From Octopus sinensis (taxonomy: Eukaryota), in contig NC_043001.1 of the NCBI RefSeq assembly GCF_006345805.1, positions 134,478,001 through 134,542,000 of the forward strand: 64,000 bases of DNA, in the 5' to 3' direction. The translations under genes and the position numbers were made by a program. A model generated the notes under the pieces. The model did no database searches, was not told the origin of the DNA, and saw nothing but the letters and a program-made list of their open reading frames with translations. Shown here piece by piece: positions 1-64,000 of this stretch (its first letter is position 1; each line of letters begins with the position of its first letter).

Positions 1-2474
1 AAGGGTAACTTACTGATATGTTTTTAATGAGGCTAAACTAAGCAATCATTAGCCTACTACATAAGGACTTTGATAGGGATCCAAATATAAAGTAAGAACC
101 AGCAAATGAGTGCACGAGTTTAAGGTCAATTGAGTTGAAGAACATTCTGCACCATCTTACGTGATACTTAAGGTTTTCAAAAGCAAACTTATTAAAGACT
201 TAAGTTTTAAGTAGGAAAGATGACAATTGGTGGTAACAGTTTTTCTCCCTATCAGAGTTAAGGGCAGATTCTAGGACTTTTTTAAATTTTGTTAGAACTA
301 TGATGCTGTATGGTAAGTGAAGTATATGCCTCAAATGCAGAGGACTTTAAAGCGCTGATCACAATGTGAAGGAAAGCTTGCAGAAGAGGGATAGCTTTCA
401 AGACAATAGGACAAAATAGTGAAGGCTGATTTACAAGACCGTAACCATACAAAGGTGACAAAAGACCAGTATAGCTGGTGCTATGTAATCGTCAAAATCT
501 TCCACATTGATGAAACAGATTTCTGGAAAAAAAACACTGCATAACACCCCTCCCTCTTCAAGGCATCACCTAACTGCATACTTCAACTTTTCACTACTTG
601 CTACATGGGGTGGGGGAGGAAGGTACTTGTTATCTAGCATTTATTCTATACCACCTTCGCCATATCTTTTAGATTACCCAACTGTATCATCTAACACCAC
701 ACTTTTACAACTCAATCATGTCATTTCTCACTCACCCATCCTAGCCTCCACTTGTTTTACTGTTTTGCTTCTCTTCAACCACCCTACCACATCCCACTGC
801 TGGTCATCTTGTCTTTTCTACCACCCAACTCTTGCATCATTTACCCCCCCCCACAACCGTATCCAATTTCTACAGTCATCACCTACTCTTCCCTACTTAA
901 CATGTGCTCTTTATATTCACTCATCCACTCCCTATCTCTAATCACTCTTCACACTTCCTGTTATCCTCACAAACTAATCCTTATGGGATCTACTTGATAC
1001 CTCATCACATATCTTTCCAACCCTAACTTGGTCATCCTCTTTTCTATGAGTGGCTTACGTAGCTTTGTGGAAAGCTGTTCTGACCCCGTTCTCCACACTT
1101 TAACCCCTCATCTCAAGAGAAGCCACTGACCTGTCTATTCTGGCCCCTCAAAAGGGATTTTAGTCTTGCTGGCTGCATACTGACCTCACTAAAGCTGGTA
1201 CCACGATAAGAGGGGAGGGGGCACTCAGTACACGCAGTAAAGTGGCTGGTATTAGGAAAGTTATCTAACTGTAGAAACCGTCAAAGCAGACGATGAAGCA
1301 CAATGCAGTTTTTGGAACCATTGAATCCTGTTAAACCATTCAACTTATGCAAGCATGGAATACAGACAAATGATTAAGGGAAAAAAGCAGGAAGAAATTC
1401 CATAGTGTACTCACTATAAACTATGGACACAGAAGAAAGACTTCCTCCCGTCCCTCCCCCTTTTGGATACGGAGATTCCGGAAAATTGCCAAAAATCGGC
1501 ATTTTGAAATTTCGGCCCCTTCCTCCTTAATTTCTTCAATTTTCACTTGTTTCCCCTAACCGTAACCCTAAAACCCCAACTGTACTGTAACTACAAAAAT
1601 TTGGGGGAATTTTTTCAGAATCATAATCTCCGTATTTTTCCGCATTTTTTTTTTTTTTTCATTTCTGGAAAAAAATTTACAAAATATTTTTCAGAATCAT
1701 TTTATTTTCCGCATTTTTTTTTTTTTTGGCGGGGGGGATTTGAAAGAGTCCAGAATGAGGTGGGGAGGGCTAATTTCAAAATACCTATTTTTGTCCATTC
1801 GTATTCTCCGTGTAGAAAGTGTTCTTTGGTGGGTACAAACGAAGTCTTGTCGAGAAGAATAGTAGTTTACAGACAGACTAGTTAGTAAGAATTCACGTGA
1901 AAAATTTCTTCAAATACTCAGCTTTTGAAAGCATAATTGTCAGAGAAAGAAGAGGATGACACATTTTCAAGAAGCCTATTTCTGATAGCGACTAATGACC
2001 TTTCAGACTGAAAGGAAAGTTATACTTGTGGTTTGGTATTACTGCATTGTAATAAAAATGTGGGCCCCGAATGCGAAATATTTGCTATGGTTCGAAACAA
2101 TATGCATGGTTTGCTGAATGTGTAATGAAAGACAAATCAACTAAGAGAAAAACTGGAGATAAGAAGCAGACATGGACAAGAGCTGGTATAGGAATGTAAT
2201 ACATATGGAGGGTGGACGAAGTGGTGAAGCTCATGAAGCATGAGGACTGTGACGGTTATGCACGCTAGCAAAACAAGTTATCGAAAATAATAAATTGTGA
2301 AGTGGGTTGGGACGTTTATGCTGTCATAGTCCTGTAAAGTCTCCACTTAATATGGTGATTTAGTGGTTACGATGCTATAACTCTTGAACAGGGTTGTGTG
2401 TTGTATTCAATCAATACCACCATGGAAAGCTAATGTAAAATGATGCATGTATACATACACACGCATTATATTAT

Positions 2475-2745
2475 CACCGTGACCGACCAGACCATCAGAT
2501 GTTGCTACACATCTCTGGTCACAATGCGTTTGCATTGTTTTAGCCTTCGAACGACGCCACCACGCTGGCTAAGCGAGCAGGCCAACAGAAGAAAGAGTGG
2601 TGAAGAGTACAGCAGGGATCACCACCTCCTGTCGGAGCCTCGTGGAGCTTTTTAGGTGTTTTCGCTCAATAAACACACACAACGCCCGGTCTGGGAATCG
2701 AAACCGCGAGTCCGCTGCCCTAACCACTGGGCCATTGCGCCTCTG
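2475..2745 (-). mobile_element. tRNA-derived SINE family B, tail type 2
   Basis: Head GGCGCAATGGCCCAGTGGTTAGGG...TTCGATTCCC; 13-bp TSD CGCATTATATTAT (2462-2474, 2746-2758). Confidence 0.9.
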
Positions 2746-2869
2746 CGCATTATATTATAAAGGAAGTTAATTGATAGTCTTTAGAGCATAGAGTTTAAAA
2801 CAAATCCTACTGGATATTCTGAGTCCAGCTTTTTAAGGTTGAAAGACAAGTTTTGTTATCTGTTCTAGC

Positions 2870-3110
2870 TCTGAGCAGTCTAACTAATGGCTGGACTGCA
2901 ACAGGTTGGTGTGAAGCTGTATAGGCCCCCACATTAGCAGCTTTTCCTTTCGTGGCATAGGAACTTTCCATGCACGAGCTAATGCTTCTTCAAAAGATCT
3001 TGCCCAGGCCTGTCTGTCAATGTTGACTGTGCAGAAGAAGCATAAGGGAACTGGACCGCCAGAGGTTCCAGATACACGATATATTCTTTCACTTGTCTCA
3101 GTCATTGGAC
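2870..3110 (-). mobile_element. Degenerate RTE-X-like LINE 3' remnant
   Basis: KLLMWGP-type C-terminal LINE sequence; low similarity only. Confidence 0.35.
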
Positions 3111-4712
3111 AGTAGCCATGTTGAGATATTGTGTTGATTTGTTGTAAGACTAGGTAAAATTACCCAAAGTGTGGTACACAATTACAATTAATTACATCTC
3201 ATTTTTGTTGATTCACTATATCATAGACATAAACTAACAAATTGTCAAGTGGTTGGTATCCCAAAAGCCAAATTACAATGAGATAAAAACGAAGTATGCA
3301 CACACACACAATGATCACCACCACTACTACTACATTCCATGCACCAATTTCACTAACAAAGCATTAGTCAGTCCAAGGCTATAGCAGAAGACGTTTACCA
3401 AGTTACTATACAGCGGTGCAGCAAAAACCATTTAGTTGCAAAGCAAACCACCTAACCAGAATGTACACTATACACTCAACAATGAGTATACGACCATTTC
3501 TTGTTAACGAGGCGAAGAGCTAAGCCAAGCAGACACTGCCGTCTTTAACCTGACCTATCAAATAGGACACTTTTCAGTTCTAACGCAATATAGAATCATA
3601 GCATTTGGTACTGTGTAGACATGCAAGACCTATGTTTTTGCAAGCGGTTAAGACCAGCCTTAGATCAAGTCACATTTCGAACATTTTAAGGAATCATTGC
3701 TATCTTCAGGGTTTCGTTTTCACATGTCTTAATGTATGAACGCTTCCAGCATATTTTATCTTTCCATAATGCTGTATCAACTGTAATTTCACTTTCTACA
3801 TTAATACTGCTCTTCACATCCTTCCAATAAAATACATGATGCCCCCCCCCCCAACTTGATAAGCTAAGCTTGAAATTTTTGCTGAAAATGGGCTTAATGC
3901 CCCGTTTTGAAAAATAGATAATTTTATGTCATTGAGTCAATAATTGGTAATTTTCCGAAAGCTAACCTGCAACACTAGTCTATCTGCAATTCCATCAAGA
4001 TTTGCATCTCTGGTTAACATACTGCTATGTTAGGATCCATTCGGGGGGGAAGGGGACATGACGTTCACACACGAAACGGAATGGAGAAATTGCATTTTTC
4101 TTGTTCTGCAGATATTTAAAACATCGGAAGTTTCCAGAAAATAAATTCCGTGGTGGTTATCTCAAAACTGCACATGCACACATATGCAGAGAGGGGGAGA
4201 GGGAGAGAGAGAAAGAGAGAGAGAGACGTTGACAATTATATGGGTGAATGAGCGGGTGCGTGTTAGCCTTATTTATAAAGAGTTAATTAATTAGAGTAGT
4301 TTTTAGACAGGAACAATTTGCTGAAAAAGTTGTTTATTGCTTCAAGAAAGATGAAAATGAAAAGGAGGGAACGCAGCTGTTGGAAGTGGTTTAATCATAA
4401 TTTACCCCACGATGGAGCCTTTTATGCGATTGCTTGGTCTGCAACAAATCACACCTTTATCTAAGCACAAGAGAAATTCTGAACGGCATCGAAAAGCCTT
4501 TTTATTACAAGCTGACCAGAACCCCTTTGGACAAAATATCCAGGATAATTTTTAAAAGAAAAATGAACATCTTAAAAACTAACAAATAAGAACACCCACA
4601 AAAAGTCAACTCTCCAAAATGTTCGGTCGAAGTTTATCACCTAGGCGACGTAATCAACATTGGTGGAAGTGGTTAATTAGACTGCAGTAAGACGATGACT
4701 ACTTCACAGAAA

Positions 4713-5097
4713 TCTTTATATATAAAAGTGAAGTTGTGTGTCTGTCTCCTACGATTTAGATTCCTAACTACTCCCACATTTTGCGGTGCAGTTTAACCAA
4801 AACCGGGTATCATAGTCGTGATTCATATCAAGCCCTTCTGGGTATTAGCGCACGTCTACGATGAGTCTACGATTAAAAAAAAAATTACCATCATTTTTTC
4901 CCCCATTTTAATGCATTTTTTTCGCTATTATATAAGGGAAGTAACTCTCTAAAAATGTTTACGATGAGTCAACGATTAAAAAAAAAATTTACCATAATTT
5001 TTTTTCCATTTTAATGCATTTTTTTGGCTATAACTCTAAAAATGCTTATATAGTTATTTCCCTTACAAACCCGAGCAACGCCGGGCGATACTGCTAT
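4713..5097 (+). mobile_element. Non-autonomous Helitron
   Basis: A|TCTTTATATATAAAAG 5' end, GC-rich subterminal hairpin CCCGAGCAACGCCGGG (5070-5085), 3' end CTAT|T (CTAG variant), no TSD, internal ~65-bp direct repeat. Confidence 0.7.
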
Positions 5098-8000
5098 TAC
5101 ATTTATATAAATGGTCTGAGCCCATTTTTAAGGGAACCTTGTGTGAGCGAAGTATGTTCGCAGTTGTATTCTAAAAAAATTAGCCATGACAAAATTTGTT
5201 TCAATAGCCATACTACTACTACTACTGTATTAATATTTTCTTCCAATGCACTGAATATATTTAAAATAAACGCAACACGTCAGCAATGCACATTTTTTCA
5301 AAAGATGGGAACCTCGAAGTAAAAACCGCGTAACTGTTAATGAGGACCGACGGGCTTCTAAATATGCATAACTGATATAATAATCGATATATTTAAATGG
5401 AAACACACATTTTCTATATTTCAAGACGTGCAAAGCCTTGCGAGTGGTTTTGGTAGACAAAAACGAAATACACACACACACCTGTCGCACGCGCCTTTTG
5501 TCAAGACATCACGATAGTAATGAGTATCACCGTTGTACAAGCGGGGTTAGTTTCCAGTCTTCCGTGAAAGACACGCCCGACCATGGGGAAACATTACGGA
5601 CGTGAAATCGATGATGAAACACGACATCTGCAAGAATGCAATTGTTTCTAGCATAGACTCAGGGTTTGCAATTTGAGGAAAAGAACCAGCCATTATTACT
5701 ACGATTCGGCCTCAGTAGTTGACTATCAATAATACCGAAGGGACTTATGACCTCAACAGGATTTGAACTCAAAACGAAATGTACCGAAAGTAATAAAATG
5801 AGTAACAAAAACGTAATAAAATTGAGTAACAAAAACAGGAATATTTTTTTCGGCAAATAAATTTAATTATTGTAATTAGGAATAAAAAACACATTAAGTA
5901 GAAATACTGCAATTAAAATAAAAATTATTTAATGAGCTGCAATCTACACAATCCGGATTCAGCTTGCCGATTACAACAACCATCATTATTTACGTCACAA
6001 GCGACATTGAGGAAGAGACATGACAACCCATCCCTGCTACGTGCGGATACACACACAGCGACAAGAAACGCAGAAAACAGTCGCTCATTTTAAGTTTTTT
6101 ATTTTTTCTTCTGCGCATGCAGAGGAAAAAGGGAAGAGAAACGAGGCCGCCAGGTTGGCACAGAGTCGTAAGAGCCGAAAGACAAATTGCGTTGTGGTTA
6201 CAGTTCCCGGTTCAACGCTCCGACGTGAAACTTCTCCGTTCATCCTTTCGGGATCGACAAATAAAGTACAATTCCTGAAATAATTATTCTCTAACCTCCA
6301 CTTTAATTAAAAAAAAAAAAAAAAAAACATACACACTATGGCGGTGCCCCAGCATGGCCACAGCTCAAGAGCTGAAACTGGAAAACAAACTATCTCCTTA
6401 GAAAATGGGCTTCACCAGGTCTAAGAATGGGTGGAGGTATAAAGGACATTGACCGCACCCACTATCGTATTTTGTTCTTGCTTTTTTTCTACAGAAACCC
6501 ACTTTTTCGACTGCGGAGATTCCGAACTTGAAAAAAAAAAACCGCATTTCAAAATTTCGGTTTGGCTGTTCTTTCTAGCTTGTCGGACTTTCCTGTTAGA
6601 GCGTATTTAGAAATTGAAGACTTTGAAAAACCCCAAAACAAGTTCTCAAAATGTCCCTATGACATGATAGTATAACATTGGAATAGTCTAAATGAATTAG
6701 TGAGAAATATTTTATTCTTTAAAAAGGTTCCAGTCATGTACAAAATGGTCAGTTACGTCAGACAAATAATGTCTATCAGAAATCTATATCTGGATTCCGA
6801 CCGACGTGTCGAATGCAAAAGAACTATTTGATTCTTCCAAATAACGATAATTATCATGAATTTTATAAGGGCTTTGTTTTTATTTGAAAATAATGTCGAA
6901 ACAGGGAATGACATATACGAAATGTTTTATTTTCTGAAGATGAAATATTAATTTATTTTCTACAACCAACAGTTCCCATAGATTCCTTTTTAAAGTACCT
7001 TCAAACGGGGAGGACCTGGTGGTAGTGTTAAGGTGGGTTAGCGGATTAAGTTTACCCACTAAGTAAATATTCAGGACGTAGAATCGAACAAAATACTCAA
7101 GCGTATCAGGTTCGACGTTCTAACCGACCTTCACCAACCCACAGCTCTGGGTTGTACGATTTTATCGACCTCTCAAAGGGCGATAGCAATGCTGACCGCG
7201 GTAGGATTTGAACTTAGTGCACCACCTAATCAAATATATATATTAGCATAATTATTCTAATGTACGTAAGGGTTATTTTCCAGTGTTCATATCGATATAC
7301 GAACCATTTTCATGTTCGAGCTCTCTGCTAAAATGTTCCTAATTTAGACTCAAGACCAGCAATTTTAATGGATAGCTAGATTGATACTCCGAGTGAAGAT
7401 GAAAGACAAAGCTAACATCAGCGAGATTTAATCTCATTTTTGCCGACGCCCTAACGATTGTCATCTCACAGCCTAATCTGACTTGGTACTTTATTTTATC
7501 GACCCCGAAAGGAAGGGAATGTTTCCCTCAGCGGAGTTGGAGCTCAGAGCAAGAAACTGCCATTAAAATTTCATCCGATGTGTTGACGATTTGGCACTGT
7601 CATGATGATATTAGCTGCCAGAAGTGATTTTACTTGCCTCCCGGACGACGATGGATGAAGGGGACAATTGCAGCAAAGATATTATAATGTGGGGAGTTTA
7701 AATGAATCGACTATCTAATTAGTCTTTATCTAATTAAAGAGATGTAATAAGTGATAATGAATCATGACGATGCAAGATCGTAATATCACCCTGAAGACCA
7801 AGGACAAATGAATGCCCTCTCTGTCTTACAAGCAGGTGTATTATACTCAAGACTCTCCCACCCGTTAATAAAATCACGTACGGATAGCAGCACCTCCTCT
7901 CAAAGTGGACAAAGGGAAAAAAATGCCTGTCCTCAGCTTTTGCAAACATCTAGCACAACCTTTTTCACATACAGCCAAACCGCCATAAAAATTTTTTTTA

Positions 8001-8329
8001 AATCACCCAAACCCTTGTCCGGGTAAAAGGAAGGTGGTGAATGAACTGTTACTATGTCGAGATTGTAATGTGGGGGGGGACAATGTTTTTCATACAGACA
8101 ACCCAGCAGTAAGTAGCCCACACCTGCCAGTCTCCCTACCCCTCCCCGTCAATGGTTGCCTGATTGAATGAAAGGCAAGGGTCGATATGGCCGGGCATCG
8201 ACCAGAGAGAGAGCAGTTACACACGTTGTTCAAAAAAGCTGAAATGGGAGGGAAAAAAAAACCCGCCGCCAATCTACCGCCCTTTTAACAGGTGGGATTG
8301 CATGGGTAATAGATTTACACACACACATG

Positions 8330-8343
8330 TACATATCATATAC

Positions 8344-8382
<39 letters not shown>

Positions 8383-8397
8383 AACCTGTATGTATGA

Positions 8398-8428
<31 letters not shown>

Positions 8429-8489
8429 TTCATAAACTTGTATGGTGTATATATATATATTTCATAAACCTGTATGTATGATGTGTGTG

Positions 8490-8532
<43 letters not shown>

Positions 8533-8590
8533 CATACACATCTATATATACACACACACATCATACATACAGGTTTATGAAATATTCATA
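8330..8590. repeat. Compound (TA)n/(TG)n satellite with tandem and inverted units
   Basis: Unit ATAAACCTGTATGTATGATGTGTGTG occurs about three times forward and once inverted (~8550-8580). Confidence 0.85.
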
Positions 8591-9541
8591 CCGTAATAAA
8601 TTACATGTATAGACATTTTATGCTAATAATAAAAGGAGTCATACTATATATATATATAAAATATGTGGAGTCATAAGCATATATTAATGTACGTGTTGTG
8701 TGTGTGTGTAAGACTGGGATATTTTTAAGCTTAGAAATTTAGTAGTTGCAGAAATGTAATTAGGCATTAATTAATAAAATACAATCAGGTTGATGAAATT
8801 CAATATTTAAAAATTCGATCGCTTCAAACGGAAGACTTAACTGCCATTTCGGAATAATTTAAAAACGTCGAAAGATACAGGTTTTTTTTTTTTTTTAATG
8901 AGCGTCTTTTTTTTTTTTTTTAATTTTAAATGCGTTCCAGCCGTGACTACTACCTTGGCTTTCGAGAAATGTACAATTACAATTCAGTGCTCCCCCCCCC
9001 CCGAGTACCGGAGTTATTACCGTATAGTTTTTTTTTTCAATTTTTTAGAATTAGCTTTGCAATGCTCTAAGAAATTGAGAAACATTTTCCATTTTGAAAA
9101 AAGGTTAACGAAAAATTTGTCTAAATATGCATCTCTATCACAGATGCATTTATATACTATTATGCATAAAACACAGATAATGATGACATACTACACGTAA
9201 TTACACTTAGGCAGATATAAATAATATATTTATATATTAAAAGCAGTCAGTATCACAATAGAGGCGCACATAGGTCTGTTAATTAATTATATGCATAGAC
9301 ACACACAAACATGTATTGATGGATATTTGTAATTATAATTTATAATTCAATTTTGTTATTTCTTCAATATAACAGTTCAACAGAGTACAGGTTAATTCAT
9401 ATGAGAGGGATATTTGGCTACTTTGACTATTATGCTGTTTAACTACAAGGTGAACTCTACTAAAAAGACAGTCACTAATTTGAATCTAAGATAAAAAATA
9501 GCTGAATAGTTTAGAGTAAACTATAGGAAATTCACACAAAA

Positions 9542-9588
<47 letters not shown>

Positions 9589-9681
9589 ATAATATTAGAG
9601 AATAAAGCCAAACTTACAGGGGAAAATGAGATTTAGGATTAAATCCAATTATATAGTATAAATATATGTATATATATATAT

Positions 9682-9990
9682 TATATTAAATTGGAGATAA
9701 AACCACTATTAGGCAAATCAAACAGTGAAAAACATAAGCAAATACATAAAATTAATTTAAAATATAAAGGTTAAAAGTAAAAAATTATTTAAATAATTTA
9801 AACTTATAAATTTTATATAGACAAATATATATATATATGTATATATTTTATTTATTAATTAATTTTTATTTTATTTTATATATCAATAGTACAAAAAGAT
9901 AGACATTATTTTAAAAGATAAAGAGTTTTATATTTTCAATTAATTTTGTTTTTCACTGTTTGATTTGCCTAATAGTGGTTTTATCTCTAA

Positions 9991-9999
<9 letters not shown>
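9682..9999. repeat. Inverted repeat, 53-bp arms with ~210-bp AT-rich spacer
   Basis: 9682-9734 vs 9947-9999, one mismatch; flanked by (TA)n. Confidence 0.85.
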
Positions 10000-10029
<30 letters not shown>

Positions 10030-10575
10030 CCAAATAGAGATGCGTGTGTCTTAGTATATGTGGTAATCTTGCTCACCCATCCTATTAAAAAATACGTTTA
10101 GGTTCGACATAGCTAAAATTTATTTAATAAAAATCTTAAAATAACCTGAATGTAAATAGATAAACCATAATTAAATTTCATATTACACGAAATCATTTGC
10201 AATAAATATATATACGTAGGCATTCGTTTAAATTTCTTTAAATTAAGATAATATCGTTAGACGCCGTTAATTGGATTTTGAATTAAAAGTTCGGAAAAAA
10301 GACAGAAAAGACAGAAAAAAAGACAAAATACTTTCTTTAAAAATGTGGATTAAATATTTTTCATAACCCAGACAATACAACAATAAAATAATTAAATAGA
10401 TATGAAATATTTAATAAGATATAAAGTCTAAATTGAACTCCGGTGGTTGCTTTTGCTCGTCTCAGACACACAACTTGTTGGATTTTTTACCGTTAAATTA
10501 ATGTCGAGCGGGGATTTTTTTTGCGTTTTTTTTCCCTTTTTTCCAACGTTCTTGAGAATAAAAAAGAATATTTAC

Positions 10576-10632
10576 CTTAGCACCAATTTGATTTCCACAC
10601 TGTCCAGCTTGTACGTGTACAATCTCCCTCAT
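10576..10632 (-). CDS. TUBB: Beta-tubulin, coding exon 1 (MREIVHVQAGQCGNQIGAK)
   Basis: Minus-strand ATG at 10632, 57 nt = 19 codons matching the near-invariant beta-tubulin N-terminus, followed by donor AAG|GTAAAT at the canonical phase-0 position after codon 19. Exon 2 (FWEVISDEHG...) not found in 1-10575. Paralogue identity cannot be assigned. Confidence 0.93.
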
Positions 10633-10740
10633 ATTTCTACGATTTTAATAAATTTTTAACGGAACAGGTTAAGTTTGATGTATAACAATGAAATCCCCAA
10701 ACGAGACAAAAGACCTTCAAGCGTTCACTGCGCGTAGCAC

Positions 10741-10777
10741 GACTAAATAAATCGCGTTATACTGCTCCTATTATATA
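10741..10777 (-). promoter_or_regulatory. TATA-like box plus Inr-like core promoter of beta-tubulin
   Basis: Minus strand TATATAA at 10777-10771 and TTAGTC (Inr-like, +1 near 10744) about 33 nt downstream, ~110 nt upstream of the ATG. Confidence 0.45.
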
Positions 10778-10988
10778 TTTACGTATTTAGACGTATAAGA
10801 GCGATATATGTAAATGTATGCGTAAATTTAAATGTATGTGTGTTTATCACTCCGCCTCGATATATATATACACACACACACTTTATTCAAATATATGTGT
10901 GTGTGTGTATGCATGTATGTGTATGTATGTGTGTGTATGTTAGCAACGCCCGCTTCAGAAGCCGCGTTCCAGCTACATTGCTACGCAC

Positions 10989-11002
10989 GTTGCCTAGACA
11001 AC
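10989..11002. promoter_or_regulatory. RFX X-box motif
   Basis: GTTGCCTAGACAAC, close to the X-box consensus GTNRCC-N0-3-RGYAAC; located in the tubulin/PSMG4 intergenic region. Confidence 0.55.
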
Positions 11003-11023
11003 GGGCTATGATGCTCACTCCGC

Positions 11024-11028
11024 ATTGG
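11024..11028 (-). promoter_or_regulatory. CCAAT box (NF-Y-like)
   Basis: ATTGG on plus = CCAAT oriented towards tubulin, 22 nt from the X-box. Confidence 0.35.
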
Positions 11029-11080
11029 TTGATTCTTAACAGCAACGTCATGATGGATATAGAAGTGGGGAACTATTACA

Positions 11081-11094
11081 GTGTCCATGACAAC
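11081..11094. promoter_or_regulatory. Second RFX X-box-like motif
   Basis: GTGTCCATGACAAC, imperfect palindrome resembling GTTGCCATGGCAAC. Confidence 0.4.
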
Positions 11095-11910
11095 AGTTCG
11101 CAGTGCACCCCTTCCTCCCTCTCAATAATTCTTGGAAACATTTGCAGTAATAAATAAATAAAAAACACTCCTGGCTCAAAGCCATGGTGACGACTATCAA
11201 AGTTACTTGTAGGCCAACTCAAAACCAATTTTACTCTTCATTAGTTTATGAATAATAGCAAAATAACCCTTCGTAATATGACAGTTAATACAACTAATTT
11301 ACACGATTATAATTTTTTTAAAGTTCGAACCAGCGAGGGACACATGGTTCCTCGACCTGCTAGAAAAAGCAGCCAAATCACCCCTCTAATCAAACGCAAA
11401 GAAAGAACACGCTAGAGAATATGGTATTGGGTTTCCTGCACAGGGAAAAAGACGTTGGTCACAGCGGGAAAACTTTAATCTTAGGTCTGCTCGAGTAAAT
11501 CTGACCTTGATCTAAATAAAAAGCGGCGGGATAAGAAAAATTATTCTCACCCTCCAAGATGAATAAACTAAATGATTATGTGTGTGTGTGTGTGTACAAT
11601 GTGCTGTTCACTAAATGTTATTCGCAAAATTGGTCTTGACTCTAGACAAAAAGAAGTCCTTTTTGTTTAGAAAATAGTTATCAACCTACGATACAATTTA
11701 TATGAATAGTCTGTGTTAATATTTTGTTTATTTCCTTCAATAACAATAAAGTATTAAAAATATTTATTATACAACGTAATATATTTTCTATCTGGACCGA
11801 CTCAATATACACTTTTCAAATCCAAAATTTCTGCACTTCTGAGCCACCATAGTTTAAAACGTAACCACGTTTAATGAGTGTGTGTTTCTTCGTTTTGAAG
11901 TATTAGAAAA

Positions 11911-12090
11911 ATGCCTGGTATGAATGTGGATCCTTCAGAAAATTGTTTTATCAAAATACATCGGTTTTCAGACAAAATAACGGACACGACGGTTCATTTT
12001 CAAGTCATTCAAATGGCAAACAGCTTCCACATGTGGTTCGGCAGCTCGCCGCGTCTCTCCAACATGGCGGTTGCAATGCAAACTAAATAT
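11911..12090 (+). CDS. PSMG4: Proteasome assembly chaperone 4 (PAC4), coding exon 1
   Basis: AAAAATG start; 60 codons MPGMNVDPSENCFIKIHRFSDKITDTTVHFQVIQMANSFHMWFGSSPRLSNMAVAMQTKY align to human PSMG4 (LHNFSARLWEQLVHFHVMRLTDSLFLWVGATPHLRNLAVAMCSRY, from memory); phase-0 donor TAT|GTGAGT at 12091. Confidence 0.88.
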
Positions 12091-13381
12091 GTGAGTAAAA
12101 TCCTTTCTACTAATACGTACAAGGACTGAATTTTTTTTTGTGGTGCGGGGCTGTAAGTCGATTACATTGACACCACTTTTCAACTAATACTTATTTTATC
12201 GACATCGAAAGAATAAAGGCAAAGCCGACCACGGCGGGGTTCGAACTCAGAATGGAAAGACGGGCGAAATGTTGCTAAATATGTGAATAATATCCGAATT
12301 TAAAATGAAATAACTATATTGCATTATTTTTTAATAATAACATGAAATTTCACATTTAAAATTAACAGAGACTAGATATTGGGGAAAGAAAGATTAATTA
12401 TTAGATATTTTTAATGACTATAAATATATTTGTGAGAAATATATTCTCACAAATCCACAAACTTCCACTGTGGAAATAAATTATGTAAACTGGTATACGG
12501 TACTAGTACCCTGGTATACTTCCTATTTGACACGCTATTTTATATTTTAGTAAGCTTTTTACACTATCTTCGATTTCCTTCTATTGAACCTGGTGTTTCT
12601 AATATTTTAGTTTTTTAGTTTTGTTTGCATGACTTAAGTTTTATATTTCATGTATGAGGGAACCCAAAACAATAAAAACATTTCTTATTCATAAATTATA
12701 AGAAAATCCAATTAAATAACATTCATTTTCGTTTTATTAAAGAGAGGAAAATCTTGGAGCTATTTTCGCGGTTAAGAAGCAGATTGGTGTTTTAAAAAAT
12801 AGTTAATTGACCGGAAGTGATAACAGTGAACTCAGAAAATTTCACGTAAACAATCAATGTAACATAGTCATTGTACAGAACGTGAGTCGACAGGCACACT
12901 GCCATCACTTCCCGCTCTTTCTGTAAAATTTGTGGTGCTGGATTATTGCATTGTTCACGTGACTGTGTTGTCTTATCATGCTTTGACATGCATGACACCA
13001 AATTGCCTTCTCAGTGTCGTCCATTGCTAGGTATAGTACTTTGGGACGGCGTACCTCAGCAGCTATTTCTAAAATACTTTAAATTATCATTAGAATATAC
13101 TATACAACAAGGTACCTATGGAGGCGGCAAAATCATCTGACTGAATACGAGGTGTAGTTTCGATTCCCGGTCAAAGACATTTCGTTTCCTTTAAGCCGCT
13201 CTTAACACCTGATGAAAAGAGAAATAACGCCATTTCACTTCCTGTCCGTTTCTCATCGATAATCAGTTACGATTGTTTTCGCATCTCTCTTGAAATGACT
13301 TTAAAATATCTTGGATTTTTACGGTCCAGACAAAATTTTCAAGTCTAATACCAGAAAGTCCGATTCATTTTGAAGGCGTAA

Positions 13382-13523
13382 CTTCGGTATAGGTACCGGA
13401 AGTACCGGATACATTTCAAGAAACTGTTTTTTTTATATATATATGGGGGTTAGGGGTGGGAGAAAAATGTTTCTGTTATCTCCAGAAATGTAAACAAAGC
13501 CACTTACGGTACCTATACCGAAG
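13382..13523. repeat. Short element with ~22-bp inverted termini
   Basis: CTTCGGTATAGGTACCGGAAGT / ACTTACGGTACCTATACCGAAG; internal GGGGTTAGGGG; no TSD seen. Confidence 0.6.
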
Positions 13524-13663
13524 GATCGCTTTTTTTTCAAACTAGTGAAGACAGAAACGTTCCAATTGTGACCATCGTTTACTGACTCTAGTAATACATA
13601 TAAATTACATTCAATTTTGGGGGATATTATTCATGCACAAAAACCAAAATTTATTGGATCATT

Positions 13664-14525
13664 ATCATCATCATTATCGTTTAATGTCCGCTTTCCATGC
13701 TAGCATGGGTTGGACGTTTCAACTGGGGTCTGGGAAGCCCGAAGGCTGCACCAGGCCAGTCAGATCTGGCAGTGTTTCTACAGCTGGATGCCCTTCCTAA
13801 CGCCAACCACTCCGAGAGTGTAGTGGGTGATTTTATGTGCCAGACGAGGCTGGCGAACGGCCACGCTCTGATGGTGTTTTTTACGTGCCACCGGCACAGA
13901 GGCCAGTCAATGCGGTACTGGCTACGGCCACGTTCGGATGGTTTTCATATGTGCCACCAGCACTGGTACCACAAAACTACAAATTCCATTAGTGTTCATC
14001 GAGTTTGCTTTTGATTTTGTCCATTTTCACTTGCCTCAAGAGGTCTTCACAAGTAGAGTTATGTGTCCCAAGAAGGAAGGTATGCATAGGTGCACTGACT
14101 ACGTTCCAGGTAGGGGCCATGGGTTATGGCCTCACTTGTCCAGCCAGGTCTTCTCACGCACAGCATACTTCCAAAGGTCTCGGTCTCTGGTCATTTCCTT
14201 GGTGAGACTTTTCACACAACTATCTTCATCCATTCTTACTACGTGTCCATACCAGCGTAGACGCCTCTCTTGCACACCACATCTGATGCTTCTTAGGTCC
14301 AACTTTTCTCTCAAGGCACTTACACTCTGTCTGGTATGAACACTGACATTACACATCCAACGGAGCATACTGCTTCATTTCTTGCAAGCTTACGCATATC
14401 CTCAGCAGTCACGGCCCATGTTTCACTGCCATGTAGCATGGCTGTTCGCACACATGCGTCATACAGTCTGCCTTTTACTCTGAGCGAGAGGCCTTTTGTC
14501 ACCAGCAGAGGTAAGAGCTCTCTGA
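13664..14525 (-). mobile_element. RTE-clade LINE 3' fragment with (GAT)n tail
   Basis: KGRLYDACVRTAMLHGSETW and RRLRWYGHVVRMDED motifs, a frameshift and an internal deletion, then the shared 3'UTR ending CCAACCCATGCTAGCATGGAAAGCGGACATTAAACGAT... Confidence 0.88.
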
Positions 14526-15457
14526 TCAAGTATTTGATTTGAAAATTTGAAAATATTCTGTTTTATACACACTATATTTAGGTTAAAGGAAATACTAGAG
14601 AGGAATTAATTACTATTATTGCAAGGAATGTACTGCAAACATGTCCTTTCTCATGATAGATGCACTGTTTGTTTTCTCGAGAAAGACAGGAACAATAACA
14701 CTGCTTTCATCAACCATTTTTGTTATTTCACTACCTTAACATTGCTGATAATATTGATCTCTCATTTATGCCCAACAAGATCACACCACTTTGATAACCT
14801 TCCTCACCTAAGCATCCTCATGCAACCTAGTACACACATTATAGTGGTTGGCATTAGGAAGAGGATCTAACTATTTATGCCAAAGTTGACACTACAGCCC
14901 TCCAGATACTGTCAAACCATTCAACCCATGCCAATATGGAAACAGACTTTAAAGAAAATGATGGTAATGATTAAATATTTCCAAAATCTTATCCTTTTTT
15001 TTTCCTACTTTCAAAAAATACTGGGTTGTTGACAGGATCCAGTAAGTCACAGGATTGCAGGGCTTGAGTGTCAACTCTAACATGATTTCTATGGTTGGAT
15101 GCCCTTCCTAATGCCAACCACTTTACAGTATAAACCAGGTCCTTTTTTCATGCCACCAGCACTAATGATGTCACCATGTAACTTACAAGGCAATAGACAC
15201 TGAGCGAGGCAGCTTTATGCGAGAAAATGAAGGGCTAAAGTACAAGAGAGAGAGAGGTGTGCAAAACAGAACAGGTATCTTGCTGTAGAAGAGTTACATA
15301 GTTACTCACATTTTAGAAATGAGGGTGGGGGTAAGTGGAGCTGGGAAGAAATAAAAATACTGGTAATGAGGTATCTCAATGGACCCTCAGGTTACAAGGT
15401 GAAGAGAAGTGACTCAATACAGAAGAAATGGGAGTGTGGGTGAGTAGAGTGAGAGAT

Positions 15458-15833
15458 GGATGGATGGAAGCACTCCGTCGGTTACGACGATGAGGGTTCC
15501 AGTTGATCCGAATCAACGGAACAGCCTGCTCGTGAAATTAACGTGTAAGTGGCTGAGCACTCCACAGACACGTGCACTCTTAACGTAGTTCTCAGGGATA
15601 TTCAGCGTGACACAGAGTGACATGGCCGGCCCCTTGAAATACAGGTACAACAGAAACAGGAAGTAAGAGTGAGAGAAAGTTGTGGTGAAAGAGTACAGCA
15701 GGGATCACCACCATACCCTGCCGGAGCCTCGTGGAGCTTTTAGGTGTTTTCGCTCAATAAACACTCACAACGCCCGGTCTGGGAATCGAAACCGTGAGTC
15801 CGCTACCCTAACCACTGGGCCATTGCGCCTCCT
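15458..15833 (-). mobile_element. SINE family B, tail type 1
   Basis: Same head, different 3' half ending GTAACCGACGGAGTGCTTCC; 13-bp TSD TAGAGTGAGAGAT. Confidence 0.9.
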
Positions 15834-16149
15834 TAGAGTGAGAGATAGGGAATGAGTGAAGAACAAGTGTTTAGGTTTGGTTATAGTGAATGGTGGATAA
15901 GGAGTGAGGGTGTCCGATGACACATGGAGGTGAAGACTGGGGAAGGAGTGAGAGAGAGAGATTACATGTAGCTGGGTAGGTGGTAAGAATGTAAGGGGAG
16001 ATAGGCATGAGAGACTTGGTGATGAAGGAGAGATAATTTGGTGGTTGGTGGGGGTGCTCGGTGTAAAATGTGAGTGGAGAGTACAGTATTAAGGATCAAG
16101 GATGGACATCAAGTAAAAGCAGTGAGAAAGATTAATGGTATCATGAAAG

Positions 16150-16369
16150 GCGGTGAGCTGGCAGAAACGGTAGCACACCGGGCGAAATGCTTTGCGGTAT
16201 TTCGCCTGCCGCTACGTTCTGAGTTCAAATTCCGCCGAGGTCGAATTTGCCTTTCATCCTTTCAGGGTCGATTAAATAAGTACCAGTTACGCACTGGGGT
16301 CGATATAATCGACTTAATCCGTCTGTTTGTCCTCTCTGCGTTTAGCCCCTTGTGGGTAGTAAAGAAATA
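16150..16369 (+). mobile_element. tRNA-derived SINE family D
   Basis: GGCGGTGAGCTGGCAGAA...GTTCAAATTCC...GCCTTTCATCCTTTCAGGGTCGAT...AAAGAAATA; 13-bp TSD GGTATCATGAAAG. Confidence 0.9.
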
Positions 16370-16465
16370 GGTATCATGAAAGAGCTTGAAGTTCAAGTGG
16401 TGGAGGTGTCTTGAGGACGAAATTAGGTGAGGGGAGCCCAGTTATGTGTATATTGGTGTGTATAC

Positions 16466-16770
16466 ATTACGATCGTGAGGTTGTGAGTTTGATTCCCGGA
16501 CTGGGCTGCGTGTTGTGTTCTTGAGAAAGACAACTTTATTTCATGTTCATTGCTCCAGTTAGCTCAGCTGTAGAAATGAGTTGCGACATCACTGGTGCCA
16601 AGCTGTATCGGCCTTTGCCGTTCCATCGAAAAATATCAGTGGTGTGGAGAGAGGAGGCTGGTGTGCATGGGTGACTGCTGGTCTTCCATAAACAACCTTG
16701 CCCAAACTTGTGCCTTGGAGGGTAACTTTCTAGGTGCAATCACATGATCGTTCATGACCAAAGGGGGTCT
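16466..16770 (+). mobile_element. SINE family C, tail type 3, 5'-truncated
   Basis: High similarity to 19589-19931. Confidence 0.85.
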
Positions 16771-17720
16771 CCTCGTGCATATGCATATAGGTATGTTGGT
16801 AGTTCTTAGAAAGTAGAACAAATTGCTTGGCAGTATTTATTCAAGCTCTCTAATCTCTGAGTTCATTCTACCAAGGTCAACTTTGCCTTTCATCTCTTCA
16901 TTCTTTAATTTTAACTTCTGTTTTTCCATGCTAGCATGGGTTTTAGCAGCAATTTATTTAAGACAGAATTTTCCAACTAGATGCTCTTCCCATCACCAGA
17001 TCTTATGTTTTTCGAGTAAGGGTAATTCATTTTATTCATGGTTACTAAATATAATACCAATCCAGTATGGCTGATAAGTAGAACTGATACAGAATGTTGG
17101 ACAAGATGCCTTATGGTATTTATTCTTGTACTTTATGCTTAAAGTTCTTAAGCAGTAGATTTAATCCATTGTCTGGTCCTCAAATGTTTTTAGCAGAGTT
17201 TATTCTGTTGTAAGCATTCAGATCAGGTCTCTGGTTTGAAGACAATGAAGATAACTTCTCATCAGACTTGGAGGTGCAAAAAAAATATAAGAGGGCATGA
17301 GTGCTAACTTTCTTTTCTTACTAATCATCATCATCAGCTTCATTTAGCATGCTTTCCATGCATGATCCAGTAAGCTTTAGTGCTGAGCCAAACTCCAGTG
17401 TTAACTTTATCGTGTTCTCTTTGGCTCAGTGCCCTTCTTAATGTCAACCACTTTACAGTGTCTATTGGATTCTTTTTTTTTATGCCACCAGCTCTAGTGA
17501 GGTAGCCAAGTAAGTTGCAAGACAGAAAAAGAATGGAGAAGGGAAAATCTCCTATGATTAAGTGTTTGTAGAGATATTAGTGAAGGAAAGGTAGCTTATG
17601 CCAAGTGCTGAGTGGCTAAAGTATGATAGAACATCTCATCACCTGGCAATAAGCTAGTATAAAAATGAAAAAAAAAACATTCTTTTTTAAATATCCTACA
17701 CGCTGTTATCATTCATACAC

Positions 17721-18122
17721 AAGAAGTAGCTGTGTGGTAAGTAGCTTGCTTACCAACCACATAGTTCCGGGTTCAGTCCCACTGCATGACACCTTGGGCA
17801 AGTGTCTTCTACTATAGCCTCGGGCCAACCAAAGCCTTGTGAATGGATTTGGCAGACGGAAACTGAAAGAAGCCCATCGTACATATGTATATATATGTGT
17901 GTGTTTGTATGTCTGTGTTTGTCCCCCCAACATCGCTTGACAACCGATGCCGGTGTGTTTACGTCCCCGTAACTTAGCGGTTCGGCAAAAGAGACCGATG
18001 GACTAAGTACTAGGCTTACAAAGAATAAGACCTGGGGTCGATTTGCTTGACTAAAGGCGATGCTCCAGCATGGCCACAGCCAAATGACTGAAACAAGTAA
18101 AAGGGTAAAAAAAGAAAAGAGA
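17721..18122 (+). mobile_element. tRNA-derived SINE family A
   Basis: Head GTGGCTGTGTGGTAAG...GGGTTCAGTCCC (A/B boxes), CCTTGGGCAAGT motif, internal (TA)(TG) tract, tail GACTGAAACAAGTAAAAG. Confidence 0.88.
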
Positions 18123-18944
18123 GAAAGCTGTCTCACACCAGATTTGCGCTGCTGACATAAACAGAAGCATGAAGACATGACAATTTAGGCTTCTTCAACA
18201 CAACCAAGATACAATCACTATGTCATAGCTATACGCAATTCCATGCATCCATCTCTGTCCACTATTCCTGACAAGGTCATGGGGGTAGAGTCCTCAGGTA
18301 CTTCCTCTATAGAGTTCTATCAGAGGCAGCTGTAATTATGCTTTGTGGCTGAATCCCCAGGTGTGACCAACTGAGACTATGGATACTATCCAGACATCTC
18401 TTCCTTGATCTACCCTTAGTTTTTCTACTGGTTGGCTTGGCTTCAAGAATCTGTCTTCCAATTCTTTGATGCAACTTTCTTATCACACATATAGAAAATC
18501 TTCACGTATTTAGTATTGTGCCAAAACTGCACCAGATGTCTAGGATCCTCTTTGGAGCCCCAGCAGTTGGTGAGCTTTGATAGAATTTAACTATAACCTG
18601 TACTGGATTAGTACTCATCTAGCTAACACAGTGCTGCTGCTGCTACTACTACTACTACTACTACACAAGTGTGTACATGCACACACATACGCAAACATAT
18701 TTCACAAAAGAGACCATCTAGGTGATTGATAATCACTCATTCACCTTTACTTAACCATGCATCAACAAAGGAACCTCTACATGGGCCAACAAAGGAGCCT
18801 CTACATGAGCCAACAAACAAGCTTCTATCACCAAAAAATACCCTCACATTACACCCTAACATCTTGAACAAGGAAGGACATATTACATAATGTAGTCCAA
18901 GACTTCCGATGACCATCCCATAGACATCCAGTCCATGAGATGGT

Positions 18945-19415
18945 CATGGATAGAATATCCTTGATTGTAAGTCTACCCAAGGACATACTCTACGGAGCTT
19001 GCTAGGGGTACTAGGTCTGTGGGTAGACCGATCTTACGTTACAAGGATGTTTGCAAAAGGGATATGAAGGCCTGCAACATCAATATTAGCGGTTGGGAGG
19101 CAGTTGCCGGCAACCGTGGAGAATGGCGACGTACCGTAAAAGAGGGAATACAAAGGAGTGACAGAGAGAGAGAGAGGAGAAATGGAAAGAAAGGAAGAGA
19201 TGTAAACAAGAGACTATGGCACTACAACCAGCCAGGAACAGTCTTCGCTACATTTGCGGTACCTGCCAGAGGGAGTGTTTGTCCAGGATAGGACTACACA
19301 GCCACAGCAGGAAATGTATCAGGACATGAAATATAAAAGCCGGACTAGACTACTTCATGCGCAACTCCATTGTCTCCCGAGACAGAAAGGATGCCAATAC
19401 AATACAAGTCTACCC
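18945..19415 (+). mobile_element. RTE (BovB-like) LINE 3' fragment
   Basis: LPKDILYGxLARG..GRPILRYKDVCKRDMK..W..R.EWR and C-terminal CxxCxRxCxSRIGLHSHSRKC zinc-finger-like motif across frameshifts. Confidence 0.8.
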
Positions 19416-19588
19416 AATCAAAGTTGATCTGATACTAACAACTTGTTTCTTTTTAAATTTGTTTTAGTTTTACTGCAATGGATTTTTTTTTCCTTCTCTC
19501 AAATGGCAGACTGCATATCACCTCCACTCATGTTGCATTCATCCATGTCATTGCCTCTCATGTTGTGTTACCTCTACACATATTGACT

Positions 19589-19931
19589 GTGAAGGCGCGT
19601 GGCTCAGTGGTTAGAGCGTCGAGCTCACGATCGTGAGGTTGTGAGCTCGAATCCCGGACCGGGCTGCGTGTTGTGTTCTTGAGCAAGACACTTTATTTCA
19701 CGTTGCTCCAGTTCACTCAGCTGTAGAAATGAGTTGCGACGTCACAGGTGCCAAGCTGTATCGGCCCTTGCCTTTCCCTTGGACAACATCGGTGACGTGG
19801 AGAGGGGAGGCCGGTATGCATGGGCGACTGCTGGTCTTCCATAAAAAAACAACCTTGGCCAGACTTGTGCCTCAGAGGGTAACTCTCTAGGTGCAAACCC
19901 ATGGTCAGTGTCTGACCGAAGGGGGTAACTA
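19589..19931 (+). mobile_element. tRNA-derived SINE family C, tail type 3
   Basis: Head GGCGCGTGGCTCAGTGGTTAGAGC...TCGAATCCC; 14-bp TSD TACACATATTGACT. Confidence 0.9.
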
Positions 19932-20039
19932 TACACATATTGACTCTTCTCATGTCACATCCACTCATGTTTGTAAAGCCAGATCAACTTGAGACTGTTT
20001 TATGTCATTCCCCAGGGTGGGGAATATCATAGAGCAGAT

Positions 20040-21400
20040 TTGATGTAAACAATGTCTTTGAAATTATGTTTGCAGGCTATCCTTGTAGCTAAACTACTTG
20101 CCTACGGTTTCCATCTGTCTCTCATCTCCTGGATCGATAATTTCCTGTCAGCATGTAGTGATGGATCTCTCTTAGATCCACACTCTATAAGTTTTGGTGT
20201 GTCCAAAGTTCAGCTTTGTCCCCCTTTTCTTGTACATCAAGTCTACTCCTATACTTATGATACCACTTATCACTATTTCTAAGCCTTCTCCACATAAGCC
20301 CTATCTACATGCAACCTATACACTTCACACCAAACCTGCCTCCATGAACAAAGACTTCCAAAACATTCTCCAATGGAGTCTTTTCCAACAGTACAAAGAC
20401 AGTCCCTGCACACATCAAGGAAATGCCTTTGTATTCCCTCACCACCAATATATAAACAACATGTGTCTAAAAACCTTTAGATTACTACAAATATTAGAAG
20501 ACCAGGCAGGACAAGTGAGCCCAGCCCACTTATGCATGCCTTTCCTCCCTTGGACACACAAAGACCTGTTGAGGCAAGCGAAGTCGATATCGAACCTCAT
20601 CCGACAACAGGCACCCATGCCAACCCCCTTTGCTTGCGAAGACCTGTTGGGGCAAGTGAAATCGGAATCGAAATTGAACCAATCCTATGACTGGCACCCG
20701 GCAGATGCCAGGACCCCTAGACTGGTGGTACGTAAAAAGCACTATCCGAATCGTGGCCGATGCCAGCGCCGCCTCGACTGGCTTCCGTGCCGGTGGCACG
20801 TAAAAAGCACCCACTACACTCACGGAGTGGTTGGCATTAGGAAGGGCATCCAGCTGTAGAAACATTGCCAGATAAGACTGGAGCCTGGTGCAGCCTTCTG
20901 GCTTCCCAGATCCCCAGTCGAACCATCCAACCCATGCTAGCATGGAGAACGGATGTTAAACGATGATGATGATGATGATGATATTTCTAAAGATCTCTCC
21001 TGGTAATCTCAGTATAACAGCCTGCATCTCAGAGACTAGCCTTCCATTTCAGAACCAGAAAATGCTTCAGTTCCTAACACTTACTAGCTCTGTATAAAGC
21101 TCAAATGAGATCTTCAATAAAATTAAATTTTGGACAGTGTTGCTGTTAAACATGTGATCATCTTAGGCCTCTTCCAATAAAAGTTACCTATCTAATTAAC
21201 ATAGAGTCACTCATTAGCACATTCCAACCTCTAGCCTACAAACATGCTGTCTCCTCTCACAGCTTTTTCCACTGCTCTTCAGGTCCGGTTGCTCTTATAC
21301 CTCCACTCATGTCTATCCAACCCATTTGCCTCTTCTTTTAGCACCCACTTTGTGTCCATCACCTACCACAGTCCTCATTACATAGGAAACCAAAACTACA
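20040..21400 (+). mobile_element. Old L2/CR1-group LINE RT remnant, interrupted at ~20505-20982
   Basis: KLLAYGFHLSLISWIDNFLS...SISFGV before the insertion and ISKDLSW-like sequence resuming after it; heavily degenerate. Confidence 0.55.
20505..20982 (+). mobile_element. RTE 3'UTR fragment with (GAT)n tail nested in the L2-like remnant
   Basis: Same 3'UTR as 13664-14525 (GGCACGTAAAAAGCACCCACTACAC...CCAACCCATGCTAGCATGG...GATGATGAT). Confidence 0.85.
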
Positions 21401-22334
21401 GTTTAAGGATTGCGTAAAGCCTTCATTGAAAGCATGTGAAATATAGGAGGTCAGTTAAGAAAGCAATGCTTGTCGTCGTCACTGATGGAGGAAACAAGTA
21501 AAGGAAGGAGCAATTATTTTCAAAAAAACATGCATTTTTCATGCAGTATCTGCCCAAAAATACACTACCAATGCAGTGAATGGGGGAACCTTGGTCTGCA
21601 ATATCTATGGATGTGTATGTTTATCTTTGTCAAGAACTGGGTTCATTAGTCACCCCAAAGTCACAAGTGTCAAATATAAAGTTACCCGAGTGTACAATTT
21701 CTTAATGGTCAGCGACACTCTTCCTCGATCGTGTATATCCAAACATATAAATTCGACATGGGCGATTCTTTCTTTTCTTGGGATTCACGGTCAAACGGCT
21801 GGGTGGAATTGTGCGAAAAATGACGCAGATGATCTAGTGGTGTTGCTGGGCTTTGTAGTTTTGCATAGCTCCCATGGCTACCGAGATAATCTACTATAAT
21901 AATACTCTTGTGTTTATGAATGAGAAAGGAAGGGGTGATGTCATACTTGGTAGTAGGATGATGAAAATTGTACGCTGCAAAAATAAATCAGCTTTTCAAC
22001 TCTGTGTGAATATATGTGTGTGTATGTAAGGGGGGGGGGGTATGTGAATACTTGTGTGTGCGTGTGCGTGCACAATGGAAGTGGGATGGTTCATCTTTGT
22101 TTGCTTAGTATTTGGATTTACTTTTTGATTTGGTTGAATTTTGGTTGGTCTATTTTTTTGTTGGTCAGTTATTTTTAGCGTTTTGACAGAAAATGTCATT
22201 CTAAAATTATTTTTTAATGTAAGCATACCCAAACAATTCGAATGCTTACACAGAGCAGGTTTTACAGCCACATCATCCAAAACGACCGGGTTAAATCGGG
22301 CTTAGCTGCTAGTATATATATATATGTGTGTGTG

Positions 22335-22373
<39 letters not shown>

Positions 22374-22938
22374 ATATATTTATGTATATTTGCAAGATCA
22401 CATTACAATGTAAGGATGAATTAATGTTGGAAAGTCTTTCTGGGAGTAGTTGGTAGGCTAAAGAAGACTTGGGGTACTTAGGTCAAATCAGAGACTTCAT
22501 GTAAGCAGGCGAGAGATAGATAAATATCTTGCTGCACAGGATAGAATATCAGCCTTTTATATGTAACTTTCCACTGAAATATAATGAGTCAAGTGTACAG
22601 TTGCCACACTCAATGGAATTTCAACAATCTAGGAGATGATGGTCCACTTCTCAGTAGTACTAGTGGTCAACTTGATGAGTAAATAGAGGAGTCTCTATCA
22701 ACTTGCTAGAAATAGTAACCAAATTTCTCTCAAAAGCATATTGCCTCTTAAAATGGCAGGACTCATTCTAAGATACTCTTTATTTGAAAAAGAGAATGAT
22801 TGGTCACAAGTGGATGGTTTTTGATGATAAATCTGCTTTGTGAAAAGTGACATAAACTGGACATAAATTGCATAATCTCTCGCACTTGATAGAATTACCT
22901 CAAAAATCATACCCTTCTATCTTCGAACAAGGACACAT

Positions 22939-23451
22939 CATCATCATCATTGTTCAACTGTGGTCGAGACAATGGAATTTACCATGCTACGCCAGACTTC
23001 ACGGTCCATCATGGCATTACGGAGATCCTGTTGCTGGATGCCTGTATCCCTGGAGATTACATCAGGGTAGGAGAGTGTACGCCCTCTGGTATTGCGAGTA
23101 GATGGCTTCCAGAGGAGAAGATTAGAAATTACTTCTTTTTCAGCTCTACAACAATGTCCAGCAAACTGGACTCTCCTACCTTTCACAAGAGATGACACAG
23201 GTGGTAGTTTCCCATATATTTGTACTTTGGTTGGATGACGCTTCCACGAGAGATTTTGAGCTCTCATAAGGAGGCGAGTGTAGGTTCCATCCAACCGCCT
23301 CTCAAGCTTCTTTGATAACGTCCAGGTTTCTGAGCCATATAGTAGAATTGGTTCGACTGTGGCTTTGAATATTTCAAGTTTGAAGTCTCTACTTAAATTT
23401 GATGACCAGATCTTATGCATGTCATTACAGGCTGACCAGGCCATACCCTTT
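22939..23451 (-). mobile_element. RTE-X-like LINE, 5'-truncated, young
   Basis: Uninterrupted 165-aa frame (KLEIFKATVEPILLYGSETW...RRVQFAGHC...LLWKP) ending in a (GAT)n tail; 11-bp direct repeat CAAGGACACAT at 22928-22938 and 23452-23462. Confidence 0.9.
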
Positions 23452-23780
23452 CAAGGACACATTTGATAGTGTTGTCTTAGATACACTATGTCTGAATAAA
23501 AGACAGGATGGTTAAGGTTGAAACACCTTTCATTAGGGATAGGAAATGTCATTTTGTGTTGAAAGGACACATTGAAGTTACCTGTCATATGACGACTGCA
23601 TTTGTTTAAAAATCTTTACACTGCCCAAGAGTTTTGGCATAAGCATTCTCATTGTTACTCTTTCTTTCTTCAGATTTCTGTTTTTAAACACAATTATAAT
23701 GACTTAAAACAAATAATTACAATTATAGATAAAGAAATATAATTAGTACTTCTAAAATTTACAATTTATTTTAAAAGATA

Positions 23781-24180
23781 AGCAGGAGTGGCTGTGTGGT
23801 AAGTAACTTGTTTACCAACCACATGGTTCCGGGTTCAGTCCCACTGCGTGGCACCTTGGGCAAGTGTCTTCTGCTATAGCCTCGGGCCGACCAAAGCCTT
23901 GTGAGTGGATTTGGTAGACGGAAACTGAAAGAAGCCCGTTGTATATATGTATATATATGCATGTGTGTGTTTGTGTGTCTGTTTGTCCCCCTAGCATTGC
24001 TTGACAACCGATGCTGGTGTGTTTATGTCCCCGTTACTTAGCGGTTCGGCAAAAGAGACCGATAGAATAAGTACTGGGCTTACAAAAGAATAAGTCCCGG
24101 GGTCGAGTTACTCGATTAAAGGCGGTGCTCCAGCATGGCCGCAGTCAAATGACTGAAACAACTAAAAGAGTAAAGAGTAA
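23781..24180 (+). mobile_element. SINE family A
   Basis: Full-length copy with (GTAAAGA)n tail. Confidence 0.9.
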
Positions 24181-25064
24181 ATGAAATTAAATGAACAAAA
24201 AAAATATTCTAGTTGAATGATTTTTTTTCTTCCCAAACATTGTACTTCTTTGAGAAGGCCAAACTTAAATCTTCAGAGAGGCACACGTAGCCTTAACGCC
24301 ACAAGTTACCCCACCTCTACCTTTGATCATAAGCCTTTTGTGATCAAGTCTGAGCTGGGACTAAGCAACAACAATAATTCAACCTTTTCAATTATCCCTT
24401 ATTCCATTCCTCTAATATTGATTTAGATATATCTGTTGTGGTAACAAGTCTGGAGACAGACTTGAAAGCTTAAACTGCTTTTAAAAAGACAAAAGCTTAT
24501 GAAAACTATCAAGTTGATATTTGTCCAGGTGACTTTAACGACTACTCATTAACAAACACAACTGCCTTATATGTATTTTTTTAATCTCCATACTTAGGTA
24601 AAACAATAAAGAAAACTTAAGCTCTCAACAGATACTTCCCTCCCCCCCCACTTCCTTCTTGGATGCTATGATATTAATAAAAAAAAAAAATTTAAAAAAG
24701 AACAATGCAGAGATGAGAGAAATTGTGATTGATTAAAAAATTTTTTTTTTAAATTAAAAAAGTTTTTTTTTTTGTTTTTGTTTTGTTTGATGGGAGATGA
24801 TTGGTTACCTGCTTGTGTAACTAATTGAACAGTATATATAATCAATAAATATTTTCATCAGCTGAGCAACTGCAAGCACAAAATATACACCTGCATTAGT
24901 AATATTTATTGCTGTCGCCACCACCATCGCTGTCAATGACAACCATAACAACAACAACATCTGAGGTAACCATGGAGTTGGTTTGTGGTTTCTAGACCTG
25001 ATTGAGACAGCTGCCTAAAATTCTCTCAAATTTTACTATATTTTCTTATTAAAGAGAGAACATA

Positions 25065-25450
25065 GGCGCAGGAGTGGCTGTGTGGTAAGTAGCTTGCTAA
25101 CCAACCACATGGTTCCGGGTTCAGTCCCACTGCGTGGCATCTTGGGCAAGTGTCTTCTTCTATAGCCCCGGGCCGACCAGTGCCTTGTGAGTGGATTTGG
25201 TAGACGGAAACTGAAAGAAGCCTGTCGTATATATGTATATATATATATGTGTATGTGTGTCTGTGTTTGTCCCCCTAGCATTGCTGGTGTGTTTATGTCC
25301 CCGTCACTTAGCGGTTCGGCAAAAGAGACCGATAGAATAAGTACTGGGCTTACAAAGAATAAGTCCCGGGGTCGAGTTGCTCGATTAAAGGCGGTGCTCC
25401 AGCATGGCCGCAGTCAAAATGACTGAAACAAGTAAAAGAAAAGAAAGAAA
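25065..25450 (+). mobile_element. SINE family A
   Basis: Full-length copy. Confidence 0.9.
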
Positions 25451-25935
25451 GAATATTAGATAATGTGGTCCTAGACACTCCTAGATGGTCATGGCTAGAA
25501 AGTCTGTGATAATAGGTTTGCTGGATCAGAGTTGACATTGGGCTAAACAACAATGTCAATGTAGCCACTGCTGCCATCACCACCCACAACATTATCAATA
25601 ATACTGGAGGGGACCTCCATGTGGTCTCTCAGCCTGCAAGAAATAGTAGCCAAATTACCTTCAGATCATATTTTGCATTTTTAAAAAAGGGCACATTGGA
25701 TAACATGATTCTGGGTTCCCTGTACAGAGCAAAAAGTTGGAGTTGTCACACTAGATTGGCATTAATCATAGGTCTGGATTGGCCTAGAATTAACCTTTTA
25801 GTGTTCAGCTTACTCAATCAAATGTAATATTTATTTATTCACATTGTTTAGAATTATATTGTAGCCTTGAGATTTTGATGATGTGATTGTTTATGTTTAA
25901 AATGACATTTTAGTGTTGGTAGGAAAGGCGAGATC

Positions 25936-26031
25936 TGGCCAGTTTGAACATAGAGCAAGTTGAATATTTTGGCCAGAAATGGCCAGTTTAAATACTTACA
26001 GGGCTAAACATCAAGAATGGCACTGGAGGGA

Positions 26032-26090
<59 letters not shown>

Positions 26091-26431
26091 TCTATCATGC
26101 TGGGGGCACTGCCTTGAAAAGTTTCAGTCAAACGAAACAATCCAAGAATTTTGTTTTTAAAGCTTAGTACTTATCCTGTTGGTCTTTTATGCAGAGCTGC
26201 TAAATACAAGGATGTAAATAAACCAACAGCAGTTGTCAAGTGGTGGTGGTGGAAGACAAGTACATGCTAGATGATGGGCTTCTTTCAGTTTCCATTTACC
26301 AAGTTCATTCACAAGGCTTTGGTTAACCCAGTGTTTGGCCAGTTTGAACATAGAGCAAGTTGAATATTTTGGCCAGATATGGCCAGTTTAAATACTTACA
26401 GGGCTAAACATCAAGAATGGCACTGGAGGGA

Positions 26432-26491
<60 letters not shown>

Positions 26492-26512
26492 CTGTCTATC
26501 TATCTATCTATC
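25936..26512. repeat. Direct duplication (~100 bp plus (CT)n) at 400-bp spacing
   Basis: 25936-26096 repeated at 26336-26512. Confidence 0.9.
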
Positions 26513-26689
26513 TATAAAAATGGGAGAAAAATACATTGGATACAGCACTACTTCAAAATAAAATACGATGGTCATAAATAACTTGAATACCTTTTGATCC
26601 CACTGATATTATCTTTTAATAACTTTCAGATTATTTCATTCCATTTGAAGAAAACAAACTAAATGTAAAACTTGTTTATTCTATACTCT

Positions 26690-27113
26690 TACTCTCTCTT
26701 TACTCTTTTACTTGTTTCAGTCATTTGACTGCGGCCATGCTGGAGCACCGCCTTTAGTCGAGCAAATCGACCCCAGGACTTATTCTTTGTAAGCCTAGTA
26801 CTTATTCTATCAGTCCCTTTTGCCGAACTGCTATGTTATGGGGACATAAACACACCGGCATTGGTTGTCAAGCGATGTTGCGGGGACAAACACAGACACA
26901 CAAACATATAAACACACATACATATATACATATATGTATATACATATATACGAAGGGCTTCTTTCAGCTTTCGTCTACCAAATCCACTCACAAGGCTTTG
27001 GTCAGCCCGAAGCTATAGTAGAAGACACTTGCCCAAGGTGCCATGCAGTGGGACTGAACCCGGAACCATGTGGTTGGTAAGCAAGCTACTTACCACACAG
27101 CCACTCCTACGCC
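26690..27113 (-). mobile_element. SINE family A
   Basis: Full-length copy, reverse orientation. Confidence 0.9.
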
Positions 27114-28619
27114 TACGTCTATGTTAACCCTTTATTACCATATTTTATCAGCTTTTATCACCTTTTATTACCAAAAATGGTATTGAAATACAATGCTTTT
27201 GTTAGAATTACTTTTAAAACAAATGAAGAATTTTGTAAAATAACTAAAACTAATGTTTAGGACATAAATTAAAGTGAAGTTTTAATGAAAGGTTTTAATT
27301 TAGATGCCTTTAAATCATAGAACCAAGGACAGTCTCTGGTCTCAGAAGGGTTCAGTATTTAGGGTTTCCCTTCCCTTCAGTGTATTTAATTCAAATAAAC
27401 TGACTGGCATTGTTGGGACTGACTTTGGGTATCCTGGTTTTAGAACAGGTGCACCTGCACTTTGTATGAGAAAAATATAAGGTTTGGTATCAAGAAGAGC
27501 ATCTGACCATAAAAGGGAATCATGATAGGGCTCACAAGGCTATCTTCCCTTAAAACATCTGTTTTTCTTAGAAAAGAAAAATACCAGTGGATGTACTGAG
27601 GATTGACGCAATCAGCTATATGTACCTCTGTGACAGTGTATCAATCAGCTGTGTATACCCTGGTATCAATATAGCTGATTGTAAGGCATGAAGCTGGTAG
27701 AATTGGTAGCATGCCAGGCAAAATGCTTAGCGGCATTTTGTCCGTCTTTACATTCTAAGTTTAAATTCCACTGAAGAATTTAAACTTACTCCCTACTCCT
27801 AAATTGCTGGCCCTGTGCCAGAATTTGAAATCAGTGTGTGTGTGTGTGTGTGTGATTGTGTCAGTCAGTCAGATACATTCGTGGCATTGTGTCTCTGTAT
27901 GAACTCAATGATAAGGATGTAGAATAACTTCCAACTGTTCTTAGGTGTGTTGTTGTACAGCCTAACATCAACTTTGTTACTTTGTTCAGTGATATTCCAT
28001 GACCATCTCATCTTTCTTTCTCGGGCATGGTGTATATGAAACAATTTTATCTAATGTTAAGGTGGAAAACAGCAGTCTTTAGAGCATCGGACAGAATTAT
28101 CATCATCATTTAATACCTATGTTCCATGCTAGCTTGTGTTAGACAACTGAACAGGATTCAATGGACCCAAGAACTGCATCATTGTTCCAGTATCTGCTTT
28201 GGTATGGTTTCTATGTACTGGGTGCTTTTTTGCATGCCACCAGCACTAGTGAGCTCACCATGCAGCTTCCAAGACTATGAACCCTGAGGGTTAACTTTGT
28301 GCTAAGAGACAAGGGTAAAATATGGGTGACAGTATGAGAGAAGGAACCAGAGCAGAATAGGTTTCTTGCTGTACAGGAGCTACATGATTACTCACCTTTT
28401 AGAAAAAAGGGTAGTAGTGGTTCCAGTTCTCTGTACTCTGTAACTGAGTTCCAATCCTGTTGAAGCAAACTTTACCTTTTGTCCTTTCAAATTTGATAAA
28501 TTAAGAACTGATATAGAGTGATGGGTTAGCAGAATGGTTAGAGCATTGTAAAAGACACCTTGTTGTATTTCTTCCAGTTCTTTACATTCAGAGTTCTTGA
28601 ATGGTATACTTATCCTGGC

Positions 28620-28837
28620 TTATGAAGGCGGTGAGCTGGCAGAAACATTAGCACGCCAGGCAAAATGCTTTGCGGTATTTCGTCTGAGGTCAACTTTGCC
28701 TTTCATCCTTTTGGGGTCGATTAAATAAGTACCAGTTATGCACTGGGGTCAATATAATCAAGAACAGACACACGGATTGTGTGTCTGTCCTCAATTGCCC
28801 TCTCTGTGTTTAGCCCCTTGTGGGTAGTAAAGAAATA
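28620..28837 (+). mobile_element. SINE family D
   Basis: 17-bp TSD GGTATACTTATCCTGGC. Confidence 0.88.
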
Positions 28838-29631
28838 GGTATACTTATCCTGGCCCCCAGTTCAGTACTCACCTCTTTGTCCTCGAGTGTCTTTAGCAGA
28901 ATTCAATCTGTTCCAAGCATTTGGGACTGATCACCTGTTTGAAGATAACTTCCTTTCCTCCCAACAAGCTTTGGAGGCCTTGCAAAAACAATTGAGGGTC
29001 ATGAATCCTACCCTTCCTTCTTTAATGAAACAGTAAAGAAAAATGGGGCCCACTATCAACTGATGTGATATTGACAATGAACACTATTAGATCAGGGTAG
29101 ACCTGGTGATAAACAATAACGTGTATTTAGTATATAAACACCTGAGCAGCTGATACAGCTTCAACAATGAAGCTTACAAGGAAATCTTTCAACAAATGTT
29201 TTAGGCAATCTTGGACAGTTTCTAAGTACCATGTTCTGTTTATTCAATCTCAAACTACTTAATAGTTACTCCAAAGGCAAGTTGTTATTTATGACAATAA
29301 TTACACAGCAACAACAACAGCAGCAGTAGTTGTAGGATGGGGAGGAGTAGTAGTAATAAGCCATTCACAATTTTTTTGATAGCACTCGTTAATCTCCCCC
29401 TCCCCTCGTTAATCTTCTTCATGGCTATTTAATATATAACATTAGTTATTCTGACAATATCTGGTGAGGAGGTGGAGGAAGACAAGAAGTTAATGTAAAG
29501 CAAACTATTTATTGTTGTATAAATAACAATGTGGCTTCACTCTCCATATACCTAATTAAATGGTTTCTACTAATAACAATGGTTTCTAATAACAGTCCCA
29601 CAGACACACATTTGGGAATGATTATAGTTAG

Positions 29632-29878
29632 CACCTTAGCATTTAAACCATCCATATCCAACTCGTATATTCTACCTGTTCTATGTTAAAACTTCCTAGA
29701 TCCGGTATCACACATCTACCTTATGATGTCATTCTAAAAATAAGCAATCACATCATTGAAATCTCAAAGCCAGGAGATAATGCATGATTAATTCAAAAGC
29801 CAGGAGATGCATGTTTAATTCAAAACAATGTCAATAAATAAGCATAACATTTGACAGAGTAATCTGAATGCTAAAGGG
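29632..29878. mobile_element. piggyBac-like MITE
   Basis: Right end ATGCTAAAGGG|TTAA, degenerate left end CACCTTAGCATTT; internal short tandem duplication. Confidence 0.65.
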
Positions 29879-31080
29879 TTAAATCCATCCCAATACTTCA
29901 CTGCTATGTATTAGTTGTTGTTTAGCACCAGTCAGCCTTGATCAAGCAGACTTATAAGCCAATCCAGCCATAACCATCTCTTAGGGACATCTAGAACTAC
30001 ATTATCCAGTGTAGCTTTTCATTTCTCAAGTCAATAGAGTGTCATTTGAAGGAGGGGGCCTGGCTATTATTTTTATCAGATCTTTCATGTGGCAGTTACC
30101 TTTATTGACTCACACATATGATTTGAGTGAGATTTGATTGCTATTTCTAACAGGTCTAACTACCTTGTTGAGGTCTCCTTCACTATTTCATACATACATG
30201 AGACAGTAGAGTGTGATTTGAAGAAGATTTGGTTGCTAATTATACTAGGTCAACCAAGATCTCTATTGTTGGCTCATACATATGACAGCAGAAGAATTGG
30301 CTGCTTTTTCCAACAAGTTTACCTATCATATAGGGGTCTTCATTTCTGGCTCATACATACATACATAAGATAGTAGGATATCATCATCATCATCTTTAAA
30401 GCATTTACTATGCTCTTTCTATCACATAACTCAGCAATTCTCAAACTGACAAATAACACCCCACTCCTGCTAAAAAAGTCTTTGTGAAATGTTTTCTCTC
30501 TCCCCCACTGTCCATGTAATTCTTCTTTCTTTGACATAGAGTTGGACAATTCTAAAAAGTTTGAAACACAATGTACATAATTTTAACTTAATTCAACATG
30601 GCTGTGTAGTTAAGAAGTTCACTTCACAACCATTTGGTTTTGGGTTCAGTCCCACTGTACAGCACCTTGGACAAGTGTCTTCTATTCTAGCCCCAGGTTG
30701 ACCAATGCCTTGCGAGTGAATTTGATAGATAGAAACTGTGCTGGTGCTACATAGAAAGCATCCAGTACACCCTGTAAAGTGGTTGGTATTAGAAAAGCAT
30801 CCATCCTTAGAAACAATGCCGAAACAGACAATTGGAGCCTGGTGCAGCTCTCTAGCTTTCCAGCCTCTGTCAAACCATGACAGCATGGAAAACGGATGTT
30901 AAATGATGATAATGATGATAGGTGTATGTATGTGTGTGTGTGTGCATCTTCATGTTTGTGTTGCTGTGTTTACATTTGTTTACATCACTGTAACTTAGCA
31001 ATTCAGCAAAAAACAAACAAACAAAACAAAACAAAAATGGCTGATAGAATAAGTACTGGAGTTGATTTAATTGACTAAAC

Positions 31081-31395
31081 CAGGGGCTCTCAACCATTTT
31101 TTTTTATCTATGGACCCCTTTGATTATTATTTTGCTCTGGTGGACCCTCATAGGCATTCGATGTTTAAAAACTAGATTTATATATACTTCTTTCAAAATT
31201 CCTATTTGTTTTCCACACATTAATTATGTAAAATGTTAGAGAAAGGAACCTAGCTGTTTCTTGCGATACATACCAATACATACATCTAAAGCAAATTTTT
31301 TCAGGGGCCCTTCAAATTCTATTGTAGATCCCTAATTTGATATTTTGTTACATGGATCCCCAAGAAACTTATACAGCCTCGGCTGAGAATCACTG
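31081..31395. mobile_element. hAT MITE, same family as 41627-41901
   Basis: TIR CAGGGGCTCTCAACC / GGCTGAGAATCACTG, 8-bp TSD GACTAAAC. Confidence 0.88.
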
Positions 31396-31410
31396 GACTA
31401 AACCCCTTAA

Positions 31411-31628
31411 CCCTTTAGTGTTCAGATTACTCTGTTAAATGTAATACTTTTTCACTCAAATTGTTTTGAATTAATCCTGGATCATCTTACAGCTTTGAGG
31501 TTTCAATGATGTGATTACTTATTTTTAGAATGGCATTGTAGGTTAGGTGTGAGAGGCTGGGCATCGCCAGTTTGAATATAAAACATGTAGAATATATTGG
31601 GCCGGATTTGGACAGTTTAAACACTAAA
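31411..31628. mobile_element. piggyBac-like MITE (same family, opposite orientation)
   Basis: TTAA|CCCTTTAGTGTTCAG start; other end eroded. Confidence 0.65.
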
Positions 31629-31753
31629 CATGCCTCAACATGGTTTCAGTCCAGTGGCTCAAACATGTAAAAGAGAAGAAAAGAGAAATTCCTCACAGCA
31701 CTCTCTCCTTATGAGAAACAACTTGATTAATATTATGGTATCTAATAAACTGT

Positions 31754-31995
31754 GGAGGCGCGTGGCTTAGTGGTTAGGGTGTCAGCATCATGATCGTAAG
31801 ATTGTGGTTTCGATTCCTGGACCGGGCAACACATTGTGTTCTTGAGCAAAACACTTCATTTCACATTGCTCCAGTCCACTCAGCTGGAAAATGAGTAACG
31901 CTGTGATGGACTGGCATCCCGTCCAGCTGGGAACACATACGCCATTGAAACCGGGAAACCGGGCCCATGAGCCTGGCTAGGCTTTAAAAAGGCCG
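31754..31995 (+). mobile_element. SINE family C head with tail type 4
   Basis: C-type head and TTCTTGAGCAAAACAC...CTCAGCTG body, then GATGGACTGGCATCCCGTCCAG tail; related decayed reverse copies near 53140-53330 and 59690-59880. Confidence 0.75.
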
Positions 31996-32177
31996 CTTTT
32001 ATTTTTTTTTTATCTAATAAACTGCAGGGTTATACATTTTGGTGCAATCCTACGGTTTCCTAAATCAACACTAGTACTTGACTGTTACTTTATTTTATTG
32101 ACTTCTCCTTGATGGATGAAAGGTGTAGTTAACCTTCATGGGATTTGAACTCAGAATATAAAATGACCTGAATATAA

Positions 32178-32567
32178 TATATGGAAGCACTCTGTCGGTT
32201 ACGACGATGAGGGTTCCGGTTGATCTGAATCAACGGAACAGCCTGCTCGTGAAATTAACGTGTAAGTGGCTGAGCACTCCACAGACACGTGCACCCTTAA
32301 CGTAGTTCTCGGGGATATTCAGCGTGACACAGAGAGTGACAAGGCCGGCCCCTTGAAGTACAGGTACAACAGAAACAGGAAGTAAGAGTGAGAGAAAGTT
32401 GTGGTGAAAGAGTACAGCAGGGATCACCACCATCCCCTGCCGGAGCCTCGTGGAGCTTTTAGGTGTTTTCGCTCAATAAACACTCACAACGCCCGGTCTG
32501 GGAATCGAAACCGCGATCCTATGACCGCGAGTTCGCTGCCCTAACCACTGGGCCATTGCGCCTCCAC
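32178..32567 (-). mobile_element. SINE family B, tail type 1
   Basis: 12-bp TSD ACCTGAATATAA. Confidence 0.9.
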
Positions 32568-33322
32568 ACCTGAATATAAACAGCCAACAGCAGTTTGGCT
32601 GCTGCCCCACCAGTTCTACTCTTCAATGCAATTCCTTAAATAATATCTAATAATAAACTGGTTTTTCTGTAGGCTTACTGGTGATTTCATGCATATTTCT
32701 GTTATTGATCTGAACTGTATGTGATTATCAATCACAATACTGCACTACTGGATAGACATGTCAACAATTGTATGGATCAATCAACTGTTATTACACATAA
32801 CGAGAGAGAGCTGTGTGTGTGAGAGAGAGATTGGATAACAAAGTAACATATCAGTGCAACTGAAAAGAAGGAATGCCTTAAGAGCCAGTCCATGACTTGC
32901 TCAAGTAGCACCATCATCATGACCATTATTATCACCACTGCCACCACCACCATCATCATTCATCATCATCATCATCATCATCATCACTACTAATACTACA
33001 CATCACTTTCATCATTATTGCAATCATCACCACTATCATCATTGTCATCAGCAGCAATTTGGTTAACTTCTATTTTTCTCTCTCTCCATCCTTGTACAGA
33101 TAAGATGACTGTGTCGGCTCAGATTTATCATCATAGCTTAGGAGATGAGAGAGAGAGACACACACACACAAACAGAGAATAATGATCTACAGTGGCATGC
33201 TTTTGCCAAACATAGGAAATCTAGAGGTGGGAAATGCCAAAGTAGTGTAGGATAAAGACAGAAATAGTGAAACATAGAAAACTGGAAGTATTGATAGAAA
33301 ATGAATAGAGAAAGATAAAAGA

Positions 33323-33475
33323 ATGCTGTGTGGTAAGTAGCTTGCTTATGAACCACATGGTTTCGGGTTCAGTCCCACTGCGTGGCACCTTGGGCAAGTG
33401 TCTTCTGCTATAGCCTCGGGCCGACCAAAGCCTTGTGAGTGGATTTGATAGACGGAAACTGAAAGAAGCCCATTG

Positions 33476-33514
<39 letters not shown>

Positions 33515-33720
33515 TTGTGTGTCTGTATTTGTCCCCCCCCCCAACATCGCTTGACAACCAATGCTGGTGTGTTTACCTCCCCATAACTTAGCAGTTTGGC
33601 AAAAGTGACCGATAGAATAAATACTAGGCTTACAAAGAATAAGTCCTGTGGTCGTGTTGCTCGACTAAAGGTGGTGCTCCAGCATGGCCACAGTGAAATG
33701 ACTGAAACGAGTAAAAGAGT
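33323..33720 (+). mobile_element. SINE family A
   Basis: Near full-length copy. Confidence 0.88.
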
Positions 33721-36051
33721 ACATATATATGTATTATTACTATCACAGACAGATCTTGTGTGGTTTTTACAGTCCAAGGAGCAAGTCATAACCAATGATC
33801 AAAAGTCCTTTAGGATTCTTTCTTCAGCTCAATATTTGAACCACCTTCCCTAGAATCTTTGCAATTCCCAGTAATGTTGGCTCCTTATTTTTTTTTTTTT
33901 TTTTTTCCATTAGTAGTAGTTCCATTTAAATGTTGATCCCAATCTTCTTTATCTTTGTGATTGTCGCAAGAGTACCTACTTACCACTGGTGCAATTTCCA
34001 CATTTTTCAAGCTCCACACCTTTGCAACTTCCTCTAATATTTTTCAGTTTTTTTTTTTGTTCTTTTTTTATACACTCTGTCATAACTGAGAGATGCTGTA
34101 TCAGTTATCCTGTGGTGTTTTCCCTTCCGTTTATGATAACAATATCTGGCTTTCTTTCCTCATTCGTTGGATCATATTGAATATTAAAATTCCACAACAA
34201 CCTATTCATTTTGTTTCACTACATTGATATTCATACCCTTATAATCTCTATTTAAATTATAATTTCCATACAGTATCTAATGAAAATGAATGAAGTGTGC
34301 AATATTGTCATACTTCCTTTTCTGTTCTCTTTCTGCAAGCTCACTATATTCACCCACGATGTGACTCTTGCTTTCACCAAAAGAATTAATCAACATTCTT
34401 ATTGATGTGTTATTTCACAGATTGTTCTAAGTACTTGTTCTTGCACAGCAGACGTTAAGCCTAATTTTCATTTGCAGTTACATGACCCTAATCCCTACTG
34501 TTACTTATATCTCTAACAAACTGTTTATACATTGCTTTTCCACTCCACTGTGTCTCTTTCCTCTATTCTGATTCTTATATTCATCTTTATCAATACAGTC
34601 TGTAGTTTCCATCACTCCAATGACTTTTACATCGGACAAGAATGGTTCTGAACTGTTAGCTACATACCATCCCAAATTCTGCTCTTTATTTCTTATACCT
34701 TCTGTGCAACCTATCAGACTTCCTCCATAGAAACCAAGCCGAAAATTAAATGTGAGATGAGGTCCCCCAACCTGTTATGGTGTGCAGCAACCCTACGATA
34801 TGTGTTGACATTGACTGTGAAATGCCTTTGTTTTGCAAATGACTGCCTGGGTTTCCATATCTACTCAAAAGAGTAAATAAATCCCCGGCACATGTGTGAC
34901 ATGATGTATCCTCCCTCAACTAGAGCAGGATATAAGGAATGTATTATTTATTAAGATTAGAAATGAGACAGCTTGTAAAACTCATGCACAACATGCCCAT
35001 TCACAAGCTGTGTCACAATATATGGGGGAAAAAAATACATTGATCAAACCCACAGCTGGGTGTTACCTTTGAGGAGACCAGAAAGATAAAAGACTAGCAA
35101 GAAGCTGGAAGGTCCTTTCAAAGGGACTCCCATCCTTCTGAAGTGCACAAACTTCACGGTTATCTAAAGGAACATTTATATGAACCACTGGTTCAAAATA
35201 CTGGTTTAGAAAGAGTTAGGGAATAAATACACTGAACCCAAAGATGATAAATGGTTGAGGAAAACATCAGTAATAGTTTATCTACAGCTATAGGAGCACT
35301 GCCTAGAGAATATAAAAGTTTTTTTGTGATTTGGGGGAAACTGAAGAAGTTCATGACTGAATTCTGGAGACCCAGGTAACAGTCAGGAGAAGGCAAGGAG
35401 TAGAAGGTGATTAGATTCAGTGCCTTTGTCTTTCAATTGCTAATTTCTTGTTAAAGGTCACAGGTGTTATAGACGATTGCAGTACTAGTCAGACTGACAA
35501 GTTTCCCAGACTATGATTCATAAAAGTGTAGTTCTGTGAAGTGGAATGAAATCCAAGGACAAAGTATTTTTCATGTCTTGCATTTTACTTCCTCCTACCA
35601 TCCTTCTTTCCAATGATAATAGCATTTCTGCTCTTTTCGGGGCTTCGGTATTTCACCATGACCCTGGCAGGGTAACTGACAGATGTTATGCTTTGCCAAA
35701 GGGCAACCTGTGATTTTGTCTGGGACTGCTTATTAAGTATCCACAACTAACCTGTATATATCTACAGGAGATTCTCCTATCTGCAAACTGGGGACCCAAT
35801 GGGTGCTCTAATTCTCCGTAGGTAGTGATTTCTTATGCCTGTATTATTAATGATAATGATTAAACAGTAATCCCTAGACTATAACGAGTATTACATTCCA
35901 ACACCCCCCCACCGCGATAGGTGAAAATCCGCAAAGTAGAAACAGTACTGTATATCTGTTTTATTATTATTATAATTTGTATATATTTATTTTATTATTT
36001 TTATTTACTTAAGCTTTCATAAATTCTCTTCACACTCTTAGGAGTTTCATT

Positions 36052-36242
36052 TTTGGCACGTAAAAAGCACCCACTACACTCACGGAGTGGTTGGCGTTAG
36101 GAAGGGCATCCAGCCGTAGAAACACTGCCAGATTTGACTGGGCCTGATGAAGCCTTCTGGCTTCACAGACCCCAGTAGAACCGTCCAACCCATGCTAGCA
36201 TGGAAAACGGACGCTAAATGATGATGATGATGATGATGATGT
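36052..36242 (+). mobile_element. RTE 3'UTR fragment with (GAT)n tail
   Basis: Same family 3' end. Confidence 0.85.
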
Positions 36243-36710
36243 GCGATTTTTTGTTTACTCATCTACAGTACACTACGTATTTTCTTTTAATATATTTTTA
36301 ATTAATGTGTTATACAGTGCAGTACTGTATTTTTATTTATTAATTTTTAGGCGTGAAAATGCCACAGAAATAGTTAAAATCTAAAAAAAAAAAATAATAA
36401 TACTTATCGGCTGCAAAAACCCACATTATACTGAGGAGTCTGCAATATAAATTTACATATATTTGCCAGAAAAATCCGTGATGTACTGAGGGTGTGATAT
36501 GGTGAGTGATTACTGTAATACATTCTGCTATAGACACAAAGCCTGAAATCTTGTGGGAGGGAGTAGTTGATTATATTGACCCCAGCGCTCAGTTTCTACT
36601 TATTTCATCAACCCCAAAGGAATGAAAGGCAAAGTCAACCTCGGCAATATTCGAATAAGTAATGCTAAATGTTTTGTCTGGTGCAGCAATAATTTTGTTA
36701 GCTCGCTGAC

Positions 36711-36742
<32 letters not shown>

Positions 36743-37674
36743 CTTGTTATAAATTTCTATTATAAATTATATCAATCCTAGAGCTAGTATGTCAGCTATT
36801 CCGTTAATTTAAGCTGCTACTCATCAGACATGAACATTTTTCATCCATGTGATTTTTGCTATTTCATCATGCATTGATCAATTAACTAGCGATCTGGCCA
36901 CCTCTGTTGCTGCTGTTATTGATGAATATGATGGTGATGATGATTATGATGATGATGGAAAAGGGGTGGCGGTGGATGTGGTGATGGTGATGGTGATGGC
37001 TATCAAGACTGTATAAATCACAAAGTTATCTGTAACTATAATCCTCCCTGACATTAATTTCCCTTGCAGACATTAGATTAATATTAACCTCACAGCAGCA
37101 GATTACTTGCTAACTCCACCTCCCCCCTCTCTCCCCCACCATCTTTTGTTCTTAATCTGTGTTGTGTTTGCTTTATTCTGTTTTATCAAAAAACCCTGAT
37201 TAAGGTACTTTGTGCATGACTTAATTGTGGTTTGTTCTTTATCCAAGTTATTTACTGCTCTCACCCTGGGTCTAATGGTGTAATATATATAAAATAAAAC
37301 AGTTTTCCCTTTGGTCACAATAGCAACAGTGCCAGGCCTGGAAGTATGAATACCAGCATAGCTATGTAGTTAAGAGGTTTGCTTTGCCATCACTTGGTTC
37401 CTGGTTCAATCCCACTGCATTGCACCTTAAACAAGTGTTTTCACCATATTTGATTGACCTGAAGTTGTGGTAATTAAACTGAGTAAACCAAAACTGTAGA
37501 TGTTCTTCAGGGTCACTATACTTTGCCTTGGGCCCTCAATTCCTGACAGAGTCATGGGAGCACTATCACAACATATGGTGTGTCTTGAGCATTTAAACCA
37601 GTGATTTAACCGGGGTCCATATAAGATTTTGTTGTTAAAATTTATGTGCAATATACTAGCTATACTTCTACAAT

Positions 37675-38080
37675 AGGTGCAGGTGTGGCTGTGTGGTAAG
37701 AAGCTTGCTTCCCAACCACACGGTTCCGGGTTCAATCCCACTGCGTGGTACCTTGGACAAATGTCTTCCACTATAGCCTCGGACTGACCAAAGCTTTGTG
37801 AGTAGATTTGGTATGTGGAAGCTGAAAGAAGCCTGTCATATAAGTGTGTGTGTGTGTCTGTGTGTGTGTCTTGTGTCTGTGTTTGTTTTCCCATCATTAC
37901 TTGACAACTGGTGTTGGTGTGTTTACATCCTTGTAACTAAGTGGTTTGGCAATAGAGACTGATAGAATAAGTACTAGGCTTAAAAAATAAGCCCCGGGGT
38001 CAAATTGTTCAACAAAAATACTTCAAAACGGTGCTCCAGCATGGCCACAGTGAAATGACTGAAACAAATAAAAGAATAAA
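37675..38080 (+). mobile_element. SINE family A (older subfamily)
   Basis: Diverged copy with CpG decay. Confidence 0.82.
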
Positions 38081-38240
38081 AAAATACACAAAATATCTTA
38101 ATTTTTTTAATACAATTTCTAATAACATTTGATTATAAAAACACAGCAGGATTTTTTTATATAGATCAAATAGGTATGGAGGCCCACAAGAGTAAAATAG
38201 GAATCAAAGGAGTCCATAGGAAGGACACATTGAATGATAT

Positions 38241-38590
38241 ATAGGCGCAGGAGTGGCTGTGTGGTAAGTAGCTTGCTAACCAACCACATGGTTCCGGGTT
38301 CAGTCCCACTGCGTGGCATCTTGGGCAAGTGTCTTCTGCTATAGCCCCGGGCCGACCAATATATATATATGTATTTGTGTGTATGTTTGTGTGTGTGTGT
38401 TTGTCCCCCTAGCATTGCTTGACAACCGATGCTGGTGTGTTTACGTCCCCGTCACTTAGCAGTTCGGCAAAAGAGACCGATAGAATAAGTACTGGGCTTA
38501 CAAAGAATAAGTCCCGGGGTCGATTTGCTCGACTAAAAGGCGGTACTCCAGCATGGCCGCAGTCAAATGACTGAAACAAGTAAAAGAGTA
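38241..38590 (+). mobile_element. SINE family A with internal deletion
   Basis: Segment between GCCGACCAA and the TA tract is missing. Confidence 0.88.
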
Positions 38591-38962
38591 TAGTCCTAGA
38601 TACTCTATGTCTGAGAAAAAGTCAGGATGGTCAGGGCTGAAATTCTTTTGACCTACTAGATGAGGGCTGATCTGGCGCTAAACAGTAACAACTACATACC
38701 TACCTGCAGTGTATTTGAACTTAAGAACTTTGAGCTGGTTGTGCAGTACTATATCTACTACTACTGTTGCTACTACTATTACTGTTGCTGCTGCTGTTGC
38801 TTGACCTTTCAATATCCTGAAGCACTAGTGAAACACTGAACTCTGCAAAGATTAGCAGCAGCAGCATGAGCAGTGGGTGGAGGGGGAGTTAATCTGACCC
38901 ACCACATACTTGACACACAAGTGGTGGTGGTGGTGTTTTTAGACATATAGTGTTCCTTAGTG

Positions 38963-39323
38963 GGAAGCACCCCGTCGGTTACGACGGCGAGGGTTCCGGT
39001 TGATCCAAATCAACAGAACAGCCTGCTCGTGAATTTAACGTGTAAGTGGCTGAGCACTCCACAGACACGTGTACCCTTAACGTAGTTCTCGGGGATATTC
39101 AGCGTGACACAGAGAGTGACAAGGCCGGCCCTTTGAAATACAGGTACAACAGAAACAGGAAGTAAGAGTGAGAGAAAGTTGTGGTGAAAGAGTACAGCAG
39201 GGATCACCACCATCCCCTGCCGGAGCCTCGTGGAGCTTTAGGTGTTTTTGCTCAATAAACACTCACAACGCCCGGTCTAGGAATCGAAACCGCGATCCTA
39301 TGACCGCGAGTCCGCTGCCCTAA
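38963..39323 (-). mobile_element. SINE family B, tail type 1, slightly 5'-truncated
   Basis: 8-bp TSD CCTTAGTG. Confidence 0.9.
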
Positions 39324-40212
39324 CCTTAGTGCAGGGGTTGGTGAACTGGGGCAAATTACCCTGAGTGGGGTAAAAATGAAATTCTTGAGAGTAATGAGGA
39401 CTCATTAGACAAAAGCAACATTATATAAAAAATGTGTTCCTTGTTACCACAAAAGTTTTTCCTCTGGTATGAGGAGGCAGTCAAAAAGTTGCTGCCTTTG
39501 CAAACAAGGATTTTCCACTCTAATGAACATAAAAAACAAAGCAGAGTAATTAATTGAATCACAATAATTGTAGCCAAATTGCTCTGGCATCAAAATGCCC
39601 CAATTTTGATGTAATTGCAACAAAAATGAATCATCATTTCTCCAAAACCTGAAGTGAAAAGTTTCTAGGAAACTCCTTTTGATTTGTAATGAGGATATTA
39701 ATTTATTTTATTGCATCTGTTTTATGCTTTTTATATTTATAATTGTATTCTCCATATAAATAGATTCGATAAAACTTTTGAATTCAAAGAATCTATGATT
39801 TTCTGCCTTTCAAATCAAGAGGGTAATGTCGGCATAAATAGATATATTTTGGAGTAATTAGTTAAAAAAGTTCCCCGACTCCTGCCTTAGTGGATCCTGA
39901 AACACCTATCAGGTTGTTAAGACTTTGTATTCTTGTTATTTATGAATCTAAATAAAATCAGCCTAACAAAGGTCTTCTTTTTCCAGCTATGTTCACTGAC
40001 ATCTTGGTTATTAGACATTATTCTTATTGAAAATACTTCCATTACAATCTGTTGTCAGGACTGCATTAACAAGAGTTAAGTAACTTTACCAGGGGACACC
40101 AATTGGCTATAATGATATGATGTAATATGCAACCTTTGGCTGATATATATATATATAACATTATTGGTGAATTGAAGAAATGGAGCTGAACGCAGATTGA
40201 ACAGAATCGTTT

Positions 40213-40305
40213 TATTTCATTCTACACGTGTTTCGAAAGGCACAAATTACCAAAATCCGATTGAATAATGGGACCATTTGTGTCTTTCTCTTCAGGAAGA
40301 AAATA
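40213..40305 (-). ncRNA. Minimal type I hammerhead ribozyme (minus-strand copy)
   Basis: Mirror copy: CTGAAGA at 40295-40289, ~13-bp stem II, GAAACACGTGTA, predicted cleavage between 40223 and 40222. Confidence 0.75.
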
Positions 40306-40464
40306 GGAAATCCGTTGGAAAACAAAAACAGAACAGAGGCGGAGCAAAAACAATCGAACTAGGCTCCTAAGAGCCCATGGCGAAACTCCATGGGCTCTTA
40401 GGAGCATAGTTCGATTTGTTTTTGCTCCGCCTCTGTTCTGTTTTTGTTTTTCCAACGGATTTCC

Positions 40465-40556
40465 TATTTTCTTCCTGAAGAGAAAGACACAATATGGTCC
40501 CATTATTCAATCAGATTTTGTAATTTGTGCCTTTCGAAACACGTGTAGAATGAAAT
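40465..40556 (+). ncRNA. Minimal type I hammerhead ribozyme (plus-strand copy)
   Basis: Stem I (TTTTCTTC / GAA-T-GAAA), core CTGAAGA 40475-40481, stem II GAAAGACACAA...TTGTGCCTTTC (11 bp, 1 mismatch), GAAA, palindromic stem III CACGTG, GUA cleavage triplet ending at 40547. Confidence 0.75.
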
Positions 40557-40758
40557 AAAACGATTTCTGTTCAATCTGCGTTCAGCTCCATTTCTTCAAT
40601 TCACCATAATGTTTTAATTTCAATTATCCGCACCAACGCACGGTTGCAACACCATATGGTTGTACCTCCAACCGTGCTGTTTACTGCTGTGATTTTTGCT
40701 ACTAAGGTATCGGTTAACTTTTGATTAATCTACTACAAGATTATTCATCTTTCTATTT

Positions 40759-40791
<33 letters not shown>

Positions 40792-40793
<2 letters not shown>

Positions 40794-41095
40794 AGGCGCA
40801 ATGGCCCAGTGGTTAGGGCAGCGAACTCGCGGTTGTAGGATTGCGGTTTTGATTCCCAGACCAGGGCGTTGTGAGTGTTTATTGAGCGAAAACATCTAAA
40901 GCTCCACGAGGCTCCGGCAGGGAGTGGTGGCGATCCCTGCTGTACTCTTTCGCCATAACTTTCTCTGTCTCTTTCTTCTGTTGGCCTGCTCGCTTAGCCA
41001 GTGGGGTGGTGTCATTTGAAGGCTAAAACAATGCGAAGTGCATTGTGACCAGCGATGTGTAGCAACATCTGATAGCCTGGTCGGTCACAGTGATA
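40792..41095 (+). mobile_element. SINE family B, tail type 2
   Basis: Same head and tail as 2475-2745, inserted in (TA)n. Confidence 0.9.
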
Positions 41096-41626
41096 TATAT
41101 ATATCATAATTTCAAATCTGCTGCAAGTGGTAGAATACTTGATTCTACATTACCTCAGTTCACCTATTGTACACTATCGCTTATTTTGGTAACATACCAA
41201 GATTCTGTTGGTGGAGAGCTTTATCTCTTATTTGTTTCATTCAATGAAACAGGATCTAAATATCAGGTCCCATTGGCTCATAAGGTACCTAGTCTCAGTA
41301 TGTTTTTACTTCAGCTGAGTAGTCAGTCTCTCGATGCTAAAGATTTTATCTTCTGCAATGCAACTACATTGAACTATTATAGTACAACATTATAATATCA
41401 GATTAATTCTGATAATTAGTCAGTCTTTTAGCTTAAAAGCCAATTAAGGTTAATATAGGATTTCAACGATATATTGTGAGGTTTAAAGTCTTTTTTTGTT
41501 GGCTGTGTATTTAATCTCATGTTAAGCTGTTTCCTGCTTTTTAAATCTCTCTAACAATAGATTTGGTGCAAAAAAAATTTTTTAATGCTGTCTAGAAATA
41601 TATAATAATGTTTTTTCTCTCTAGAC

Positions 41627-41901
41627 CAGTGGTTCTCAACCTGTTTTAACATTTGGAACCCCTTTGATTACTTCTTTATTCTGATGGACCCTCATAACCA
41701 TTCTATGTTTAAAAACTAGTTTGAATCAAGTTGAATCAGTGGCTGGAAACTTGTTGAACTATGCAAAACATTAAGGAAAGACACCTAGCTGGTTCTTGCA
41801 ATAAATACATTTAAAACAAAATATATTCATATATTAAAATCCTACTGCAGCTCTCCAGTTTACTATTTTCCTTACATGGACCCCCATGTTGAGAACCACT
41901 G
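41627..41901. mobile_element. hAT (Charlie-like) MITE
   Basis: TIR CAGTGGTTCTCAAC / GTTGAGAACCACTG, 8-bp TSD CTCTAGAC. Confidence 0.92.
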
Positions 41902-42214
41902 CTCTAGACAAATGGACACTTGCTATCATACCAACGATACTGTAGAGTCTTAACTGTTTCTGAAACACTGTCAACACTATGCTCTATAGACCTCTAACAC
42001 TTGCTGCCACAACGCCAATAATATACTCTGTCAGTAGTTGCTATCACACCACCAATGTTGTACTCCAGACTCCTAAAAGTTTCTATAACACCACTAAGTC
42101 TGTACTCTATCATTAGTTAGTATAACACTATCAGTACTTATAAACATCTGCTATAAAATCTGGCAGATTTGTGAATGGCTAACACCTTGGATTCAGTTGT
42201 TTATCATTGTGTCC

Positions 42215-42540
42215 ATGTCGGTGGCACGTAAAAAGCACCATCCGAATCGTGGCCGAAGCCAGTGCCGCCTCGACTGGCTTCCGTGCAGGTGGCACGTAAA
42301 ATGCACCAATCCAACCGTGGCCGATGCCAGCCTCGCCTGGCACCAGTACAGGTGGCACGTAAAAAGCACCCACTACACTCACGGAGTGGTTGGCGTTAGG
42401 AAGGGCATCCAGCTGTAGAAACATTGCCAGATAAGACCGGAGCCTGGTGCAGCCTTCTGGCTTCCCAGATCCCCGGTCGAACCATCCAACCCATGCTAGC
42501 ATGGAGAACGGACGTTAAACGATGATGATGATGATGATGT
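42215..42540 (+). mobile_element. RTE 3'UTR fragment with (GAT)n tail
   Basis: Same family; three GGTGGCACGTAAAA repeat units. Confidence 0.85.
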
Positions 42541-42599
42541 GTTTCCCAAGAAACGTAATTTATGACAATACCAGAATTATTGCACCATCAGCAAGATAA

Positions 42600-42780
42600 A
42601 CCATATAAGCAAAGTAATTCTAAGTCATCCTGAATAGGCAAAAGATTTCATTGCTGAGGAACAAGCAGGACTTTATAAAAATAGAAGCACTACTGAGCAG
42701 ATTTTCAACTTCATTACCCTCCAATATTTCCAACACCAAAAAGTCCTATATACTATGTCTTTATAGACCTTCATTCTTAA
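42600..42780 (+). mobile_element. RTE reverse transcriptase remnant
   Basis: IAEEQAG...RSTTEQIFN...QHQK..Y.VFID motif, degenerate. Confidence 0.55.
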
Positions 42781-43600
42781 AATTTTGTAGTGCTTTCTCT
42801 TTATAAATCTCATTATACTATTAAACTGTAGATTTTAATGAAATGCAAGTCCAATATAAAAATCATAAATATACAACTATTGCATGAATATAGGTGAATG
42901 TTGCTGATAAACAATAATTATTGGGGTACATTGTGAATGTGATTGTCATGTGTTGCCGTGTCATTTTTACCTACCAAGGTGGTTTAAATACAATTAAGTT
43001 GACTACATGGTTAGTTAGGTTGATTACTACCTGCCAAAATAGGTTAAATACAATTAAATTGATTAGATGTTTACAGATATATTTACAAGATATCAATTCC
43101 TGAGCATCAATTTCCTGTCTCAGAGCTAAACTTGTGTGCATGCAGTCTCTGCAACTTGGAAGCTGCACATCTTCCACTAGAAAAAGAATTCTGTGATATG
43201 TCTTCATGTCTATTCAAAGGTTTTGTAATGGACCAACAAATTAGAGATATTTTCTCTTAATACTGTAGTTACTATGCTCTCCTACAAAAAATATATCAGT
43301 AACATTGTTGTTTTTTGCTTCTTTTTTTTTTAAATCCTTACTAATGAATGCACCAGTGCAATATTAATTACATGGTAATGCCATTCCTGCTCAGAATCAA
43401 TAAATCATTTAGTTTGTGTTCATAGATGACACTGAAATGTCACTATTTGTCTTTTATTAATTATATCATTAATAAATAGATAATCATAAATAAATCCTTA
43501 ATCAATGATATCACTGAATTTGAACAGATTTAGGAATTATCTGCTATTATGCTTGTAAATTAAAGAAAGAAAAACCCAGAAAATTTCACTTGATAAACAT

Positions 43601-43929
43601 TCCGGGTTCAGTCCCATTGCGTGGTATCTTGGGCAAGTGTCTTCTGCTATAGCCCCGGGCCGACCAATGCCTTGTGAGTGGATTTGGTAGACGGAAACTG
43701 AAAGAAGCCAGTCGTATATATGTATATATATGTGTGTGTGTGTGTCTCCCTAGCATTGCTTGACAACCGATGCTGGTGTGTTTACGTCCCCGTCACTTAG
43801 CGGTTCGGCAAAAGAGACCGATAGAATAAGTACTTGGCTTACAAAGAATAAGTCCGGGGTCGAGTTGCTCGACTAAAGGCGGTGCTCCAGCATGGCCGCA
43901 GTCAAATGACTGAAACAAATAAAAGAGTA
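43601..43929 (+). mobile_element. SINE family A, 5'-truncated
   Basis: Starts at TTCCGGGTTCAGTCCC. Confidence 0.88.
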
Positions 43930-44364
43930 TGTAAATTGAGAGTCTTTTCACAAGAAGTTCTACTTGACAAGAAGCTAAACTTTGTGTTTCTCACACAGAA
44001 GAGTGCTTAGTTTCAGTTTTCAACTTTATACAACAACATTGTTTGAAGTGTGGTTTCATGCAGTTTAGGTTTTGATGACATTTGCAGTGTAGGTTTTAAG
44101 AGTCAAAATGCATTTGGGAGTGTCTGGCATGATATTTTATGCACCACAAAAAAAAAAAAAAAATTCAACATTGAGCAGAAGCTGACTCATATTATTCAAT
44201 AGATCTTTGCCAAGGCAACCAGTGTAGTTCTTAGACTGGGCACCATTGGAGAGTGGTTTCATACCATCATAGGAGTCTCCTCTTCCATGTCCGCTTTGAC
44301 ATTTTTCTGGAGCGAGAATCATTAACAATATTCTTGAAAACCATGTGGGAATAATTATTATTAG

Positions 44365-44645
44365 AAGCAGGAACATCATCATCATCATCATCATTTAGCG
44401 TCCGCTTTCCATGCTAGCATGGGTTGGACGGTTCAACTGGGGTCTGGGGAGCCCGAAGGTTGCACCAGGCCGATCAGATCTGGCAGTGTTTCTACAGCTG
44501 GATGCCCTTCCTAACGCCAACCACTCCGAGAGTGTAATGGGTGATTTTATGTGCCACCGACACAGGTGCCAGACGAGGCTGGCAAACGGCCACACTCGGA
44601 TGGTGTTTTTTTATGTGCCACCGACACAGGTGCCAGACGAGGCTA
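44365..44645 (-). mobile_element. RTE 3'UTR fragment with (GAT)n tail
   Basis: Same family, reverse orientation. Confidence 0.85.
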
Positions 44646-45076
44646 AATATAAAATTTTGTAAATATAATGATAAGCTTTCAAAATTTTCACTCGTCACCA
44701 TTTCTTAACTTACACAGAATACACACATGTTTACACACCACTTTGAAATTGTAGTTAACAAATAAGAGATTAGCTGATGACATCTTGATGGACTGGCAGG
44801 AAAGGAAGATAATTTGTTGAATTAGTCAAGCACCTTGATAGAGCCTCCACCAAGAATGGAACGGAAATCAGTATTGTAAATACCAAACCCATGAGAAATG
44901 CCAATGGTGCCATGTTATCAAACATCTCTTTATAAGATGAGAAACAATAGTACAGGAGATCATATCCCTTGGGAGTAATTATTATTGGCAAAAGATCAAG
45001 ACCTGGTATCCCCACAAGAACTACACAGACACCATACTCAAACTAACTAAATTTAAACCAATATGGAGAGTTACTC

Positions 45077-45480
45077 TCTCTTTACTCTTTTACTCTTTTA
45101 CTTGTTTCAGTCATTTGACTGCGGCCATGCTGGAGCACCGCCTTTAGTCGAGCAAATCGACCCTGTGACTTATTCTTTGTGAGCCCAGTACTTATTTTAT
45201 CGGTCTCTTTTGCCGAACCGCTAAGTGACGGGTACGTAAACACACCAGCATAGCAATGCTAGAGGGACAAACATAGACACACAAACATATACACACACAT
45301 ACATATATATATACACATATACGACAGGCTTCTTTCAGTTTCCGTCTACCAAATCCACTCACAAGGCATTGGTCGGCCCGAGGCTATAGAAGAAGACACT
45401 TGCCCAAGATGCCACGCAGTGGGACTGAACCCAGAACCATGTGGTTGGTAGGCAAGCTACTTACCACACAGCCACTCCTG
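45077..45480 (-). mobile_element. SINE family A
   Basis: Full-length reverse copy. Confidence 0.9.
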
Positions 45481-45489
45481 AACAACAAA

Positions 45490-45830
45490 CTCAGATTCCT
45501 GCCAGGATGTATGTTTGACATGGATTCTTGTGGCAGAAATTTGGAAGAAGATACAGGCACTGGAAAAGGAAGTGCTACTGCAACATCTCAAGTATTTCAT
45601 ACTTGGACCACATCACAAATGAACAGGTTCACAAAACCATTCAGCATCACATTGACCCCCATGAATTACTTCTCTTGACAATATAGAAAAGAAAGATGAA
45701 AGGGTTTGGTTGTATAACATGGTCTGAATGCACTCTTCAAGAGCCCAGAGAACAGGGGAAAAAATGAGGTGAACAGGGAAAAATGGACAGACAACATCAA
45801 AGAATGAATGAGCAAATTGTTAGTGGAAAC
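45490..45830 (+). mobile_element. RTE LINE C-terminal remnant
   Basis: ISYLDHITNEQV...LLT..KRKMKGFG...KWTDNIKE pattern with stops. Confidence 0.6.
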
Positions 45831-45930
45831 CCAAATTTTGGCACATGTCCACAACAGATGGAAAAAAACTGGTATACAATTTATCATAACAGTGCTTCTG
45901 ATTCCATTAGTAATTTCAGGTGCCTAATAC

Positions 45931-45990
<60 letters not shown>

Positions 45991-46014
45991 ATGTATGTGT
46001 GTGTGTGTGTGTGT

Positions 46015-46320
46015 AGGCGCAATGGCCTAGTGGTTAAGTCAGCGGACTCGCGGTCATAGGATCGCAGTTTCGATTCCCAGATCGGGTGTTGTGAGTGTTT
46101 ATTGAGTGAAAACACCTAAAAGCTCCACGAGGCTCCGACAGGGGGTGGTGATCCCTGCTGTACTCTTTCACCACGCTTTCTCACACTCTTTCTTCTGGTG
46201 GCCTGCTCGCTTAGCCAGCGGGGTGGCGTCATTCGAAGGCTAAAACAATGCGAACGCATTGTGACCAGCGATGTATAACTACATCTGATGGACTGGTCGG
46301 TCACGTGATCACGTGATATA
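46015..46320 (+). mobile_element. SINE family B, tail type 2
   Basis: Same head and tail. Confidence 0.9.
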
Positions 46321-47219
46321 TATATATATACACATACAGTTGTATGCATGTCATTGTTCAGTTTCATTTCAAGATGTCTTGCTAATAAAGAGCTGGTTTC
46401 TAACCTAATGTATGTATGTATCAATCAATCAATCAGTGGTATTAATGTGTTTGAAGATCCTTGCAGTGCTACTAATTTCTCAGGTTGATAAATTATTTTC
46501 TCCATATCCCTTATTCCTTTCCTTCTTTTTGCCATTTATTTCTTCTTATATCCACCCTAACTGAAGTATATAGTCCTCCATTCCCCACATTTTGTCACCT
46601 TACCTCATATTCCCCCCTCCTAACATACACTATCATCTTACCTAATGCATAATCCCTCCTCTTCATCACCCTACTTGAAGTTATAGCCTTCCTCTCCACT
46701 CATACACAACCCTGTTGTGTGTAGTTTCTCCGGCAATGTGATGAAGACCATCAAGTTATCCAGGGGTGGGGGGTGGGCTTGTTTTGTGAGTCCATGTGTT
46801 AAACTGTAGACAACTTCTACTACACTTGTTACTAATCAATAATATACCAATTGGTTACTGGAGTGACTATGATTAATAACTTATTTCATAAATATCATAA
46901 TAACTTATTTCATCATTCTAATGTTAATCATAGTCCAGGAGGTATGTGTTTAGCCAATGGCTGAGGACTGACTTCATCACACAAGTCTCAGTTATAGTCT
47001 AGGATCATAGTGACATATTTCATTACTATAATGTGATTATATGTATAGTCAAGTACTGAGAGTCTGCAGGCTTTGAAGCTTTTAAGTGCAACCTTTTAGA
47101 AGTGGCTGAATTTTACCTTTAAAAATATATCTTTAATTATTCAATACTAGATCATGTAATCTTTGATAATTGCTTTCTGTTAGTATCAGTTAGATACTCC
47201 AAGCTAATTAATAAGCAGC

Positions 47220-47348
47220 TTTTTGTTGTTGTTGTTGTTGTTATTGTTATTATTATCATCATCGTCATTATTATAGTTGTTGTTATTGTTATTATTGTTG
47301 TTGTTGTTATTGTTATTATTATTGTTGTTGCTATTATTATTATTATTA
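47220..47348. repeat. (GTT)n/(ATT)n compound microsatellite
   Basis: Direct reading. Confidence 0.9.
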
Positions 47349-47642
47349 AGGCGGCGAGCTGGCAGAAACGTTAGCATGCTGGGCGAAATACTTAGTGATA
47401 TTTCGTCTGTCTTTACGTTCTGAGTTCAAATTCCGCCGAGGTCGACTTTGCCTTTCATCCTTTCAGGGTCGATAAATTAAGTACCAGTTATGCACTGGGA
47501 TCGATATAATCGACTTAATCCGTTTGTCGTCCTTGTTTGTCCCCTCTGTGTTTAGCCCTTTGTGGGTAGTAAAGAAATAGGTATTTCTTCTGTCTTTACG
47601 TTCTGAGCTCAAATTCCACTGTGGTCGACTTTGCCTTTCATG
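47349..47642 (+). mobile_element. SINE family D with partial tandem re-iteration
   Basis: Full unit to 47580, then GGTATTT re-enters the internal B-box region for ~60 bp. Confidence 0.88.
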
Positions 47643-49099
47643 TTTTTGGGGGTGGGTTGCATAACTGTATAAATTCCTGTTTATAGAATACAAATTTGCC
47701 AAAATTTTCTGAAAATTCCCCCCAAAAATTAAAAAGTTATGAGGGGTTATATGCTGTGCATAAAGCAAAATTTTGCCAATATTTTATTTGTTTACAGTTG
47801 ACAATCTGTGCTGTCATGCATACAATGACAGTTTCCAAATCCTGTTTTCTGACTGGATAAAAAATCAAACTTTAAACCTATGTAACTGTTTTTAAAATTT
47901 TTTTTCTAGAAAAAGTGAGTTATCACCTGAGATTCAGCATAGAAAATTACATCAATACACTAAATTTTAGAATTTTCGCAAAACACTAAAAATTTCCACA
48001 GGTGCAACCAAACAGAAAAGATCCAGATTAACATTGTAGGCTAGGTATGAAAGGTTAGCTCTGGTGAGTTTGAACATACAATAGGTAGAATATTTGGGCC
48101 TGATATGGCTAGCTTAAATACTAAAGGGTTAATATAAATCTGTTAAACCCTTTTGATACCAACCCATCGGAGATTATCCCTGGCTCTGTGGGTACAAATT
48201 TCATGATTTAACGTGATTCAAATTAAAACTGTCAGTCAAAATTTCATTTCATGTTCCAAACACTGGCTTAATACTGATAATGTTATTTTACAAGATACTT
48301 CTTTACTTTCAAAATTTCAACAGAAATATGATAACAAAAGGATTAAATCAGCCTTCTGTTATACACAAGCACAGTGTGGTGAATTGGCTGGAAACTAAAT
48401 AACTTCTGTGTGACATTTTTATATTGAGTCTTCTTGTGTGTGTGTGTGGAAGGGGGTTCTTTTCAACTCTCACTGCTATAAATTACAGGTATAAGAAAAA
48501 AAATAGAAAATGCATAATTTTTTTTTTTTTTTTGTAAGCATGAATGAAAACCCCGCCATTACTACAATGAAATTTAACAATTCATTGCTTTTTCTTTTCC
48601 TTTTGTATTCAACTGGGTTGTTCTTTGTATTACTTGTCCTGTTTTCCATTTTTTTCTCTCATTGTTCACGTAACCTGTTTGTTTCCATACTTCATGTTGT
48701 TTGCAGTTGGTGACGTCCTGTACCCATATATGCATACACACACATACACACACACACATTATAATAGAAACTCAGGCCACCATGTGAACAGCAGATGTTT
48801 GCATAGCTGGTGAACCAGCTGCCTTCTGTTGGCTGGTTGGCTGGTTTGTTGGTTGGGTACCACCTGATTATAAACTATTATATATACAAGGCTGGTGGTA
48901 GTCTCCTACTTTCACACTAATATGATTCACTGCTACTCTTCTATTTTATAGAAAAGCTTACAGTTTAGGATCTTCTTTTCCAGTGAATGTTTCAGTATTT
49001 CTGTTATTTAAAATTAACTTGATACACTGAAGCACTTATATGCTATTAAAAGCTATTAATACTTATATAAATATATATATTAATATGGCATATTTATAT

Positions 49100-49466
49100 A
49101 TAGGCGCAGGAGTGGCTGTGTGGTAAGTAACTTGCTAACCAACCACATGGTTCCGGGTTCAGTCCCACTGCGTGGCATCTCGGGCCGACTAATGCCTTGT
49201 GAGTGGATTTGGTAGACGGAAACTGAAAGAAGTCTGTCGTATATGTATATGTGTGTGTGTGTCTATGTTTGTCCCCCTAGCATTGCTTGACAACCGATGC
49301 TGGTGTGTTTACATCCCTGTCACTTAGCGGTTCGGCAAAAGAGACTGATAGAATAAGTACTGGGCTTACAAAGAATAAGTCCCGGGGTCGATTTGCTCGA
49401 CTAAAGGTGGTGCTCCAGCATGGCCGCAGTCAAATAACTGAAACAAGTAAAAGAGTAAAAAGAGTA
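49100..49466 (+). mobile_element. SINE family A with short deletion
   Basis: Lacks the CTTGGGCAAGTGTCTTCTACTATAGC segment. Confidence 0.88.
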
Positions 49467-49933
49467 TACATATATATATATACGAGAAAGAAGCAACAAG
49501 AATGGATTAGTTTTTAGTACAATTGTTTCATACAAAGACAGGCTTTATTACAAGTTGCAAAAATTGCAGCAGATAAAAGTGTCCCGTACTCATCAGCTAA
49601 GATACATATGAATCTTAATTGCTTTGATTGAATACATATATATATATATATCATCATCATCATTTAACATCTGTTTTCCGTACTGACATGTACAAGGGGG
49701 CACTGTACAAGGGAGTACTCCTTTAAGAGTATTGGATGCCCAACTATCCAAGTTCTTTTACAGGGCTTTGAAAAACTGAAGGACCTCTCCAATGAGTGTG
49801 TGAACCTGAGAGTGGAATATGTTGAATAAAATCATAATTAACTGGTCCTCCTGTATTTTCTTTTACCCAAAGCCAGGAACTTATCAGCAGACCCTCATGC
49901 ATATATAGTTATAAATATATGTATATATGTATC

Positions 49934-50283
49934 AGGCGTGGCTGTGTGGTAAGAAGCTTGTGTCCCAACTACATGGTTCTGAGTTCAGTCCCATTCTGTG
50001 CAAGTGTCTTCTACTATGTTTTCTACTATAGCCTCAGGCCGACCAAAGCCTTCTGAGTGGATTTGGTAGATGGAAACTGAAAGAAGCCTGTCATGTGTGT
50101 GTGTTTGTCCCGCAACTATTGTTTGACAACTGATGCCGATCTGTTTATGTCCCCATAACTTAACAGTTCAGCAAAAGAGACTGATAGAATAAGTACTAGG
50201 CTTACAAAGAATAACTCCTTGGGTCAAGTTCTTCAACTAAAACCTGCATGGCTGCAGTCAAATGACTGAAACAAGTAAAAGAA
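49934..50283 (+). mobile_element. SINE family A (older)
   Basis: Diverged copy. Confidence 0.8.
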
Positions 50284-50689
50284 TTAAAGGACAAAAGAAT
50301 ATGCTGATTTACCAAAAGTGATAAATTACAGTACTCAATACAAGTGTATAGTAGTCTTTAATACATTATGACAGAAAGGCTCCTATTTCCAGTATTCTGT
50401 TTCCTTTTGAAATATTCACTGAAATATGAAATGAAAGGTTATCTTTATGTCTTTCTGTTTATAAAAAGGAAACCTTGTGTGTGACACATCCAAAAACAGC
50501 TGCTTGGAACTCATAATGTTTTTGATTTCATTTCCGGTTCTCATGGGAGTAGTCTAAATGTCTTAAACTTCATTCATACAAGCAAAGTGACTAATAATTT
50601 TCCTCATGAAATTGTATTGTTATTCAAATAATGTCTTAATGTAACAGTTATATGTAATACATTTAGTACATATTTTCTGTGGTTGTGTA

Positions 50690-50902
50690 GATGCATACAT
50701 ATACATATATATATATATATATATATATGGAAAGTTTACGAAAAAAACAAAAGACGGTGGTGTACAAAACAAACAGATGTATTAGTATAACGCTCAGGAA
50801 TAGAAAAAGTCTTTTACGTTTCGAGCCTATGCTCTTCTACAGAAAGGTACACAGAAAAAACAAGGAGAGAAAAAAAATGTGTGTAGTGGCTAACGATCTA
50901 TC

Positions 50903-50940
<38 letters not shown>

Positions 50941-51030
50941 TATATATATAATATATGCACATATATGATTATATTTGCATGCATATATAATCATATATAT
51001 GTATGCATATATACACATATGCATACATAC
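50690..51030. repeat. (TA)n/(CA)n tracts flanking a ~180-bp insert
   Basis: Direct reading. Confidence 0.85.
50811..50847 (-). ncRNA. Degenerate minimal hammerhead motif
   Basis: CCTTT-CTGTAGA-A-GAGC ATAG GCTC-GAAAC-GTA|AAAG; core has A6>U and an extra A; lies in a ~180-bp unit between (TA)n tracts. Confidence 0.4.
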
Positions 51031-51239
51031 ATGTTAAGCATATATTAGACATTTTGAAATCAATGTTTTTCTGACCCTGAATGAAATTCAAGGAGGCTGG
51101 TAAGATACTTGGCCCCATGTATACATGGCAGTAACAACTCCATTCTTTTATCCAATTGTTACTACCTTGAGTCGTAATTCTTAATTTTTCACTTTACCGA
51201 AGATCGCACCATATTTTTTATTTGAAGCTACTGATCCTG

Positions 51240-51550
51240 TATGGTTGCACCCTATCTTATTCATCTCATGATCATAAGGTCATGAGGTCAATTCCAGGTG
51301 ATGCATTGTATCCTTGAGCAAGACATTTTATTTCACATTGCTCCAGTTCACTCAGCTGGCAAAAGTTAGTAGTGCCTGTATTTCAAAGGACCAGCCTTGT
51401 CACACACTGTGTCATGCTGAATCTCCTTGAGAGCTACTTTAAGTGTACACGTGTCTGTGGATGCTCAGTCACATTAACGTTAGTTTCATGAGCAGGCTGT
51501 CCCACTGTTGGATCAACTGGAACCCTCATTGTCATAACTGACACAGTGCC
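51240..51550 (+). mobile_element. Older SINE: C-type body joined to tail type 1
   Basis: CCTTGAGCAAGACATTTTATTTCACATTGCTCCAGTTCACTCAGCTG followed by CCTGTATTTCAAAGGACCAGCCTTGTCAC...GTCATAACTGAC. Confidence 0.7.
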
Positions 51551-51554
51551 AATG

Positions 51555-51776
51555 CACCCTATCTACAATTAACTGGGAAATTTTGAATTCGTGAGGACTT
51601 GTCTCACACAAGATCCATATAAATTTTAACCAAGCTGTAGTGCATTTTCTTTCAAGGTCAACAAATGAATGTCTGTTCTTATAAAAATGCTTTTCAAACA
51701 GGAGTTCTGTTGCCCCAATATATATTCTAAGTTCATCTTTGCTGTTTGTTTCTACCTTGGTTCCGTATACTATCAA
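51555..51776 (-). mobile_element. Penelope-like element GIY-YIG endonuclease remnant
   Basis: IVYGTKV...IYIGATELLFEKHFYKNRHSF...TTAWLKFIWIL matches the VYxATV...YIGxTE..FKxRY..HxxSF...LSKYIWxL pattern of PLE endonucleases. Confidence 0.7.
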
Positions 51777-52650
51777 CTTTACCAGACAGTTACCATCTAG
51801 TGGGCAGTTCTCACAAATTCACAAACACATAATTATTATATGTTTAATATGTATGTGGTGTGAGTCTGTGCATGTATGCAATCGTGTATATGTGCATACA
51901 TATATAAATTACATGTATGTTATTTTCAAAGAATGTATATATGTATTGTAATATTTTGTGACAACCAGTACTTAACACAACAAAGCTTTTACATTTTACT
52001 TTTGACAATCTTTTTCTAAAGAAAGTGAAACCGGTCAAGTGAATAAACATCTTTTAAAATTGCATTTTCAAACCTTCATTCATATATATTTCCACTCCTG
52101 CGGTACCTTACGACTTCACTTTGTTATGTGTTTGTGTGTGTATGTATGTGTGTGTGTGTATGTATGTATGTATATGTATGTGTATATGTGTGTGTATACG
52201 TATGTATATATGCATCTACACAGGTGCACACAAAAAGCACATATCCACTGACATTCATTGCTTTAGAAAGTAGTATTTTAAGACATCTCTTAAACAAAAC
52301 AATGCAATTGTTATGAAACTTGTTAGAGTAAATTCACTCATACGAAGTTTAAGTCTTTGGCATATTCCCATGAGAACCAGAAATGAAATCAGAAATGTGA
52401 GCTTGAACTAGCTATTATTCCATGTGTCACTAACCAGGTTTTCAACAACTGATTATACTTGCTGTCTGTGTTGCTTCCAATATAATAGTTGAATTCATGT
52501 AGACTTTCCCCACTAAAGGATTTTTTTTCACCATTCATCTCATAATTCAGCAGTCGCATGCTAATTTGTTTGTTATGGTTAAAGTTTTTACTGCTAAGTT
52601 TTCATACCAATAGCCATTTGTTATGGTCTATGCATGTTGTAAATACTCAC

Positions 52651-52689
52651 CTGTTTCAAAGCAAAGAAATATTCCCAATGGCCTGACAT
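52651..52689 (-). other. Candidate start exon (MSGHWEYFFALKQ) of an unidentified minus-strand transcript
   Basis: AAAAC-ATG, 13 codons, strong donor CAG|GTGAGT; no homology recognised. Confidence 0.2.
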
Positions 52690-53020
52690 GTTTTCACAAA
52701 AGATTACATACAAATGAAGGCCGCCTCATATATCTTGGCGGCATTCATTTACAAAATCTTTTCAAGACAAGAAGACACAAACACGTGAGCATGCATGCAC
52801 ACACACACACACACATACACAGATAATATATCATCATCATCCTCATTTAACATCCAGCTGGCATGGGCTAAGTGGATTGACAGGATCCAACATATCAGAA
52901 GCGTGTATCATGCTCCAATGTCTGCATTGACATGGTTTCAATGACTGGAAGCACTTCTAACACCAGCCACTTTACAACATATATATAATAAATATGTAAG
53001 TATGTCTGTGTGTATGTATG

Positions 53021-53052
<32 letters not shown>

Positions 53053-53355
53053 TACATACACATATATATATCATCATCATCGTCATCATGGTTTGGCATC
53101 TGTTTTCCATGCTGGCATGGGTTGGACAGTTTGACATGCAGCTGGCTAGCAGATAGCTGTCCAAATTCCAATTGTCTGCTGTGGCATATGCCACGCGGAT
53201 TACTCGTTTTTGCCATCTGAGTGGATTGGAGCAACATGAGATGAAGTGTTTTGCTCAATAACACAATGCATCAGCCACTCCTAGAATCAAAGTCACAATC
53301 TTGTGTAAAAAACTTAACCACTACATCACATACCAACACGTGCATGCACACACAT

Positions 53356-53390
<35 letters not shown>

Positions 53391-53439
53391 TATATCAAAG
53401 ACAGACATTTTTTTTTGTTAATCTCCACTAAGTCCACTA

Positions 53440-53568
53440 TAGGCATAGGAGTGGCTGTGTGGTAAGTAGCTTGCTTACGAACCACATGGTTCGGGGTTCA
53501 GTCCTACTGCGTGGCGCCTTGGGCAAGTGTCTTCTACTATAACCTCAGGCCAACTAAAGCCATGTGAG
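53440..53568 (+). mobile_element. SINE family A, head only
   Basis: tRNA-like head plus CCTTGGGCAAGT motif, 3'-truncated. Confidence 0.8.
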
Positions 53569-54039
53569 ACCAAACTGATAGTTTGGTAACTGGCTAAAAT
53601 AAACATTAAAAACCAAAAGGAGAAAATAAACAGCTTTGCGAGTTTAACTCAGTGTTTATTGAACAAGAGAGGTGCAAAATTTAAGAAGCAACTTGTCAGA
53701 ATATACATGTCTGTGAGGAGACATAAACAAGAATAGCAAAAATCTATTATACCAAAAGAACTGGTAATACATACATTACAAGTGTTCTATGAAGAGAACA
53801 TAAGATTGCTGCAATATGAATGTGTAACAACATTAAACATCATATAAGGTAAATAAAGCTTTCTGTAAGAATGCTGAGTCATATTCACTTAGTGAGTTTA
53901 CATGCACAAGGATGAATTATGATGTTGTCGACATTAGGTGCAGTAAGAGCTGGTAGCAGCGATGTTGGCAGTGATGAATTTCATTGTCTTAACATGGAGA
54001 AAGCAAGCAAAATATATACTCATTCTCATTTATTCTCAT

Positions 54040-54763
54040 TTACTTGTTTCAGTCATTTGACTGTGGCCATGCTGGAGCACTGCCTTTAGTCGAGGAAATC
54101 GACCCCAGGACTTATTCTTTGTAAGCCTAGTACTTATTCTGTCAGCTCTTTTGCCGAACCGCTAAGTTACGGGGACGTAAACACACCAGCATCAGTTGTC
54201 AAGCGATGTTGGGGGAGACAAACACAACACACACATATACATATATATATATATATTATATATATATATATATATTCGAAATCGAAATCAAATTGAACCA
54301 GCCAGGATCCCTGGTCTGGTGGTACGTAAAAAGCACTATCCGACTCGTGGCCGATGCCAGCACCGCCTCGACTGGCTTCCGTGCCGGTGGCACATAAAAT
54401 ACACCAATCCGACCGTGGCCGTTGCCAGCCTCGCCTGGCACCTGTGCAGGTGGCACGTAAAAAGCACCCACTACACTCACGGAGTGGTTGGCGTTAGGAA
54501 GGGCATCCAGCTGTAGAAACATTGCCAGATAAGACTGGAGCCTGGTGCAGCCTTCTGGCTTCCCAGATCCCCGGTCGAACCGTCCAACCCATGCTAGCAT
54601 GGAGAACGGACGTTAAACGATGATGATGATGATATATATACATATATACGACGGGCTTCTTTCAGTTTCCGTCTACCAAATCCACTCACAAGGCTCTAGT
54701 CGGCCTGAAGCTATAGAAGACACCTGCCCAAGGTGCCACGCAGTGGGACTGAACCCGGAACCA
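54040..54763 (-). mobile_element. SINE family A interrupted by an RTE 3' fragment
   Basis: Tail half 54040-54275, head half 54633-54763. Confidence 0.85.
54275..54632 (+). mobile_element. RTE 3'UTR fragment nested in the TA tract of a SINE-A copy
   Basis: Same family; splits the minus-strand SINE-A 54040-54763. Confidence 0.85.
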
Positions 54764-54893
54764 TCTATTATTATTGTTAATATTGTACTTTTCGTCCTGT
54801 GTTTGTCCTTACATGTTTTCGATTTATGTTAGCCCTTGTGGCCAATAAAACCAGAATTAATTATTATTATTGTTGAACAAGAATATTATTGAC

Positions 54894-54935
54894 AATGACT
54901 TCAAAGTTTTGGCCAGCTAAGCCATCATCAGACTT
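54894..54935 (-). ncRNA. Decayed hammerhead motif
   Basis: AAGT-CTGATGA-T-GGC TTAGCTG GCC-AAAAC-TTTGAA-GTC|ATT; GAAA>AAAA and ACTTCGAAGT>ACTTTGAAGT are both CpG-type transitions. Confidence 0.4.
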
Positions 54936-55759
54936 CAAAACTATAGAGTAACCCATCAGATTAATGTAAAATTGTTTTTATTATAAACATAAAAACAAAC
55001 ATTAGTGTGTGTGTGTATGCGTTACAGGTTTCTTTCAATTTCTATCTACCAAAAGTTACAAGCATAGATTGAAAGATATACATATTCAGCTATAAGAAGT
55101 CTCATATCTTCAAGATAAATTCAAACTAGAATCAACTACACTGTTACTATAGCTTCAATCATCATCATCATCATTACTATCATCTAATTTACTGTCTATT
55201 TTTCATAGCTTACATCAGTTAGTAGCTCCAACTGTTTTATACCATCTCCATAGAAAGTTGGTGATGTGTGTGTGTGTGTGTGTGTGATAATCACAGTGAG
55301 AATTTGAACACTAGATGTGCTTCCTAATCATCAGTCTCCATTATGTGAATGCTAAAATGGATTTAGTGGATAAGCTATCATAAATACATTAGTGACATTC
55401 AATGAAAATTCTTGTTGACATCATTTAAACTCAAAATCTCACAGTTCCACTTTTTTGCTGCTAGTTGTTAGCTATACACTTTTTACACAATATAACTTTC
55501 AAAGTCTAGGAAAATTCTGCAGTTTCTTTCTATTAGTAAAATATAAGAAATTATATATTTTGATACTCACCGTCATAACTATTTTAGGAAACAGTGAAAT
55601 TCGAGATTGGTAAATGTTGATAGTTTGAAAGTATTTTGGCAAAATGTAAAATAAATATGACAAATATGTTACTAAAAAGACATTTTAGTTATATACATTT
55701 CTTAATGTATATAACCATATTAACCATTATACAGACCATAAATATTATATATTCCTTAA

Positions 55760-55975
55760 CCCTTTAGTGTTTAAACCGGCCACATCCGGCCCAATATATT
55801 ATACATGTTTTATATTCAAACTGGCGATATCCAGCCTCTCACACCTAACCTACAGTGACATTCTAAAAATAAACATTCACATCATTGAAACCTCAAAGCT
55901 ATAAGATAATGCATGATTAATTCAATACAATTTGAGTGAAAAAGTATTACATTTAACAGAATAATCTTAACACTA
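55760..55975. mobile_element. piggyBac-like MITE (same family)
   Basis: TTAA|CCCTTTAGTGTTTAAAC start; further fragments near 25790-26000 and 48040-48132. Confidence 0.65.
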
Positions 55976-56226
55976 GCACCTTCACAGCAAGTTAATTGTA
56001 ATATATAAGATAATTGGCAGTTATTTTTTGTACATCTGTTATAATAAATACTGTTACCCATGATACTCATTGATTTCTTCCGCATTTCTTTGTTGCCATC
56101 GATGTTCAGCAGAACTGCTTTGACATTATAATTCTTTGTTTATAAGGGATGTAAACAAAGGCCACTGCTGCTCAAGCATTGTCAGTGTGAAGATTCACAC
56201 ACGTACACACACAAACTCTTTGTCAT

Positions 56227-56263
<37 letters not shown>

Positions 56264-56294
56264 TAAGATTGTGTGTGTAGGTAGACTTCTATAT

Positions 56295-56520
56295 ATATTT
56301 CTTTACTACCCACAAGGGGCTAAACACAGAGGGGACAAACAAGGACAGACAAACGGATTAAGTCAATTACATCAACCCCAGTATGTAACTGGTACTTAAT
56401 TTATCGACCCCCGAAAGGATGAAAGGCGAAGTTGACCTTGGCGGAATTTGAACTCAGAACGCAGCGGCGGACGAAATACCACAAAGCATTTCGCCCAGCA
56501 TGCTAACATTTCTGCCATCT
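56295..56520 (-). mobile_element. SINE family D
   Basis: Reverse copy; older partial copies near 7480-7560, 12170-12280, 27690-27790 and 36570-36650. Confidence 0.85.
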
Positions 56521-57309
56521 CTATATAGCTTGCATCTACTAAATTTTCACTCTCAATGCCTTTGTCAATCTGAGGCTTTAGAAGATGACACTGGTCCAAG
56601 GTACCATGCTGTAGGATAGAACCTGAAACCATATAGTTGCAAAGCAAGCTTTGTAACCACACAAGATATTCCACAAACTCGCCATTTGATTTATCGTTGC
56701 CAGTACAAACCCTCCCCAGTTTCCCCTGATTCCATATTGCACCATTCCATATCTCCCCTCCTCATCTTCTCTTCCATCCCTTCTAGCATGTCTCACCAGA
56801 ACTTTCATTGATCTAATAGGAAGAAATATTAAGTAGAGATTCAGGTTTCATTTATCATAAAACAAGATTTATTCAACAAAAGGAAAATCAATGTATCTCT
56901 AGTTTCTCCTAAGTTAGTCAGAATCAGTGTCACGCTAAACATCAGAAGAATATATTATCATATCTGAATAAACCTAAGTCTTCATTTAAACTCCAGCTTC
57001 TTCAATATCACAATAGACTGCACGTCTGTCTATAATTTTTCAGCTTCTGTCATGTATAATTTCACTCTTTCATTCTTTTATGCACTGACAAAGAATTCAG
57101 TGTCTTCTACATCTAGAATCACCTGACATACTACTTTTCAAGGATTCATCCTGATTTTAAGACAATAGTACTGATGTCTCTTTGGGAGAATTATTTGTGC
57201 CAATGTTTTAATTTTATTTTAATTTCAAAAGTAAGTTATGTTTTCAAAAAAATATTTTGCAGTTCTTATGTTTTAAAAAGTTTTGCTGTCTACAATATTT
57301 TAGCTTTTA

Positions 57310-58388
57310 GAACGTACAATTTAAAATTGGTTTATTCAGTTTTCATTTCAAAAGGGAACTCTGCAGCCAAAGTGACACAAAACATACACTCAGTTTATGG
57401 GAAAGAATGTTTGAATGAAAGAACTTGCAGAAGATGGTTTGCAAAATTCAGAAGTGGAGATTTCAACCTTGAAGATTAAGATCGAACAGGACGTCCAGTT
57501 GAGTTTGATGATAAGCTCCTTGAGGCATTACTTGAAGAAAATCCTGCATTATCAGTTGAAGAATTGGCAATAAAGCTTACAATAAACCATACAACAGTTT
57601 GTCATCTTCAACAACTTGGAAAAGTTCCTAAACTTGGAAAATGGGTGCCTCATGAATTGTTTGAAAGCAACCACGAATCCCAAGTTGACATCTGCTCTTC
57701 TCTCTGTTCTCGTGAACTCATTTCATCCTTTTTGGATAGGCTTATGACTGGTGATGAAAAATGATTCTTCTATCAAAATGTTAAACGTCGTAAACAGTGG
57801 CTTGGTAAAAGGGAAAAAGCTCAGCCACAACTGAGAAGGGAACTTCATGGGAAAAAGGTTCTTCTCTCTATCTGGTGGAATTGCAAAGGAGTAATTCACT
57901 TTAAATTGTTGCCACCTAATGCAACAATCAATGCTCAAGTCTACTGTCAGCAATTAGAGCGTTTGAACCAAGTTTTGAAGGAAAAAAATACCTGCTTTAG
58001 TGAATTGAAAGGTAGCGATGTTTCATCAGGACAATGCAAAGATCACATCACAGAAAATTGAAGAGCTTGGTTGGGGAAAAATTCCTCATCCACCTTATTC
58101 TCCCAACTTTGCTTCTTCAGACTACCATTTGTTTCGTAGTTTACAGAATCATTTGGGGGACATAACTTTTGCAAGCCAGGAGGGGGTTGAAACTGACGTT
58201 TCAGAGTTCTTCGCTTTGAAATCAAAAGAGTTTTACATGGATGGGATTATAAAGCTTGTAAATAGATGGAAGGAAGTCATAGATAATCAGGGAAAGTACA
58301 TTGATGATTAAATTTCAATTAAATATAACATTTGATCACTTACTTTCTTTATTCAAAATTTGGACAGAACTTATGGGATGACCTGATA
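57310..58388 (+). mobile_element. Mariner (Tc1/mariner) transposon, inactive, left TIR not found
   Basis: Transposase motifs RRWFAKFRSGDFNLED, KLGKWVPHEL, MTGDEK, LHGKKVLLSIWW, FHQDNA, HPPYSP..SDYHLFRSL; several stops and frameshifts; right TIR (rc TCAGGTCATCCCATAAGTTCTGTCC) followed by TA at 58387-58388. Confidence 0.92.
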
Positions 58389-58499
58389 GCTCATTTTCTT
58401 TCTTGTAAAATTTTACATGAGAACACATATTTGTTTTTATGTATCTTCTATTCCTTTCATCCTATAGATGTACAGACACACAGACGGTGAGCTTTATTA

Positions 58500-58646
58500 T
58501 ATAATATATATATATATATATATCTATAAATATATATATATGCATACATACATATATATGTGTGTGTGTATATATATATATATATACATACATATATATA
58601 CATATGTATACATACATACATACATATATATGTATACATACATATA

Positions 58647-58687
<41 letters not shown>

Positions 58688-58756
58688 CATATATATATAT
58701 ATACATACATACATATATATACATACATACATACATATATATATATACACATACAT
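58500..58756. repeat. Long (TA)n/(TACA)n microsatellite
   Basis: Direct reading; source of several spurious Y/I/C/V-rich ORFs. Confidence 0.95.
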
Positions 58757-58818
58757 TGACACACTATCTGTGCCCTATCAGTATTTGCAAAGGGAAGTCA
58801 TCATTCCCATCTCCAGCC

Positions 58819-58869
58819 TGACACACGGACCCAAGTTTCTGGGTATTGACCCGTCATCAGCGTGTGACA
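58819..58869 (-). ncRNA. Type I hammerhead ribozyme, near-intact
   Basis: Minus strand TGTCACACG-CTGATGA-CGGGT CAAT ACCCA-GAAA-C TTGG G-TC|CGTGTGTCA: complete catalytic core, 6+2-bp stem I, 4-bp stem II with one C-A mismatch at its base, GUC cleavage triplet. Confidence 0.7.
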
Positions 58870-58999
58870 ACCACCAGTTGGGAAGTCATTCTCAATGCAA
58901 ATATATATACTTTTTCCAGTGACGAAAAGTCACTGATCTTGAAAAAGTGGAAACAAGCGATAATAAATCTCTGAGCGAGATATAAACAGTACCATGTGT

Positions 59000-59060
<61 letters not shown>

Positions 59061-59096
59061 TGCATACATGTATATATGTATATATATATATAGTTC

Positions 59097-59650
59097 TATC
59101 ATCATCGTTTAATGTACGCTTTCCATGCTAGCATGGGCTGGACGATTTGACTGAGGTCTGGTGAACCAGATGGCTGCACCAGACTCCAATCTGATCTGGC
59201 AGAGTTTCTACAGCTGGATGCCCTTCCTAACACCAACCACTCCAAGAGTGTTGTGGGTGCTTTTACATGCCATGGGCACGAGGGCCAGTCAGGCAGTACT
59301 GGCAATGGTCACGCTCAGATGGTGCTTTTTATGTGCCACCTGCACAGGAGCCAGTCCAGCAGCACTGGCAATGACCTCATTTCGAATGTTTTTCATGTGC
59401 CGCCAGCACAGGTGCTAGTAAGGCGACACAGGTAACGATCATGCTTGAATGGTGTTTTTTAACATGCCATCGGCACGGAGGCCAGCTTGTTGCTCTGGCA
59501 ACGATCTAACTCGTATGGTACTCTTAGTGCCCCACTAGCACAGGTGCCAGTCATTGAATTTGATTTCAATTCCGATTCACTTGCCTCAACAAGTCTTCAC
59601 AAGCAGTGTTTAGTGTCCAATGAAGGAAAGGCACGCATAAGTGAACTGGT
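59097..59650 (-). mobile_element. RTE 3'UTR fragment (older, more repeat units)
   Basis: Same family with CpG decay and about five GTGCCACC-type units. Confidence 0.8.
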
Positions 59651-61083
59651 TACACCCCTGGCATAGTCTCATGTGGTTGGCTTTGGCTTCCTGGATTCTG
59701 TAACTTATATATTACCTGCCTGGATAGGATGCTGGTCTGTTGCAGGATTACTCATTTTTGCCAGCTGAGTGGACTGGAGCAACATAAAGTGAAGTGTTTT
59801 GCTCTATAACACATCACTTTGTCTTGAAACCACAATTTTACAACCCTGAGTGCAGCACACTGACCACTAAGCTATGTACCTCCACGCAAACACAACATAC
59901 ATACATGTACACGTGTATGTGTGTGTGTGCGTGCATCTGTGTTTGTGTGTGAGTGCATGTGTGTATGTCTGCGAGTGTTTTATAGAGTTTGTAAACAGAG
60001 ATGCCTCCCTGTCCTGGTTGTATATTAAAAAACATATTGTCATCCTAACTACATTACATATGTACATACTTTTTGTTTTAAGATTTTGCTGTTTGTATCT
60101 GAAGAGACTCATACAAATATCACTACTATTTCAACACCAAATATTTTCTCGTCTCTTGTTTTAGCTGATTAATTATATCAACCTAACTACTTATTCTTTT
60201 TTATCACATAAATAAATAAATAAATAAATAAATACATACACATAGTTGATTAAAGTTCTTGTTTGAAGCAAGCATAAAAAACCATCTGTTTGACTTCATC
60301 ACTCACAAACTGTCGCCTGATATAATTTACTAATCAACCATTTCTGCAATAATGAACCTACCAGCTACGGTAAATTGTTAGAGAACATCATGAACGGTCT
60401 CAAGCAATTCTTATTTAAAAATAGAGAGTGATGTATAGCTGAAAATATCTGCATCAGGTATATATGTGTGTGTGTGTGTGTGTGTGTATGTATCCTCTAA
60501 AGAAACTAGGCTATTGAATGACAGCAACGTTCAAATATGTAATGTTACCCCAACTACTTTCACTTGATAATTAACAAATCATAAGTATCACTGCATTGTA
60601 GAAATATTCTTCATTTTATTAGTACTTTCTCCTTCCTCAATTACCAAAACCAATTTAGGATAACAGTCTTCTATACGCAGGAAATAGGATTATTTTCCTT
60701 GTGATTCCTTAGGGCATATTTGGTCCATTTTCTGTAATTCTCATTTACTCCAGTTCAATATGTTTTCATCATAAAGTTAACAAGAAATAATAGGGATTAT
60801 ATAAAGTAACCCAAGTTATGCATTATTATTATTGTTATTTGTTGTTGTTGTTGTTTTTGTTTAGCCTCAGGTCACCTTGGTTTGCACATACTTACAATCA
60901 AAAGTCTTCCAACTGTTACTATCCACATTTATTGGATGGTAACAGCTGGAATATATATGGAATATATATGTTGTAGCAGTTAGTATTTGGTGGGCTACAG
61001 CCATTGTTTAGCTCCAGGTAAGTCTTGAACCAGCAGACCTATGATCAAAGGTATTCCAGTTGTGACTATCCCATCTTTTATAC

Positions 61084-61769
61084 CTGGTGTCACCAAACTT
61101 TTTTCACGGTGGGCCAGATAATTGTGAGAATGACGCGCACGGGCCACATAACCATTTTGTTCAATACAATGCAGTGAATACATCATCATCGTTTAACGTC
61201 CGTTTTCCATGCTAGCATGGGTTGGACGGTTCAACTGGGGTCTGGAAAGCCAGAAGGCTGCGCCAGGCCCAGTCTGATCTGGCAGTGTTTCTACAGCTGG
61301 ATGCCCTTCCTAACGCCAACTTGCCCTTCCGAACGCCAACATGCCCTTCCTAACGCCAATACACAAAAAATAAAGACAACCAAGATATTTATTTGCCAAA
61401 AAATTATCAAAGGCGATGTTAGCAATAAGATAGTTATATTACACCCAGTTCGTACATATCCGAATCTCACAAACTTAGCAGCAAAAAAGAGTTTAGTGAG
61501 ATTTGTGAAACTAGTTTTTAACTTTTAAGATATAATCAATATTTGCTTTGGAATTGCTGCATCCTACCAAGAGAATTGCTTTTAAATGTTCATCAGTCAA
61601 CCTCGTTCAATGTACTGACTTCACACACTTCACTTTTGAAAATGTTGCTCACAGACATAAGTTGTTTCAAACACTGATACTATACCAGAGGCAAATGCAG
61701 GTACTTACACAAAAGGTACAGGGTGGCAGCAGGTCAGATCTGGCCTGTGGGCTAGTTTGGTGACCCCTG
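61084..61769. mobile_element. hAT MITE with nested RTE fragment
   Basis: TIR CTGGTGTCACCAAACT / AGTTTGGTGACCCCTG, 8-bp TSD TTTTATAC. Confidence 0.85.
61181..61335 (-). mobile_element. RTE 3'UTR fragment nested in an hAT MITE
   Basis: Same family 3' end, inside 61084-61769. Confidence 0.85.
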
Positions 61770-62679
61770 TTTTATACAGACACCTGTCTGTCTCTTGATC
61801 TATATTATCTAGTGTGTTCTAATGTGTATCAACTTGTTGTTTATTGTCATTGTTAAAGCTTTGGGTCAACCCTGATCATGCTGAGTTGTGATCAGAAGTA
61901 TTCCAAACATGACCATCCATTTTTTTTTTTTATAATATCATGCATTGGAAAAATTATCCAGTTTCCTTCTCTTTCTAAAGTAGTAATGTATAATTTGAGA
62001 GAGATTTGGCTGCTATTTTTAGTAGATTAAGCAACTACATGGAGGTTCCTTTTGTTATTGCTACTTTGTTGTAACCATCAAAGTGTAGCAAAGATTAGGA
62101 TCTTATTGTTTATGTCAGATTTAAACCCTGAATATTTCTTTCTGCTATTAAGAAGTTTTAAATACTTATAAGGCCTATTTGTCTTCTTAGACATACACAT
62201 TAGCCATTATAGGCACATCTTGAGATATACTTAACACTTGCCTCTATGTACATCATTATTTTGTATGTATATACTTTCAGCTACTTTATAGTTCTACTTT
62301 GTCATAGTAGAACAAATAACCATTTGTTGGGAGTCAGTATACTTATAATCATTGGTCCTCCCAAGCACTGAGCATGAACCAGTGAGATGTTACATTGGCC
62401 CTCTCATCCAGACTTGCAACTGTAAGAGAAATGCAGAACACATTGCTAATCACATGTGCTGGTTTTGTCATGTGATGCAGATAGATGAGGTAACTTGCAT
62501 AAACAAGTGCTGATCACTTAAAGTGGAGGGAAGTTGTGATAGACAGAGACTCAGGAAGATGTGGAATGTAGTATTGAAAACCAATCTCAAAACACTGAGC
62601 CTTACAAAGGAGATGACAGATGACCAAGATATGTGATGCATTGCTGTACTCAAGAAGACACCCCCAACAGGTCTCATAT

Positions 62680-62910
62680 AAAATGCATTGGAGTGGGTGC
62701 TGTTGCCATGTCAAAAAGCACCCAGTACACTCTGTAAAGTGGTTGGTGTTAGGAAGGGCATCCAGCTGCAGAAACCAAGTCAAAACAGACTATGAAACCT
62801 GGTGCAGCCCCTGGCCTTACCAGTTCCTGTCAAACCATCAAACTCATGCTAGTATGGAAAAAAGGATGTTAAATGTTGTTGATGATGATGATAATGATGA
62901 TGATGATGAT
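62680..62910 (+). mobile_element. Older related RTE/SINE 3' tail with (GAT)n
   Basis: AAAAAGCACCCAGTACACTCTGTAAAGTGGTTGGTGTTAGGAAGGGCATCCAGC...GATGATGAT; similar decayed pieces at ~1180-1370, ~15030-15170 and ~30730-30920. Confidence 0.65.
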
Positions 62911-62925
62911 ATATATATATATTCT

Positions 62926-63286
62926 CTCTTTTACTCTTTTACTTGTTTCAGTCATTTGACTGCGGCCATGCTGGAGCACCGCCTTTAATTGAGCAACTCG
63001 ACCCCGGGACTTATTCTTTTGTAAGCCCAGTATTTATTCTATCGGTCTCTTTTGCCAAACCGCTAAGTAACGGGGACATAAACACACCAGCATCAGTTGT
63101 CAAGCAATGCTAGGGGGGGACACACAAATACACACACGCATATATATATATATATATACATATATATGACGGGCTTCTTTCAGTTTCCGTCTACCAAATC
63201 CACTCACAAGGCTTTGGTTGGCCCGAGGCTATAGTAGAAGACACTTGCCCAAGGTGCCACGCAGTGGGACTGAACCCAGAACCATG
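62926..63286 (-). mobile_element. SINE family A, 5'-truncated
   Basis: Reverse copy ending at GAACCATG. Confidence 0.88.
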
Positions 63287-63678
63287 TATATATATATATA
63301 TATTTGAGATATAAATGCAAAATGGTAGTGTATACAGAGATAAGGGCTAAGTACATGCCAATATGTGTCTATAATGGCTAGTATTTTAAGTACATATAAA
63401 AGATATAGATATAAGATAGTGGAGTAAGTATGGCTGGAGGGTAAATACACCAAGTCTATTAGTTTAGCTTAGTTCCTCCTGCTCCCCATGGAGCACTGGG
63501 TGATTTCATTTGTGTGGCATTTTGAGTGCTGAAGCCAAGGTGTACAATCCTGCGCTCCATCCCTCTTCCTTTTCCAACATGAGCCTGGCATCAGGTATGC
63601 AGGATACCAATCTGGAATTTTAAAGTCAAGGAGGAATGTGTTTATAATGGACCCTGTGATGGCCAACAACAACAACAG

Positions 63679-64000
63679 CAGCAACAACAATATATTGTTT
63701 ACTTCATAAGAATAAAGAATAGTGTGCAAATATTAAGTTAAAAGAAAATTTGGATGGAATAAAAGATTTTAAAACCCAATATTTATATTGTTATTTGAAG
63801 CAATGTGCTTCATCTACCATGAATATTAATTTATATACATACATATAAATTAATATTCATGGTAGATGAAGCACATTGCTTCAAATAACAATATAAATAT
63901 TGGGTTTTAAAATCTTTTATTCCATCCAAATTTTCTTTTAACTTAATATTTGCACACTATTCTTTATTCTTATGAAGTAAACAATATATTGTTGTTGCTG
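63679..64000. repeat. Perfect palindrome, 158-bp arms, 6-nt loop, truncated by the window edge
   Basis: 63679-63836 is the exact reverse complement of 63843-64000; loop ACATAC. Confidence 0.95.

What the first reader, a model, noticed from the sequence alone, without database searches (positions are those of the whole stretch)
10576..12090. Head-to-head beta-tubulin / PSMG4 pair, the same arrangement as human TUBB2B-PSMG4
Seen: beta-tubulin exon 1 (minus) and PSMG4 exon 1 (plus) diverge with ATGs only ~1.28 kb apart. Established (from memory): in human 6p25 TUBB2A/TUBB2B on the minus strand are followed directly by PSMG4 on the plus strand. Inference: the pair has been linked since the bilaterian ancestor, despite extensive cephalopod genome rearrangement. 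That would point to a shared bidirectional promoter coupling microtubule supply to 20S proteasome assembly.
Basis: partly seen in the sequence, partly recalled or inferred. Interest (0 to 1): 0.8.

Follow-up and report, generated by a model that had tools for sequence, protein, structure and literature searches.

The report
Ancient head-to-head tubulin–PSMG4 gene pair
The first exons of a beta-tubulin gene and of the proteasome assembly chaperone PSMG4 point away from each other 1.28 kb apart, and the same arrangement occurs in a nemertean, a gastropod, a crinoid, a shark and a gar, so it is an old conserved gene pair, with no evidence yet that the two functions are coupled.

Summary
Beta-tubulin exon 1 lies at 10632..10576 (minus) and PSMG4/PAC4 exon 1 at 11911..12090 (plus). 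Both have intact splice donors at intron positions shared with vertebrates, and the two ATGs are 1278 bp apart.

I sampled PSMG4 neighbours in 12 other loci. A divergent beta-tubulin is the upstream neighbour in six:
- the window's closest relative, L007 (1266 bp)
- Tubulanus (401 bp)
- Gigantopelta (3.7 kb)
- Anneissia (4.1 kb)
- gar (1.8 kb)
- elephant shark (7.8 kb)

An oyster, the coral Acropora and one unidentified contig have a different neighbour. A sea cucumber and a sea anemone were inconclusive, because no gene was called within the 10 kb fetched. One further contig was transcript-like and uninformative.

The pair therefore most likely dates to the protostome–deuterostome ancestor. 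It is a new example of a known class, the conserved ancestral microsyntenic pairs in 5'-5' orientation.

Synonymous sites between the window and L007 are saturated, yet a ~110-bp module survives in the spacer: X-box-like site, CCAAT, CRE half-site, then an exact 18-mer. This argues for a constrained shared regulatory region.

The transcription start sites and the organism could not be determined. The rest of both genes lies outside the window or was not detected.

The parts
10576..10632 (-). Beta-tubulin coding exon 1 (MREIVHVQAGQCGNQIGAK). ATG at 10632-10630, GT donor at 10575/10574.
   Evidence: Sequence. tblastn 18/19 identity to TUBB2B, E=7e-7. Versus L007 exon 1: 4 synonymous and 0 non-synonymous differences. 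The intron after codon 19 is shared with gar, Tubulanus, L007 and Anneissia.
10633..11910 (.). Divergent intergenic spacer between the two ATGs, 1278 bp. It carries none of the three interspersed repeat families found elsewhere in the window.
   Evidence: The L007 spacer is 1266 bp. GC peaks at 0.465 in 10900-11099, against 0.13-0.35 in the flanks.
10771..10777 (-). TATA-like TATATAA on the tubulin strand, about 140 nt upstream of the tubulin ATG. Candidate tubulin core promoter (inference only).
   Evidence: Read from the sequence. L007 has an (AT)n/TATA-rich stretch at the aligned position. No TSS data.
10989..11002 (.). X-box-like inverted repeat GTTGCCTAGACAAC, 11/12 to GTNRCC N1-3 RGYAAC.
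   Evidence: It is the only site with at most 1 mismatch in the spacer (expected 0.18). L007 has its only such site, GTCGTCATAGTAAC, at the aligned position 9007. Consensus taken from bioRxiv 10.1101/2021.02.03.429678.
11024..11028 (-). CCAAT box (ATTGG on the plus strand), 35 bp from the X-box-like site in both the window and L007.
   Evidence: window 10989->11024; L007 9007->9042.
11045..11050 (-). CRE/ATF half-site TGACGT. L007 has a full palindromic TGACGTCA in the same order.
   Evidence: window 11045; L007 9058; order seen in the alignments.
11069..11102 (.). Conserved non-coding block containing the exact 18-mer GTGTCCATGACAACAGTT (11081-11098). It is a second, weaker X-box-like inverted repeat, 10/12 by hand count to the consensus.
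   Evidence: blastn HSP of window 11069-11102 against L007 9096-9131: 83% identity, E=9e-5. It is the only significant non-coding match between the two spacers. The 18-mer is exact in both, while synonymous sites are saturated (pS=0.85).
11911..12090 (+). PSMG4 (PAC4) coding exon 1, 60 codons. GTGAGT donor at 12091-12096.
   Evidence: Pfam PAC4 E=3.9e-5. Own PSMG4 HMM E=1.3e-26. 65-68% identity to P0123/P0122. pN=0.19 against pS=0.85 versus L007. The intron position after ...KY is shared with shark and gar and is implied by the many read-through '...KYVS' fragments.

Best explanation
The region holds the 5' ends of two real, divergently transcribed genes: a beta-tubulin on the minus strand and PSMG4/PAC4 on the plus strand. 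[quoted passage not shown]

The most likely reason for its retention is regulatory entanglement. The short spacer carries promoter and enhancer elements that at least one, and probably both, of these essential genes need, so breakpoints between them are selected against.

In this lineage the functional core is a ~110-bp GC-richer module at 10989-11098. In order, it contains an X-box-like site, a CCAAT box, a CRE half-site and an 18-mer X-box-like palindrome. It sits about 360-470 bp from the tubulin ATG and about 810-920 bp from the PSMG4 ATG.

Shown: the exon identities, the arrangement, its phylogenetic spread, and the conserved module. Inferred: that the module is a shared or bidirectional promoter element, which factors bind it (RFX, NF-Y and CREB/ATF are motif-based guesses), and that selection on it is what keeps the genes together.
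For: Exon identities.

Divergent beta-tubulin/PSMG4 pairs, ATG-to-ATG spacers:
- L007 1266 bp, Tubulanus polymorphus 401 bp, Gigantopelta aegis 3738 bp, Lepisosteus 1816 bp, Callorhinchus 7756 bp
- Anneissia japonica 4063 bp

With roughly 10 beta-tubulin genes among about 20,000 genes, a beta-tubulin as the divergent upstream neighbour has a chance probability of about 2.5e-4 per independent lineage (my estimate). Recurrence in six further taxa cannot be coincidence.

The gar locus has the gene order of human 6p25.

Constraint on the spacer. Between the window and L007, PSMG4 exon 1 has pS=0.85 (saturated) and pN=0.19. The spacers still share an exact 18-mer (HSP E=9e-5) and a collinear set of motifs with the same 35-bp spacing from X-box to CCAAT.

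The exact spliced protein of the L007 tubulin gene occurs on 31 short contigs, which is consistent with expression.

The general framework is that ancient 5'-5' pairs with short spacers are retained by cis-regulatory constraint (Irimia et al. 2012, PMC3514665).
Against: - No transcription start sites, RNA or chromatin data, so 'bidirectional promoter' is not demonstrated.
- The rest of both genes is not in the window. Their integrity here is inferred from purifying selection on the first exons and from L007.
- The pair is broken in Saccostrea (helicase neighbour), Acropora (unrelated 620-aa neighbour) and an unidentified contig L003.
- Spacers of 3.7-7.8 kb, and about 31 kb in human by memory, show that the pair can persist without a compact shared promoter.
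- The conserved module was found only in the window and L007. It was absent from the spacers of the other phyla.
- Only 12 loci could be sampled. No arthropod, annelid or amphioxus was included.
Confidence: 0.7

Rival explanations
1. A shared bidirectional promoter exists in order to co-regulate the two products, functionally coupling microtubule supply to 20S proteasome assembly.
For: The compact divergent arrangement with a conserved module and the very short 401-bp spacer in Tubulanus make some transcriptional co-regulation likely.
Against: - No expression data.
- No paper in the searched library links PSMG4 with tubulin, synteny or a bidirectional promoter.
- The pair tolerates 3.7-7.8 kb spacers.
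- Tubulin abundance is largely set after transcription by MREI-dependent autoregulated mRNA decay, and human TUBB2B is neuron-enriched while PSMG4 is broadly expressed (both from memory).
- Conserved 5'-5' pairs commonly join functionally unrelated housekeeping genes (PMC3514665).
Confidence: 0.1
2. Passive retention. The two genes stay adjacent only because the spacer is a small target for breakpoints, with no selection on a shared element.
For: Spacers are short in several taxa (401-1816 bp). The pair has been lost in some lineages, as expected under slow neutral decay.
Against: Retention of both adjacency and orientation across five phylum-level lineages over more than 500 My is far beyond neutral expectation for gene order. 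The general argument is in PMC3514665. A non-coding module survives saturated synonymous divergence. Taxa with 4-8 kb spacers still keep the pair.
Confidence: 0.12
3. One of the two exons in this window is a stranded relic: an orphan first exon of a gene whose remaining exons have been lost or moved. The 'pair' would then not be functional in this organism.
For: Neither tubulin exons 2-4 nor any later PSMG4 exon is detectable in the window. The PSMG4 downstream exons are also missing from the 10 kb fetched for L007.
Against: - Both ORFs are intact and keep canonical donors at conserved intron positions.
- Tubulin exon 1 has 0 non-synonymous changes, and PSMG4 exon 1 has pN much lower than pS, versus L007.
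- L007 has a complete tubulin gene.
- The introns are packed with interspersed repeats, which is consistent with very long introns rather than gene loss.
Confidence: 0.06

Closest known systems
Conserved ancestral microsyntenic pairs (CAMPs) in 5'-5' orientation, e.g. HSPD1-HSPE1 (Irimia et al. 2012, PMC3514665)
   Same: Two unrelated genes, divergent orientation conserved across protostomes and deuterostomes, short spacer in several taxa, conserved intergenic sequence between related species.
   Different: I could not check whether this pair is already in that paper's list, because the supplement is not held. One partner belongs to a multi-copy family whose orthology is hard to resolve. Co-expression is untested. 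The pair was not found in the two cnidarians sampled, whereas HSPD1-HSPE1 reaches unicellular holozoans and fungi.
Human 6p25 locus BPHL-TUBB2A-TUBB2B-PSMG4-SLC22A23
   Same: Same order and orientation of tubulin(-) and PSMG4(+). The gar and shark loci have the same flanking MFS gene, and gar also has the same flanking hydrolase gene.
   Different: In human the tubulin is tandemly duplicated and the gap to PSMG4 is tens of kb (from memory), so there is no compact shared promoter. The window has 1278 bp. The downstream neighbour is not conserved outside vertebrates: FAST/RAP-domain protein in Gigantopelta, ribosomal L18A in Tubulanus, aminotransferase in Anneissia.
RFX/X-box regulated promoters, including the X-box + CRE + CCAAT combination of the vertebrate MHC class II SXY module (from memory)
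   Same: An imperfect inverted repeat matching GTNRCC N1-3 RGYAAC at 11/12 positions, conserved in position between two deeply diverged sequences, next to a CCAAT box and a CRE-type site.
   Different: Binding is untested. The order of elements differs from SXY. The strictly conserved 18-mer is only a 10/12 match. No such site was found in the spacers of the other phyla.

Membership tests
Beta-tubulin gene | N-terminal MREI... sequence with near-identity to beta- (not alpha- or gamma-) tubulin | tested here: met
   18/19 identical to TUBB2B. 19/19 identical to exon 1 of the complete L007 beta-tubulin.
Beta-tubulin gene | Conserved phase-0 intron after codon 19 | tested here: met
   AAG|GT at 10576/10575. 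Same boundary in gar, Tubulanus, L007 and Anneissia.
Beta-tubulin gene | Remaining ~425 codons (GTPase and C-terminal domains) present and intact | not testable with these tools
   No further tubulin exon lies in window 1-10575, so the gene runs off the left end. An intact gene was seen only in the relative L007.
PSMG4 / PAC4 (Pfam PF16093) | Significant match to the PAC4 profile | tested here: inconclusive
   Pfam E=3.9e-5 but 24 bits, below the 31-bit gathering score, because only profile positions 1-36 of 77 are encoded. The family-specific HMM gives E=1.3e-26. 161 homologues at E<=1e-3 in the representative library.
PSMG4 / PAC4 (Pfam PF16093) | Conserved exon 1 / intron 1 boundary after ...(K/R)(Y/F) | tested here: met
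   TKY|GTGAGT at 12090/12091. Same position in shark and gar and in dozens of read-through fragments ending ...KYVS.
PSMG4 / PAC4 (Pfam PF16093) | C-terminal half (...LAxKLAKKxxKQVFVS...P.KF) present | tested here: not met
   Not detected in 52 kb downstream by tblastn, HMM or regex. The regex recovered the last exon in two positive controls. The most likely reason is a very long, repeat-filled intron.
Conserved ancestral microsyntenic pair (5'-5' CAMP) | Adjacency in both protostome and deuterostome lineages | tested here: met
   Spiralia: window, L007, Gigantopelta, Tubulanus. Deuterostomia: Anneissia, Callorhinchus, Lepisosteus.
Conserved ancestral microsyntenic pair (5'-5' CAMP) | Conserved divergent orientation | tested here: met
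   Tubulin(-)/PSMG4(+) in all seven positive loci (same calls).
Conserved ancestral microsyntenic pair (5'-5' CAMP) | Conserved intergenic sequence | tested here: met
   Met only between the window and L007: the 18-mer and the collinear motif module. Not found across phyla.
Conserved ancestral microsyntenic pair (5'-5' CAMP) | Correlated expression of the two genes | not testable with these tools
   No expression data available.
Bidirectional promoter (divergent TSSs less than 1 kb apart) | TSS-to-TSS distance below 1 kb | not testable with these tools
   ATG-to-ATG is 1278 bp and the TSSs are unknown. In Tubulanus ATG-to-ATG is 401 bp, so the criterion must be met there unless a 5'-UTR intron intervenes.
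RFX X-box element | Match to GTNRCC N1-3 RGYAAC | tested here: inconclusive
   10989-11002 matches 11/12 and is positionally conserved in L007. The 18-mer core matches 10/12 by hand count. The chance of at least one such site per spacer is 0.10-0.15. Binding not tested.

The most novel reading that the evidence does not exclude
The beta-tubulin/PSMG4 pair is held together across Bilateria because both genes are driven from one shared regulatory module. In this lineage that module would be an RFX/NF-Y/CREB-type X-box-CCAAT-CRE unit. Tubulin synthesis and proteasome core assembly would then be transcriptionally co-tuned in particular cell types, such as ciliated or neuronal cells. This would be a previously unrecognised regulatory link between cytoskeletal proteostasis and proteasome biogenesis.
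Probability: 0.1. Interest if true: 0.7.

Novelty: new member of a known kind. Interest (0 to 1): 0.45.

Why it matters
It adds a clean, easily scored example to the set of gene pairs whose adjacency and orientation have survived since the protostome-deuterostome ancestor. The window also supplies a short, sharply defined candidate element (10989-11098) that can be tested directly for bidirectional activity. The tubulin partner is a heavily studied disease gene family in human (TUBB2A/TUBB2B) and PSMG4 is a little-studied proteasome chaperone, so knowing that their linkage is ancient gives a reason to look for shared regulation. The present data do not show any functional coupling.

Tried and rejected
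1. Looking for the rest of both genes in the window. I used tblastn with human TUBB2B and PSMG4 and with 260+ PSMG4 homologues, an HMM search of all six-frame ORF pieces, and a regex for the last exon. Nothing was convincing. The recurrent weak hit at 61156-61200 lies in an interspersed repeat, and 34682-34765 has no supporting context.

2. The search for homologous proteins with exon 1 alone found no word matches. With an invertebrate alignment it returned only 17 proteins.

3. The Antedon PSMG4 look-up failed because there was no exact record.

4. Searching JGI metagenome contigs for the 18-mer gave 22 hits. None carries either exon or more of the module, so they are chance matches.

5. Identifying the organism. 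Exact look-ups of nine window ORFs found nothing. The L007 tubulin is in the collection but unnamed. The closest PSMG4 relatives, P0122 and P0123, are also unnamed. The cephalopod assignment stays unverified. Named molluscs are only 45-55% identical in exon 1.

6. Cross-phylum search for the 18-mer, X-box, CRE and CCAAT motifs in the other spacers found no shared element. Gar has an adjacent CCAAT and TGACGTCA 136-142 bp from its tubulin ATG, which may be coincidence.

7. Literature. No paper in the library connects PSMG4 with tubulin synteny or a bidirectional promoter. The supplement of Irimia et al. 2012, which could list the pair, is not held.

8. A search for an SLC22A23-like gene in the window, using six-frame ORFs from the shark locus, found none.
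Full report
**Observation.** Reading window 10300-12400 shows two features.
- On the minus strand, ATG at 10632-10630 opens MREIVHVQAGQCGNQIGAK. It ends at 10576 and is followed by a GT donor at 10575/10574.
- On the plus strand, ATG at 11911 opens a 60-codon frame ending ...AVAMQTKY at 12090, followed by GTGAGT.

Human PSMG4 hits 11950-12126 at E=3e-11. Pfam assigns the plus-strand exon to PAC4 (PF16093) at E=3.9e-5. The 24-bit score is below the 31-bit gathering cut-off because only the first 36 of 77 profile positions are encoded. An HMM built from 151 PSMG4 homologues gives E=1.3e-26. The spacer between the ATGs is 10633-11910, or 1278 bp.

**What is missing from the window.** No further tubulin exon lies in 1-10575, so intron 1 exceeds 10.5 kb and runs off the left end. 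No later PSMG4 exon could be detected in the 52 kb downstream. I tried tblastn with more than 260 homologues, an HMM search of all ORF pieces, and a regex that did recover the last exon in two control loci.

The window is otherwise filled with interspersed repeats:
- one family gives 19 blastn matches (about 11 distinct copies)
- a second gives 22 matches (about 16 or more distinct copies)
- a third begins 40 bp into PSMG4 intron 1, at 12130

It also holds a Mos1-type transposase fragment and microsatellites. Very long, repeat-stuffed introns are the most economical reading.

**Are the exons functional?** The closest relative I could find is L007, an unnamed 335-kb ENA contig reached through protein P0123, which is 65% identical in PSMG4 exon 1. 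It carries both exons in the same arrangement, with ATGs 1266 bp apart. It also carries a complete, intact 4-exon beta-tubulin gene of 444 codons. The exact protein of that gene occurs on 31 short contigs in the protein collection, which is consistent with spliced transcripts.

Between the window and L007, tubulin exon 1 has 4 synonymous and 0 non-synonymous differences. PSMG4 exon 1 has pS=0.85 (saturated) against pN=0.19. Both exons are therefore under purifying selection. The two sequences are also very deeply diverged.

The intron positions are shared with vertebrates: after tubulin codon 19, and after PSMG4 ...KY.

**Test of the synteny claim.** I recovered PSMG4 proteins from named taxa. 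I then looked at 10 kb on each side of the gene (look-up of encoding contigs) and confirmed tubulin identity and ATG positions by tblastn.

A divergent beta-tubulin is the upstream neighbour in:

| Taxon | Locus | ATG-to-ATG spacer |
|---|---|---|
| Callorhinchus milii | L001 | 7756 bp |
| Lepisosteus oculatus | L002 | 1816 bp |
| Gigantopelta aegis (gastropod) | L004 | 3738 bp |
| Tubulanus polymorphus (nemertean) | L006 | 401 bp |
| unnamed relative | L007 | 1266 bp |
| Anneissia japonica (crinoid) | L011 | 4063 bp |

The gar locus reads Abhydrolase / tubulin / PSMG4 / MFS transporter. This agrees with the run BPHL, TUBB2A, TUBB2B, PSMG4 in a clinical paper's table of human 6p25 genes, which also lists SLC22A23 (PMC7479479).

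Loci without the pair:
- True negatives, where another gene is the divergent neighbour: Saccostrea echinata (Ski2/MTR4-type helicase), Acropora digitifera (620-aa protein without a Pfam domain), and the unidentified contig L003 (F-box/LRR-like protein).
- Inconclusive, with no gene called and no tubulin in the 10 kb upstream: Holothuria leucospilota and Actinostola.

A beta-tubulin as the divergent neighbour has a per-lineage chance of roughly 2.5e-4 (my estimate, from about 10 tubulin genes in about 20,000 genes, times one half for orientation). Its presence in spiralians, an echinoderm and vertebrates is best explained by inheritance from the protostome-deuterostome ancestor, with losses in some lineages. 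The two anthozoans give no support for an older origin.

**The spacer.** Global and local alignment of the window and L007 spacers shows no general similarity, as expected with saturated synonymous sites. One block stands out: window 11069-11102 against L007 9096-9131, at 83% identity and E=9e-5. It contains the exact 18-mer GTGTCCATGACAACAGTT.

Upstream of it the two sequences share the same order of short motifs:

| Element | Window | L007 |
|---|---|---|
| X-box-like inverted repeat | 10989 GTTGCCTAGACAAC | 9007 (GTCGTCATAGTAAC on the other strand) |
| CCAAT on the minus strand | 11024 | 9042 |
| CRE-type site | 11045 (half-site TGACGT) | 9058 (full TGACGTCA) |
| 18-mer | 11081 | 9110 |

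The X-box-like repeat is each spacer's only match with at most 1 mismatch to GTNRCC N1-3 RGYAAC. That consensus is quoted from bioRxiv 10.1101/2021.02.03.429678. The expected number per spacer is 0.12-0.18. The CCAAT box lies exactly 35 bp from the X-box start in both sequences.

The module coincides with the GC maximum of the spacer, 0.465 against 0.13-0.35 in the flanks. None of the three repeat families surveyed has a copy in the spacer. It lies about 360-470 bp from the tubulin ATG and about 810-920 bp from the PSMG4 ATG.

A TATATAA on the tubulin strand at 10777-10771 is a candidate tubulin TATA box (sequence reading only).

The 18-mer and the strict X-box consensus were not found in the spacers of the other phyla. 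A scan of JGI metagenome contigs for the 18-mer gave only chance hits.

**Mechanism.** The best-supported account is that this is a conserved ancestral microsyntenic pair in 5'-5' orientation, kept together by cis-regulatory entanglement in a short spacer. This is the class described by Irimia et al. 2012 (PMC3514665). That paper lists the diagnostic features: enrichment and conservation of divergent orientation, short spacers, and conserved intergenic sequence.

In this lineage the conserved module is the obvious candidate for the constrained element. Whether it drives both genes is inferred, not shown. In Tubulanus, 401 bp between the ATGs leaves little room for anything but a bidirectional promoter.

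Nothing supports it:
- No paper in the library links the two genes.
- The pair survives with 4-8 kb spacers.
- Tubulin output is largely set post-transcriptionally via the MREI nascent peptide (from memory).

The identities of the binding factors (RFX, NF-Y, CREB/ATF) are motif-level guesses.

**Comparison and novelty.** The thing works like, and meets the testable criteria of, a 5'-5' CAMP: adjacency in both bilaterian branches, conserved orientation, and conserved intergenic sequence between relatives. Co-expression is untestable here. I found no explicit description of this pair, but the supplementary lists of the microsynteny surveys were not available, so it may already sit in a table. 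It is best filed as a new, or at least undescribed, member of a known kind.

**Limits.**
- Only 12 other loci could be examined, each with 10-kb flanks.
- No arthropod, annelid or cephalochordate was sampled.
- The human intergenic distance is from memory.

Noticed in passing
window 12091-64000: No PSMG4 exon after exon 1 is detectable in 52 kb downstream, nor in the 10 kb downstream of exon 1 in L007. PSMG4 intron 1 must be extremely long for a ~125-codon gene, or the C-terminal half is unusually diverged in this lineage.
   Followed up: partly
window 13697-13960, 20724-20943, 36054-36201, 42217-42502, 44411-44643, 54256-54600, 59125-59356, 61209-61320 and others: An interspersed repeat family of ~230-345 bp with about 11 copies at 75-94% identity. 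Its translations (MLAWVGRFDRGSGKPEGC...) create many spurious ORFs and one spurious PSMG4-like tblastn hit near 61156.
   Followed up: partly
window 17722-17943, 23771-24007, 25068-25285, 26910-27108, 33311-33518, 37679-37907, 45252-45480, 63097-63287 and others: A second short interspersed repeat family of ~200-240 bp with 16 or more copies at 78-95% identity. No Pfam domain.
   Followed up: partly
window 12130-12270 (also 16199-16316, 47400-47517): A third SINE-like element starts only 40 bp into PSMG4 intron 1. From memory it resembles the tRNA-derived SINE common in octopus genomes, but this could not be checked.
   Followed up: no
window 9682-9737 and 9944-9999: A 56-nt inverted repeat, 96% complementary, with 206 nt between the arms and (TA)n tracts on both sides. 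It looks like a MITE-type element or hairpin inside tubulin intron 1.
   Followed up: no
window 57174-57476 (+): An ORF fragment with the HTH_48 domain of Mos1/mariner transposases (Pfam E=3.2e-14), a mariner-type transposon remnant.
   Followed up: partly
window 12083-12103 and 12275-12295: The 21 nt spanning the PSMG4 exon 1 donor (CTAAATATGTGAGTAAAATCC) recur at 90% identity 192 bp downstream, with GTGAAT in place of GTGAGT. This is possibly chance, or a decoy or alternative donor.
   Followed up: no
L002 (gar) 8320-8333: A minus-strand CCAAT box directly abutting a perfect palindromic CRE (TGACGTCA), 136-142 bp upstream of the gar tubulin ATG. The order CCAAT then CRE is the same as in the window/L007 module. 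It may be coincidence.
   Followed up: partly
L003 (Logan SRR15421486 contig, 4547 bp): An intronless PSMG4 packed between an F-box/LRR-like gene and a large unannotated ORF, with ~180-300 bp spacers. This is either a very compact unidentified eukaryote genome or a chimeric assembly. There is no tubulin neighbour.
   Followed up: no
proteins P0121 and P0125 (representative library): The top-scoring 'hits' to PSMG4 exon 1 include two long internally repetitive proteins (723 and 615 aa, 6-10 matched stretches). These are low-complexity or repeat artefacts, not PAC4 homologues.
   Followed up: partly
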